Part shown: piece after piece, positions 1 to 64,000 of the stretch
How positions within the stretch are numbered: position 1 is the stretch's first letter
How the letters are laid out: every line of letters starts with the position of its first letter
Source of the DNA: Hydrolagus colliei
Lineage: Eukaryota
Length of the DNA: 64,000 nt
Assembly (NCBI GenBank): GCA_035084275.1
Contig: CM068750.1
Coordinates: forward strand, 6,014,001-6,078,000
Direction of reading: 5' to 3'
Program-made: the position numbers and the translations under genes
Notes under the pieces: generated by a model
Told to the model about the DNA's origin: nothing
Database searches by the model: none
What the model saw: only the letters and a program-made list of their open reading frames with translations

Positions 1-3000
1 CCTTCAATGTTTACTTCAGCTGAACCTGCCTCCACATCCATCGTTGGTATGTTGATATCAGCCTCTGGAACCTTCATGGCCGCTGATACATCAGGAAGGG
101 TTATGTCAATTTGAGGTTTACTGAGGCTTACGTCTGCATCAAATTCACCTTTCACTTTGGGAAGACTTACATTAAGATCCAATTTAGGAGCTTTTATATC
201 GGGTGCAGAAATTCCAAATTTGGGCATCTTCATATGGGGCATTTTGAATTTTCCTTTTGCTCCTCCAATATCTACATCAGGAGCCTCTACACTGACATCC
301 AATGACGGTACTTGTAGATCAATCTCAGGTCCCTTGATATGTCCTTCAGCTGTGGGCAGTTTAACGTCAATGTCTGGCTTTTTCAGACTGAGATCCACCT
401 CAGGGCCTTTAAACTTTGGCATTGAAATCCCAAATTGTGGCATTTTTACTGTTGGCAATTTGAACTTGCCATCTGGGCCTTCAACATTCAGTTCAGTGTC
501 AAGATCCACTGTTGGTGCCTGGATATCAATCTCAGGTCCCTTCATCTGTCCTTTAGCTTTGGGCAGTGTAATGTCAATGTCTGGCTTGGTCATGCTGAGA
601 TCAACTTCAGGGCCTTTAAACTTTGGCATTGAAATCCCAAAATGTGGCATTTTTACTGTTGGCAACTTGAATTTGCCATCTGGGCCTTCAATGTTTACTT
701 CAGCTGAACCTGCCTCCATATCCATCGTTGGTATGTTGATATCAGCCTCTGGAACCTTCATGGCCGCTGATACATTAGGACGGGTTACGTCAATTTGAGG
801 TTTACTGAGGCTTACGTCTGCATCAAATTCACCTTTCACTTTGGGAAGACTTACGTCAAGATCGAATTTGGGAACTTTTCTGTCGGGTGCAGAAAGTCCA
901 AATTTGGGCATCTTGATATGGGGCATTTTGAATTTTCCTTTTGCTCCTCCAATATCTACATCAGGAGCCTCTACACTGACGTCCAATGACGGTACTTGTA
1001 CATCAATCTCAGGTCCCTTGATATCTGCTTTTGCTTTGGGATGTGTAATTTCAATGTCTCGCTTTTTCAAACTGAGATCAACTTCGGGGCCTTTAAATTT
1101 CGGCATAGAAATACCAAAATGTGGCTTCTTAACCTTTGGAATTTTAAACTTTCCATCGGGACCTTCAATGTTTAGCTCTGCTGAACCAGTGTCAAGATCC
1201 ACTGTTGGTGCCTGGATATCAATCTCAGGTCCCTTGATATGTCCTTCAGCTTTGGGCAGTTTAATGTCAATGTCTGGCTTGGTCAAGCTGATATCAACTT
1301 CAGGGCCTTTAAACTTTGGCATTGAAATCCCAAAATGTGGCATTTTTACTGTTGGCAACTTGAATTTGCCATCTGGGCCTTCAATGTTTACTTCCGCTGA
1401 ACCAGGTTCCAAATCCATCGTTGGTATGTTGATTTCAGCCTCTGGAACCTTCATGGCCGCTGATACATCAGGAAGGGTTATGTCAATTTGAGGTTTACTG
1501 AGGCCTACGTCTGCATCAAATTCACCTTTCACTTTGGGAAGACTTACATCAAGATCCAATTTAGGAGCTTTTATATCGGGTGCAGAAATTCCAAATTTGG
1601 GCATCTTCATATGGGGCATTTTGAATTTTCCTTTTGCTCCTCCAATATCTACATCAGGAGCCTCTAAATTGACATCCAATGACGGTACTTGCACATCAAT
1701 CTCAGGTCCCTTGATATCTGCTTTTGCTTTGGGAAGTGTAATTTCAATGGCTGGCTTTTTCAAACTGAGATCAATTTCAGGGCCTCTAAATTTCGGCATA
1801 GAAATACCAAAATGTGGCTTCTTAACCTTTGGAATTTTAAATTTGCCATCGGGACCTTCAATGTTCAGTTCAGCTGAACCAGTGTCAAGATCCACTGTTG
1901 GTGCATGGATATCAATCTCAGGTCCCTTCATCTGTCCTTCAGCTTTTGGCAGTTTAATGTTAATGTCTGGCTTCGTCATGCTGAGATCAACTTCAGGGCC
2001 TTTAAACTTTGGCATTGAAATCCCAAAATGTGGCATTTTTACTGTTGGCAACTTGAATTTGCCATCTGGGCCTTCAATGTTTACTTCAGCTGAACCTGCC
2101 CTCACATCCATCGTTGGTATGTTGATATCAGCCTCTGGAACCTTCATGGCCACTGATACAGCAGGAAGGGTTGTGTCAATTTGAGGTTCACTGAGGCTCA
2201 TGTCTGCATCAAATTCACCTTTCACTTTGGGAAGGCTTACGTCAAGATCCAATTTGGGAGCTTTTATATCGGGTGCAGAAATTCCAAATTTGGGCATCTT
2301 CATATGGGGCATTTTGAATTTTCCTTTTGCTCCTCCAATATCTACATCAGGAGCGTCTACATTGACATCCAATGACGGTACTTGTACATCAATCTCAGGT
2401 CGTTTGATATGTCCTTTAGCTGTGGGCAGTTTAACGTCAATGTCTGGCTTTTTCAGACTGAGATCCACCTCAGGGCCTTTAAACTTTGGCATTGAAATCC
2501 CAAAATGTGGCACTTTTACTGTTGGCAATTTGAACTTGCCATCTGGGCCTTCAACATTCAGTTCAGTGTCAAGATCCACTGTTGGTGCCTGGATATCAAT
2601 CTCAGGCCCCTTCATCTGTCCTTTAGCTTTGGGCAGTTTAATGTCAATGTCTGGCTTGGTCATGCTGAGATCAACTTCAGGGCCTTTAAACTTTGGCATT
2701 GAAATCTCAAAATGTGGCATTTTTACTGTTGGCAACTTGAATTTGCCATCTGGGCCTTCAATGTTTACTTCCGTTGAACCTGCCTCCAAATCCATCGTTG
2801 GTATGTTGATTTCAGCCTCTGGAACCTTCATGGCCGCTGATACATCAGGAAGGGTTATGTCAATTTGAGGTTTACTGAGGCTTACGTCTGCATCAAATTC
2901 ACCTTTCACTTTGGGAAGACTTACGTCAAGATCCAATTTGGGAGCTTTTATATCGGGTGCAGAAATTCCAAATTTGGGCATCTTCATATGGGGCATTTTG

Positions 3001-6000
3001 AATTTTCCTTTTGCTCCTCCAGTATCTATATCAGGAGCCTCTACACTGACATCCAATGACAGTACTTCTACATCAATCTCAGGTCCCTTGATATCTGCTT
3101 TTGCTTTGGGAAGTGTAATTTCAATGTCTGGCTTTTTCAAACTGAGATCAATTTCAGGGCCTTTAAATTTTGGCATAGAAATACCAAAATGTGGCTTCTT
3201 AAACTTTGGAATTTTAAATTTGCCATCGCGACCTTCCATGTTCAGTTCAGCTGAACCAGTGTCAAGATCCACTGTTGGTGCATGGATATCAATCTCAGGT
3301 CGCTTGATGTGTCCTTCTGCTTTGGGCAGTTTAATGTCAAGGTCTGGCTTGGTCATGCTGATATCAACTTCAGGGCCTTTAAACTTTGGCATTGAAATCC
3401 CAAAATGTGGCATTTTTACTGTTGGCAACTTGAATTTGCCATCTGGGCCTTCAATGTTTACTTCCGCTGAACCTGCCTCCAAATCCATCGTTGGTATTTT
3501 GATTTCAGCCTCTTGAACCTTCATGGCCGCTGATACATCAGGAAGGGTTATATCAATTTGAGGTTTACTGAGGCTTACGTCTGCATCAAATTCACCTTTC
3601 ACTTTGGGAAGACTTACGTCAAGATCCAATTTGGGAGCTTTTATATCGGGTGCAGAAATTCCAAATTTGGGCATCTTGATGTGGGGCATTTTTAATTTTC
3701 CTTTTGCTCCTCCAATATCTCCATCAGGAGCCTCTACACTGACATCCAATGACGGTACTTGTACATCAATCTCACGTCCCTTGATATGTCCTTCAGCTGT
3801 GGGCAGTTTCATGTCAATGTCTGGCTTTTTCAGACTAAGATCCACCTCAGGGCCTTTAAACTTTGGCATTGAAATCCCAAAATGTGGCATTTTTACTGTT
3901 GGCAATTTGAACTTGCCATCTGGGCCTTCAACATTCAGTTCAGTGTCAAGATCCACTGTTGGTGCCTGGATATCAATCTCAGGTCCCTTGATCTCTCCTT
4001 TAGCTTTGGGCAGTTTAACGTCAATGTCTGGCTTTTTCAAACTGAGATCAGCTTCAGGGCCTTTAAACTTTGGCATTGAAATCCCAAAATGTGGCATTTT
4101 TACTGTTGGCAACTTGAATTTGCCATCTGGGCCTTCAATGTTTACTTCCGCTGAACCTGCCTCCAAATCCATCGTTGGTATGTTGATTTCAGCCTCTGGA
4201 ACCTTCATGGCCGCTGATACATCAGGAAGGGTTATGTCAATTTGAGGTTTACTGAGGCTTACGTCTGCATTAAATTCACCTTTCACTTTGGGAAGACTTA
4301 CGTCAAGATCCAATTTGGGAGCTTTTATATCGGGTGCAGAAATTCCAAATTTGGGCATCTTCATATGGGGCATTTTGAATTGTCCTTTTGCTCCTCCAAT
4401 ATGTACATCAGGAGCGTCTACATTGACGTCCAATGACGGTACTTGTACATCAATCTCAGGTCCCTTGATATGTCCTTCAGCTGTGGGCAGTTTCACGTCA
4501 ATGTCTGGCTTTTTCAGACTAAGATCCACCTCAGGACCTTTAAACTTTGGCATTGAAATCCCAAAATGTGGCATTTTTACTGTTGGCAATTTGAACTTGC
4601 CATCTGGGCCTTCAACATTCAGTTCAGTGTCAAGATCCACTGTTGGTGCCTGGATATCAATCTCAGGTCCCTTCATCTGTCCTTTAGCTTTGGGCAGTTT
4701 AATGTCAATGTCTGGCTTGGTCATGCTGAGATCAACTTCAGGGCCTTTAAACTTTGGCATTGAAATCCCAAAATGTGGCATTTTTACTGTTGGCAACTTG
4801 AATTTGCCATCTGGGCCTTCAATGTTTACTTCCGCTGAACCTGCCTCCAAATCCATCGTTGGTATGTTGATTTCAGCCTCTGGAACCTTCATGGCCGCTG
4901 ATACATCAGGAAGGGTTATGTCAATTTGAGGTTTACTGAGGCTTACGTCTGCATCAAATTCACCTTTCACTTTGGGAAGACTTACGTCAAGATCCAATTT
5001 GGGAGCTTTTATATCGGGTGCAGAAATTCCAAATTTGGGCATCTTCATATGGGGCATTTTGAATTTTCCTTTTGCTCCTCCAGTATCTACATCAGGGGGC
5101 TCTACACTGACATCCAATGACGGTACTTGTACATCAATCTCAGGTCCCTTGATATCTGCTTTTGCTTTGGGAAGTGTAATGTCAATGTCTGGCTTTTTCA
5201 AACTGAGATCAATTTCAGGGCCTTTAAATTTTGGCATAGAAATACCAAAATGTGGCTTCTTAACCTTTGGAATTTTAAATTTGCCATCGGGACCTTCAAT
5301 GTTCAGTTCAATTGAACCAGTGTCAAGATCCACTGTTGGTGCATGGATATCAATCTCAGGTCCCTTGATCTCTCCTTTAGCTTTGGGCAGTTTAACGTCA
5401 ATGTCTGGCTTTTTCAAACTGAGATCAGCTTCAGGGCCTTTAAACTTTGGCATTGAAATCCCAAAATGTGGCATTTTTACTGTTGGCAACTTGAATTTGC
5501 CATCTGGGCCTTCAATGTTTACTTCCGCTGAACCTGCCTCCAAATCCATCGTTGGTATGTTGATTTCAGCCTCTGGAACCTTCATGGCCGCTGATACATC
5601 AGGAACGGTTATGTCAATTTGAGGTTTACTGAGGCTTACGTCTGCATCAAATTCACCTTTCACTTTGGGAAGACTTACGTCAAGATCCAATTTGGGAGCT
5701 TTTATATCGGGTGCAGAAATTCCAAATTTGGGCATCTTCATATGGGGCATTTTGAATTGTCCTTTTGCTCCTCCAATATGTACATCAGGAGCGTCTACAT
5801 TGACGTCCAATGACGGTACTTGTACATCAATCTCAGGTCCCTTGATATGTCCTTCAGCTGTGGGCAGTTTCACGTCAATGTCTGGCTTTTTCAGACTAAG
5901 ATCCACCTCAGGACCTTTAAACTTTGGCATTGAAATCCCAAAATGTGGCATTTTTACTGTTGGCAATTTGAACTTGCCATCTGGGCCTTCAACATTCAGT

Positions 6001-9000
6001 TCAGTGTCAAGATCCACTGTTGGTGCCTGGATATCAATCTCAGGTCCCTTCATCTGTCCTTTAGCTTTGGGCAGTTTAATGTCAATGTCTGGCTTGGTCA
6101 TGCTGAGATCAACTTCAGGGCCTTTAAACTTTGGCATTGAAATCCCAAAATGTGGCATTTTTACTGTTGGCAACTTGAATTTGCCATCTGGGCCTTCAAT
6201 GTTTACTTCCGCTGAACCTGCCTCCAAATCCATCGTTGGTATGTTGATTTCAGCCTCTGGAACCTTCATGGCCGCTGATACATCAGGAAGGATTATGTCA
6301 ATTTGAGGTTTACTGAGGCTTACGTCTGCATCAAATTCACCTTTCACTTTGGGAAGACTTACGTCAAGATCCAATTTGGGAGCTTTTATATCGGGTGCAG
6401 AAATTCCAAATTTGGGCATCTTCATACGGGGCATTTTGAATTTTCCTTTTGCTCCTCCAGTATCTACATCAGGGGCCACTACACTGACATCCAATGACGG
6501 TACTTGTACATCAATCTCAGGTCCCTTGATATCTGCTTTTGCTTTGGGAAGTGTAATGTCAATGTCTGGCTTTTTCAAACTGAGATCAATTTCAGGGCCT
6601 TTAAATTTCGGCATAGAAATACCAAAATGTGGCTTCTTAACCTTTGGAATTTTAAATTTGCCATCGGGACCTTCAATGTTCAGTTCAACTGAACCAGTGT
6701 CAAGATCCACTGTTGGTGCATGGATATCAATCTCAGGTCCCTTGATCTCTCCTTTAGCTTTGGGCAGTTTAACGTCAATGTCTGGCTTTTTCAAACTGAG
6801 ATCAGCTTCAGGGCCTTTAAACTTTGGCATTGAAATCCCAAAATGTGGCATTTTTACTGTTGGCAACTTGAATTTGCCATCTGGTCCTTCAATGTTTACT
6901 TCCGCTGAACCTGCCTCCAAATCCATCGTTGGTATGTTGATTTCAGCCTCTGGAACCTTCATGGCCGCTGATACATCAGGAAGGGTTATGTCAATTTGAG
7001 GTTTACTGAGGCTTACGTCTGCATCAAATTCACCTTTCACTTTGGGAAGACTTACGTCAAGATCCAATTTGGGAGCTTTTATATCGGGTGCAGAAATTCC
7101 AAATTTGGGCATCTTCATATGGGGCATTTTGAATTGTCCTTTTGCTCCTCCAATATCTACATCAGGAGCGTCTACATTGACGTCCAATGACGGTACTTGT
7201 ACATCAATCTCAGGTCCCTTGATATGTCCTTCAGCTGTGGGCAGTTTCACGTCAATGTCTGGCTTTTTCAGACTAAGATCCACCTCAGGACCTTTAAACT
7301 TTGGCATTGAAATCCCAAAATGTGGCATTTTTACTGTTGGCAATTTGAACTTGCCATCTGGGCCTTCAACATTCAGTTCAGTGTCAAGATCCACTGTTGG
7401 TGCCTGGATATCAATCTCAGGTCCCTTCATCTGTCCTTTAGCTTTGGGCAGTTTAATGTCAATGTCTGGCTTGGTCATGCTGAGATCAACTTCAGGGCCT
7501 TTAAACTTTGGCATTGAAATCCCAAAATGTGGCATTTTTACTGTTGGCAACTTGAATTTGCCATCTGGGCCTTCAATGTTTACTTCCGCTGAACCTGCCT
7601 CCAAATCCATCGTTGGTATGTTGATTTCAGCCTCTGGAACCTTCATGGCCGCTGATACATCAGGAAGGGTTATGTCAATTTGAGGTTTACTGAGGCTTAC
7701 GTCTGCATCAAATTCACCTTTCACTTTGGGAAGACTTACGTCAAGATCCAATTTGGGAGCTTTTATATCGGGTGCAGAAATTCCAAATTTGGGCATCTTC
7801 ATATGGGGCATTTTGAATTTTCCTTTTGCTCCTCCAGTATCTACATCAGGGGGCTCTACACTGACATCCAATGACGGTACTTGTACATCAATCTCAGGTC
7901 CCTTGATATCTGCTTTTGCTTTGGGAAGTGTAATGTCAATGTCTGGCTTTTTCAAACTGAGATCAATTTCAGGGCCTTTAAATTTTGGCATAGAAATACC
8001 AAAATGTGGCTTCTTAACCTTTGGAATTTTAAATTTGCCATCGGGACCTTCAATGTTCAGTTCAATTGAACCAGTGTCAAGATCCACTGTTGGTGCATGG
8101 ATATCAATCTCAGGTCCCTTGATCTCTCCTTTAGCTTTGGGCAGTTTAACGTCAATGTCTGGCTTTTTCAAACTGAGATCAGCTTCAGGGCCTTTAAACT
8201 TTGGCATTGAAATCCCAAAATGTGGCATTTTTACTGTTGGCAACTTGAATTTGCCATCTGGGCCTTCAATGTTTACTTCCGCTGAACCTGCCTCCAAATC
8301 CATCGTTGGTATGTTGATTTCAGCCTCTGGAACCTTCATGGCCGCTGATACATCAGGAACGGTTATGTCAATTTGAGGTTTACTGAGGCTTACGTCTGCA
8401 TCAAATTCACCTTTCACTTTGGGAAGACTTACGTCAAGATCCAATTTGGGAGCTTTTATATCGGGTGCAGAAATTCCAAATTTGGGCATCTTCATATGGG
8501 GCATTTTGAATTGTCCTTTTGCTCCTCCAATATGTACATCAGGAGCGTCTACATTGACGTCCAATGACGGTACTTGTACATCAATCTCAGGTCCCTTGAT
8601 ATGTCCTTCAGCTGTGGGCAGTTTCACGTCAATGTCTGGCTTTTTCAGACTAAGATCCACCTCAGGACCTTTAAACTTTGGCATTGAAATCCCAAAATGT
8701 GGCATTTTTACTGTTGGCAATTTGAACTTGCCATCTGGGCCTTCAACATTCAGTTCAGTGTCAAGATCCACTGTTGGTGCCTGGATATCAATCTCAGGTC
8801 CCTTCATCTGTCCTTTAGCTTTGGGCAGTTTAATGTCAATGTCTGGCTTGGTCATGCTGAGATCAACTTCAGGGCCTTTAAACTTTGGCATTGAAATCCC
8901 AAAATGTGGCATTTTTACTGTTGGCAACTTGAATTTGCCATCTGGGCCTTCAATGTTTACTTCCGCTGAACCTGCCTCCAAATCCATCGTTGGTATGTTG

Positions 9001-12000
9001 ATTTCAGCCTCTGGAACCTTCATGGCCGCTGATACATCAGGAAGGATTATGTCAATTTGAGGTTTACTGAGGCTTACGTCTGCATCAAATTCACCTTTCA
9101 CTTTGGGAAGACTTACGTCAAGATCCAATTTGGGAGCTTTTATATCGGGTGCAGAAATTCCAAATTTGGGCATCTTCATACGGGGCATTTTGAATTTTCC
9201 TTTTGCTCCTCCAGTATCTACATCAGGGGCCACTACACTGACATCCAATGACGGTACTTGTACATCAATCTCAGGTCCCTTGATATCTGCTTTTGCTTTG
9301 GGAAGTGTAATGTCAATGTCTGGCTTTTTCAAACTGAGATCAATTTCAGGGCCTTTAAATTTCGGCATAGAAATACCAAAATGTGGCTTCTTAACCTTTG
9401 GAATTTTAAATTTGCCATCGGGACCTTCAATGTTCAGTTCAATTGAACCAGTGTCAAGATCCACTGTTGGTGCATGGATATCAATCTCAGGTCCCTTGAT
9501 CTCTCCTTTAGCTTTGGGCAGTTTAACGTCAATGTCTGGCTTTTTCAAACTGAGATCAGCTTCAGGGCCTTTAAACTTTGGCATTGAAATCCCAAAATGT
9601 GGCATTTTTACTGTTGGCAACTTGAATTTGCCATCTGGTCCTTCAATGTTTACTTCCGCTGAACCTGCCTCCAAATCCATCGTTGGTATGTTGATTTCAG
9701 CCTCTGGAACCTTCATGGCCGCTGATACATCAGGAAGGGTTATGTCAATTTGAGGTTTACTGAGGCTTACGTCTGCATCAAATTCACCTTTCACTTTGGG
9801 AAGACTTACGTCAAGATCCAATTTGGGAGCTTTTATATCGGGTGCAGAAATTCCAAATTTGGGCATCTTCATATGGGGCATTTTGAATTGTCCTTTTGCT
9901 CCTCCAATATCTACATCAGGAGCGTCTACATTGACGTCCAATGACGGTACTTGTACATCAATCTCAGGTCCCTTGATATGTCCTTCAGCTGTGGGCAGTT
10001 TCACGTCAATGTCTGGCTTTTTCAGACTAAGATCCACCTCAGGACCTTTAAACTTTGGCATTGAAATCCCAAAGTGTGGCATTTTTACAGTCGGCAATTT
10101 GAACTTGCCATCTGGGCCTTCAACATTCAGTTCAGTGTCAAGATCCACTGTTGGTGCCTGGATATCAATCTCAGGTCCCTTCATCTGTCCTTTAGCTTTG
10201 GGCAGTTTAATGTCAATGTCTGGCTTGGTCATGCTGAGATCAACTTCAGGGCCTTTAAACTTTGGCATTGAAATCCCAAAATGTGGCATTTTTACTGTTG
10301 GCAACTTGAATTTGCCATCTGGGCCGTGAATGTTTACTTCCGCTGAACCTGCCTCCAAATCCATCGTTGGTATGTTGATTTCAGCCTCTGGAACCTTCAT
10401 GGCCGCTGATACATCAGGAACGGTTATGTCAATTTGAGGTTTACTGAGGCTTACGTCTGCATCAAATTCACCTTTCACTTTGGGAAGACTTACGTCAAGA
10501 TCCAATTTGGGAGATTTTATATCGGGTGCAGAAATTCCAAATTTGGGCATCTTCATATGGGGCATTTTGAATTTTCCTTTTGCTCCTCCAGTATCTACAT
10601 CAGGGGGCTCTACACTGACATCCAATGACGGTACTTGTACATCAATCTCAGGTCCCTTGATATCTGCTTTTGCTTTGGGAAGTGTAATGTCAATGTCTGG
10701 CTTTTTCAAACTGAGATCAATTTCAGGGCCTTTAAATTTTGGCATAGAAATACCAAAATGTGGCTTCTTAACCTTTGGAATTTTAAATTTGCCATCGGGA
10801 CCTTCAATGTTCAGTTCAATTGAACCAGTGTCAAGATCCACTGTTGGTGCATGGATATCAATCTCAGGTCCCTTGATCTCTCCTTTAGCTTTGGGCAGTT
10901 TAACGTCAATGTCTGGCTTTTTCAAACTGAGATCAGCTTCAGGGCCTTTAAACTTTGGCATTGAAATCCCAAAATGTGGCATTTTTACTGTTGGCAACTT
11001 GAATTTGCCATCTGGGCCTTCAATGTTTACTTCCGCTGAACCTGCCTCCAAATCCATCGTTGGTATGTTGATTTCAGCCTCTGGAACCTTCATGGCCGCT
11101 GATACATCAGGAACGGTTATGTCAATTTGAGGTTTACTGAGGCTTACGTCTGCATCAAATTCACCTTTCACTTTGGGAAGACTTACGTCAAGATCCAATT
11201 TGGGAGCTTTTATATCGGGTGCAGAAATTCCAAATTTGGGCATCTTCATATGGGGCATTTTGAATTGTCCTTTTGCTCCTCCAATATGTACATCAGGAGC
11301 GTCTACATTGACGTCCAATGACGGTACTTGTACATCAATCTCAGGTCCCTTGATATGTCCTTCAGCTGTGGGCAGTTTCACGTCAATGTCTGGCTTTTTC
11401 AGACTAAGATCCACCTCAGGACCTTTAAACTTTGGCATTGAAATCCCAAAATGTGGCATTTTTACTGTTGGCAATTTGAACTTGCCATCTGGGCCTTCAA
11501 CATTCAGTTCAGTGTCAAGATCCACTGTTGGTGCCTGGATATCAATCTCAGGTCCCTTCATCTGTCCTTTAGCTTTGGGCAGTTTAATGTCAATGTCTGG
11601 CTTGGTCATGCTGAGATCAACTTCAGGGCCTTTAAACTTTGGCATTGAAATCCCAAAATGTGGCATTTTTACTGTTGGCAACTTGAATTTGCCATCTGGG
11701 CCTTCAATGTTTACTTCCGCTGAACCTGCCTCCAAATCCATCGTTGGTATGTTGATTTCAGCCTCTGGAACCTTCATGGCCGCTGATACATCAGGAAGGG
11801 TTATGTCAATTTGAGGTTTACTGAGGCTTACGTCTGCATCAAATTCACCTTTCACTTTGGGAAGACTTACGTCAAGATCCAATTTGGGAGCTTTTATATC
11901 GGGTGCAGAAATTCCAAATTTGGGCATCTTCATACGGGGCATTTTGAATTTTCCTTTTGCTCCTCCAGTATCTACATCAGGGGCCACTACACTGACATCC

Positions 12001-15000
12001 AATGACGGTACTTGTACATCAATCTCAGGTCCCTTGATATCTGCTTTTGCTTTGGGAAGTGTAATGTCAATGTCTGGCTTTTTCAAACTGAGATCAATTT
12101 CAGGGCCTTTAAATTTCGGCATAGAAATACCAAAATGTGGCTTCTTAACCTTTGGAATTTTAAATTTGCCATCGGGACCTTCAATGTTCAGTTCAACTGA
12201 ACCAGTGTCAAGATCCACTGTTGGTGCATGGATATCAATCTCAGGTCCCTTGATCTCTCCTTTAGCTTTGGGCAGTTTAACGTCAATGTCTGGCTTTTTC
12301 AAACTGAGATCAGCTTCAGGGCCTTTAAACTTTGGCATTGAAATCCCAAAATGTGGCATTTTTACTGTTGGCAACTTGAATTTGCCATCTGGTCCTTCAA
12401 TGTTTACTTCCGCTGAACCTGCCTCCAAATCCATCGTTGGTATGTTGATTTCAGCCTCTGGAACCTTCATGGCCGCTGATACATCAGGAAGGGTTATGTC
12501 AATTTGAGGTTTACTGAGGCTTACGTCTGCATCAAATTCACCTTTCACTTTGGGAAGACTTACGTCAAGATCCAATTTGGGAGCTTTTATATCGGGTGCA
12601 GAAATTCCAAATTTGGGCATCTTCATATGGGGCATTTTGAATTGTCCTTTTGCTCCTCCAATATCTACATCAGGAGCGTCTACATTGACGTCCAATGACG
12701 GTACTTGTACATCAATCTCAGGTCCCTTGATATGTCCTTCAGCTGTGGGCAGTTTCACGTCAATGTCTGGCTTTTTCAGACTAAGATCCACCTCAGGACC
12801 TTTAAACTTTGGCATTGAAATCCCAAAATGTGGCATTTTTACAGTCGGCAATTTGAACTTGCCATCTGGGCCTTCAACATTCAGTTCAGTGTCAAGATCC
12901 ACTGTTGGTGCCTGGATATCAATCTCAGGTCCCTTCATCTGTCCTTTAGCTTTGGGCAGTTTAATGTCAATGTCTGGCTTGGTCATGCTGAGATCAACTT
13001 CAGGGCCTTTAAACTTTGGCATTGAAATCCCAAAATGTGGCATTTTTACTGTTGGCAACTTGAATTTGCCATCTGGGCCGTGAATGTTTACTTCCGCTGA
13101 ACCTGCCTCCAAATCCATCGTTGGTATGTTGATTTCAGCCTCTGGAACCTTCATTGCCGCAGATACATCAGGAACGGTTATGTCAATTTGAGGTTTACTG
13201 AGGCTTACGTCTGCATCAAATTCACCTTTCACTTTGGGAAGACTTACGTCAAGATCCAATTTGGGAGCTTTTATATCGGGTGCAGAAATTCCAAATTTGG
13301 GCATCTTCATATGGGGCATTTTGAATTTTCCTTTTGCTCCTCCAGTATCTACATCAGGGGGCTCTACACTGACATCCAATGACGGTACTTGTACATCAAT
13401 CTCAGGTCCCTTGATATCTGCTTTTGCTTTGGGAAGTGTAATGTCAATGTCTGGCTTTTTCAAACTGAGATCAATTTCAGGGCCTTTAAATTTTGGCATA
13501 GAAATACCAAAATGTGGCTTCTTAACCTTTGGAATTTTAAATTTGCCATCGGGACCTTCAATGTTCAGTTCAATTGAACCAGTGTCAAGATCCACTGTTG
13601 GTGCATGGATATCAATCTCAGGTCCCTTGATCTCTCCTTTAGCTTTGGGCAGTTTAACGTCAATGTCTGGCTTTTTCAAACTGAGATCAGCTTCAGGGCC
13701 TTTAAACTTTGGCATTGAAATCCCAAAATGTGGCATTTTTACTGTTGGCAACTTGAATTTGCCATCTGGGCCTTCAATGTTTACTTCCGCTGAACCTGCC
13801 TCCAAATCCATCGTTGGTATGTTGATTTCAGCCTCTGGAACCTTCATGGCCGCTGATACATCAGGAACGGTTATGTCAATTTGAGGTTTACTGAGGCTTA
13901 CGTCTGCATCAAATTCACCTTTCACTTTGGGAAGACTTACGTCAAGATCCAATTTGGGAGCTTTTATATCGGGTGCAGAAATTCCAAATTTGGGCATCTT
14001 CATATGGGGCATTTTGAATTGTCCTTTTGCTCCTCCAATATCTACATCAGGAGCGTCTACATTGACGTCCAATGACGGTACTTGTACATCAATCTCAGGT
14101 CCCTTGATATGTCCTTCAGCTGTGGGCAGTTTCACGTCAATGTCTGGCTTTTTCAGACTAAGATCCACCTCAGGACCTTTAAACTTTGGCATTGAAATCC
14201 CAAAATGTGGCATTTTTACTGTCGGCAATTTGAACTTGCCATCTGGGCCTTCAACATTCAGTTCAGTGTCAAGATCCACTGTTGGTGCCTGGATATCAAT
14301 CTCAGGTCCCTTCATCTGTCCTTTAGCTTTGGGCAGTTTAATGTCAATGTCTGGCTTGGTCATGCTGAGATCAACTTCAGGGCCTTTAAACTTTGGCATT
14401 GAAATCCCAAAATGTGGCATTTTTACTGTTGGCAACTTGAATTTGCCATCTGGGCCGTGAATGTTTACTTCCGCTGAACCTGCCTCCAAATCCATCGTTG
14501 GTATGTTGATTTCAGCCTCTGGAACCTTCATGGCCGCTGATACATCAGGAACGGTTATGTCAATTTGAGGTTTACTGAGGCTTACGTCTGCATCAAATTC
14601 ACCTTTCACTTTGGGAAGACTTACGTCAAGATCCAATTTGGGAGCTTTTATATCGGGTGCAGAAATTCCAAATTTGGGCATCTTCATATGGGGCATTTTG
14701 AATTTTCCTTTTGCTCCTCCAGTATCTACATCAGGGGCCTCTACACTGACATCCAATGACGGTACTTGTACATCAATCTCAGGTCCCTTGATATCTGCTT
14801 TTGCTTTGGGAAGTGTAATGTCAATGTCTGGCTTTTTCAAACTGAGATCAATTTCAGGGCCTTTAAATTTCGGCATAGAAATACCAAAATGTGGCTTCTT
14901 AACCTTTGGAATTTTAAATTTGCCATCGGGACCTTCAATGTTCAGTTCAACTGAACCAGTGTCAAGATCCACTGTTGGTGCATGGATATCAATCTCAGGT

Positions 15001-18000
15001 CCCTTGATCTCTCCTTTAGCTTTCGGCAGTTTAACGTCAATGTCTGGCTTTTTCAAACTGAGATCAGCTTCAGGGCCTTTAAACTTTGGCATTGAAATCC
15101 CCAAATGTGGCATTTTTACTGTTGGCAACTTGAATTTGCCATCTGGGCCTTCAATGTTTACTTCCGCTGAACCTGCCTCCAAATCCATCGTTGGTATGTT
15201 GATTTCAGCCTCTGGAACCTTCATGGCCGCTGATACATCAGGAAGGGTTATGTCAATTTGAGGTTTACTGAGGCTTACGTCTGCATCAAATTCACCTTTC
15301 ACTTTGGGAAGACTTACGTCAAGATCCAATTTGGGAGCTTTTATATCGGGTGCAGAAATTCCAAATTTGGGCATCTTCATATGGGGCATTTTGAATTGTC
15401 CTTTTGCTCCTCCAATATCTACATCAGGAGCGTCTACATTGATGTCCAATGACGGTAATTGTACATCAATCTCAGGTCCCTTGATGTGTCCTTCAGCTGT
15501 GGGCAGTTTCACGTCAATGTCTGGCTTTTTCAGACTAAGATCCACCTCAGGACCTTTAAACTTTGGCATTGAAATCCCAAAATGTGGCATTTTTACTGTT
15601 GGCAATTTGAACTTGCCATCTGGGCCTTCAACATTCAGTTCAGTGTCAAGATCCACTGATGGTGCCTGGATATCAATCTCAGGTCCCTTCATCTGTCCTT
15701 TAGCTTTGCGCAGTTTAATGTCAATGTCTGGCTTGGTCATGCTGAGATCAACTTCAGGGCCTTTAAACTTTGGCATTGAAATCCCAAAATGTGGCTTCTT
15801 AACCTTTGGAATTTTAAATTTGCCATCGGGACCTTCAATGTTCAGTTCAACTGAACCAGTGTCAAGATCCACTGTTGGTGCATGGATATCAATCTCAGGT
15901 CCCTTGATCTCTCCTTTAGCTTTGGGCAGTTTAACGTCAATGTCTGGCTTTTTGAAACTGAGATCAGCTTCAGGGCCTTTAAACTTTGGCATTGAAATCC
16001 CAAAATGTGGCATTTTTACTGTTGGCAACTTGAATTTGCCATCTGGGCCTTCAATGTTTACTTCCGCTGAACCTGCCTCCAAATCCATCGTTGGTATGTT
16101 GATTTCAGCCTCTGGAACCTTCATGGCCGCTGATACATCAGGAAGGGTTATGTCAATTTGAGGTTTACTGAGGCTTACGTCTGCATCAAATTCACCTTTC
16201 ACTTTGGGAAGACTTACGTCAAGATCCAATTTGGGAGCTTTTATATCGGGTGCAGAAATTCCAAATTTGGGCATCTTCATATGGGGCATTTTGAATTGTC
16301 CTTTTGCTCCTCCAATATGTACATCAGGTGCCTCTACTTTGACGTCCAATGACGGTACTTGTACATCAATGTCAGGTTTTTTGATATGTCCTTCAGCTGT
16401 GGGCAGTTTCACGTCAATGTCTGGCTTTTTCAGACTAAGATCCACCTCAGGGCCTTTAAACTTTGGCATTGAAATCCCAAAATGTGGCATTTTTACTGTT
16501 GGCAATTTGAACTTGCCATCTGGGCCTTCAACATTCAGTTCAGTGTCAAGATCCACTGTTGGTGCCTGGATATCAATCTCAGGTCCCTTCATCTGTCCTT
16601 TAGCTTTGGGCAGTTTAATGTCAATGTCTGGCTTGGTCATGCTGAGATCAACTTCAGGGCCTTTAAACTTTGGCATTGAAATCCCAAAATGTGGCATTTT
16701 TACTGTTGGCAACTTGAATTTGCCATCTGGGCCTTCAATGTTTACTTCCGCTGAACCTGCCTCCAAATCCATCGTTGGTATGTTGATTTCAGCCTCTGGA
16801 ACCTTCATGGCCGCTGATACATCAGGAACGGTTATGTCAATTTGAGGTTTACTGAGGCTTACGTCTGCATCAAATTCACCTTTCACTTTGGGAAGACTTA
16901 CGTCAAGATCCAATTTGGGAGCTTTTATATCGGGTGCAGAAATTCCAAATTTGGGCATCTTCATATGGGGCATTTTGAATTTTCCTTTTGCTCCTCCAGT
17001 ATCTACATCAGGGGCCTCTACACTGACATCCAATGACGGTACTTGTACATCAATCTCAGGTCCCTTGATATCTGCTTTTGCTTTGGGAAGTGTAATGTCA
17101 ATGTCTGGCTTTTTCAAACTGAGATCAATTTCAGGGCCTTTAAATTTCGGCATAGAAATACCAAAATGTGGCTTCTTAACCTTTGGAATTTTAAATTTGC
17201 CATCGGGACCTTCAATGTTCAGTTCAACTGAACCAGTGTCAAGATCCACTGTTGGTGCATGGATATCAATCTCAGGTCCCTTGATCTCTCCTTTAGCTTT
17301 GGGCAGTTTAACGTCAATGTCTGGCTTTTTCAAACTGAGATCAGCTTCAGGGCCTTTAAACTTTGGCATTGAAATCCCAAAATGTGGCATTTTTACTGTT
17401 GGCAACTTGAATTTGCCATCTGGTCCTTCAATGTTTACTTCCGCTGAACCTGCCTCCAAATCCATCGTTGGTATGTTGATTTCAGCCTCTGGAACCTTCA
17501 TGGCCGCTGATACATCAGGAAGGGTTATGTCAATTTGAGGTTTACTGAGGCTTACGTCTGCATCAAATTCACCTTTCACTTTGGGAAGACTTACGTCAAG
17601 ATCCAATTTGGGAGCTTTTATATCGGGTGCAGAAATTCCAAATTTGGGCATCTTCATATGGGGCATTTTGAATTGTCCTTTTGCTCCTCCAATATCTACA
17701 TCAGGAGCGTCTACATTGACGTCCAATGACGGTACTTGTACATCAATCTCAGGACCCTTGATGTGTCCTTCAGCTGTGGGCAGTTTCACGTCAATGTCTG
17801 GCTTTTTCAGACTAAGATCCACCTCAGGGCCTTTAAACTTTGGCATTGAAATCCCAAAATGTGGCATTTTTACTGTTGGCAATTTGAACTTGCCATCTGG
17901 GCCTTCAACATTCAGTTCAGTGTCAAGATCCACTGTTGGTGCCTGGATATCAATCTCAGGTCCCTTCATCTGTCCTTTAGCTTTGGGCAGTTTAATGTCA

Positions 18001-21000
18001 ATGTCTGGCTTGGTCATGCTGAGATCAACTTCAGGGCCTTTAAACTTTGGCATTGAAATCCCAAAATGTGGCATTTTTACTGTTGGCAACTTGAATTTGC
18101 CATCTGGGCCTTCAATGTTTACTTCCGCTGAACCTGCCTCCAAATCCATCGTTGGTATGTTGATTTCAGCCTCTGGAACCTTCATGGCCGCTGATACATC
18201 AGGAACAGTTATGTCAATTTGAGGTTTACTGAGGCTTACGTCTGCATCAAATTCACCTTTCACTTTGGGAAGACTTACGTCAAGATCCAATTTGGGAGCT
18301 TTTATATCGGGTGCAGAAATTCCAAATTTGGGCATCTTCATATGGGGCATTTTGAATTTTCCTTTTGCTCCTCCAGTATCTACATCAGGGGCCTCTACAG
18401 TGACATCCAATGACGGTACTGGTACATCAATCTCAGGTCCCTTGATATCTGCTTTTGCTTTGGGAAGTGTAATGTCAATGTCTGGCTTTTTCAAACTGAG
18501 ATCAATTTCAGGGCCTTTAAATTTCGGCATAGAAATACCAAAATGTGGCTTCTTAACCTTTGGAATTTTAAATTTGCCATCGGGACCTTCAATGTTCAGT
18601 TCAACTGAACCAGTGTCAAGATCCACTGTTGGTGCATGGATATCAATCTCAGGTCCCTTGATCTCTCCTTTAGCTTTGGGCAGTTTAACGTCAATGTCTG
18701 GCTTTTTCAAACTGAGATCAGCTTCAGGGCCTTTAAACTTTGGCATTGAAATCCCCAAATGTGGCATTTTTACTGTTGGCAACTTGAATTTGCCATCTGG
18801 GCCTTCAATGTTTACTTCCGCTGAACCTGCCTCCAAATCCATCGTTGGTATGTTGATTTCAGCCTCTGGAACCTTCATGGCCGCTGATACATCAGGAAGG
18901 GTTATGTCAATTTGAGGTTTACTGAGGCTTACGTCTGCATCAAATTCACCTTTCACTTTGGGAAGACTTACGTCAAGATCCAATTTGGGAGCTTTTATAT
19001 CGGGTGCAGAAATTCCAAATTTGGGCATCTTCATATGGGGCATTTTGAATTGTCCTTTTGCTCCTCCAATATGTACATCAGGTGCCTCTACTTTGACGTC
19101 CAATGATGGTACTTGTACATCAATGTCAGGTTTTTTGATATGTCCTTCAGCTGTGGGCAGTTTAACGTCAATGTCTGGCTTTTTCAGACTAAGATCCACC
19201 TCAGGGCCTTTAAACTTTGGCATTGAAATCCCAAAATGTGGCATTTTTACTGTTGGCAATTTGAACTTGCCATCTGGGCCTTCAACATTCAGTTCAGTGT
19301 CAAGATCCACTGTTGGTGCCTGGATATCAATCTCAGGTCCCTTCATCTGTCCTTTAGCTTTGGGCAGTTTAATGTCAATGTCTGGCTTGGTCATGCTGAG
19401 ATCAACTTCAGGGCCTTTAAACTTTGGCATTGAAATCCCAAAATGTGGCATTTTTACTGTTGGCAACTTGAATTTGCCATCTGGGCATTCAATGTTTACT
19501 TCCGCTGAACCTGCCTCCAAATCCATCGATGGTATGTTGATTTCAGCCTCTGGAACCTTCATGGCCGCTGATACATCAGGAACGGTTATGTCAATTTGAG
19601 GTTTACTGAGGCTTACGTCTGCATCAAATTCACCTTTCACTTTGGGAAGACTTACGTCAAGATCCAATTTGGGAGCTTTTATATCGGGTGCAGAAATTCC
19701 AAATTTGGGCATCTTCATATGGGGCATTTTGAATTTTCCTTTTGCTCCTCCAGTATCTGCATCAGGGGCCTCTACACTGACATCCAATGACGGTACTTGT
19801 ACATCAATCTCAGGTCCCTTGATCTCTCCTTTAGCTTTGGGCAGTTTAACGTCAATGTCTGGCTTTTTCAAACTGAGATCAGCTTCAGGGCCTTTAAACT
19901 TTGGCATTGAAATCCCAAAATGTGGCATTTTTACTGTTGGCAACTTGAATTTGCCATCTGGGCCTTCAATGTTTACTTCCGCTGAACCTGCCTCCAAATC
20001 CATCGTTGGTATGTTGATTTCAGCCTCTGGAACCTTCATGGCCGCTGATACATCAGGAAGGGTTATGTCAATTTGAGGTTTACTGAGGCTTACGTCTGCA
20101 TCAAATTCACCTTTCACTTTGGGAAGACTTACGTCAAGATCCAATTTGGGAGCTTTTATATCGGGTGCAGAAATTCCAAATTTGGGCATCTTCATATGGG
20201 GCATTTTGAATTGTCCTTTTGCTCCTCCAATATGTACATCAGGTGCCTCTACTTTGACGTCCAATGATGGTACTTGTACATCAATGTCAGGTTTTTTGAT
20301 ATGTCCTTCAGCTGTGGGCAGTTTAACGTCAATGTCTGGCTTTTTCAGACTAAGATCCACCTCAGGGCCTTTAAACTTTGGCATTGAAATCCCCAAATGT
20401 GGCATTTTTACTGTTGGCAATTTGAACTTGCCATCTGGGCCTTCAACATTCAGTTCAGTGTCAAGATCCACTGTTGGTGCCTGGATATCAATCTCAGGTC
20501 CCTTCATCTGTCCTTTAGCTTTGGGCAGTTTAATGTCAATGTCTGGCTTGGTCATGCTGAGATCAACTTCAGGGCCTTTAAACTTTGGCATTGAAATCCC
20601 AAAATGTGGCATTTTTACTGTTGGCAACTTGAATTTGCCATCTGGGCCTTCAATGTTTATTTCAGCTGAACCTTCCTCCATATCCATCGTTGGTATGTTG
20701 ATATCACTTTCTGAAACCTTCATGCCCGCTGATAAATCAGGAAGGGTTACATCAATTTGGGGTTTACTGAAGCTTACATCTGCATCAAATTCACCTTTCA
20801 CTTTGGGAAGACTTACATCAAGGTCCAATTTGGGACCTTTTACATCAGGTGAAGAAAATCCAAATTTAGGCATCCTGATGTGGGGCATTTTGAATTTTCC
20901 TTTCGCTTCTCCCATGTCTACGTCAGGAGCCTCTACATTGACATCCAATGACGGTACTTGTACATCAATCTCAGGTCCCTTGATATCTGCTTTTGCTTTG

Positions 21001-22400
21001 GGAAGTGTAATTTCAACGTCTGGCTTTTTCAAACTGAGATCAACTTCAGGGCCTTTAAATTTCGGCATAGAAATACCAAAATGTGGCTTCTTAAACTTTG
21101 GAATTTTAAACTTTCCATCGAGACCTTCAATGTTCAGTTCAGCTGAACCAGTGTCAAGATCCATTGTTGGTGCGTGGATATCAATCTCGGGTCCCTTGAT
21201 GTGTCCTTCAGCTTTGGGCAGTTTAACATCAATGTCTGGCTTTTTCAGACTGGGATCCACCTCAGGGCCTTTAAACTTTGGCATTGAAATCCCAAATTGT
21301 GGCGTTTTTACTGTTGGCAATTTGAACTTGCCATCTGGACCTTCAATGTTTACTTGAGCTGAACCTGCCTCCACATCCATCGTTGGCATGCTGATATTAG
21401 CCTCTGGAACCGTCGCTGATTCATCAGGTAGGGTTACGTCAAATTGAGGTTTACTGAGGCTTACGTCTGCTTCAAATTCACCTTTCACTTTGGGCAAACT
21501 CACATCCATTTCAACTTTTGGCAAACTAACATCAATATCCAATTTGGGAGGTTTTACATCAGGTGAAGAAAATCCAAATTTAGGCATCCTCATGTGGGGC
21601 ATTTTGAATTTTCCTTTTGCTCCTCCCGTGTCTACGTCAGGAGCCTCTACATTGATATTCAATGACGGTACTTGTACATCAATCTCAGGTCCCTTGATAT
21701 CTGCTGTTGCTTTCGCAAGTGTAAGGTTAATATCTGGTTTTTTTCGACTGAGATCCACCTCAGGGCCTTTAAATTTTGCCATTGATATCCCAAACTGTGG
21801 CATTTTTACTGTTGGCAACCTGAATTTGCCATCTGGGCCTTCAATGTTTATTTCAGCTGAACCAGTCTCCACATCCATCATTGGTATGTTGATATCTACT
21901 TCTGGAACTTTGATATCCGCTGATACATCAGGCACTGTTACGTCAACTTTGGCTTTTTGAAGGTTTACTTCTGTATCAATTTCACCTTTCAGCTTTTTAC
22001 TTGCATCCACATCTGCTTTTGGCACTTCAGCCTCATGTTTCGATTTGGGAACTTTTATATCAGGTGCAGAAAATCCAATTTTGAGGCCTTTATTGTGGGA
22101 TAGTTTGTATTTTCCTTGTTTTCCACCTATCTTAGCATCTGAAAGCTGCATATCTATTTCCAATGAAGGTATGTCTGTATGTATCTCAGGTCCCTTGATG
22201 CCAAGTTTTGATTTGGTAATTGTAGCATCACTGTTTGCCTTTTTCGAACCTATATCCTCTTCAGTGTCTTTAAACTTTGGCATTGATAAGCCAAAATTTG
22301 GCATTTTTAACTTTGGCATTTTAAACTTTGCATCTAAACCTGCAATGTCTTTTGCAGAACCAATCCCCACTTCCATTGTTGGTGGATGAATTTCAGTCTC
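1..22400 (-). repeat. Coding tandem array: about 31 units of 684 bp (A) or 693 bp (B) between 111 and 21443, with degenerate units to about 22400
   Basis: Unit boundaries at 111, 795, 1488, 2181, 2865, 3558, 4242, 4926, 5619 ... 14565, 15258, 16158, 16842, 17535, 18219, 18912, 19596, 20073, 20757, 21444. Each unit has three KMPxFG-containing submodules of about 69/72, 72 and 87 aa. Confidence 0.97.
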
Positions 22401-23729
22401 TGGATCTTTGATATGCATTGATGCAGCAGGTAGAGTTACTTCAGCTTGGGATTTCGTGGGACTGAAGTGCTCATGTCTTATCTTGGGAAGCGTCTCTTTC
22501 ACTGTGTCTATTTTCAAGGAAACATCAGGATTTTGCATCTGAACAACCCCAATGCTGAATTGACCACCCACCGTGGATGTTTTTGTATCAACTTTGGAGG
22601 CATCATCTGATGGATAAGATATGTCAACGTTTTGAGCCATCACACCAAGTGTAGTCTTTTTAATTTTCTTCTCTTTCTTCAATTTGGTTTTCTTTTGTGC
22701 ATCTTCAATTTTCCCAAAGGCATCTTTGGATGGAGATACCTGGCTGTGTACGTGGGATCCTTTCATTTCTGTTTCAGTACTTTTCAGTGGAATGTTCATA
22801 TCTGGCTGTTTCATGATTATATCTGTTTGAAATGGTTGTAATGTGACATCAGTTGGCACATCGATGCTTTGGTGTTTCATTTGTTCCGTATAGCCAAGTG
22901 TTGAAGAGCCTGCTTTGTCTTTGTGTTGACTCTGTGTTGTTGCCTGCTCTATTGAAAAGTGCAGACTGTCCTTCAATTGTTCAGAAGCTTTAAGAGATAC
23001 ATTTTGTAATTTCTCACCCTCTGCCTTTGGTTGTGAAATTTCGATTGTTTTACTCTCATGGTATTGAAGTGGGAGTGAGTGTGATGTCGCTTCCTGTGGT
23101 AATGCAATGGCATCTTTGGGAGAAATTGTATCCGACATCAAAAATTTAGCAATTTTGAGCTTTGGTATTTTGTATTTTGCTTCTAAGTCCAGATTTGTTT
23201 CTTGTTTTTCATTTTTGGGCTTTTGCTCAGTCGGTTTGACTTCTGTCATTATTTTGTCATCTTTAGTGTTCTGTAATGTTAAATCTACAATTATTTTTGA
23301 ACTGCCTTGTTTTGCTGTTGAAAATTCATTGCTATCTGTGAAAACCATTTGTGTCTCTTCAAGGACCTCTGTCTTTGTACTTGGACCAAGATGTGGAAAT
23401 TTTATTTTTTTTCTTCGTTTCTTTACTTTCTGGGGTGATTCTGACAAATGTAAATGCGATTCTAAATCTGTGCTTGTTACAGTGATTACCTGCTGATCAC
23501 GATCTTCTGTTTCTGGTAAACTGCGAGATCTATCTAATTTGTCCATCTTTGTTTTTCTGCTATCTGGAAATGTAGAGCCAGAAAATGTTATATCTGATAC
23601 CTTAGCAGATTTTGTCGTGCCCTGATTACCCATTTCCTGACATGTTTTTCTGTGTATTTTCATTTCTTCAGAATCAACCAGTTTTGTTTTTTGCTTATAC
23701 AGGTCCGTAAAAATGTCTTCTTTTTCTCC
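1..23729 (-). CDS. AHNAK2: AHNAK2-like giant terminal coding exon (3' end beyond window), at least 7,909 codons; unique linker followed by AHNAK-type repeats
   Basis: Acceptor tttcttcatag|GGAGAA at 23729, phase 0. The minus frame reads GEKEDIFTDLYKQK...DRSRSLPETEDRDQQVITVTSTDLESHL (cf. recalled human AHNAK2 [28 protein letters not shown]), then repeats such as EGPDGKFKLPTVKMPHFGISMPKFKGPEVDLSLKKPDIDVKLP. All unit spacings are multiples of 3. The ORF track lists no closed minus ORF here, consistent with a frame running off the window without a stop. Confidence 0.93.
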
Positions 23730-23897
23730 CTATGAAGAAATACAGATTATTATTTCATCAGTTTATGTTTGAAAAGAAACTATCTTTTTAGGATGTGTCA
23801 AATGTTGCCAACAACTAATGTTACAGTAGTTTTTGTTCATATCTCGGAGTGCGTTTTCAGTGAACCATTCGTTTATTTTTCTGCATTGAATTATAAT

Positions 23898-24310
23898 CGT
23901 GTGTCAGCCTGGCTCAATTAATAGCACTCCCACAAAATGGACGAATTGAGGTTGAAGCCTAACAATGGAACTTTAAGTTTGTTTCCTAGGCTGACACTAA
24001 TAATAATAATAATCATCATCTCACATTTGTTGCATTGTTAAATGGAGTGCTGCATTGTCGGAGCCCACGTCCTTTGAATAAGATGATAAAACAAAGTTCT
24101 GCCTGCCTGTTCAGATAAACATTAAAGATCCTCCACTACTAATCGAGAAGAGAAAGGAGTTTCTCACTCAGATAAAAAAATTGGTCGCCCACTTCCAGAC
24201 TCTCTAAATTGACTAGTGCATTTGCCTATGAACAGTCAGTCAGTGCATTTTTCAAACAAGTCTGTGAAATGACTTAAGGTGTTTTGACAAGATAACCTGC
24301 TGTAACAAGT
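23898..24310 (+). mobile_element. Degenerate Deu-domain SINE (SacSINE1/AmnSINE1-like)
   Basis: gtgctgcattgtcggag...tttgaataagatgataaaac...tgcctgttcagataaacattaaagatcc...actaatcgagaagagaaaggagtttctc resembles the recalled Deu core; tRNA-like head gtcagcctggctca. Confidence 0.6.
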
Positions 24311-24607
24311 GCAAGAATGATTATTGTTACAAGGTATAATATTATGCCTAGTGGCTCAGACAATTGTGTAAAAAAATATTGTGGTAGAGCAATTCTGGGT
24401 TTGCCTCCCAGTGGGTACCTTCAGAGAGGTTTATAAAATGAGCACCATGTTTTCAAAATGTGGAGTAGATGGGAAGAGGTAAGCAGGGTCTGGAGCTTAC
24501 AAGATCATAAGAAAGATTCGGATGCAGAGATCCCTTTGATTTATTTGATCACATTTGTCCATTACCTTCTTCCTATTACAGCAATCAAGATGTTTCTTAA
24601 CTGAGCT

Positions 24608-24665
24608 CAACAACAAAATACAACAAAATTACACTTGTATAGCGCCTTTCACGCCAGGAGGACAT
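24608..24665 (-). mobile_element. L2 LINE 3' tail fragment about 30 bp from the PDZ exon donor
   Basis: Reverse complement reads tcctcctggcgtgaaaggcgctatacaagtgtaattttgttg, the same tail as the L2 at 57076-57709. Confidence 0.65.
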
Positions 24666-24694
24666 TAAATGTTTCTCCTAGAAAGTAAACCTAC

Positions 24695-24876
24695 CACAAT
24701 CGATTTAAAGTCTTTCACATCGACTTGCTCAGGTCCTATTGCAGCAGCTGCAGCACTCGGGATCTTTCGCTTCAGGCAGTATTGCATTTTGTATGGTTCG
24801 GAGTACTGCAAAATCTTGAGAGCGTCTTCAAATTTCATTTTATCAAAGTAAACTGTTGCACTGACAAGTTGATCAC
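24695..24876 (-). CDS. AHNAK2: AHNAK2 coding exon, C-terminal half of PDZ domain ([40 protein letters not shown]...)
   Basis: ttccttcag|GT acceptor, GTG|gtaggt donor, 182 nt (phase 1 to 0). Matches recalled human AHNAK2 [33 protein letters not shown]. Confidence 0.95.
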
Positions 24877-25455
24877 CTGAAGGAAAAATAAAATAATTTG
24901 GTTAAGTTTTAAATGTTTACGATAACCTTCTTTAATTGAGATGTCATCAAGTACAATAGGTATTTCATTTAATATAACAGTTTCAACTATAGCGAGGATG
25001 CATAAAAATAGCAAGGAGCGATTGTGGATTTGACTGTGAATGTGTCATGTGTTATGGTGGTTAGTTGGAGTTGAGATACAGATCAGTCATGATCTTATAG
25101 AATGGCAGAACAAGTACAAGGGGCTGATCGACGATTGATTGTCAATCACTTATTTCTGGTTCATCAACACTTTGAAACTAACTTGTTTCTCCTAACTTGG
25201 AAGGATTCAGTATAAATGTAAGAAGCTTGATGCTATGATGCTATGATGGGAGAGTGGATATTCTGGAGAAATGAGATCAGATGGGTTGAAGGGCCTTTTA
25301 AAATAATAATAATAATTATTATTATTATAGGTCAGTGCTTATACTGAATTATTCATTTAAGAACTGAACTATAGGGGGAGCTCTCAGTCTTCCAGTTTAA
25401 AACTTTTAAGACTTTTTCCAAGTAAGCCAGGGGGAGGGAATATTTAATGTCTTAC

Positions 25456-25609
25456 CTTCTTTCATGTTTAATAGCTTTGCGGCAGGAGATTCTTTTTGCA
25501 CATTCTTGATAAATATACCCTTATCTTCTCCACTCTTCACACTGAATCCACTTGCACCTACTTCAGCTTCTGTTTTCAAAATCACTTCTATGTCGGTTTC
25601 CATTTCTCT
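25456..25609 (-). CDS. AHNAK2: AHNAK2 coding exon, N-terminal half of PDZ domain (REMETDIEVILKTEAEVGASGFSVKSGEDKGIFIKNVQKESPAAKLLNMKE)
   Basis: ctccttgcag|AGA acceptor, AAG|gtaaga donor, 154 nt (phase 0 to 1). Matches recalled AHNAK2 [44 protein letters not shown]. Confidence 0.95.
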
Positions 25610-26046
25610 CTGCAAGGAGGGTAAAAAGATTGTAAATTGTGCTTGATGCATGTATTTTTATGCTTTTCCATTCAATGCATTTGTTTCCAATCTATGTAAA
25701 CGTTACAGAGCAATTAAAAGCAAGACGTTATTTAAACCCACCGCTTCATGACTCATGCTTGCAGGTAACTGTTTCTTTGTTACGTTTTCTAACTCTCTTT
25801 TAAATTTTTCTTTTTTGTGATAAGTAAATTACTGAAATCCCTCATGCAGATTCTCATCTGGCACCTACTGAACAGAATTATGTAACTAGTTACACTGGGA
25901 GAATCTTCAAATCATTCATCAAAGAGCATTCCATAAATTGCAGTGTATGATGTTAGGATGCGCAAATTAAATAGTCTAAATTATGCCATATTTATAATGC
26001 ACTTCATTTAATGCAATGTTTGATGTTACAAGTATGGTTACATCTG

Positions 26047-26446
26047 TTTTACTTCCAAAACTATCCCACTACAATAAGCTACAGTACAACTCCAGTTACA
26101 TTCCAATAAACATTTAAACATTGGGTGGTCTATATTTGGGAGGTTTGGTCACAAGCTAAACCCTCAAGTATTGTAAAGTTATGTATAAATAGGATTTTAT
26201 ATGATTAATACATAACAAATACAGTAAACAACTACAAGGTCCTTGTTACTGACTTAAATTTAGTTGTATCTGTATTATCTGACGCCGCAACTAAAATATG
26301 CCAATTTGTTAAACACTTAAGAGTTTAGCTTGCAATCAAACCTCCCCAAAATGGACCACACACGTTTAGAGGTTTATTGGAATTGGCTGCAATATAACAG
26401 TAGTTGTACTGTGCCTCACTGTATTCAGCTAGTTTTAGAAGTAAAA
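26047..26446. repeat. Imperfect long inverted repeat (fold-back or old MITE) with arms of about 125 bp
   Basis: The left arm ttttacttccaaaacta..acagtacaact..ttccaataaac..gtggtc..tttgggaggtttg..caagctaaac.ct.aagt pairs with the right arm at about 26315-26446. Confidence 0.8.
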
Positions 26447-27105
26447 TCAAATTGATGTCCTCAAAACTGAATTTGTACCATGCTTTAAACATGAGACTAA
26501 TGAACTCTAGAAGTGTATAGGACTTAAACTAGGGAATTTTTTCATTTAATTTTCCATGTTTGTTTCAAGCGGAACAGTGCGCCTGATATACTTTATTTAA
26601 TGCAGTAAATGGGATAGCGGCGTGACACGTTAGGAAATGATTTATTTGGGACCATAAAAGGTTTATAATATGGATGTTTATCCAAATTGTAAAATATGAC
26701 TGGTGCAAAGAGATCAAAGTGATTCTTGGTAGGTAACTGAATCGGTCACTGGTGCATGCCCAATTTAGGCAATTGTACGATTCATTAAAAAAAAGGACCC
26801 ATCGAGATTGAATGTGTTTCTGAGACTGAAAATGTCCAGTTCATTCAGCCCTTTTAGTAACTAATTGACTGCTTATTGACCTGTTGTTGCTGAATCTGCC
26901 AATTGGACATGAGCACAAACACATACATTACCATGCATCTGACTATAGTAGCTTCCAATTTTGCTGCTCAGACTTGATTATTGTCTGGCAGGCACTGACA
27001 ATTGAGTTGTTATTTGCTAAACAATAATTTAGCACAGCGAAATTCCAATTACCGTGCTGATAATTAATCAATTTTGTTATTACATGAACAATTTAATCTA
27101 CTTAC

Positions 27106-27216
27106 CTTTTTGTCCCTGCCTCCGATTTCCTCTGTTAATGAGTAGTCATACACCGGTGAAGACCCTTGAGGCCTTGGTCTAACAGTTTCTACAAATTCAG
27201 TTGGCAGCTCACACAC
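27106..27216 (-). CDS. AHNAK2: AHNAK2 coding exon 3 (VCELPTEFVETVRPRPQGSSPVYDYSLTEEIGGRDKK)
   Basis: cctcgttctag|GTG acceptor, AAG|gtaagt donor, 111 nt (phase 0 to 0). Contains the AHNAK2-type RPRPQGSSPVY motif. Confidence 0.92.
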
Positions 27217-27730
27217 CTAGAACGAGGATATTGCAAATGTCACATCACAAAACCAAAAGGAAATCTTAAATCAAATAAAATGGCCTGGACATATTTTATT
27301 TTCAATTGGGTATTTTTAATGAAAGACCATTTTGTTATCCAACCTACCATTGTTATCTAATGTTATCTGATTCAAATAATATTTATAAAAGTTTGTTTCA
27401 TTTCCTCTGACTGCACACTAGCCATTTCTTATTACCGTATTAAGATCAAGGCCTTTTTAGGAAAAGGTTAAACATTTCCCGCAATAAAAAGAATATTATT
27501 GGTTAGCATGTAATATAAGAACTTTCATCCAAATTACTATTGTTTAAAGAAATGGGATACATTCAAATCATGTGTTTAATAATTTTTGAAAACACTAGTT
27601 TTTAAAATATTTACACTCAGATATGCAGTGCCAATCTAATATATATTGCAGAGACTGTATCCTAGAACTATTTCATACTTGTTTCATAATTATAGTTGAA
27701 TAGCTGATAATTTCATAAATGATTACTTAC

Positions 27731-27783
27731 AGAATCATCATCTCCATCTTCTGCCTCGGTGTCCTTCAGACACTGGACAGATC
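27731..27783 (-). CDS. AHNAK2: AHNAK2 coding exon 2 (GSVQCLKDTEAEDGDDDS)
   Basis: tttttccccctgtag|GA acceptor, TCT|gtaagt donor, 53 nt (phase 1 to 0). Acidic tract like recalled human GAETEDDHS. Confidence 0.88.
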
Positions 27784-28069
27784 CTACAGGGGGAAAAAAA
27801 CTGCTTAATAGCTGCAGGAAATAACAATACTTAAAATATTGTGATACTTAAAATATAAAGTTAAGATAGTCTTCACAAATGTCTTCACAAATGCTGTCTA
27901 TCCACATTAAACAAGCCCTAACATAAGCTGTTGTATGCAAGATTTTCTTAAATCTCAGATTTCATGGCCACAGGGCATCGGGTCCCGATAAATGCTTCAG
28001 TCTGAATTCTCTTCCCAACCACATTCTATGTGCACTAGTTGTCATGGCACCATCAGAAAACAAGACATA

Positions 28070-28560
28070 CACTATCTTTATGGTAATAGTGTTTCTTCGC
28101 AATAAAAAGAAGGCAAAGTTTAGGACTGTGAAGAACAATTTCAGGACAGGCACCAGGAAGTATTTCTTTACACACACAGAAGATAATTAATGATCGAAAC
28201 AGGAAGGGCTTTGGAGGCTAGATTAATTGACAAAACAGCTTAATGTGATATTGCAGAACAGTCAGTGGGTCTTTTGAAGGATATTATGAAACTGGCCAAA
28301 GAACCTTATTCAGTAATCAAAGAGGGGTGGAGGGCAAGGGGGGTGGAGGAGGGAACATGACCGAAGGCACAGACGGAAAGGAAGATCTTCAGATGGGCTT
28401 TGATGGAGACAAGAGGGGGCGGGTAGCAGTGGAGTGCTGGGATGGAGCTCTGCAGCGTGGGGGCTGAAAAACTGATAGTGGAGCAAACAGGTTGGTGAAG
28501 TTTTAATAGGTCGCAAAGGCAGGATGAAAAAACAATTCAAATCTAATTCTAGCATACAGA
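28070..28560. mobile_element. Degenerate CR1 3' fragment (+) followed by an L2 fragment (-)
   Basis: caggaagtatttctttacacacacagaag is CR1-like. The purine-rich gaagatcttcagatgggctttga...ggagctctgcagcgtgggggctga looks like antisense L2. Confidence 0.5.
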
Positions 28561-29347
28561 GATTCTATCTAGTCAAAGCTGAATTGATTTCAACTGGTGG
28601 AGGGTCATGGTTTTATGAAGGGGCGCCAACAACTGAAGATTGTTATAAACACAGTAAATAATTCAGTTATCATAAAACACAACCTAATGACATCTTTATT
28701 GGTATATAATGATGCCGTTCTTAGTTATTGTGTTAAAACAAATGCCTAATATCTTTCTGTATTTGACATGCAATCCCGGATTTAGTTGGATTTGGTGGAA
28801 TTAGCACATTATATAACTGTATGCAGGGCTACCATTAACTTCCAAATCTGAAATTATAGAATTGTTGAAGCATTTCTGGATGAATTACTTTATCGCAGTT
28901 GATGTGAAGCACCTCTCATACACTTTTTGGTTCAATAACTCCAAATTTTCATTGTTTGATGAGATAATCAATATTTTTTTAAGTTTTAAATAGTTAACTG
29001 AAAATCAAAAAGAAATTAACATTAGTCGTAATTATTTGTGTTGGAGGACTTGGTTGGAAAACTGATTTTTAAACACCGAAAGATAATTTTTATAACTTTA
29101 AAAGGTTATAAACTTTAAAACTTTAAAATGTTTTATCATTTTAAAGTTTATATGATGTCATCCAACCATTCTTTCACCCTCCCAACTATTTTTATGATAA
29201 AAATTCTTTGCCCCTTTTACAATATTTGATGGAAAAGTTGGAAAATGTTAGAAAATATCACCCTTAGAAATAAATCATCCTTTTATTTCCATTATCTTCC
29301 AGCAGAGTAATGAAACATTAACTCTAGTTAAGATCTGTGTTAAACTT

Positions 29348-29500
29348 TGTGACCACATCAGTCCCATCCTCGCCCAGCTCCATTGGCTACCCCGCCCAAC
29401 CATCGGTGGCCAAGCTTTCAGTCTCTCTGCCCCCACATTGGTTTCAAGACTCTCCTCTTCGATTGTGTCTTCTGCCATCCTCCCAACTCTCTCACTCTCA
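29348..29500 (+). mobile_element. L2 LINE fragment
   Basis: gaccacatcagtcccatcctcgcccagctccattggctaccc encodes DHISPILAQLHWLP, typical of the L2 ORF2 C-terminus; also catcggtggccaagctttcag. Confidence 0.75.
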
Positions 29501-32500
29501 TTTGTCCCACAAACTACAAGCATTGAATAGAATATCAAATCTGGAGAGCTTTTAACTATTTTGAATACTGAGGTTTAGACTGTGGATATGAACGAACATT
29601 GTGCAATTTTGCCAGGTTACCATACAGTATTGTCCTAGAATATTAAATGGCGGGTGTGAAATTTGTTACAGGGCAGATAGTACTTAGCCTGAGGAAGGAG
29701 TGGGTTTGGTAGCTCAATTGGCTTTTCCCAATTTTACTTTTTCTTGGTCTCTTAAGACACCTTTTTATTCTTAATGGTTGAAATCAGTCAATTCAACAGA
29801 GACTGGCATTCATATCTGTAACTTCATGGTCTGCATGGTATAGGCCTGGATACCTTTGCTCACTTGATCCCCTTCCTTTCATCTTAAGGGAAAGAACCAA
29901 TAGTTCACATCTGTGCTTCTCTTTAATACCATCTGCTGGAAATGAACCATCTATTGGATCATAGATACAGACTTGGATCTTGTCATTCTATGAAGCAATA
30001 TTGTCCATATTGCCAATTACAGGTACCTCACAAAAAGTCACTTTTGTCGTCCAAAAGACCAAACACTTTTAAATAAATTGCTCTTAATGCAAAAATGCTT
30101 AAAATTCAATTTGCATAAGAACTCTTTTGACTAATGAAACAATTCCACGCACAAATACACAATGGTAGCATTATTGCACCGATAAAAGAGAAATTTGAGA
30201 AATTTTCAACAACATGACGCTGTACATTTAATTTACTAATTCAATCCAGTGTGTTGGATAACTGACATAAATCCCGTGAGCAAGTTGTGGTAAATAGTTG
30301 ACCCTACCAAATGAAAGAGTAAGCAGGCATGTAGCATTCCAAGCTAAAAATAATCAGCAGTTCGTGCACGTCACATGGTATAATCCCACTGACACTGACT
30401 CTATGTCTGACATGGTTAGTAAAACATATTAAAGATTTCTACTGCTGCTCAGAAACATGTGAGAGTCCGAAGTACGGTATTTCGAATGGTGGATATTTTA
30501 GCTGCTTCTGAGGCTACTGATGGTCAGATGTGGCAAATATTTAACTTACTCCTGGTTGATATTGGGAAATTTTTCCAATATTTATCTGCTGAAGTAAACT
30601 GTCGTGGCCTTGAGGTGTATTTTCTTCCATTTTCTATGGTAGACCGAATGCAGTTCCATGGATCCAACACAGGAACAGTGCAGGAATCTATAGCATTGAT
30701 GAGCATTAGAATCTGCACTGGTCAACAACAGCATCAACTTGCACTTATATAGTGCCCTCTGCACTGGGTAGCGTTTCAGAGTGCTTAAAAGTGGCGGAGT
30801 CTGGCCAAGTTGGTATTGAGTTTCAGCCAGAAATTAAAAATTGGATGTGCAACAAGAGGAATTGCTAAGAGGAAACGTTTTTACCACTTTAAACTGGGAA
30901 ACAAACTGTGGATAATATAATTTTTAAGCATTTTAAGCAACATGGCAGTGTAGATTGTCTGCAAAATAATAATTAATTATATTTGTCTAGCATGTGTACT
31001 TCTAAAAAAACAAAGACCATTGTTAATCACGTTGAGAGGTCTATGGGAATGCACATATACTGCAGTTGAATTCTGATAAATCCACAACATTTTTCCGGGG
31101 AATTTTATTATATGATCATGACTTGTAATATAAATTCTAAACTGCAGGTGGAAATCATCAGTTGGCAAATCTATACAATGTGCCCATTTAAACACTCAAG
31201 TCCGAAGTTCCATCGAACCACTAAAACGTTTGTTGCAAATATGTTTTCACTCAACTTTTAAATTGTCTTTACAGTAAATGAAAATCAAACTGAAACTTCC
31301 TTGCATTTATTGTGCCACTGATTGATGGTACTGTCTTCAAGAAACCGAAAACAAGGTGTAATGAAATATGTCATTTGAAGCACCATAATTTTTATTATGT
31401 AATAATAGTTAGTTGGCCCTTCTATGGCTGCTCTCACTTCAAATGTAAAAGCATTTCAACCACTTTTTCAAGGCAATATCTCTTCAAAGATGGAATAATT
31501 GGCGGTATTTTCTGCTGGAATCATAATACTGTATTTAAATGTGTTTGAAAAAAAACTCAGATTTTTACGAGAGTGAATGATGGATGGTTAGCTCAAGTAA
31601 CAATCTCTACTTGGACCATTATTATTATCTTTATTGTTATTATCTCTATTACTGGAAGTAACATATTTAGAATAATAATCATTCTTGAAGTTGATGTAGA
31701 TTTTATTACATAATTGAAATGCCTCAGGGACTGCACAGGATTTACTGTGAAGTGTAGTGACTGTGTACTTGAAGGAGCGGACTATTGCAGCAATCAACTC
31801 TATGGACATATTTATGTTTTTTAAAATATTTCATTAAAAATGTGCGAATTGAATCAATTAACCTCTGATTTTTTTAAGTGTAGTCAGTTACTGAAGTGAT
31901 TAAATGTGCAGAAGCTAGGCTTATTTGGCTTGATGTTGATGTATTCGAGGAAAAGAGTGAGCAAACAGTTAAATTGCTGATAGACAACCCCATTTCATTC
32001 GGGAGACCCTTAGAGCCAAGCCAGTACACAGCAAATCTCCAACTAACCAATAAAAGCAAAATGTAGGTGTGTGTATTTTATATTCACTGAGTCAAGATTC
32101 TTCTGTGTCCCTGAATTCTAACTACATCAAATTTATACACAGAACTGAACAGGCCTGTCAACTGCCGGCTCCACAAAGCTTTCAGCTAATTGCTATATTG
32201 ATTTTAAAATGTTCATTCAATTATAATTTAATTACTCAGTACAGCGTTAATTATGTGTTATTAAGAGGTGGATCTAAAACCCTCAACACTACATTTTTTA
32301 ATTAAAAACCACTTCATTTGAAAAGCTATCCTATTTGAAGTAATTTGGTGCCTGTGTCTCAAGGTTCCATTTACACATGCCTTGTTCCAGCAATTTGACA
32401 CCCTTATTTACCTCTATATTGCCTTGAAATTAAAATCAAATTGCCCATAACATAATAAGTAAAAGAAAATAGCAAGGCAAATTAGCAATTCTGTATACAG

Positions 32501-32600
32501 TATAACAAAAAGAGTGCAGTATTGCAGGAAACTGAACATTCAAGGAAACAATAATAATATGCCAAATATGGCATAATAATGTTTGGTAATACAGTACTGT

Positions 32601-32700
32601 GCTGGGTTGTATTGTCTGTTGTAGCATTGCATTGCTGGGTTGTATTGTCTGTTGTAGCATTGCATTGCTGGGTTATATTGTCTGTTGTAGCATTGCATTG
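32601..32700. repeat. 33-bp tandem repeat x3 (gctgggttgtattgtctgttgtagcattgcatt)
   Basis: Three near-identical copies at 32601, 32634 and 32667. Confidence 0.95.
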
Positions 32701-34049
32701 TAAAACATTAAACACACCTTGCTGTTTATACCAACAACAGAAAACGCTCACATTTTGCTGATCAAATAGAATACTGTATCCCCAGCCCACACCACAGGTT
32801 AGGTTAGTGTTCATACATCTGGATCACATTATATACAAAGACTTAAGCTGTCAAAATCAGAGGCAGGACTCAAATCCCGAAGGAGCTTTCGCAATACTAA
32901 GGTCACTTGCCAGAACTACACTGTAGATTGGCAAGACAGCAGCAAATGGGCAGATGTAAGCTTTATTCTGTTAACTGTATGTGAGCCTTCCAGCTCTGCA
33001 CTGCTGTAAGTCAGTTCATTCTGCGATTAACACCTATACTGTACAACTGTGTAACATTAGACATATTCCAATAAATGCAAAGAGCATTTATATCAGAGAT
33101 CTATGCTGAGAACTACGTCAGTCCTGTAGATTTAAGTGAGAATAGTTAATGTGTGAGAATAATTTTTGCATGTAGTTATCAAAGTATCTCATGTTGACAC
33201 ATACTAAGTGTGTCAAGTGACACCTCCATTACAACACAGAAAAATAGCCAGTTTGCTATAAACAGTGTCTTTTTGTCCTTAATTAGAAAATGGTCACACC
33301 GTTTTTGTAATGACTCCCAAACTTAGTGTTGTAGAGAATAAGGGCTTACTGTGTTTAACTTTGTTTGTACTTGTAACTTTGATATACAGTACTGTTGTTT
33401 TACATGGCATCAATACCTTAGCTTTCAGGACAAAATAACAAGGCTGGAAACAACCCTGCATATTACAAGAAGAGTGTAATATCCCTGGAAACTCAACATT
33501 CGAGTAAACAATACAACGTGTTCATTGCCAAGACCTCTTTGGCACCAAATTACAAACTTTGTAACACACTGTGGATGGGGAACGTTGCAAAGCATCTATT
33601 TCTGTTTTAGTTAAACAATTCCTGTAAAAGGCTTCATTTGTGTATTTGACTAGTTTACAAAATACTCTGCCTATGGAAGGCTAGAAATGGGACAGATCCC
33701 AAGAATTCGCTACAATAAATAACGATTGTAAAATAAGATGCTTTTATCCATGGGTTTCACATAATAAATCAAGCTTGTTCCATTGACAAAAGAGCATTAA
33801 AACATCCTCATCAGTATAATAAACCATGTGCTTTAAAATGGCCTGAGACAAAAAGCATTGCTTAGCCTGGGAAGTTTTAAAGAGTCAGTAAAATGGCAAA
33901 CACTCAAACTATGCTGTTGAGCTTATGCATTGTAATTGTATTAAATTCCCCCAAATAATAATTAATGTTTCAAGCAGTTTATTCATTTTTTGAAAAAACA
34001 TTGTGGGGTACAATTATGTTTCTGGTTTTCTCCCCACTGGTACCTATAT

Positions 34050-34335
34050 ATAATAATCCTTGCATTTAAAATAGTGCTATTCACAACTTCTAGACATCTC
34101 AAAGTGTAAAGTGAATTGACTATATACTTGTGGGCGAAACGCGGCAGTCAGTGGCGCACAGCAGTATCCCACAAACATGGATTGAAATTACCAATTTATT
34201 ATTATTATTTTTTAGGGATTATTATGATTGTGGAGTAAGGAAACCCGCCCAAGGTTTTACCCTGACTGGCCAGGATTTCAAGACAGGTCTCATGTTTGTA
34301 AAGCGAGTACTCTAACCACTAAGCTAAAGGACTCC
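34050..34335 (-). mobile_element. tRNA-derived SINE with L2-like (ATT)n tail
   Basis: Head agtggttagagtactcgc...cagggtaaaaccttgggcgggtttccttactccac and tail aaatgcaaggattatt; same family as 37289 and 47810. Confidence 0.8.
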
Positions 34336-34394
34336 ACATATATATATATATATACTATATATGTGTATATATATATGCCTCTCTGCTCCTAGTC

Positions 34395-34690
34395 TGACCT
34401 CCTGTTGCTGGGATGTGAATCCACAGACACTGGCTGTCTCCTGATATTGTTAATGTGTGAGCCTTGGCAGTGAGTGTAGACAACTCATTTGACTTTGGTG
34501 GACATCACAGGTGAGGGCTGGCCTCGCCCCACACAGCCATCGCACACATGCAAAATTCAGAAGAGCATAATGTAGAAGGACCAGAAGCAATAATCCTGGG
34601 TGGATTTCCTCCAAACCCAACCCAACGTGGAAAGTTTGGGGCAATTATGCAGCCTTGACCGAGACCAGCAAACTCAGCTCTATTCACAGC
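34395..34690 (-). mobile_element. AmnSINE2-like ancient SINE
   Basis: The minus strand gctgagtttgctggtctc...ctgtgatgtccaccaaagtcaaat...acactcactgccaaggctcacacattaacaat...gtggattcacatcccagca resembles the recalled AmnSINE2 consensus collinearly. Confidence 0.6.
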
Positions 34691-35079
34691 ACAATCAGAG
34701 CTGCTCCTTGAGCAGTTTATTTATGATTTCCATCCACTAATACATGTGAAAGATGTAAACCACATGGAACTTGTACAGTAATATGTTTTGGCAAACTGGT
34801 AAGTGGGCTATTTCTGCATTACCTAAGCTGTAACTGAAATGTTGCTGTCAACAACTCATTTGTGAGCTCAGAACTGTGCAAATGCTGATTGAAGGTTTTC
34901 CATTTTTCCAAATAGGTTTTCCTATACACTTGAATTTTCTATTGGAGCACCAGATATGTAAAGTCATGCAAAATAATTTCATAATTTAAATTTGCAAGGC
35001 ATCACTGTTTTAAGTTGATGTTGCAATATAATATTAACCACAACAACATCTGACTTTTGCAACAAAAAAAATCCACCAT

Positions 35080-35302
35080 TTATTTTCGCCCACAAAATAT
35101 AAAATCAATTCACTTTACAATATATTCTGCGAAGCATTTTGAGACGTCTGGATGATGTGAAAAGCGCTATGTCAAATGCAATGATTATTATTACTATTTA
35201 CTTTCAACACTAGCTTGTGAAACTTTTGTGAACTTTTGTGTCAGTTTCGCACAGTACTTCCGACGTGAAAGGCGCTCTATCAATGTAATTTTGTTGTTGT
35301 TG
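35080..35302 (+). mobile_element. SINE 3' half followed by an L2 3' tail
   Basis: caattcactttacaatatattctgcgaagcattttgagacgtc...aaatgcaatgattattatt, then cgacgtgaaaggcgctctatcaatgtaattttgttgttgttg. Confidence 0.7.
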
Positions 35303-37288
35303 TACTTTGCACCAGGGGGATTCTGCGTTCAAATTCCAGTATTCCATCATTTTGAAGTTGGCAAAAAAATAAATAGCACGAGTAAAATATATTTTCCTTT
35401 GCAGGAAATCTGTGGGGGTTTTGTGTGGAGCTGAACTGGGTCCAAAGAGAACGTGCCTGCGAGGATTGCCTCCTAGGATTGATTATTTTAAATGCTACCT
35501 TTCAAATAATTGTAATGTTAACAGAAATGTGCCAACTAATTAATTTAATTTCTTCTCACTTCACGCTGGCACCTTGCTCAGACTTAAAACACCCTTTTAT
35601 GACGCAGCATATGCAATACATTTAAGTAACCACAGACTTTAAGCTGAAGAGTTACTGCATTTCCATTGCAATGTGGAAATTACTACACTTTTCCAAACAC
35701 ATTTTGGAGAAATGTTTGACAAATAGCAATTCCAATTTCAAGCAGTTTGCAATCTAAATGACAAGGTACTCAATTCATATCATCTTTTCCTCCCATACAA
35801 TATGTTCATATCGCTCCTCAATTTGTGTGTAATTTTCTGGTTGAAATAAAAATAAATCTAAAAATGTAGATTGCTAATAATCACTTCATTTCACATCGAC
35901 TGGAGAGACAGATTACTGCCTACATTGCAACCCAGCCTGTACATGTATCATTTACGATTGCACAGACCTTGTGTTTTCAAGTCTAATTAAATTCAGACCT
36001 GGTGTGATTTCTACACACACCATGGAAATCAAAACCACAGTGTCCAACATGCTTCAAGTTCTTGCCCTTCAAAAACACAGCAACATGACCAGATAGATCA
36101 TTTACAACTGTCTTTTCTGAACACTTTTATTTAGGTTTCAAGTTTCTTTAGACCCAAACCCTTGTTTCCTGAGTGAAGTTTTCTTGGCAACCAGACAAAA
36201 TAAATAGGAGTGGTGATATTTTCATCTAGCAGATCAAATAATCATTAGCGCACCAAAAAAACGAGTGTTTTTTTTCCTCCAGATATCTGTATACGTTCCC
36301 CACCCACCCACACACAGAAAAATGTATTTCCAATCGTGGCTTTAGGAGCGAAACGTTCAAATAAGTACACATTCCTAGGGTTTGGCTTGAGCAGTGTAGA
36401 AACTTTACAAAATAACAAACACAGTATGATCCATATTTTCAGTAGGAAAGAGCCACTGGAATCCCAAATGCAGAGTAATGTCTGCGAGGAGAGCAGCAAA
36501 GAGGGGGTGGTGGGGGGGGGAGTGCAAACTTAAAAACTTACCAAAAGTAGATCTTTAGTTCTCAGGAAGTTCTAAGCCAGCCAAACTTGATGAAATTGTA
36601 GAAACTGGCCCTGAAGTTGAACCAGCCCAGCCCCACAGCCCTGACTCTACTGCTCTCTTTAACAGTGTGAGTGACAACCCTGCAGTGTTTTCGTGAGACT
36701 CGTTTCTTCTATGTAAGGATGAAGAGGGCGGTGCAAGGGAATTAAATATGACTGGAGCTCTGGCAGACCAGCTGCATAACCAAATCTAAAGCACTGTGGG
36801 CAAGCCTAATATCCTTTGAAATCTAAACCCACAGTTTTAAAGGAACAACTAGGCTGCTACATTTAGAGCAAAGATGAGCAATCACAGCTTCCCCTATTCC
36901 CAATCCCAGTTGTCCCAACATAACTCAACAGTTAGGAATATAGTGTAAACAGATCACTGGAACATCTTACCTTGCAATCTTTTGCCTCGAGGATATACTG
37001 TCTGAGGTATTGAAGTTAATAGCATTAATGATATACAGTACAGTCTTACTATCTTGTGGCTCACGACCTATATTTAAATAGGATCCTTTACATAGACATC
37101 TCGCAGAGTTTTTTTTTACAGTAAAGGAAGGTGTGGGAAAAGAGTTATTTCAGAGGGCACTTTTACAGATGTATTTCAAATTTCAAATGGAATTGAGAAA
37201 GTAAACCCTGAACAATACTTTCAGAAATCTGAAAACAATCTTGTCTGCTTGACTTCATTTAACACTTTCGTTTTCTAACTTTCTTATA

Positions 37289-37568
37289 TGGTTAGAGCAC
37301 TCGCCTTACAAACAGCAGACCTGTGTTTCGAATCCAGGCAGGTCAGGGCGAAACCTTGGACAAATTTCCTTACTCCACACGCCTAATAATAATAGGTCAT
37401 TTCAATCGACTACTGTTTGTGGGGACACTGCTGTGTGCTATTGGCTGCCACATTCCGCCCACAAATACACAGCCAATTCACTTTACAGCATATTCTGTGA
37501 AGCGCTTTGAGACGTCTAGAAGACTTGAAAAGCTCTATATCAAAATGCAAGGATTATTATTATTATTA
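37289..37568 (+). mobile_element. Near full-length tRNA-derived SINE
   Basis: A-box-like tggttagagcac, B-box-like gtttcgaatcc, tail gcgctttgagacgtctagaagac...aaatgcaaggattattattattatt. Confidence 0.85.
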
Positions 37569-37990
37569 CATAAAGATGTTTTCAACGGAGTTTGGAACAG
37601 TTGCCAGCAGGTGAATTGAGGGCCATTGCCATTGACAGTCAGTGTGCCATTGAAGTCTGTACCTTCAAAGTATCTCTTGTGTTCAATAGCAACACAGTAC
37701 TTTGCTGTAATGTTCAGTTTTTTTTCTCTTAATGGTACAGTAGCAGTAATCCACTTTGATAATTAAACATCACTTAAGTGTACAATTGGGGCGGGTCAGT
37801 GCAATTATCAATCTGTCTCCTGAGGTGTTCAATTACACCAAAGATAATGCCTACGTCTGCTCTTATTATTATATTTGGAACATTATTTTTAATAATTATT
37901 TTAATAAATTGAATGCAAACTGGTTTCACACAGGTAAGGGGGAGGGGGAAGGGAATGGGGGAAGGGAATGAGGGAGGCGCTGGGACAAAA

Positions 37991-38054
37991 TATTTACCTT
38001 CATTGGAAATTGAATTCGACAATTTACCTTCATGGGAATTTGAATTCGACAATT
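37991..38054. repeat. 30-bp tandem duplication
   Basis: atttaccttcattggaaattgaattcgaca and atttaccttcatgggaatttgaattcgaca. Confidence 0.85.
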
Positions 38055-40724
38055 ATCATTACTTCAATATTTTTTATATACCTGTTCTAAAAATGTGCGT
38101 GTGTTTAAAAAATATATACAGTATATCATCAAAAGTATGTTTAACAGTCTTAAAGGAATTGTGTAGAGTGTCCTGATTTGGGGGGATTTGTAAGTAGACA
38201 TAAACAGCAAGAACCTGCAATTATATAGCTCCTTTCACATTGTTATATGTCTGAAAGCAGAGGTGTTGTGGAGCCTGAGCAGGGTGGGAGATAGGGAATA
38301 GGGGGATGGCTAAAAGTATGATTAAAGACTTAACTTTGTAGAATTGTTTTGAAATGAAGAGGGAGTGTACAGACAGATGGATTTAGGAGCATATCAAAAA
38401 GTTACCCTGTGAGCTTTCAAAATACCTGTAGCTTGTTTTACTAAGCTGGATGGATCTCTGAACGGTGAATCATCACCACTGTTACTCATTTGATGAACTG
38501 TTTGCAATGGAGACAGATTTTAACAAATATAATTTTTGGCGAAGTCAAAGAAAACCTGATCAAATCAAGATCGCTTGGGCTAGTGAGAAAATGTCGACAA
38601 CCCCTGCCCAAACAAACAACATGGGTTCCAACACACTTTTTTCCTCTGAAGGCCAGTACCTCCAACAAGGCAGCACTCCACCTACCATCAGCCTCGTCCC
38701 TACTTGGGTCTCGAACTGACAATCCTCTGACTCAGAATGATCAACATTTCAATGCATATTTGTTAATCAATTAATAAGCAGAAATAGTGGGCAGTAAAAT
38801 TGCTTTGGAAAATGCGTTCCTTCATTTGACCCCTTATATATTTGACTGAAAGTCTTGCTTAACTTTCAAAATGGTGGTATAGATAATTCAGAGCGTGGTC
38901 GTAAAAGGATAGTGCTCTTCATGGGAAGGATAGGGATTGTTAAGTAGGAATATTGAGAAAGTGAGGGATGCCATTAGCATTCACTTTAGTGAGTGTGGTA
39001 CAGTACTGACCTTGAGAAGGATTGGGCAATGCTACATACCAGTAGAGTTTAATCTAGAAATTAAAAACAATAAAGGTAATTTTTTTTATCATCCAAAAAT
39101 GTAGAATGATAATCATATATAATGTTGCTGCTAGTAATTGCTATTGTGATTGGGAAGTCCTATCACTATTCTGTTTAACCCACATAAAAGTTGGTTCATG
39201 AAAGGTCACATTCTAAGAGTAATGAAAAAAAGTGCGTTAATTATATTATGTCCTCATGATGGAGTGCACGGTCAAACATCCATTATAATATTTTCATTTT
39301 TTAATTAACTTATTTGCGTAATTTTCCCAAAAAATTATTCCTTTCAGTGTCTGTGGTCTGTGTTTTCCTGACCAATATTTGTCCTCTGCCCTTCCAAAGG
39401 CAACAGTTAACTTTTCCTTCGTCTGGGAGTACCATTCATTGTTACTTTAGATAATTCAACCACATTGGCATCTGTCACCTCTACTCTTTGCTCAGAAGAT
39501 GCCCGTAGACATGCAAACCCTATGCGGGTTGAGGTGACTGTTCCTGTCTTGTGACCAATCAGTCAGGAACACAAACCTTTGCTGACTTTCAGGTCACAAC
39601 CAGAGGCACTGAATTAAAACTGGAGCCTTCTCATTGTGTACAATTGAACACCACATTAAATATTGCAAGAGTTAAATAGTGACTGCTTTAAGTATGTCCT
39701 AAAACCTAAAAGAAATCCATTGGTATGAATACTGGAGCCTCTTCTAACCTTATATGGACTGCATTCAGCTGGAGTAAACAGCTCCCAGCTGACCACTATT
39801 AAGTTTTATATCCAAACAACCACAGTAATTGTTCTACAGTACTAAGTAATATTCTTGAGGGGAACTCGTGCTCCTTCTTCCCCCCACCCCACCACCACCC
39901 CTAGTTGCCACAAGGCATGCAGGATTATTCTTTGATTTGTTGCCAGGAATTTTTTATTTTTTATTTTAAAAACAGTACTGAAGACTGCCTGATCTGAAAG
40001 AGAATTTTAGGCGAAGCTTGTCTCACACACAGTGTGGGGCTTCTGAGGTCTTATTTTCTGGTAGAAACTAGAATAGTCTGAATATAATCGCAGTGGAATG
40101 GCAACAATTATTTTACTGAGGACTTGCCTTTGTTGGTCTATCTGTGTTTGAAATTCTCAGTAGTTGTTTTTTTGATCGAGGCACGAACCTACTCTTTATT
40201 TATTCCATATTATTCTTGTCTTCAGAGCTACGAGGGGCATGGTTAATATCACCCCAGTTATTCAAACTTGCTCTTTTCACTGACTGAGTATAAGAATGGG
40301 GAAATTGATACCAGAAAATACAGGAGTAGGCCATTCAACCCCTCAAGCCTATTCCAAGCTTTGCAGAATATATTGTAAAGGTGGATTGACTGTATTTTGC
40401 GGGTGAATTCTATTGTAAGAGGAAGTTTTATGAGCAGGAGTTGCATCGAACAATGTTTAGACATTTTGGTTCACGATACAGAAATGTTACACTGGTGGTT
40501 CCGGAGGTTGATTCTTTATGTGTGTGTGTGTTTTCCTTGAATTTGTGTCTATATTATCAAACATTTCTACAGCAAAATGGTTGTAAACAACAACTGAGAA
40601 GGGGGGGAAAAAACCACTTGATTTGTACATAATCTAGGTTTCCAATTGGCACCTCATTAAACTAGCAAAGCTGCCGACTTTCACTGTGTAGATTTGGTTT
40701 TTGTATCTGTATTCAAGTAGCGAT

Positions 40725-40980
40725 ACACACTCACCATCTCCACACAAAACTCGTCTGCCTCTCCCACACCAGCCTATCACTCCCATCCTGGCTCCCACCC
40801 TCCCTACTTTTAAAGCCCATCTTAAGACAAACCTCTTTGATTTTTCTCATTTTGCTCCCACTCCCTAACCACCACCTCCCCAACCGCCCACACCCGCCTC
40901 CCCTTGGATCCCCAGTCAGCTGTGTAAACTGCTTTGAGGTGTCTCCTGATGTGATAGGCGATACATGAGGTCAATTGAAT
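40725..40980 (+). mobile_element. Degenerate L2 LINE 3' fragment
   Basis: tatcactcccatcctggct...tttaaagcccatcttaagacaaacctctttga...tgtgtaaactgctttgaggtgtctcctgatgtgataggcg. Confidence 0.65.
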
Positions 40981-41322
40981 TGTATTCTAAAAAACAGAAA
41001 AGCAGGATGTATGTTTAATGACATAGTGCACAAATGAATACAGTACAAAGAGTTGGAAGAAATGACTCACCAGTCGAGCATCCAGGCATTTCCAAAAAGT
41101 GTATTTGGAAATATTGTTTTAACAATTATTTTATCGATTGAACGAATAGCTATTCTGCCGAAGTAAATTACTATTCACAGAAATCCTATGAGACTTGTCA
41201 AATTGTTGGGAAAAGTGAATCTAGTGTGAATCCCTAATCTTGCAAGTGATTGCTTCAACAGTAATGATTATATCCCTTCTCTTTTAAACAATACTCCTTG
41301 ATGCAAAATGATTGTTTCAACA

Positions 41323-41386
41323 ACAACAAAATTACATTTGTGTAGCGCCTTTCACGTCAGGAGGACGTCCCTTAGAGCTGTACAAA
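41323..41386 (-). mobile_element. Extremely 5'-truncated L2 insertion with 10-bp target-site duplication
   Basis: L2 tail flanked by tgtttcaaca at 41313-41322 and 41387-41396. Confidence 0.7.
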
Positions 41387-41414
41387 TGTTTCAACAGTAA
41401 TGATCATTTCCTGT

Positions 41415-42010
41415 CAGGTTTCGCCCGCAAAATATAGTCAATTCACCTTACAGTATATTCTGTGAAGCGCTCTGAGACGCCTAGAAGACGTGATAAGGCG
41501 CTGTATCAAATGCAAGGATTATTATTAAGGATTATTATTATTATCATCAAGTCTTTTTCATCTGACATTTTGATCAGAATGTGAAATAGCTAATCCAATT
41601 ATTGCCACTCCCTAAAGAAAAAACAGAGTCGACCATTTTCATGTAAGCTGCTAGCTAGCATTTTCCCTGTGATGTAAATGTCACAACAATAATTCAGGTT
41701 TTCAAATGGTTCAATACAGTACTGTACTTTGAAAAGTCCTTTGTGGTTTCAGTCTTTGTCTCTCAGTCTCTCACTCTCTCAGCCTCCTCTCTTTATTTCT
41801 ATTTTTCTCTCTCCCTATCTCCATATCTCCCCATCTCCTTTTCTTTCTCTACCTTGTGAATGAGGTATGAAGTCACTAGTGCATGTAATTGGCTGTCTGT
41901 TTCACCCACAAATTACAAAGTTACCATACTTTACACTATATTCTGTGTGAAGTGCTTTGAGACCGCTCAACGATGTGATAAGATGCTATATCAAATGCAA
42001 GGATTATTAT
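41415..42010 (+). mobile_element. Two SINE 3' halves (about 41415-41545 and 41878-42010)
   Basis: Both end with a gtgataag(g/a)(c/t)gct(g/a)tatcaaatgcaaggattatt tail. Confidence 0.75.
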
Positions 42011-42582
42011 AAATATACGCTGCACTAATTTGAGAAATATTTAATTATATGCATCAGTGGTAAACAGCTATAAATTGTGGGGTGGGTGTGGTGGGGGGGT
42101 CAATTTCTGGTGTTTAGCACTATTTTGGAGGAGTCAGAGTTCTTCATATTTTTTGCTAATTGAAGGAAAATGTAAAATATTTTGACCAATTTCTGATTAA
42201 CGCAAGATTACAGTAGACAGGAGTAGCGGATGGCAGTGTTGTATAATGAAAAATTTCAATGGAGAGCTGTCATTTTCCCTTATCTTGAGAAAGAAGCAAT
42301 CCATATAATTGAACAGCAATTATTAAAGGAGGGAAGGAGCGTAAGCAAGATGGTAAATATTGATTCCAGTGAGGCTGGAATCCTGGTGAAATCTTTGTAA
42401 AGTCACTGATTGGATGTGAAAATACACAAATACACTTTGAAGAAAACCATGTTTCTGTAATGTCCATGAACATAACAGCACAGAATGAGAAAATTGAGCC
42501 CACCGAGTTAGTAAGTTACAATTAACCATAACACAATGGCTCAAAACATGATGTTCTACCTCTAGGACCAATTTTAATTCAT

Positions 42583-42830
42583 TATAATAATCCTTGCATT
42601 TGATATAGTGCTTTTCACGTCTTGAAGACGTCTCAAATCGCTTCACAGAATATGCTGTAAAGTGAATCAACTGTATATTTGTGGGCAAAACGCAGCAGCC
42701 AATCGTACACAGCAATGTCCCACACACAGTTGTGGATTGAAGTGACTCATTTTATTATTGCTGGTTTTTTTCTTGTGAGTTTATTATCAGGCGTGCGCAG
42801 TAAAGAAACTTGCCCGAGGTTTCGCTCTTT
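42583..42830 (-). mobile_element. tRNA-derived SINE (5' truncated)
   Basis: aataatccttgcatttgatatagtgcttttcacgtcttgaagacgtctcaaa...gtaaagaaacttgcccgaggtttcgc. Confidence 0.8.
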
Positions 42831-45794
42831 GCTAAAGGTGGACAAGAGAAGAATTGCATTTAGCACAAAAAGTAGTGTATTTCAGGCAAGTGAGTAAGTT
42901 GCTCAGTTTTCAAATGTAATCAGTGTTTATTTATTTCAATACTCTATTCAAATCAGGCATTCAAGCCCAATTAAGGATGACTTGAGCAGATAGTCAGATC
43001 TGTCCAACAATGCACATTTTGCGTATTGTCAGTGGAACCAGCAAGATCCTCTTTCCTGTATAACTCCAAGGAATTTCTGATTGTCGAAAACTGCAGTGAA
43101 ACAAACAAAAAGGTTCTGTTTCAGGCAGTGGCAGAAATGTATGATAATAATAACCTGCTTTTCTGAACTTCACACAGCGAATGTTATCTGAACCCATCTT
43201 ATGAAACTGTGGATGGGCAGAAGAGTTATTAAATTTATAAGTATATGATTTGCATACTGTGAAGTGATACTGTGAAGCAATCACATGAAGACATTTTTAT
43301 TGTCTCTTAACATTTTTTGCAGTTTGATCCTAATTAAATTTAATGTATTTTCCTCAAGTGAAACAAATGATTCTCAGAATGTGCCACGCAGACATAAAGG
43401 GAAAGGATTTGAACCCTTTTCTTTAGACCAGCCATGATTGAAAATTATTCACATATGAACAAACATTCCTGGCACATGTATTTGTATGGAGTATTTCAGA
43501 TTGTGCCAGAGGGATGAATCATATCTCTGGCTGTGCTTCCCTGTAATGGGATACTGGATAAGTGCCTTTAATGTAGAAAAAATATTATATTTGCTGTAAT
43601 AACTGTGTCAAAAAATTCAGCATTTACATTATTTAGAAATGCATCATTTACAATGCTGTCATTGTTTTTCTTTTTTCATAATGTAAATCATTTAGTTATA
43701 AAACATTGATGTTCAAAGCAGCTGATGCTAGAGAGGTTTAAGTAACTCACAGGCAAATGTACTCTTAACCATTTCACTGCCATTATCCTAGAGTATTTAG
43801 GATTTTGAGAAATACTAGAATATAGTAGAATATAGATTTGTTTAATGTTTAAACAGTACTGTTTACATGGGGTTGAGCTCCTTTGAAGCTTTTCGGCACA
43901 TTTGGACATCATCCTGACATGAAAAGCGCTGTGATTTGTTGTTTGTTATTAGAAAAGAAATGGGTATAAATCAATCTAAATGTTTCCTAAAAAGAGTGAC
44001 AAGGAATTAGCAGACAGCCGTAACTCCCAACGACATGCTTTATACTCTCAATGCCAGTGGTCAATGTATTTACCTGTTAGGAATAAGATGCACTCACCTG
44101 TCAAAGCCAATTAATGTATTATTACGCAGAGAATCACCCACTGTGGCGTACCAAAAACTATGGATTAGCATTAGAAAGCTTCTTCAAAATTTTCTTTACT
44201 CATTTCAGCAAACAGGAGGGTTCAATTAATCTCATTCATCTCCCTCAGGCTATTGAATCCAAATCACAATCTCCAAACTACAGTATAATAGAATAACAGC
44301 AGTTAACAAATCCTAAAACACTAAAGCTTCTAAACACAGTCATATACTTTAACAAGCAGATTTATACGTCCTGAAATTTGCAGAATTTAAACCATTAGGG
44401 TGTTAGGTGTTTCTGAATTGCAGCACGTAATGTTTATCCTTTGCATTTTTATACAATATTTAGCAAATGACCGAATTTTCAGGAAGTGAAATATGTTCTT
44501 AAAAAATCAAATAGTGTTGCAGTTCTATATCTTTATATGGGGTTAAAGTAAGACCAATTAGTAAAATCTTGTTGAGTTCCAGAGAAGCCTTTTAAACTAG
44601 ACTGTCCAAAAATGCGGGTTGTTGCATGAACTTAATTGGAGTGGAACCAGCTCATTCCTGTTTGAGCTGTAAATAGTGAAATGACTGGTTGTCATTTTAG
44701 ATTTTTGAAACAGCTTCAAAATGAAGAGAAGCACTAAGGGAGTCTGCTTCAATGTTTATATCATTAAAATGTAACTTAAAATTATCATTCTACAGTTGTT
44801 GCATATACAGAAATGGTAATGCCACATTCATTTTTACCTAAGGCTGTCATTTATGATCGTAGCGTAGAATAGAATAATAGAATCATAGGGTTTTACAGCA
44901 CTGAAGTAGGCCATTCAGCCCATTGTGCCTATTAGGAGAAAGATGACCGAAGGCGCGGTCGAAGAGAAAGGTCTTTAGCTGAGACTGGAAACTGGGAAGT
45001 GAGGGGGAGATTAGTCCAATTCGTTATCCAATTAGTCTCCTTCTCTGCTCTCCCCCCACTCTTTGCAAACATTTCCTAGCTAAGATCACAGTCCCAAGAT
45101 CATAGCACACATATATTTGTTGCATCATAGCCTAATGTTACATTTAATCATATACTGTGGATTACGGTTTTGTTTATTCATTCAGTAGTAAGAGATTTAG
45201 TGGCTGACAATTAAAAATTTGTATTCTGCGTTTACATTCCAAGCATAATGCTTGTCCTCTACATCAGCAAGAGTAATATATTTTACCTAAACTAGATGCC
45301 AAAATAAGATTTATTTCCAATTGTAGCTGTATCTCTTTTCATCCATTAGTTGCCCCAGGATATGATTAACAACAGGTTTTGTTCACAAATTTGTGTGAAT
45401 TCAAACTAATGCACTTTTGGGGCAGTTTATTCCAATACGCAATCGCTGACGGTAATGACTGTTGTTTGTTTGAGAGAATAGAATGTCAGTCCATCCAAAA
45501 TGGTAGGAAACTTGAAACTTTTTGGAGGTTGGAGGAGATCCCAAAAAACCTCAAGAAAAGTAATTAATGAGGAAGATTATGTATATAAAGGGTGAGAAGT
45601 GGAAAGGACTGTGTGATGCGCCAACGAGAACTCATACAAAAAGCTCTCAGGTGAATGGCCAATTACCCTGCAGGATTGTTGGCTGGCTACACTGCCTCCA
45701 GGCTAAATATTAAAAGTAAAGATCCTTTTGGCAAACAAACTATTTTTATAAACAATGTTACTTTGCCAAATTTCATGATGTTACATTGTTTTAT

Positions 45795-45900
45795 CAGTCC
45801 TGATCAAAGGTCGTCAACCTGAAACATCGACCTAACTCAGTTTCTTCTTTCTATAGATGTTGTCTGACCTGCCGAGTGTTCCCAGCGACTTTTGCTTTTA
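45795..45900 (+). mobile_element. Short Penelope-like or shark-type retroposon fragment
   Basis: cctgatcaaaggtcgtcaacctgaaacatcgac...tatagatgttgtctgacctgccgagtgttcccagc resembles a recalled chondrichthyan repeat end. Confidence 0.5.
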
Positions 45901-46799
45901 TATTGTTTTTATAAATGTGTTTGGTTAGTTAGGTAAAGATGATTGATGAGGGGGAAATGTTATGAAGCATGAATTATACTGATGGAAGCAGGCTGTTTGC
46001 AGTTGACTTTAAGGTAATATAGAACACCAGACTTTAACATAGACGTGGAGGGTTTGTTTTTGGTCTGTGGAGTTTGTGATACGCGCAGAAACCCTTCACC
46101 GTGCCAGCTATTTACTCGCAGACCCATAAGGTGGTGTCTAATTTCTTGGAACCAAAGTACTACATCATGTATGGTTTCTGTTTGCCTGGTATGCAGCTTG
46201 CCTTTTCTCCCCGAAGGGGTGCACCTTGCTTACCTACTCTCAGACACAGTTTGACGAGAGGCAAGGCTTGGGAGACCACAGAGTTGGCATTGAGATTCTG
46301 CTGGAGTTTCTTTAGCTAAATCTTCATCCTGTAATATACCAGAACATTGATAACCATCCTGCTGTTTGTCCATATTATATGCTTGGCTTGCAAGGTTATC
46401 TAGAGCTGACTGGGTGAGTGGGGAGATAGTAATTGACTGTAATAGTTGAAGAATCACAATCCACAGTGACTGGTCCAGTCCTCAAAGTCTTGATAACGTC
46501 CCTGGCTGGTCTATCATTAACAGTGCCCTGAAGTGTTATGGACTTCCTGGCTCAGTGTGGATGACAAAAACCACCACAGAATATTGACTTTCTGATTTTC
46601 CATTGCCAGGCAAATCACCGCTGACCCAACTGAGCCCCAGAGACGCTACACCGCTCCCCCCATCCCCCCCCCCCCCCTCAGTGGAGGACAGGAAGAACTA
46701 GAGGACAGGAGTGCAAAATTAACCAGCTTCAAACAAAACTAGAGACTTCCTGGAAAACATCAGAAAGAGCAAGGAAATGGGATTAGCATATATAGATAT

Positions 46800-46910
46800 A
46801 ATAATAATCCTTACAGTTGATATAGCGCCTTATCACGTCTTCGAAACGTCTCAAAGCACTTCACAGCATACACTGTAAAGTGAATTGACTATATATTTTT
46901 GTGGGCGATA
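46800..46910 (-). mobile_element. SINE 3' tail
   Basis: ataatccttacagttgatatagcgccttatcacgtcttcgaaacgtctcaaagcac. Confidence 0.75.
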
Positions 46911-47809
46911 TAGTACCAGGACAAATTGAAAAGGGGTCAAATTTGTGCCCCCTCAAACATTAGCTGTAATGTTCTATGGTTCTATGTGTTGTGAAAGGTG
47001 ACATAAATGATATAAGTGGCTTGTGATCTCCACTCTGTTTATGACTTTGAATATCATTGATGTGCGCAGGATAAGAAAACTGTGGGGATAATTTGCCTGT
47101 AAAGTCCAGCAGTTTCACCCATGGCAATGAAAATATAAATTCTTGTCTAGTTTTGGCTCAGCTAAGATGGAAGGTCAAGCACATCAGCAAGATTTAATAT
47201 ATAATGGAGTGTTTGGATCCATGCCTAGAACAAAATGTTAGTGTGCACCATAACAATGGTTTCTTCTTTCAAGCAAGTCCAGGGCTCTGCTTTCAGACAT
47301 TCAGGCAGAGATGAACGTCACACAATTTTTCTGCATCAACCAAGCAGCTGCATTAACTAACATGATTTGCTAGGTGTGTTGAAAATATTAAATTTATCAT
47401 TGAATAAGCTAAATCAGCTAAATTGACAAAATGTGCTATTCAGATAGCAGTGAAGAGTAGGGAATTGCAAACAAATGGAAACATAATGTATTTTTTTCCC
47501 CCCCTTCCCTCCACCCCTCCAGTTGGGTGTAAATGCTTGACTGTCCAGTACTATGGGAAGCCCTCCCAACATAAAAAGCGCTATACAAACATAATTTGTT
47601 GCTGTAGTTGTTTTAATGATACAGTACTCAGCAAATAAGTCAATTCATTTTTTTTTAAACATCATCTATTTTACCTATTGGGGGAACTGGCTGTAGATTT
47701 GGTCTTGAATTACCTTAACTAAAACATGAACGTCGCTAAACTTCAAAAAAATAGAATTTCAAATGCAAGGTTTATTTTTTGTTAAACGCAGAAAGCAAAT
47801 AAATGATTT

Positions 47810-48120
47810 ATAATAATTCTTGCATTTTGATATAGCGCTTTTCATGTCTTCTAGATGTCTCAAAGTGCTTCTCAGAATACATTGTAAAGTGAATTGACAG
47901 GATATTTCTGGGCGAAACATGGCAGCCAATTGGGCACAGCAATATCCCACAAACAGTCATGGATTGAAATGACCAATTTTATTATTGTGGTTTTTTTTGG
48001 AGGGATTATTATTAGGCATGTGGAGTAAGGAAACTTGCCCAAGGTTTCACCCTGACCTGCCTGGATTCGAACACAGATCTCACGCATGTCAGGTGAGTGC
48101 TCTAACCACTGAGCTACAGA
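47810..48120 (-). mobile_element. Full-length tRNA-derived SINE
   Basis: Minus-strand head tagctcagtggttagagcac (A box)...gttcgaatcc (B box), with the family body and (ATT)n tail. Confidence 0.88.
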
Positions 48121-48317
48121 ATTGAAACGATGCTGCGAGATGAGAAATCCCTCTGAATTTGTTTTTTGCAAAATGCCTGTGACAAACTGCTTCAGAGCAC
48201 AAACCAAATATTCCCAGGGCCAAAACAGATTACATCCAAACTTTTAAATCTTCCTGATGAGGTAGAAGGTACAAACATTTGTGACTGTTACTGATTCTGG
48301 CTAATCACACCTAACAA

Positions 48318-48620
48318 AACTATAGAAATTTACAACACAGAAGAAGGCTATTTGGCCCATCAGTTCTGTGCTGGCTTTTTAAAAAGTAAAATCTATTCAA
48401 TGCCATGTAATTTCCCAAACCCTTGCAAATTACTTCTTTTTAGAAACTTACCTAGCTTCCTCTTGAAAACTGATATGGATTCTGACTCAACCAGGGAACT
48501 GGCACCACAGTGCGCTACCTAAATGTCTATAATTTTATTTCCTAGCCTCTCATTTGCTAATGATGTTAAATTTATGCCCTCTGGTCCCTGACTCACCACG
48601 CAGTGGAAACAATATCTTGC
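48318..48620 (-). mobile_element. CR1-like LINE 3' fragment
   Basis: tatagaaatttacaacacagaagaaggctatttggcccatc and taaatttatgccctctggtccctgactc match recalled chondrichthyan CR1 ends. Confidence 0.6.
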
Positions 48621-49059
48621 AGTAGCCTGCCTTTTATTAACGATAATGTAAGTCAGCATGTCTCATACAAAGACAGGAGGAACAATAAATCCTAATGGTC
48701 AGGCTCTGGCTGTGTACAACCTAGTGTAAATCAACAGCACTAAAGAAGGAAGGCATTCTACAGGCCCCTGAGATTTTTTCAAATATCATGACGTGATACA
48801 TGCAATTTCACCTTGCACAAGTGATTGAGATGGGTGCCTTTTATTAATCTAATCTGGACCCTTGTGTAAAGACAGGATCTTTGCAAGCTGTTCTGGGATG
48901 TAACCAGTTAGATCTGCCGAAAGATATCTCTTGTTGGTGTTGAAGGTCATGCTTTTAAGCAAAATCATGCTGTAAATTCAGCGTTAAAAATAAATGATCA
49001 AGAATCATTTTCCTGCACCTCCAGCTCCTCTGACTTTACCCAAATACCCAACATGCCAA

Positions 49060-49535
49060 CACCCTCAGCCACACTTTCTTCAACTATAACCTCAATTAGT
49101 GCAATATCTTTGCCAGTCTTCCCAGCTCTACTATCCGCAAAATCCATCTAACTCAGAACTTTGCCACCCATATACTTATCCACTCTAAACTCAATTCCCT
49201 TATCACTGGCTCCCTGTGACTGAACATCCTCACACTTCATGCCCTGACACCTCCCTCCCCTACCTCTCCGAGCTGCTTACTGCCCTCGATTTGATTGGTT
49301 CCGACTTGTTGCTTGTGCCTCGTCTCTTGTGCTCCACCTTTGGCATCCATGCTTCCAGCCACTAAGCCCCCAAATTTTGGACCTCTCTCCTTCCCCTTTT
49401 TTGGATCACGCCTGAAGACTTTCCTCTTCAACTGTGCTTACGGTCACCTCATCCCTAATACTGCCTTGGCATCAGTGTTCTCAGTCGCTATCCTGTGTGA
49501 AGGATGCTATATAAATGTAAGTTATCATTGTTGTG
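49060..49535 (+). mobile_element. Degenerate L2 LINE 3' fragment
   Basis: cactggctccctgt..., cctgaagactttcctcttcaactgtgc, tail tgtgaaggatgctatataaatgtaagttatcattgttg. Confidence 0.7.
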
Positions 49536-49959
49536 ATTCTGTGCTGTGTACAAATTGTTTTGGGTAGGACAACAGCAGTGACAGGGAATATAATACTGGA
49601 TTCAAAACCATGTCTGAGTACTGAAGAAACAGGTTTCTAACCTTTGGTGATACCGCTCTCCTGTTTATTAGATTGCACATTACAAATCTAGTTGTACCAT
49701 CTGACATGATTGGAATTGTCCATCATATATCACACTCTCTTATGTTCAATATCTTGCAAACACAAACCAGATGACGGAAGTCTTTTGAAGAGATGTGGTG
49801 GGGTGGGTGAGGGGAAGGAACAATATAATAAAGAGGTAAAACATTTATTATAAAAGGTTTATAAGGAAAAATTCTTTGTTGGGAGCCCTGCATCAAACTT
49901 TCATTGTATTTTTTTGCTCTATACATATCTTTTTAACGCACTAAGCACTGTATAAATAT

Positions 49960-50200
49960 GTGTTCAGTGACCACACTAACAAGACAGTGATACTGTACGA
50001 GTCTACTGAGGAGCTGAGACAAGCTGTCGAAGATGCATTTTGCCTCATCACTCCATCCCTGTTACTGAAGATGTTGCACCAAACATGGCGTCCGATGTTT
50101 ATCTGCCAGAAAATGATGGCGCTTCACTCCAAATACACTTAAACACTTGGATTGAGTACAGTTACGCACTTCTAAATACACTCGTCCACATTCTTCCCCA
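49960..50200 (+). mobile_element. Tc1/mariner transposase C-terminal relic
   Basis: YESTEELRQAVEDAFCLITPSLLLKMLHQTWRPMFICQ, followed after a frameshift by ENDGA, resembles the Tc1/mariner C-terminus. Confidence 0.5.
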
Positions 50201-51154
50201 TGTTTGAGTTATTAGTTGGTGTACTGTAGAAAAACCACTTGGGGGTTGGGGGGAAGTAACAGGACTTTGTGGACAGCCCGCACCCACATCCAACAAAAAA
50301 ATTGATTTTGCACCAAAAGATTCCATTATCATGAGACAAAAAAAGATATCACATGGCACAGTTAGCGGACAATGCACACACCCGTCAAAACATTTATTGA
50401 TTTTTCTTCATCCAAACGCACCAATAATAATAATAATCTTTGCATGGCACAAAGCAGACAACAGCAAAAAAGGAGTGTCATGAAATTGACGAGTTTAACT
50501 ACAGATTTATGAGAGATTCCCTATGTGTCAATTCGATTTCCTCTCTGGCCCAATTGTTACAGTCAATGTAACTTTCCCATGGGTCTGAGCCCCTGCCTCA
50601 AACCTTAACTGATTGCTCACTTTTTTCTGGTACCATTTATAAGCCTTTGCCAGATTTTTCTCAAAGATGGCTAGTTGCATTAAGATGTCTTAAATCATTC
50701 GTACACTCACTGGAGGCACTTATTCAAATGTATCTTATTTACAGAATACATCCTAACCATGTTCCAAACCCAAGCTACTCTGTCTAAAACAATGAGTTAC
50801 AGTACATCTAAGCACATGCAGTTTTGAAACACATCATTGGATTAGTGTACAATATTCATGCCTCTCTTTCTGTTCGAAACGCATAAGTGCAATAGAAGCC
50901 ACAATATAAGCGGTTAAAAATTGTAGCTAGACAGCAAATAAAAATCAATCTCTATATTCTCTCCTCACCCACCCACCCCCACCTCTCTCCCCTTGGTTTC
51001 CTTTTCTTTACATTTTAACGTTTGCGTCTTGTCTCGTTACATGCAACATGGACCAACCACGCCTTAAAAAGCTGCGGGTTATTGAGGATGCGCATCCAGA
51101 GCAACAGCAGAGCAAAGCAAAGCAGGTTACAAGCTAGAGATTAAGAAGCCCCAC

Positions 51155-51209
51155 CACTGGCTGGAGGCCCTCGCCAGTTAGCAAAGGGCAGGTGAAAACA
51201 GTCGCACAT
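51155..51209 (-). CDS. AHNAK2: AHNAK2 first coding exon (MCDCFHLPFANWRGPPAS)
   Basis: gccaagATG with a purine at -3. 55 coding nt end at AGTG|gtgggg (phase 1, matches exon 2). Closely resembles the recalled human AHNAK2 N-terminus MCDCFHMVLPTWPGTPGS. Confidence 0.88.
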
Positions 51210-51500
51210 CTTGGCAATCCTCTAGTAGTTTCCCAATCTACTTCTCCTGTCAGCCGGACGAGTTCTGAAGTAGAGAAAGGCAATATTCCATCCCGACAGG
51301 CTAGCTGGTAGTGCTGAAGCTCAGCATCGCTGCAGCTAGGAGAATAAATAAAAACGCTGACACACTGTCCACTCTCTCTCTCTCTCCCTGCCTCTCTCTC
51401 TCTCTCTCTCTTGCATCACTGAATGTGAATCCCTGGATAGGCACCAAATTATACAGGTCAGCTTTGTAATGCATTACGCCAAATTGATCCAATCTGCAGA
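51210..51500 (-). promoter_or_regulatory. Probable 5' UTR and proximal promoter of AHNAK2, including a (GA)n tract at about 51372-51410
   Basis: Lies immediately upstream of the ATG exon and has a purine microsatellite. The TSS cannot be determined from sequence. Confidence 0.4.
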
Positions 51501-52019
51501 GGACATCCAGGTCGCTGCAGAAAATCCTGCCAAGCTACAAATCAACTTGCTTGTCTACTGTACCAATGCGTTTGGTGGTAGACAGTATCAGAAAAAACCT
51601 CACCTATTTCTCCCAACCCTTTGGAGAGTATCAGTTGGTGGTAGTTTCTTGTTCATAGATTATGGGAACATTGAATGTCGTTTGTGGCTGCATGTTTGTA
51701 AATATATATATAGTACAGTATATAGATAGTGGTTCTGGATGCATTTAAGTTCTTTTGAATGGTTAAACTTTGAGGATACAGTAGTTGCAATATTATTGGA
51801 AACAACATTGTGAACCAGGAGACTTTTTCTTACATGATGTGCACTTTAACAGCACTTTAATTGTTGGTTTTAAATACTTTTTTTTTGCATTATTTGTATC
51901 TCAAGTGCTGACACATACAGTACAGCTCTGTGTAATGTTTATGCCATTAACAAAGTAAAGGTATTTGGACAAATTGATCTATTTTGATACAAAGTCTGCT
52001 GGTTCATTAGGTTTTAAAA

Positions 52020-52410
52020 TAATAATGATCCTTGGATTCGATTTAGCATTTTATCGTGTTGTTGAGACATCTCAAAGTGCTTCATGAGATATGCTGTAAA
52101 GTGAATTGACTGTGTATTTTGTAGGCATGCAATTGCAAAGATGGAAAAAATCCTTTATACAACAACGACAAAATTACATTTGTATAGCGCATTTCACATC
52201 AGGAGAATGTCCCAAGGCATTGGACAGTCAGTGTTTCAGACCTGAGCTGGGGTCAGGATCAGGGTGAGTGGAGGAAAGGGAGGGGAGGAGAGTTGACCGG
52301 TGAGATTGTTGAAGAGGAGGGTTTTAAGGTGGGACTTGAAGGAGGCTAGAGAGGGGGTGAGGCAGAGGGATTGAGGGGTGGAATTCCAGAGGTTGGGCGC
52401 AGCCACTATT
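52020..52410 (-). mobile_element. SINE tail (52020-52130) plus L2 3' fragment (about 52160-52410)
   Basis: The minus-strand ORF includes APNLWNSTPQSLCLTPSLASFKSHLKTLLF, an L2 ORF2 C-terminus; L2 tail at about 52160-52200. Confidence 0.8.
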
Positions 52411-55400
52411 TGCAAGCAAATTTCAGGTAAATAGAAAATGTGTAGAAAAAGTAGAATATTAACACAGGCAATGTGATGGGGATGAGGTGAATCCATTACT
52501 GTGAGAAAGTTGCAGCCAAGTTAAGAACTTTTAAGCAGGAATGCTCTCTGTATAATAATTATGGTTCATAGTTATTGGAGTCATCCATTTTATTGCTGAG
52601 TTAAAGTGACAGCTATCAAACCACTTGTAGAAAGAATATTTTACATTTCCAATATATTTCATGCCAGTCCCACTTTGATTCATGAATTATGAAATACTTG
52701 AACAATTCTAAGATAATGTATGGTTCGGATCTAAACCCCTTAGTATTTTATTAACCTGATGAATTGAAACATGAATGAAGACGGCTTCTTTTTAAACTGA
52801 ACAGGTTGCCTTCATGTATTTGTAGTTATAAGATTCATCTGCAGCAGGTTATTTAGCAAACCCAAACCAAATAGTGTAGGAACACAATTTTATTTAAAGA
52901 TATCTGGATACCATAATAATAAAAATAATAATAATAATCCTTGCATTTCATATAGCGCTTTTCGCTTCTTCTAGACATCTCAAAGCTCAAAATCTGTTTG
53001 AACGCTGCACTACCAAATATTTGCAAAGTAATGCATTCTCTAGGCATTCTGTGCTAGGGTTCCCATGTGTAAGTGTTTCTGGGTGGTGAGATGATCTGTG
53101 GAAGATGATCAGCCGTTCATATCTCAGAAACTGGTCAGTTTATCTCGGTTTACATATTGGATATCCAACATGCTTGTTGGCTCACACAGAGCCAAATGCA
53201 ACCAAGGAGTCGCTTAATTTGTGAATTAGATACGTTTCGGATTACATTGGGTTTAATGCTCAGAAAAGAGGCTGATCTGCTATTAAAGAAATGCTGGCAG
53301 TGATCGGGAAGGTGTTCCCAGGACTTAGGAGTCTAAAGCGAGAAGGTTCTGTGGTCCACAGAAGTAGCAGAAGCATGCAGGCAAACACATTCGCAACATA
53401 TGAACTAGACAGACAGGAATAGAAAATAGCAGTGATTTTATTAGCAAATATGTTACATGATCTAGTGTATTATTAGCCATGTCAATGACCTGCCCAGGGA
53501 ACCTCCCAGCAGTCACGAGCCGGTTTTAAGATGCAAAACGCCATTGCATTCATCGTGGGGATGTCAATATGTGTGACACGCCAAAGACCACAACCCCCGG
53601 ACACCAGCCCCCACACCAATAAATTCAAAGTTATTCAAATTGAAATAATGCCAATTATTCACAACTCCTGGGACAATATTGATTGATTGCATTCACATCC
53701 AAGAATCCAACTGGTAATCACAGACTTGTGTGGGAACAGGTGGCCAAACGTAAAGTGTCAAAAGGGACGTCAAAACAGGCTTTAAAGTGAGGCAGGAGAG
53801 GGCAAAGTGGAGTTCCAGGGAGGTAAGATGTTTCTTTGTTTCTTTTTTTAAAAAGAAAAAACTGTTTTACTCACATAAAGTCTGAGCCATTATGAAGATA
53901 TTGACATTTGAGGACTAACAGTCGAAAGTTGCTGACTGCAGAGGAACCGTGGCCATCCATTGGAGATCCGATTTCTGAATGTCCCACAATATAACTCACA
54001 GCCTTATTAATGAGTCAATTATTAGTTCCCACAGGATTTAACAAGGGAGATAAGTGCTATCAAAACAATTGGTTTTATAAGTAACCTGCATCTATGAAAA
54101 ACTTTTGGAGGGGAAGATGAACATGGATGAATAGGATACCCCAGTTATGAGAGCAATTACTCCCCACTTTTCACCCACCCACTACCTATTTTCAACAAGA
54201 AATATCAATTTTCATCACCAAGGAATGAGCATGATTTTGTTTAACCAATTAGGCTATTTTCCTGGGTATCTAGACCCAAATGCTGTACAATGGCAGCCTG
54301 CCTAGCAACATATGCATTGAAAGCTGGTTAGGGCAGAAACAGTTTAATATCATTGTTATTCTATCAGTGATGCCCAGTGAAATCTCTGCAAACTCCCATC
54401 AATACTTTAATAACTTGTTTTCATCGATTCAACCAAATGAAAGCACAAGAGAACTTGGTGTATGATTTTTAGATTTTATTGATTTCAACAGGTTTATTAA
54501 AATTGCTTCCTCCTCCAGGTGATTGCTCAATTATCCAAGTCATTAATGATGTAGATTCTGGGGTTTTGGAGAGTGGTTCACTCTTCACTGTTTTCAGGTT
54601 AAACTGTGGGTTCCAGTCCACAGCTGGTGATTCCATCACTAGATGAAATTTTACAGCTCCTAGGCTACACGGTCTTTCTCATCTTGATGGAAGTCATACA
54701 TGATGGTACATTTGGGGGAAATCCATTGCTCTTTATCATTTCAGGAATTAAACGTTGCTACAGTGATAAAGCATTTTTCTTTTCCATCTTTACTCAAGAT
54801 GAAACTCAAGCTTCGAAAAAGCTTAAATCAATGTTCCCTCTAACATAAAGTGGGAGTCAGGTTACAAATGGAACCACTTTCGGTCTGCAACAGAACTGGA
54901 CTTGGGCCACGATCATTCGGTTTTAATTCAACAAATTGGCTTTGCCCGTGCGTCATTTCCTTCTATTTGAAGGTCAGATATTTTGGATACTGCAGTACTC
55001 CTCACCCTTTATCTTATTAGAATTATACATTATTCTATATGTTTACATTTGGTAACAGAAACCCCTAGAGAGGATTTTTTTTACAAAGAGTTATTACAAA
55101 ATGCAAAATATAAGGCAATTGTTTTCAATGAACTAAAATGCGCAGTGCATAGTTCCAAGCATTTATCTGATTCCTCAAATTTTGGGGGGTGAACTTTACA
55201 GATCATTTTCAATGTAAAGATACCTAGTGGTGGTAAGATCTATTGTTTCTCAATCATTCATACTTCTTAGCTGTTCATGCAAACTCCATATAATGTAGCT
55301 ATTGGCACAAAATGTACTTCCTGGGAACTTGTGTTGGCATCTGTACAACTATAATAAGTCAGGTCTATAAATGAGTTAGTGATAAAATTGTTGAAATATT

Positions 55401-57075
55401 TTTCAAAGACATTACCTCAGCATAGAATAGATAATAAAGCCTAAGCTAGGAATTGAAACTTAATAAAAGAACAATACCAAACACTTAATTTTAAAATACT
55501 AATCAGGATTTATAAACTACTGCAGTGGACTCATCATTTTAGGCTTTTTTAAATGTGCAAAATCTATATAGTTCCTTCATTAGAATGGGCGTGCGACACC
55601 CAAAAAGACACAAGTTTTAAGGTGACAACACAGGATGAAGTACAAGTCAGTGGTCTTTGAAGGAATGCAGAGAAAAATATTACAGTCTATTACAAATATT
55701 ACTAAGATTATATGTTTTTCTAGTGACTGACAGTCGATTTAAATTAAACTGAATGGCTAAGTGCTTCAGTTACAGCCAATCATTACCACGGTTATTGCAT
55801 AATCTTTGATTTTAAAAGCTGAGGGGTTGTAATTAATTTTATTTAGACAGCATGGTATGCATTAGGTTAGGACACTGTATTTCATTTCTTGCATTATCTT
55901 ATTAATACACCACTTCTGTGCATTTGCAGAATTGTAACCACAATGTATACCGATAACTATAGTATCACTGTAGTTAACTGGTACCTAGACTTGTTTAGAT
56001 CCAGTTATATTAGCTAAGGGTGCTAGGTTATCTTATAGTAGTAAACTGTACCCTGTTTACATTTAAAAAAAATTTAAATGAACAATTCCTAATCTCAGGA
56101 TGTGTTCACTCGGTGAAAGGAACTGAGTCGTACAAATTAGATGTTTGATTTGTGGGTGAGGTGGATTGCCTAAATAAGTTATAAACAATCAAAGATACTT
56201 CAGATCCAACCATAATGTTTCCATTGCTGGAGTCAATGGCTGAGTAAAGAATACATGGCATGAAAGGGCTGTATGAGAGAGTGGGTTTATTGGGAGTCAG
56301 CAAGAAATAGGAAGCAGATTGACTACACTAGCAGGAATTTATAAGTCCTGTTTCCTATTAGTAAAAGCATAAGTAACTCCTCATTATATTGGAGTCTATT
56401 GTTGCATTTTCTACACATTAGCAGCAGTTTTGCTAGTATCACAACTGTTTTCTATTGAGGCACAAGTGGTCATTCGTAGTTCAGCCTTTATTTTGTGGGC
56501 AGGTGAAGAGAACTAGGTAACTTGGAATGTTTCAGGATAACAGGTGGTTTCTAGTTGTCTTGAAATGAAGAAAAAGGCAGAAGATAAATTGAAAAGAGTA
56601 ATCGACATCTAAAGGGATGATACAAAAGACCATTTAGATTTAACAGGATGGGATCTAACTCACTGTGATACCTTACATCGAAATAATCATTACTAAGAAA
56701 CCCAGACATTGTAGAAGTTAGTAATTAATTACCATAGGCATTATGTGTAAACAGAGGGTGAATATGTTAGTATGTAAAACTATAAAGTTTGCTATGAGTC
56801 AGGAAACCAGCTGACAGAGTAATTTACCAGAATGATCAGAACAAGAGGGCGAAAGGTCAGTCATAAAGGGGATTGAGTGACGGGAATCAGAACTGGAGCC
56901 ACAAAGATATAAAACAGTGGGGAATTTAAGTGAAACTTAAATGGTTTTAGCATACAACACAAACCCCACAGATTGAAACAAGATGTGTAGAAAGAAAAAT
57001 CTATTGGACTGAGACTTGTCACAAACTAAAGCATGCGCTTTGAGACGTCTAGATGATGCAAAAAGCGCTATATCA

Positions 57076-57709
57076 CCTCACGGCTGCCGAAACACTCGTG
57101 CACGCATACATCACCTCACGGCTGGACTATGGAAACTCTCTCCTCGTCGGCCTCCCCAGTTCCTCCATTCACAGGCTGCAGGTCATCCAAAACTCTGCAG
57201 CCCGTGTACTATCCCGCACCCGCCTCCGCGACCACATAACCCCCACCCTATCCATTGTCTCCCCATCCTCCAGAGGATCGAGTTCAAGATCCTCGTCCTC
57301 ACCTACAAGGCCTTACATGGCCTTGCCCCGCCTTATTTAACCGATTTACTTTCCCCCTACAAGCCCATCCGGACCCTCCGTTCAACAGGACTTGGCCTGC
57401 ACCAAGCCCCCCGCGCGAACCGTCCCACTATCGGAGGCCGGGCCTTCAGTTTCTCCGCTCCCACCCTATGCAATGCCATCCCTCAATCCCTCCGTTTTGT
57501 TTCTTCCCTTTCCTCTTTCAAGGCCGGTTTGAAGACTTTCCTCTTCGATCGTGCCTTTTGTTCCACCCCGAACTCTTTTACCTCCCCTTCGTGTTTCACC
57601 CCTTCCCAAACACTCCCCTCTCAGCTCGGGTCACACGCCTCCTGTGCAGCGCCTTGGGACGTCCTCCCGACGTGAAAGGCGCTCTATAAATGTAATTTGT
57701 TGTTGTTGT
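57076..57709 (+). mobile_element. Young 5'-truncated L2 LINE nested in a SINE tail, 7-bp TSD TATATCA
   Basis: ORFs read [27 protein letters not shown]...[12 protein letters not shown] and [26 protein letters not shown]...FKAGLKTFLF. TATATCA occurs at 57069-57075 and 57710-57716. The host SINE tail spans 57030-57738. Confidence 0.92.
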
Positions 57710-58200
57710 TATATCAAATGCAAGGATTATTATTATTAGCTCATTTTATACAGTAGTGTACATGATATTTTGAGAGGAAATAATCAATGAAATTGGGTGA
57801 GGAGACATTTTTCGCTAGGGATGTTTGATAAGTGGTGAAGTACTAGATGAAGAAAAATTTTTGTCATGAGGATTTCAATTGACTGTTCATTTGTTACCAT
57901 AGGTACATTTTTTGACAGAGTAAAACTGTATTTCCTCCTCCTATTTAAATTAATCTAAACCTTTTCTCTAATCATTTCCAGGTGTTTAAAATGATATAAT
58001 CCTAGGGGAGATTATAATGACACAGTGCACAGATTTTTCTGCTCTTTAACCATCAGTAACCTCTGAAATAGTATTATTTAACAGGTTGTCCTGCCAACCT
58101 TAGAATATAGTTGAGGTTCACAAACCATTTAAAAATTCACTTTCCTAATTTGTGTTGTTATCTGACACTGTTGAATAATATAATAATCCTTGTGCCTTAT

Positions 58201-58588
58201 CAACAACAACAACAACTTTGATTTATATAGCGCCCTCCACACCGGACGGCGTCTCAGAGCAAATCACAATAGCGGATTCCAGGACAGAGCCAGGGGCAGA
58301 GATAGAAAGGTGACCAAAGGTGCAGTCGAAGTGAAAGGTCTTTAGCTGTGATCTGAAACTGGGAAGAAAGGGGGCGAAGCGAAGGGAGTGAGGAAGGGAG
58401 TTCCAGAGCCTCGGGGCGTAGTGGCTGAAGGCACGGCCGCTGAGGGTGGAGCGGAGGATTCGGGAAGCATGGAGGAGGCCAGACCCAGTAGAGCAAAGGT
58501 AACGGGTGCTGGTTTGAGGAGAGAAGAGGTCAGAGAGGTAGGGGGGTGCAGAGGAGTGGAGAGATTTGAAGTCAATAACGTTGTCTTA
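58201..58588 (-). mobile_element. L2 LINE 3' fragment nested in a SINE (host about 58175-58920, minus strand)
   Basis: The tail gcgctatataaatcaaagttgttgttg differs from the other L2 subfamily. The host SINE tail is split between ...gacgtg and ataaggcac...ggattattatt; SINE head at about 58830-58920. Confidence 0.8.
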
Positions 58589-59754
58589 ACACGTCGTTGA
58601 GATGTCCCAACACACATCACAGAATATACTGTAAAGTGAAATTGACTTTATATTTTGAGGGCAAAACACAGTAGCCAGTTTCGCACAGCAATGTCCCACA
58701 AACAGTCATGGATTGAGTGACCCCATTTTTGAAAAGCTTTTTTTTTACTGGATTATTACCCCTGGAAAGCGATCCACTAATTGACTAACAACTGAGTTCC
58801 CACTTACTGCTAAGTAAACAGAGGTGTGTGGAGTAAACAAATTTGCCTAAGGTTTCACCCTGACTGGGAATCAAACCAGGTCCTCTCATTTGCAAGCTGA
58901 ATGCTCTAGCTAATACTCTACAAGACTCACAATCTATTGTAGTCTTATATTTCAGCACTTCGATCCCACCCATTAAGCAGTAACTATTATGTTCTCACTG
59001 CATCCGACAATAACAATTGTTAAGTATATTATTTTAGATCTTATTACTCATCTCATTTGAACTCATTTATATTTACTTGCTTAGATTTTTTGATTGTTTT
59101 TAAACAGCAAGGCTGCTAGAGTGTATTTTGTTTAACAGTGTGAGTGGGGTCAGTGTTGATGGAAATCTAAAAAAAACGGAAATCATGTTTGAATGCCAAA
59201 GTGAACAAACTAATGTCTTTGTTTTCAAAAAGCAGCAGATTTCATCACATGTTAATTTTTATATGGTACTCTCCAAAAGCAACTTTTCCCATTATCCTGT
59301 GGTAAGTATTGGGTGGAGACCAATGCAGCACAGGAGGAAACTGAAACCTATTCCAGTTTCCTTGCCAAGTACTTAGCTGAATTATTATACATAGTGCATA
59401 CATACTGCTGAACTAGACACTGCAACATGATTCAATTCTCTCTTCTCATCCCCTTCAGGAAATAAATGTTGAAGATGTGAGTGCAAATATTTCACGAAAT
59501 GGGCAATTCAAATACTGTATAGGTCAATACCGACAAGGTACAGGATTATAGTAAATACTGCTTAAACAATGCAATATGTACATGGAACCTAAATCACATC
59601 AATTGACCCAGCTTTTGCAGTGAAATTGCTTACTTGTAGGTTAGATGTGAATCAAGATTGCTGCAGCTATTTTATACAGCAATGTAGTCTTTGCCCTTAT
59701 GATTCAGGCACATCTGAGCCAATGAGGTAATTTTCCAAACTGAACTATAATAAA

Positions 59755-60110
59755 TAAATAATAATCCTTGTGTTTGACACAGAGCCTTATCACATCATTG
59801 AGATGTTGATGCTCAAAGTGCATCAAAAGACATACTGTACTGAAAACTGGTTGACTGTGTATGTTGTAGGCTAACGCAGCAGACAATTGCGCACAGAAGG
59901 TGTCCCACAAACAGTCATGTGGGGGTGGGGGTGGGGGGGGGCAATTTTATTTGGGGGATTTGTTGGCTGGGACTTCAGGAAAAACTCCATTCTCTTTCGA
60001 ATAGTGCCATGGGATCTTTAACGTCTATCAGATCAAGGCAGACAAGACCTCAGTTTAATGTCTCATCCAAAGACGGCAATACAGACAATGCAACATTGCA
60101 TTGGAGCTAA
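59755..60110 (-). mobile_element. Deu-domain SINE
   Basis: Minus strand gccgtctttggatgagacattaaactgagg...gacgttaaagatcccatggcactattcgaaagagaatggag matches the recalled Deu core, followed by the family 3' tail. Confidence 0.8.
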
Positions 60111-60276
60111 GTGCTTAATGGCTGAGTAAACCCTATATCATGATTTAGATTTCTCCATAGTATAAGAGCACATGGATTACAACACTCCGTTGATGATTTA
60201 TTTGATGAATTGCATTTAAAGGGAAACTGCAGAATAACATTCTACAAAGACAATATTCATGATTATTTTCTGTGAA

Positions 60277-60322
60277 GCATAAATACATATCTCTGTGCAG
60301 CATAAATACATATCTCTGTGCA
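60277..60322. repeat. 23-bp perfect tandem duplication
   Basis: gcataaatacatatctctgtgca x2. Confidence 0.9.
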
Positions 60323-60518
60323 TTTATTCATTTTTTTTAAAAAACTTAAAATCTGAGACATCTAATTTTCTGATTGGGGCTCGATCGATCTTGGCCTTTT
60401 TATAAGGTTGTATGAAAGAATTAGAAGTTTGGTTCACGGTAGCGTTGCTGTACATTGAGGGTTATTGGAAACTCAAAACTGAGATGAACTATCAGGGTAA
60501 AAAGTGTTACATGTTATC

Positions 60519-61790
60519 TAGGGAACGGCGAGATGGGAATTTTCCGGATATGGATATATCGGTTGGCTCATATCGAGATATACCGAAATACCGATATTTT
60601 CAGTTTTTTTCGTACTGCGCATGCGCGCGCACATCGGAGTGCGCGCGCATTCCGGGTGCGCGCGCATTCGGGGCCTATCTTCTCAGGAGGTAAATATCTT
60701 TCTCTCTCTGTGTCTCTCACTCTCTCCATCTCTGTGTTTTTCTGTCTGTGTCTCTCTATGTCTCTCTCCCTCTCTCCTCTCTCACATCCCCCCCCATCTC
60801 TATCTATCTGTATATTATCACATCCACCCCGTCTCTCCCACCCCCCCCCGCCGTCCCTCTCTCGCACTCCCCACCCCCGTCGTCTCTCTCTCCCCCTCCC
60901 CCCAGCCATCTCTCTCCCCATCTCCTCCCCCCCCTCGCCGTCTCTCTCTCCCTCCCCCCCCAGCCGTCTCTCTCCCCCTCCCCCCAGCCGTCTCTCTCCC
61001 CCTCTCCTCCCCCCCGCCGTCTCTCTCTCCCTCCCCCCCCAGCCGTCTCTCTCCCCCTCCCCCAGCCGTCTCTCTCCCCCTCTCCTCCCCCCCCCAGCCG
61101 TCTCTCTCCCCCTCTCCTCCCCCCCTCGCCATCTCTCTCTCCCTCCCCCCCCAGTCTCTCTCCCCCTCTCCTCCCCCCCCCCCCCGCCATCTCTCTCTCC
61201 CTCCCCCCCAGCCGTCTCTCTCCCCCTACCCCCAGCCGTCTCTCTCCCCCTCTCCTCCACCCCCCCCAGCCGTCTCTCTCCCCCTCTCCCCCCCCCCCAG
61301 CCGTCTCTCTCCCCCTCTCCCCCCCAGCCATCTCTCTCCCCCTCTCCCCCCCAGCCGTCTCTCCCCCTCTCCTCCCCCCCCAGCCATCTCTCTCCCCCTC
61401 TCCCCCCCCCAGCCGTCTCTCTCCCCCTCTCCCCCCTCAGCTGTCTATCTCCTCCTCCCCCCAGCCATCTCTCTCCCCCTCACCCCCCCCAGCAGTCTCT
61501 CTCCCCCTCACCCCCCCCACCCACAGCCGTCTCTCTCCCCCCACCCCTTGCATACCTGTATATTGTATTCGAGGACTATGAATACAAGATGGCGGCTTTG
61601 CACCTCGGTCTGTGCATTGTGTATAGAGATGAGCATTCTGGGTCTTGTAGTTGATTGTGCTCGCATCCCGATTTTTTACCTCGATATATCGTTTTTCGAT
61701 ATATCGGTATTTTTAAAATGTCTATATCGGCATACCGATATGAAAATCATATCGGGTTTTAGCGATATACCGATATATCGCCGTTCCCTA
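60519..61790. mobile_element. Non-autonomous hAT-type DNA transposon (1,272 bp)
   Basis: TIRs TAGGGAACGGCGA (60519-60531) and TCGCCGTTCCCTA (61778-61790); 8-bp TSD ATGTTATC (60511-60518, 61791-61798); subterminal CCGATA/TATCG repeats. Confidence 0.9.
60690..61550. repeat. C/T-rich variable minisatellite (core cccagccgtctctctccccctctcc, about 20-35 bp units) inside the hAT element
   Basis: More than 20 variable copies of the core; this explains the Pro/Ser- and Gly/Arg/Glu-rich ORFs. Confidence 0.92.
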
Positions 61791-62884
61791 ATGTTATCTA
61801 TAAATAACAAAACACACGTCTTAATTTTCCACCTGGATTTGTCGCAATAATGACACAAACGTTTCCATTCTCTAATAATTTCCCAAAAGAAAGACAGAAA
61901 GAAAAACCTCTTTTTTTGTGTGTTGTTGAAAAAACCTGAAAAATCCGAATCATTGAAAAATATTTTTGCAAGTTAAGCTTCAAGGAATAACGTTCATAGA
62001 TAAAGGATCACTGACAACATGTAGCATTACATTTAAATGCATTATTGTTAAAGAATGTGGAACTCTCCATTCATTTTTCTTCATGTTCAATAATTTATGT
62101 TCTACTGGTGTGGTCCTTGTGAAAAAAAATAAGAAACACTTATCAACAGCTGCAATATTACTACTGTCTTCTATTTAGTCTAGTCTATATTTTACCTCCA
62201 TAACATACCATTTAATCACCCACTTTTGTGCCTCTGAGGGTGAGACATATCTGTGGTGCAGAGCATGGAACTCTTTTGATACAAGAATTCAAGTTATGTG
62301 ACCTACAAAAAAGCATAGGAAAGCATATGCTCGGCTTCTGCTTTCCTGAGTATGAGATACTGTAATTAAATTCAAATGTGATTTTGTTGTTGTTTGTTGG
62401 CTGTAGCATAAATATGAAGGCAATTATCTTCAGGAACAATAATACATGATGTATTCAGTAAACCAATTATACTGAGTCAAATGATGCAATCTATATCTAA
62501 TCTAACTCACTCTGGATAAACTCTGGAAGTACTTCAGAGAGCTTTTGATGGGAGTGGTAATGGAAACAGAAGGAAGACATCTGTTTATCTCAATGTGGCT
62601 AATTGCTATAATTGTATCATGAAACTCATGATGTTTAATTCACTTACCGTCAAATTTTTCAATCTCATGAACTTAAAGAAAAATATGATGTGACTCCCAT
62701 TATATTTTATTCCCCTATTTTTCAAACAGTCTTTATTAATTTTATTTTACTCCCCCGCCCTCCGGAATCACACTTTTTATTTTCCAATTTCTTCCCCTCT
62801 TATCCTTTCCTGAGCGTGTTTGATCCTTTTCCCATTGAAACTTTGATTAAAATGGATCCTTCAAAATTCACATAACATAATAAA

Positions 62885-63070
62885 GTAATAATAATTCTTG
62901 TATTTGATTTTGCACTTTTCCTGTCTTCTCAAACATTTGACATCTCAAATAGCTCCACAGAATGTACTGGAAAGTGAATTCACTGTATATTTGTGGGAAA
63001 AATGCGGCAACCAATTGTACACAGCAGTGTCCCCACAAACAGTTGTGGATTGAAGTGACAATTTTTTTAT
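62885..63070 (-). mobile_element. SINE 3' half
   Basis: aataattcttgtatttga...catctcaaa...aaagtgaattcactgtatatttgtggg...cccacaaacagttgtggattgaagtgac. Confidence 0.75.
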
Positions 63071-64000
63071 TTTTTTGCTGAAGTTGCAAAATATAAATAA
63101 TTGTTTTACAAACCATTTTCTAGGTGTGATGAATCATAACCTTTACCGGGTATTTTTCATCCATAAATACACATTATATCTCTGGAACCAGATTTGTTCA
63201 TCCTCTACATTTATCATCAGGTATAATTGATGGTTTAAGTCATGTGTTCATTTAAAATAAGAACCAGTTACTGGGGTATTTAAGTTAGAGCATAGTTTTC
63301 TAAATAGTGTTGCTAAAACGATCAATCTTTGGACCCCTCCCTCTACAATCAGTAATTCTATAGAAATAGCCTGATGGAGTGAAAATCCCCTAACTCTGTA
63401 TTTTGCAGAGGTTATAATAATAATAATCCTTCAATTTCTATTGTGTCTTATCATGGTGTGGAGAAGCCTCAAAGCACTTCAAAGTTATGATAATTATAAC
63501 TGTCGCACAGACAGTGGTGGATTTCAGATTCTCTGTGCTTCAAGCTGAGTTGTGCCTTAACTCAGCTGCAAGTTCTGTATCTGACATTAAACTGCCAGTA
63601 TCTGTATCTATTATCTGACATTAAACTGCCAGTCACAACCACAAGGGCCACAATCCTGCAGGTGGTGTCTCCCTGTGATTTAGGGCTCACTGAACCAGAA
63701 TGTACCAGTCTTACTGTTGTACCAATCACAATTCTGAAGCCTTTTTTACCCAGAGGCATTGATTGTTTTCTATTATAAGTTTCTTTCATCCTCATACAGG
63801 TTAGAATTTCATTGAATATCAGTGTACATTACTGTGATATTTGTTATAATAAATAAGTCAAACAATGAGGACATGGTCACCTTGAAATGGATTTTAAAAA
63901 AACAGCTTCAGATATCACATGTAACAACTGCCCATTTAGTTGGGATGGAAGAGTCACTCTCCACTACCACTGGGAAAGCCACCGTCCCTTTAATGGCCGA

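What the first reader, a model, noticed from the sequence alone, without database searches (positions are those of the whole stretch)
1..23729. Hidden giant exon: at least 23.7 kb of uninterrupted coding sequence, AHNAK2 of at least about 8,090 aa
Seen: one minus-strand frame from the 23729 acceptor to base 1, in phase with five upstream exons (555 nt). It is absent from the ORF track because it is unterminated. Established: human AHNAK2 is about 5,800 aa with a roughly 18-kb last exon. Inference: this orthologue is already much larger before its end is reached, and such exons are often mis-annotated or collapsed.
Basis: partly seen in the sequence, partly recalled or inferred. Interest (0 to 1): 0.7.

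Follow-up and report, generated by a model that had tools for sequence, protein, structure and literature searches.

The report
Giant AHNAK2 exon in a chimaera
A stop-free reading frame of at least 23.7 kb encodes the repetitive body of AHNAK2, a known giant scaffold protein, likely from a chimaera fish; it is longer than every relative listed here, but large and variable size is already known for this family, so it is a long member of a known kind rather than a new kind of gene.

Summary
Confirmed. The minus-strand frame 23729 to 3 has 7,909 codons and no stop. Five GT-AG exons (555 nt) splice onto it in phase, giving at least 8,094 aa (873 kDa). It is AHNAK2: the PDZ scores best against AHNAK2, falls outside the AHNAK and periaxin clades, and the N-terminal exons match AHNAK2 only. 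The closest relative is the elephant shark, so the source is likely another chimaera.

The exon is a nested tandem array: 69/72/87-aa modules, then 228/231-, 459- and 918-aa periods, nearly identical in the centre and diverged at both edges. The C-terminal tail lies beyond the window, so about 8,700-9,600 aa is predicted.

'Much larger' holds against human (5,795 aa). It barely holds against other vertebrates: 29 of 89 AHNAK2-type records are at least 7,000 aa, the longest 7,914. Mouse strains carry 22-33 repeats. Copy number is unverified without reads.

Verdict: new, possibly record-length member of a known family; low to modest interest.

The parts
51155..51209 (-). Coding exon 1 (ATG at 51209), 55 nt; 5' UTR extent unknown
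   Evidence: skate AHNAK2 residues 1-19 match at 95%
27731..27783 (-). Coding exon 2, 53 nt
   Evidence: AG/GT bounded; tblastn 68% to skate
27106..27216 (-). Coding exon 3, 111 nt, with the RPRPQGSSPVY motif of AHNAK2 N-termini
25742..25864 (-). Candidate exon 4, 123 nt, phase 0-0, homologous to a shark and ray AHNAK2 coding segment; in-frame TAA at 25831-25829; in-frame ATG at 25756.
   Evidence: local scores 50, 60 and 53 against 3 of 3 shark/ray segments versus a maximum of 32-34 in 657 intronic windows; splice context
25456..25609 (-). PDZ exon, first half, 154 nt
   Evidence: PDB 4CN0 AHNAK2 E 1.8e-12, 4CMZ periaxin E 3.1e-8; Pfam PDZ above cut-off
24695..24876 (-). PDZ exon, second half, 182 nt
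   Evidence: 4CN0 E 5e-13, 4CMZ E 1.2e-11
1..23729 (-). Giant exon, 5' part: 7,909 codons without a stop, open at base 1
22332..23729 (-). Non-repetitive start of the giant exon (466 aa), with a Lys/Arg-rich stretch at about 23429-23400
   Evidence: 366 of 466 identical to P0138; sequence
20640..22331 (-). Older, diverged repeat modules at the 5' edge (modules 4-6 differ 8.4% from consensus)
4125..20639 (-). Homogenised core: 1,377-nt (459-aa) six-module unit, with a 2,754-nt higher period at 14447-4125; 0.5-1.6% from consensus
1..4124 (-). Diverging 3' edge of the array (3.6% from consensus); C-terminal tail and stop lie beyond the window
   Evidence: P0138 tail has no tblastn match in the window

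Best explanation
This is the AHNAK2 gene, likely of a chimaera: five small exons encode the N-terminus and PDZ domain, and one stop-free frame of at least 23.7 kb, likely the last exon, encodes a nested tandem array that likely grew by in-frame unequal crossing-over and gene conversion, making a predicted 8,700-9,600-aa, likely flexible scaffold. Shown: frame, exon phases, PDZ identity, the four-tier repeat, central homogeneity with diverged edges, no stop among 213 variant alleles. Inferred: (1) the array expands and homogenises by unequal exchange in units of 684/693, 1,377 and 2,754 nt while selection removes stops; (2) the size is tolerated because a terminal exon need not be defined across its length; (3) the protein dimerises by PDZ domain swapping, as the human AHNAK2 PDZ does, and the Lys/Asp/Pro-rich repeats act as an extended multivalent docking region at the cell cortex, as reported for AHNAK repeats; (4) length is a loosely constrained, lineage-labile trait rather than a new function.
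For: Frame and splicing. Identity: AHNAK2 outscores periaxin in both PDZ exons and no AHNAK chain appears. The tree of 38 PDZ rows excludes the window from the AHNAK clade (100/100) and the periaxin clade (100/100) and pairs it with Callorhinchus (93/83). Exons 1-3 hit 12 of 12 chosen AHNAK2, 0 of 17 AHNAK and 0 of 8 periaxin records. Array: 92 regular modules; divergence profile 8.4, 1.6, 1.0, 0.5, 3.6% along the array. 78 synonymous, 135 non-synonymous and 0 nonsense alleles, 7.5 nonsense expected, normalised N/S 0.49. 8 of 9 core hexamers are distinct and alternate between two sub-types. Each lineage has its own period: 217 aa in shark and skate, 366 in chicken and crane, 386 turtle, 236-243 lizards, 170 rat, 459 here. 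Mouse Ahnak2 has 22-33 copies across strains (PMC12903361 supplement). Composition K+R 14%, D+E 16%, P 12%, no Trp or Tyr. AlphaFold2 mean pLDDT 27.7.
Against: No reads or transcripts, so copy number and single-exon status are unverified. One 2,285-nt stretch is an exact duplicate and 5.8 kb lacks any unique 31-mer. The PDZ tree does not resolve AHNAK2 as one clade and its periaxins are all catfish or carp. The 12 AHNAK2 records were picked for having the long N-terminus, so that count is partly circular; only 3 of the 8 periaxin records have a long N-terminus. N/S within single module types is only 0.53-0.73, so amino-acid constraint is weak. The fold rested on 8 similar sequences, so low pLDDT is weak evidence for disorder. 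The exon holds 31 donor-like GTRAGT sites. No function was tested.
Confidence: 0.82

Rival explanations
1. The gene is AHNAK2 but the assembly has over-expanded the core, so the true exon is several kb shorter and within the range of other vertebrates.
For: Hexamers starting at 8939 and 6185 are identical over 1,377 nt, inside a 2,285-nt exact duplicate at offset 2,754. No unique 31-mer lies between 10074 and 4301. The nearest relative, P0138, has only about 22 modules and 2,995 aa.
Against: 8 of 9 hexamers are distinct; all 6 compared 2,754-nt pairs differ, by 4-10 nt; variants follow a consistent alternating pattern. Removing one 2,754-nt unit still leaves 20,975 nt and 7,176 aa inside the window (my arithmetic). 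Shark and skate records on 75-87 Mb contigs are 7,146-7,526 aa with similar young cores.
Confidence: 0.12
2. The DNA is right but the 23.7 kb is not one exon in most transcripts: repeat-borne donor sites splice out part of the array, giving shorter main isoforms.
For: 31 GTRAGT sites, about one per 87-aa module, with the same six intron-side bases as the real exon 2 donor. Human AHNAK2 has an 85-kDa isoform (PMC8833689, passages) and AHNAK a 17-kDa one (PMC10682155).
Against: The sites are not enriched over synonymous shuffles (31 versus 33.3 +/- 4.7), and the exon has no acceptor with 8 or more pyrimidines. The frame is kept open throughout with fewer nonsense alleles than expected.
Confidence: 0.1
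3. The gene is periaxin or AHNAK, or a chimaera-specific paralogue, rather than AHNAK2.
For: The second PDZ exon scores close to periaxin (47.6 versus 51.9 bits). Many top repeat hits are named AHNAK. Synteny could not be checked.
Against. All 8 periaxin records carry SARV and LQCAE where the window has SATV and LQYSE. Skate and sevengill shark each have a separate AHNAK record that groups elsewhere.
Confidence: 0.03
4. The repeats fold into regular beta-rich domains (the propeller proposed for human AHNAK2), so extra copies add rigid domains rather than flexible length.
For: Alternating hydrophobic pattern (lag 1 -0.44, lag 2 +0.30). A review relays the beta-propeller prediction, stated there as unproven (PMC8833689).
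Against: All 459 residues have pLDDT under 50 and pTM is 0.12. 12% proline. Unit length changes freely between lineages, whereas beta-propeller repeats are mostly conserved (bioRxiv 2020.02.14.947036, passages).
Confidence: 0.15

Closest known systems
Human AHNAK2 (5,795 aa; PDZ structure 4CN0)
   Same: N-terminal PDZ, small 5' exons plus one giant exon, central repeats. The review gives six small exons and one of about 17,559 bp; here five coding, one stop-bearing and one giant.
   Different: At least 40% longer. Unit is a 228/231-aa trimer nested in 459- and 918-aa periods, not 24 x 165 aa. One small exon carries a stop.
Elasmobranch AHNAK2: Heptranchias P0001 (7,526 aa, named AHNAK-like), Amblyraja P0002 (7,146 aa)
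   Same: Top two repeat hits; skate is the best N-terminal match, 64% over 194 aa; both have young homogenised cores.
   Different: 217-aa period. Exon 4 segment is coding in skate. Repeats only 35-45% identical to the window.
P0138, 2,995 aa, unnamed; PDZ identical to Callorhinchus milii record P0121, so inferred elephant shark AHNAK2
   Same: Same five-exon N-terminus (168 of 185), same 72- and 87-aa module types, 79% identity in the unique part.
   Different: About 22 modules instead of more than 95; longest exact repeat 38 aa versus 761; no young core. Truly short or collapsed, not decidable here.
AHNAK (desmoyokin) and periaxin
   Same: Related PDZ and related Lys/Pro/Asp repeats; ranked 1 and 8 for fast repeat evolution in vertebrates.
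   Different: Separate PDZ clades; neither matches exons 1-3.

Membership tests
AHNAK2 | N-terminal PDZ closest to AHNAK2 | tested here: met
   4CN0 best in both exons; 64-90% to shark, chimaera and tetrapod AHNAK2-type PDZ, 54-56% to teleost AHNAK2-type, 62-64% to fish periaxin, 34-52% to AHNAK
AHNAK2 | Pre-PDZ N-terminus with the MCDCF start and RPRPQGSSPV motif | tested here: met
   12 of 12 selected AHNAK2, 0 of 17 AHNAK, 0 of 8 periaxin records; pattern taken from records
AHNAK2 | Several small exons followed by one giant coding exon | tested here: met
   (DNA level only; no transcript)
AHNAK2 | Central tandem repeats homologous to AHNAK-family repeats | tested here: met
   215 hits, the named ones largely AHNAK or AHNAK2; Atlas top hits are AHNAK clusters at 0.91-0.92, weak evidence given recognition 856
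AHNAK2 | Monophyly with AHNAK2 to the exclusion of periaxin | tested here: inconclusive
   Window is outside the periaxin clade (100/100), but AHNAK2 groups form an open fork with it
AHNAK2 | Non-repetitive C-terminal domain and stop | not testable with these tools
   Lies beyond base 1; P0138 tail has no match in the window
AHNAK2 | Conserved synteny | not testable with these tools
   No neighbouring gene found in the window; no vertebrate genome collection on hand
AHNAK2 | Domain-swapped PDZ homodimer | not tested
   Known for the human domain through review passages; the primary paper was not held
AHNAK (AHNAK1) | PDZ at the very N-terminus, within the AHNAK clade | tested here: not met
   11 AHNAK rows form a 100/100 clade without the window
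Periaxin | PDZ within the periaxin clade, with its diagnostic residues | tested here: not met
   only catfish and carp periaxins plus PDB 4CMZ were compared

The most novel reading that the evidence does not exclude
This is the longest AHNAK2 on record, with a single coding exon of about 26-28 kb, beyond the largest human exons of a 2012 survey (over 21 kb internal, 22 kb terminal). It arose by a recent three-tier expansion in one chimaera lineage while the elephant shark kept an unexpanded protein of about 3,000 aa, a threefold natural size difference within chimaeras. In the same lineage a shark coding exon became a stop-bearing switch between a long N-terminus and a short start just before the PDZ.
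Probability: 0.3. Interest if true: 0.5.

Novelty: new member of a known kind. Interest (0 to 1): 0.27.

Why it matters
It is mainly an annotation point: a gene of about 0.9-1 MDa that ORF tracks miss at window edges and that short reads would collapse. If read-verified, it sets an upper mark for AHNAK2 length and gives a clean record of concerted evolution inside one coding exon. If the elephant shark form is truly about 3,000 aa, the pair tests whether repeat number matters for function. It does not reveal a new kind of gene or mechanism.

Tried and rejected
1. AlphaFold2 on one 459-aa unit gave pLDDT 27.7; no fold search was run on it. AF2 can also mislead on near-perfect repeats (PMC11795689, abstract).
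2. Pfam matches in the repeats (DUF6801, DUF7406, Mga, LmeA) had 0 passing stretches and were rejected as summed noise.
3. The roughly 230-aa plus-strand ORFs over 115-22389 are antisense shadows broken once per trimer (49 stops); rejected as genes.
4. Six other ORFs of 120-220 aa had no Pfam match; Rfam found nothing in 23730-64000.
5. A search for long relatives by the unique part of the exon returned 5 proteins, the longest 7,526 aa, and missed the skate record, so it is insensitive.
6. Whether any AHNAK-family protein above 8,000 aa is in the database stays open: 95 of 215 hits were not listed, and a length ceiling cannot be excluded because the longest protein fetched in any call is 7,914 aa.
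7. The source name of P0138 stays unconfirmed.
8. Enrichment or depletion of cryptic donors was not supported.
9. Nine paper searches listed no study of AHNAK2 size in cartilaginous fishes; only the listed rows were seen.
Full report
OBSERVATION. A six-frame scan finds one minus-strand frame from 23729 to 3, 7,909 codons, no stop, open at the window edge. The other five frames over the interval hold 49-922 stops. The codon before it is TAG, whose AG is the acceptor behind a pyrimidine tract. Five GT-AG exons at 51209-51155, 27783-27731, 27216-27106, 25609-25456 and 24876-24695 total 555 nt and splice in phase to 8,094 aa, 873 kDa, with no stop. I looked for exon 1 with a start motif recalled from memory; it was then confirmed independently, since the skate AHNAK2 N-terminus recovers all five exons by tblastn.

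IDENTITY. Each PDZ exon scores best against the AHNAK2 structure 4CN0 (51.9 and 49.4 bits), then periaxin 4CMZ (47.6 and 36.4); no AHNAK chain is among the 2 and 33 rows. Against 114 named long relatives (120 listed of 215 hits; 6 unnamed rows dropped), the spliced N-terminus matches skate AHNAK2 best, 64% over 194 aa. In a tree of 38 PDZ domains the 11 AHNAK rows and the 7 periaxin rows each form 100/100 clades without the window, which pairs with Callorhinchus at 93/83. AHNAK2 itself is not resolved as one clade, and the periaxins are all catfish or carp. Exons 1-3 match 12 of 12 AHNAK2 records chosen for a long N-terminus, 0 of 17 AHNAK and 0 of 8 periaxin records. The gene is AHNAK2. The nearest sequences are the Callorhinchus PDZ record (90%) and P0138, an unnamed 2,995-aa protein whose PDZ is identical to it. 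With 168 of 185 and 366 of 466 identities in non-repeat parts, the window is likely a chimaera other than the elephant shark. That is inference.

ANATOMY OF THE EXON. After 466 non-repetitive codons come more than 95 modules. The 92 regular ones are 30 of 87 aa (L), 16 of 69 (a), 15 of 72 (b) and 31 of 72 (c). They form trimers of 228 or 231 aa, a six-module unit a-c-L-b-c-L of 459 aa (1,377 nt), and in 14447-4125 a 918-aa (2,754-nt) period in which two hexamer sub-types alternate. Divergence from consensus along the array is 8.4, 1.6, 1.0, 0.5 and 3.6%. A uniform centre with older edges is what unequal exchange and conversion produce (established knowledge, recalled). Among 213 distinct variant alleles 78 are synonymous, 135 non-synonymous and none a stop, where 7.5 were expected; normalised N/S is 0.49, and 0.53-0.73 within single module types. 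The frame is protected but residues are weakly constrained; copies are not independent, so these are rough figures. The rising divergence at the left edge suggests the array ends soon. The non-repetitive tail of P0138 has no match in the window. Adding the 627-1,518 residues that follow in P0138, or the 723 in the sevengill shark, predicts 8,700-9,600 aa and about 26-28 kb of coding exon; the skate record has only 249 and would give about 8,350.

IS THE LENGTH REAL? 8 of 9 perfect hexamers are distinct and all 6 compared 2,754-nt pairs differ by 4-10 nt. One 2,285-nt stretch is an exact duplicate and 5.8 kb has no unique 31-mer. Short reads would collapse this region, and one spurious 2,754-nt unit cannot be excluded without reads; even then 20,975 nt remain.

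IS THE LENGTH SURPRISING? Human AHNAK2 has 5,795 aa and a large exon of about 17,559 bp (PMC10682155, passages). Of the 114 named records, 89 are AHNAK2-type, 17 AHNAK-type and 8 unclassified; among the 89 (isoforms counted separately, search limited to 4,349-13,841 aa) 54 exceed human, 29 reach 7,000 aa, 11 reach 7,500 and the longest is 7,914. Each lineage has its own period and a young core. Mouse Ahnak2 has 22-33 copies of a 171-173-aa unit across strains (PMC12903361, passages and one supplement row; file 13 not searched). AHNAK and PRX rank 1 and 8 for fast repeat evolution, with gene-prediction problems noted (bioRxiv 10.1101/2020.02.14.947036, passages). So the window is longer than every listed relative, but the phenomenon is known. 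A record claim is not secure: 95 hits were not listed and the database may cap length. The exon already exceeds the largest human internal (over 21,000 nt) and terminal (22,000 nt) exons of a 2012 survey, which also says terminal exons have no size restriction (PMC3467050, passages); newer annotations were not checked. The one striking contrast is P0138: about 22 modules, longest exact repeat 38 aa, 3% covered by repeated 30-mers against 80% here. It is either a truly unexpanded relative or a collapsed model. A whale shark record of 1,758 aa poses the same question.

A MISSED EXON. Skate, bamboo shark and Narcine records carry 33-38 extra residues between exon 3 and the PDZ. The window has a 123-nt, phase 0-0, AG/GT-bounded segment at 25864-25742 that aligns to all three with scores 50-60, against a maximum of 32-34 in 657 intronic windows. 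It has an in-frame TAA at 25831-25829, no in-frame acceptor with a good pyrimidine tract after the stop, and an in-frame ATG at 25756. A Met-Ser/Asn/Thr lies within 16 residues before the PDZ in 40 of 72 AHNAK2-type records, and two shark records begin there. P0138 skips the segment. It may be a dead exon, a poison exon or the start of a short-N isoform. The five-exon model remains the open-frame isoform.

MECHANISM. Shown: gene structure, PDZ identity and repeat hierarchy. Inferred from family knowledge: PDZ domain-swapped dimers (review passages in PMC8833689 and PMC7072810; primary paper not seen), and repeats as a signalling scaffold, as for AHNAK repeats binding Smads (PMC4180639, passages). 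The repeats are a balanced polyampholyte with 12% proline and no Trp or Tyr. AlphaFold2 gives no fold (pLDDT 27.7, 8-sequence alignment), weakly favouring a flexible chain over the proposed propeller; an alternating hydrophobic pattern keeps a beta-rich state possible. The exon carries 31 donor-like GTRAGT sites, no more than synonymous shuffles give, and no strong acceptor; internal splicing is unlikely but use of a donor towards a downstream exon is untested. PMC12581843 (passages) lists AHNAK2 among genes with many called loss-of-function variants on T2T and adds nothing on length.

VERDICT. Real, correctly identified, and a new long member of a known family whose size is known to vary. Nine searches listed no paper on AHNAK2 size in cartilaginous fishes (listings only). 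Interest 0.27.

Noticed in passing
window 25864-25742 (-): Homologue of a shark and ray AHNAK2 coding exon, splice sites intact, with an in-frame TAA and a downstream in-frame ATG: dead, poison or alternative-start exon.
   Followed up: partly
window 20816-131 (-), about one per 87-aa module: 31 GTRAGT donor-like sites inside the giant exon, most paired 39 nt downstream with a GTAAGC; not enriched over synonymous shuffles; no strong acceptor in 23.7 kb.
   Followed up: partly
P0138 and P0124: Short complete-looking AHNAK2 records (2,995 and 1,758 aa) with almost no near-identical repeats: truly unexpanded or collapsed.
   Followed up: partly
P0001, P0019, P0123 and several teleost records: Records named AHNAK, AHNAK-like or periaxin-like have AHNAK2-type PDZ domains or N-termini, so database names in this family are unreliable.
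   Followed up: yes
window 115-22389 (+): A ladder of roughly 230-aa plus-strand ORFs, the antisense shadow of the repeat; could be mistaken for genes.
   Followed up: yes
window 3-23729 (-): ATTAAA is rarer than in synonymous shuffles (19 versus 44 +/- 5) while AATAAA is not (4 versus 4.7); repeat copies are not independent, so this may mean nothing.
   Followed up: no
window 60500-61800: GC-rich minisatellite of about 27-29-nt units flanked by CpG-rich ends that look inverted by eye; possibly a non-autonomous mobile element.
   Followed up: no
window 24620-63071, introns and upstream: 23 merged blocks (3,357 nt) of sequence repeated within the window, mostly short and SINE-like by eye; family not identified.
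   Followed up: no
window 27784-51154: First coding intron of 23.4 kb; no Rfam match in 23730-64000 and no Pfam match for six ORFs tested.
   Followed up: partly

What the first reader, a model, noticed from the sequence alone, without database searches (positions are those of the whole stretch)
4242..15257. Satellite-like higher-order repeats (1377-bp dimer, 2754-bp tetramer) inside a coding exon
Seen: strict alternation of 684 and 693 bp from 4242 to 15257. Diagnostic variants recur at 2754 bp: catacgggg plus gggccactac in units 6303/9057/11811; gggggctctac in 4926/7680/10434/13188; aggattatg in 5619/8373. gggccgtga occurs at about 10321, 13075 and 14452 (2754 then 1377). The hierarchy is roughly 72 aa to 228/231 aa to 459 aa to 918 aa. 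Inference: very recent block amplification by unequal exchange, probably a coding VNTR polymorphic between individuals.
Basis: partly seen in the sequence, partly recalled or inferred. Interest (0 to 1): 0.75.

Follow-up and report, generated by a model that had tools for sequence, protein, structure and literature searches.

The report
Nested repeats in chimaera AHNAK2 exon
This is the repetitive giant exon of the scaffold-protein gene AHNAK2, probably from a chimaera (a shark relative), whose repeats were copied in blocks within blocks, a real and neat pattern but one that many vertebrate AHNAK-family proteins also show.

Summary
The 684/693-bp alternation and all five diagnostic motifs lie where stated. 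Identity is 99.17% at lag 1377 and 99.69% at lag 2754, and the period-2 order of the dimers beats permutation (160 of 40320). The array lies in the minus-strand giant exon (23729 to the window edge, 7909 codons, no stop) of AHNAK2. Its PDZ exons match 4cn0 and its head is 75% identical to Callorhinchus milii AHNAK2. Corrections: monomers are 87, 69 and 72 aa, not a uniform 72; the 1377 register spans 3941-15795; the tetramer is shallow (six alternating SNPs over seven dimers, three over all eight) and mosaic. Best reading: in-frame unequal exchange plus conversion, under selection for the open frame. It is not exceptional. Of 120 long relatives, 67 carry blocks at least 95% identical; 16 of these have compound units and 2 show both tiers. 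Mouse Ahnak2 is a listed coding VNTR of 22-33 copies. Polymorphism here, exact copy number and age stay untested.

The parts
3..23729 (-). Giant coding exon of AHNAK2, at least 7909 codons, open at the left window edge; acceptor AG at 23731-23730
   Evidence: first residues align to C. milii AHNAK2 residue 111 onward
3941..15795 (-). Homogeneous core array in the 1377-bp (459-aa) register, about 8.6 dimers
4242..4925 (-). Example 684-bp half (A), 228 aa, monomer lengths 87+69+72
4926..5618 (-). Example 693-bp half (B), 231 aa, monomer lengths 87+72+72; an A/B pair aligned in coding frame is 91.8% identical with 2 differences in the first 300 nt
4242..6995 (-). 2754-bp tetramer copy 1
   Evidence: 3, 10 and 20 differences to copies 2, 3 and 4
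6996..9749 (-). Tetramer copy 2
   Evidence: 9 differences to copy 3, 19 to copy 4
9750..12503 (-). Tetramer copy 3; first half carries the E-to-H (gggccgtga) subtype
12504..15257 (-). Tetramer copy 4, degenerate; its second dimer (13881) is a mosaic
15258..16157 (-). 900-bp unit (684+216) that breaks the register; holds a chimeric monomer with an I-type head and a 69-aa tail
16158..19595 (-). Second 684/693 block, dimers 10-20 differences from core dimers
19596..20072 (-). 477-bp (87+72 = 159 aa) unit, the unit length that dominates the C. milii protein
111..3557 (-). Older, diverged 684/693 units on the 3' side of the core (16-34 differences to their nearest neighbour)
21828..23729 (-). Largely non-repetitive head of the giant exon; 640 aa from the exon start are 75% identical to C. 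milii AHNAK2
24695..24876 (-). Exon encoding the second half of the PDZ domain (AG/GT)
   Evidence: 4cn0 AHNAK2 E 5e-13, periaxin 4cmz E 1.2e-11; splice sites
25456..25609 (-). Exon encoding the first half of the PDZ domain (AG/GT)
   Evidence: Pfam PF00595 above cut-off; 4cn0 E 1.8e-12, 4cmz E 3.1e-08
27106..27216 (-). Small coding exon 3
   Evidence: 95% identical to C. milii; AG/GT
27731..27783 (-). Small coding exon 2
51155..51209 (-). First coding exon (ATG at 51209, 55 nt, GT donor)
   Evidence: 95% identical to C. milii, 86% to Amblyraja

Best explanation
The stretch is the central repeat domain of AHNAK2, encoded in one giant exon, most likely in a chimaera other than Callorhinchus milii. 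Shown: gene identity, exon structure, the nested periods (87/69/72 aa monomers, 228/231, 459, 918), an intact frame and mosaic units. Inferred: the nesting is a by-product of repeated unequal exchange between misaligned copies, plus conversion. An ancestral 87+72 unit gained a third monomer. Two variants of the three-monomer unit (one with a 9-bp deletion) were then amplified together as the 1377-bp dimer. Point mutations arose in single dimers, and a two-dimer block was copied a few times, which prints those mutations at 2754-bp spacing. Further exchanges eroded the pattern. Selection keeps the frame and weakly the sequence, but not the order or number of units. The protein most likely works as in mammals, as a PDZ-bearing, very long multivalent scaffold (from literature, not tested here).
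For: PDZ exons best match AHNAK2. The head's best hits are C. milii AHNAK2 at 75%, next named species below 35%. 7909 codons have no stop, and unit lengths 477/684/693/900 are all multiples of 3. Core units lie 0-3 differences from their nearest neighbour and left-flank units 16-34. 24 of 91 informative pairs fail the four-gamete test. The 87-aa monomer is homogenised across A and B (2.5 differences within type, 3.4 between) while the rest of A/B diverges. In 15 of 21 variable columns one allele occurs nowhere else in the array, including 3 of the 6 alternating columns. The 87-aa monomers cluster by species, 16 window vs 4 C. milii, support 100/99. pN/pS is 0.42 in the core (12 N, 8 S, p=0.058) and 0.36-0.66 in five monomer classes, 2 of 5 significant. 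Near-identical and compound blocks are common among relatives.
Against: A toy neutral duplication/deletion model gave a lag2/lag1 ratio as low as observed (0.38) in only 2-3% of 400 runs per setting. So the tetramer needs a run of two-unit events or a biased exchange, and is not the typical snapshot. Core variants are 14 transversions to 7 transitions, which I cannot explain. There is only one haplotype and no reads. The C. milii models (2668-3238 aa) may be collapsed, so the ancestral-unit argument is soft. The core pN/pS test is not significant.
Confidence: 0.82

Rival explanations
1. Assembly artefact: an assembler duplicated or interleaved near-identical blocks or haplotypes, creating or inflating the 2754-bp period.
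For: No reads or depth were available. Several halves are identical (27 units give 23 distinct rows). An exact repeat of 2285 bp sits at lag 2754. Repeat-region gene-prediction problems are noted for this family (bioRxiv 2020.02.14.947036, passage seen).
Against: No two of the 8 dimers and no two of the 4 tetramers are identical. Differences are substitutions shared in patterns, with no indel or stop in 23.7 kb. The longest exact repeat (2.3 kb) is short against typical long reads (own knowledge). The same architecture appears in independently assembled relatives. An error in copy number by one or two blocks remains possible.
Confidence: 0.07
2. The 459- or 918-aa period is a selected protein super-repeat, a ruler matching a partner lattice as titin and nebulin super-repeats do (recalled).
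For: Strict A/B alternation over 16 units. Most tetramer-marking changes alter residues. AHNAK2 is described as costameric (PMC8833689 passages).
Against: Periods are lineage-specific: 159 in C. milii, 217/434 in Heptranchias, 386 in turtles, 335-367 in birds, 236-243 in squamates. The register breaks within this exon (900- and 477-bp units, B-B at 795/1488). Tetramer halves differ by only 8-15 nt in 1377, and unit junctions are mosaic.
Confidence: 0.05
3. One replication-based burst (template switching or rolling-circle-like copying) multiplied the 2754-bp block at once, instead of stepwise unequal exchange.
For: The tetramer signal is stronger than the stepwise toy model usually gives. A two-base codon change (GAA to CAC) and a clustered KGPEID-to-KKPDID change occur, as template switching can make.
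Against: Tetramer distances grade along the array (3, 9, 14 between neighbours; 20 between the ends) rather than forming a star. Four-gamete failures need recombination or conversion after copying.
Confidence: 0.06

Closest known systems
AHNAK2 (AHNAK/AHNAK2/periaxin family)
   Same: N-terminal PDZ on small exons, then one giant exon with a central repeat domain (PMC10682155 passages).
   Different: The human protein has 24 units of about 165 aa. Here the units are 228/231 aa grouped into 459 and 918, and the exon is at least 23.7 kb.
Mouse Ahnak2 and Ahnak coding VNTRs (PMC12903361 Table S7)
   Same: Same genes; copy number listed as 22-33 (Ahnak2, 171-173 aa) and 34-36 (Ahnak).
   Different: Variation is documented there and untested here; the rows seen report no higher-order structure.
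Other vertebrate AHNAK-family proteins with compound units (one search hits)
   Same: P0239 Phyllopteryx 190/380/760 and P0164 Lycodopsis 281 (2 x about 140) with a further tier; P0152 Pristiophorus 588 = 3 x 196; P0136 Anolis 729 = 3 x 243; P0143 Festucalex 568 = 3 x 190.
   Different: Unit sizes differ per lineage. The window's 918 tier (mismatch 0.013 falling to 0.001) is among the cleanest by that measure.
Spidroin ensemble repeats (MaSp)
   Same: Coding higher-order repeats, homogenised within a gene (PMC9779670 passages).
   Different: Unrelated protein; short Gly/Ala motifs, in some genes delimited by introns.
Alpha-satellite HORs and NBPF/Olduvai triplet HORs
   Same: Diverged monomers repeated as a near-identical block (search listings and abstract starts only).
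   Different: Alpha satellite is non-coding with thousands of copies. NBPF units are about 1.6 kb and, as I recall, span exons and introns. Here there are about 8.6 dimers and 4.3 tetramers, all in frame.

Membership tests
AHNAK2 | N-terminal PDZ closer to AHNAK2 than to periaxin | tested here: met
   Both PDZ exons score 4cn0 above 4cmz: 49.4 vs 36.4 bits and 51.9 vs 47.6 bits
AHNAK2 | Several small exons followed by one giant repeat exon | tested here: met
   Five small coding exons with GT donors (AG acceptors on exons 2-5), then 23729-3
AHNAK2 | Orthology by non-repetitive sequence | tested here: met
   Head 75% identical to C. milii AHNAK2; exons 1 and 3 95%. Labels are the sources' own; no family tree of paralogues was built
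AHNAK2 | Non-repetitive C-terminal domain | not testable with these tools
   The exon runs off the left window edge
AHNAK2 | Conserved neighbouring genes | not tested
   No neighbouring gene was identified in 51.2-64 kb from the ORF list; no targeted search was run
Higher-order repeat (1377-bp dimer) | Corresponding monomers in successive blocks much closer than adjacent monomers | tested here: met
   99.2% at lag 1377 vs 91.8% between A and B; A and B clades 100/100
Higher-order repeat (2754-bp tetramer) | Period-2 excess similarity among dimers | tested here: met
   4.3 vs 11.4 mean differences; 160 of 40320 permutations
Higher-order repeat (2754-bp tetramer) | All sub-units form position-specific clades throughout the array | tested here: not met
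   B halves follow period 2 for seven units; A halves do not (11127 groups with 4242/5619/8373; 13881 with 9750/12504); the last dimer is mosaic
Coding VNTR | Tandem in-frame units inside the CDS | tested here: met
Coding VNTR | Copy number varies among individuals | not testable with these tools
   One haplotype only; precedent in mouse
Concerted evolution | Units cluster by species rather than by position | tested here: met
   87-aa monomers, 16 window vs 4 C. milii, one split, 100/99; bootstrap not fully settled; the C. milii model may be incomplete
Satellite DNA proper | Non-coding, very high copy array | tested here: not met
   Coding, about 30 three-monomer units in the window; it behaves like a satellite but is not one

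The most novel reading that the evidence does not exclude
The array is a live, polymorphic higher-order repeat caught between periods, and the 459-aa A/B alternation is kept by selection as a lineage-specific ruler for the AHNAK2 scaffold, so that allele length in 459- or 918-aa steps tunes its span.
Probability: 0.07. Interest if true: 0.65.

Novelty: new member of a known kind. Interest (0 to 1): 0.3.

Why it matters
As a single case it adds a clean, well-resolved example of satellite-style repeat turnover inside a coding exon of a slow-evolving lineage. The more useful point is family-wide. AHNAK and AHNAK2 exons in sharks, bony fishes, reptiles, birds and some mammals carry independently sized, near-identical and often compound blocks. 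That makes a replicated natural test of how higher-order repeats arise under a reading-frame constraint. Fast repeat evolution of AHNAK and PRX is already reported (bioRxiv 2020.02.14.947036), as is copy-number variation in mouse (PMC12903361). My searches listed no paper whose title or abstract start describes higher-order organisation of AHNAK-family repeats. The library lacks most subscription journals, so this does not show absence.

Tried and rejected
Pfam on the repeat (1000 aa) and head (710 aa) gave only low-complexity noise: whole-protein scores for DUF7406 and Mga but zero passing stretches. AlphaFold2 on one 231-aa unit with a 12-row alignment of window units gave mean pLDDT 36 and pTM 0.11. 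The alignment is too shallow to say anything for or against the proposed beta-propeller (PMC8833689 calls it unproven), and no fold search was run. The first test for compound units in relatives (rotation column, 66 of 67) was invalid because the alignment recovered trivial self-overlap. It was discarded and replaced by non-overlapping splits (16 of 67); the third-tier column does not use that test. The 227/230-aa plus-strand stop-to-stop frames are antisense shadows with one stop per unit, not genes. An 8-mer level at 5508 bp was rejected because identity is lower than at 2754. Rfam at gathering threshold found nothing in the 64 kb. TRF cannot see periods above 500 and reported only 207/216/477.
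Full report
What is there. The finding lies in a minus-strand frame open from 23729 to the left window edge, 7909 codons without a stop. The frame starts right after a polypyrimidine tract and AG. Two upstream exons, 25609-25456 and 24876-24695, encode the halves of a PDZ domain (Pfam PF00595). Both match the solved AHNAK2 PDZ (4cn0) better than periaxin (4cmz). A search with the first 640 residues of the exon returned 209 proteins, 120 listed. The top four are Callorhinchus milii AHNAK2 isoforms at 75% identity, and other species fall below 35%. tblastn with relatives placed three more exons at 51209-51155, 27783-27731 and 27216-27106. The gene is AHNAK2, and the animal is most likely a chimaera other than C. 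milii (inference from these identities).

The observation. The 16 units from 4242 to 15257 alternate 684/693 bp exactly, and all five diagnostic motifs are in the units named. Identity is 99.17% at lag 1377, 99.69% at 2754, 99.19% at 4131 and 99.47% at 5508. Among the 8 dimers the mean differences are 11.4, 4.3, 11.2 and 7.25 at lags 1-4, and 160 of 40320 orderings match the lag1-lag2 contrast. Four refinements follow. The monomers are 87, 69 and 72 aa (30, 16 and 47 of 98 segments). The 1377 register extends from 3941 to 15795. A 900-bp unit breaks it, and the alternation resumes at 16158-19595. The tetramer is shallow: 21 columns vary among the 8 dimers, 6 alternate over the first seven and 3 over all eight. 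In the unit tree A and B halves separate at 100/100. B halves split by period 2 (4926/7680/10434/13188 against 6303/9057/11811), while A halves follow position in the array as much as period.

How it most likely arose. Every unit length (477, 684, 693, 900) is a multiple of three. Core units have a neighbour 0-3 differences away, left-flank units 16-34. Of 91 informative site pairs 24 show all four gametes, which needs recombination, conversion or recurrent mutation. A and B are 91.8% identical overall but differ at only 2 of their first 300 coding bases, so the 87-aa monomer is still homogenised at the shorter period. In 15 of the 21 variable columns one allele is found nowhere else in the array with the same 13-base context. 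Three of the six alternating columns are among them (neighbouring variants can hide matches). This fits mutations arising in one dimer and then being multiplied with a two-dimer block. The 87-aa monomers cluster by species against C. milii. The C. milii protein is built mainly on 87+72 = 159 aa and shows no 69-aa segment, though that model may be collapsed. Selection on sequence is weak to moderate: pN/pS is 0.42 in the core (p=0.058) and 0.36-0.66 in five monomer classes, two significant. Two results sit less well with this reading. A toy neutral model reached the observed lag2/lag1 ratio in only 2-3% of runs, and the core variants are transversion-rich, 14 to 7.

Age and polymorphism. Tetramer copies 1 and 2 differ at 3 of 2754 sites, one of them private. 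With the epaulette-shark rate of 7e-10 per generation (PMC10587355, abstract seen), one to three differences equal about 2.6-7.8 x 10^5 generations. This is my arithmetic with a rate borrowed from another lineage. Exchange between homologs could produce such differences instantly, so 'very recent' is neither shown nor excluded. Polymorphism cannot be tested on one haplotype. The mouse orthologue is a listed coding VNTR: Ahnak2 22-33 copies, Ahnak 34-36 (PMC12903361; main-text passages and two rows of Table S7 seen; one supplementary file was not searched).

Artefact. No two dimers or tetramers are identical, there is no indel or stop, and the longest exact repeat is 2285 bp. That argues against plain assembler duplication, but an error of one or two blocks cannot be excluded without reads.

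How unusual. A search with one dimer found 207 proteins of 4349-13841 aa; the 120 listed were analysed. They mix AHNAK and AHNAK2 labels, include isoforms of the same species and six entries without an organism name, so they are not independent. Over a best 1000-residue window, 83 of 120 reach 90% identity at some lag, 58 reach 97% and 37 reach 99%. Of the 67 reaching 95%, 16 have a unit that splits into sub-units at least 70% identical. Fifteen have a multiple of the unit with at most half the mismatch rate (best-window choice inflates this). Two, P0239 Phyllopteryx (190/380/760) and P0164 Lycodopsis, show both tiers, as the window does. So near-identical blocks are common in the family, compound units are frequent, and the two-tier form is uncommon but not unique. 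PhyRepID ranks AHNAK first and PRX eighth for repeat evolution and warns of gene-prediction problems (bioRxiv 2020.02.14.947036; three passages seen; its supplements were not seen and may list unit structures). Coding higher-order repeats are known from spidroins (PMC9779670, passages) and NBPF (listings only).

Function. Reviews describe AHNAK2 as a tripartite scaffold with PDZ, central repeats and C-terminal domain, costameric in muscle, with an unproven beta-propeller model for the repeats (PMC10682155 and PMC8833689, passages). The fold prediction here was uninformative. Because periods differ between lineages and break within this exon, I take the hierarchy as a record of mutational process, not a functional ruler. 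PMC4079513 was seen in two passages and adds only the 24-copy human repeat.

Verdict. Real and accurately described; a new member of a known kind (AHNAK-family coding repeat array under concerted evolution). Interest 0.3.

Noticed in passing
window 25864-25742 (-): A 123-nt AG/GT-flanked segment resembling an exon-sized stretch of catshark and skate AHNAK2 carries an in-frame TAA at 25831-25829. It ends in the Met that starts the Heptranchias and turtle models. Three C. milii models splice exon 3 directly to the PDZ exon in frame, so this looks like an exon that decayed or is skipped in chimaeras.
   Followed up: partly
window about 20303, 19142 and 16388 (-): Three units share a clustered change turning KGPEID into KKPDID, resembling the LKKPDID sub-repeat in the same monomer. 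A short conversion or template switch is possible, but the DNA does not match that donor exactly.
   Followed up: partly
window 10321, 13075, 14452: The gggccgtga variant is a two-base codon change, GAA to CAC (Glu to His), confined to the right half of the core.
   Followed up: partly
window 3941-15795: Core variants are 14 transversions to 7 transitions; unexplained.
   Followed up: no
window 34046-63071: A dispersed repeat family of roughly 100-300 bp with more than a dozen copies at 70-87% identity, SINE-like by appearance. Stretches at 57013-57689 and 58223-58647 translate like LINE 3' remnants (labels recalled, not tested).
   Followed up: no
window 60697-61547: Strongly C/T-skewed tandem array with periods of about 26-29, 58 and 83 bp.
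   Followed up: no
proteins P0146, P0158, P0159, P0163, P0182 and others: Many bird AHNAK2 proteins (periods 335-367) and Scleropages (354) have blocks essentially 100% identical over 1000 residues, as homogeneous as or more so than this window.
   Followed up: partly
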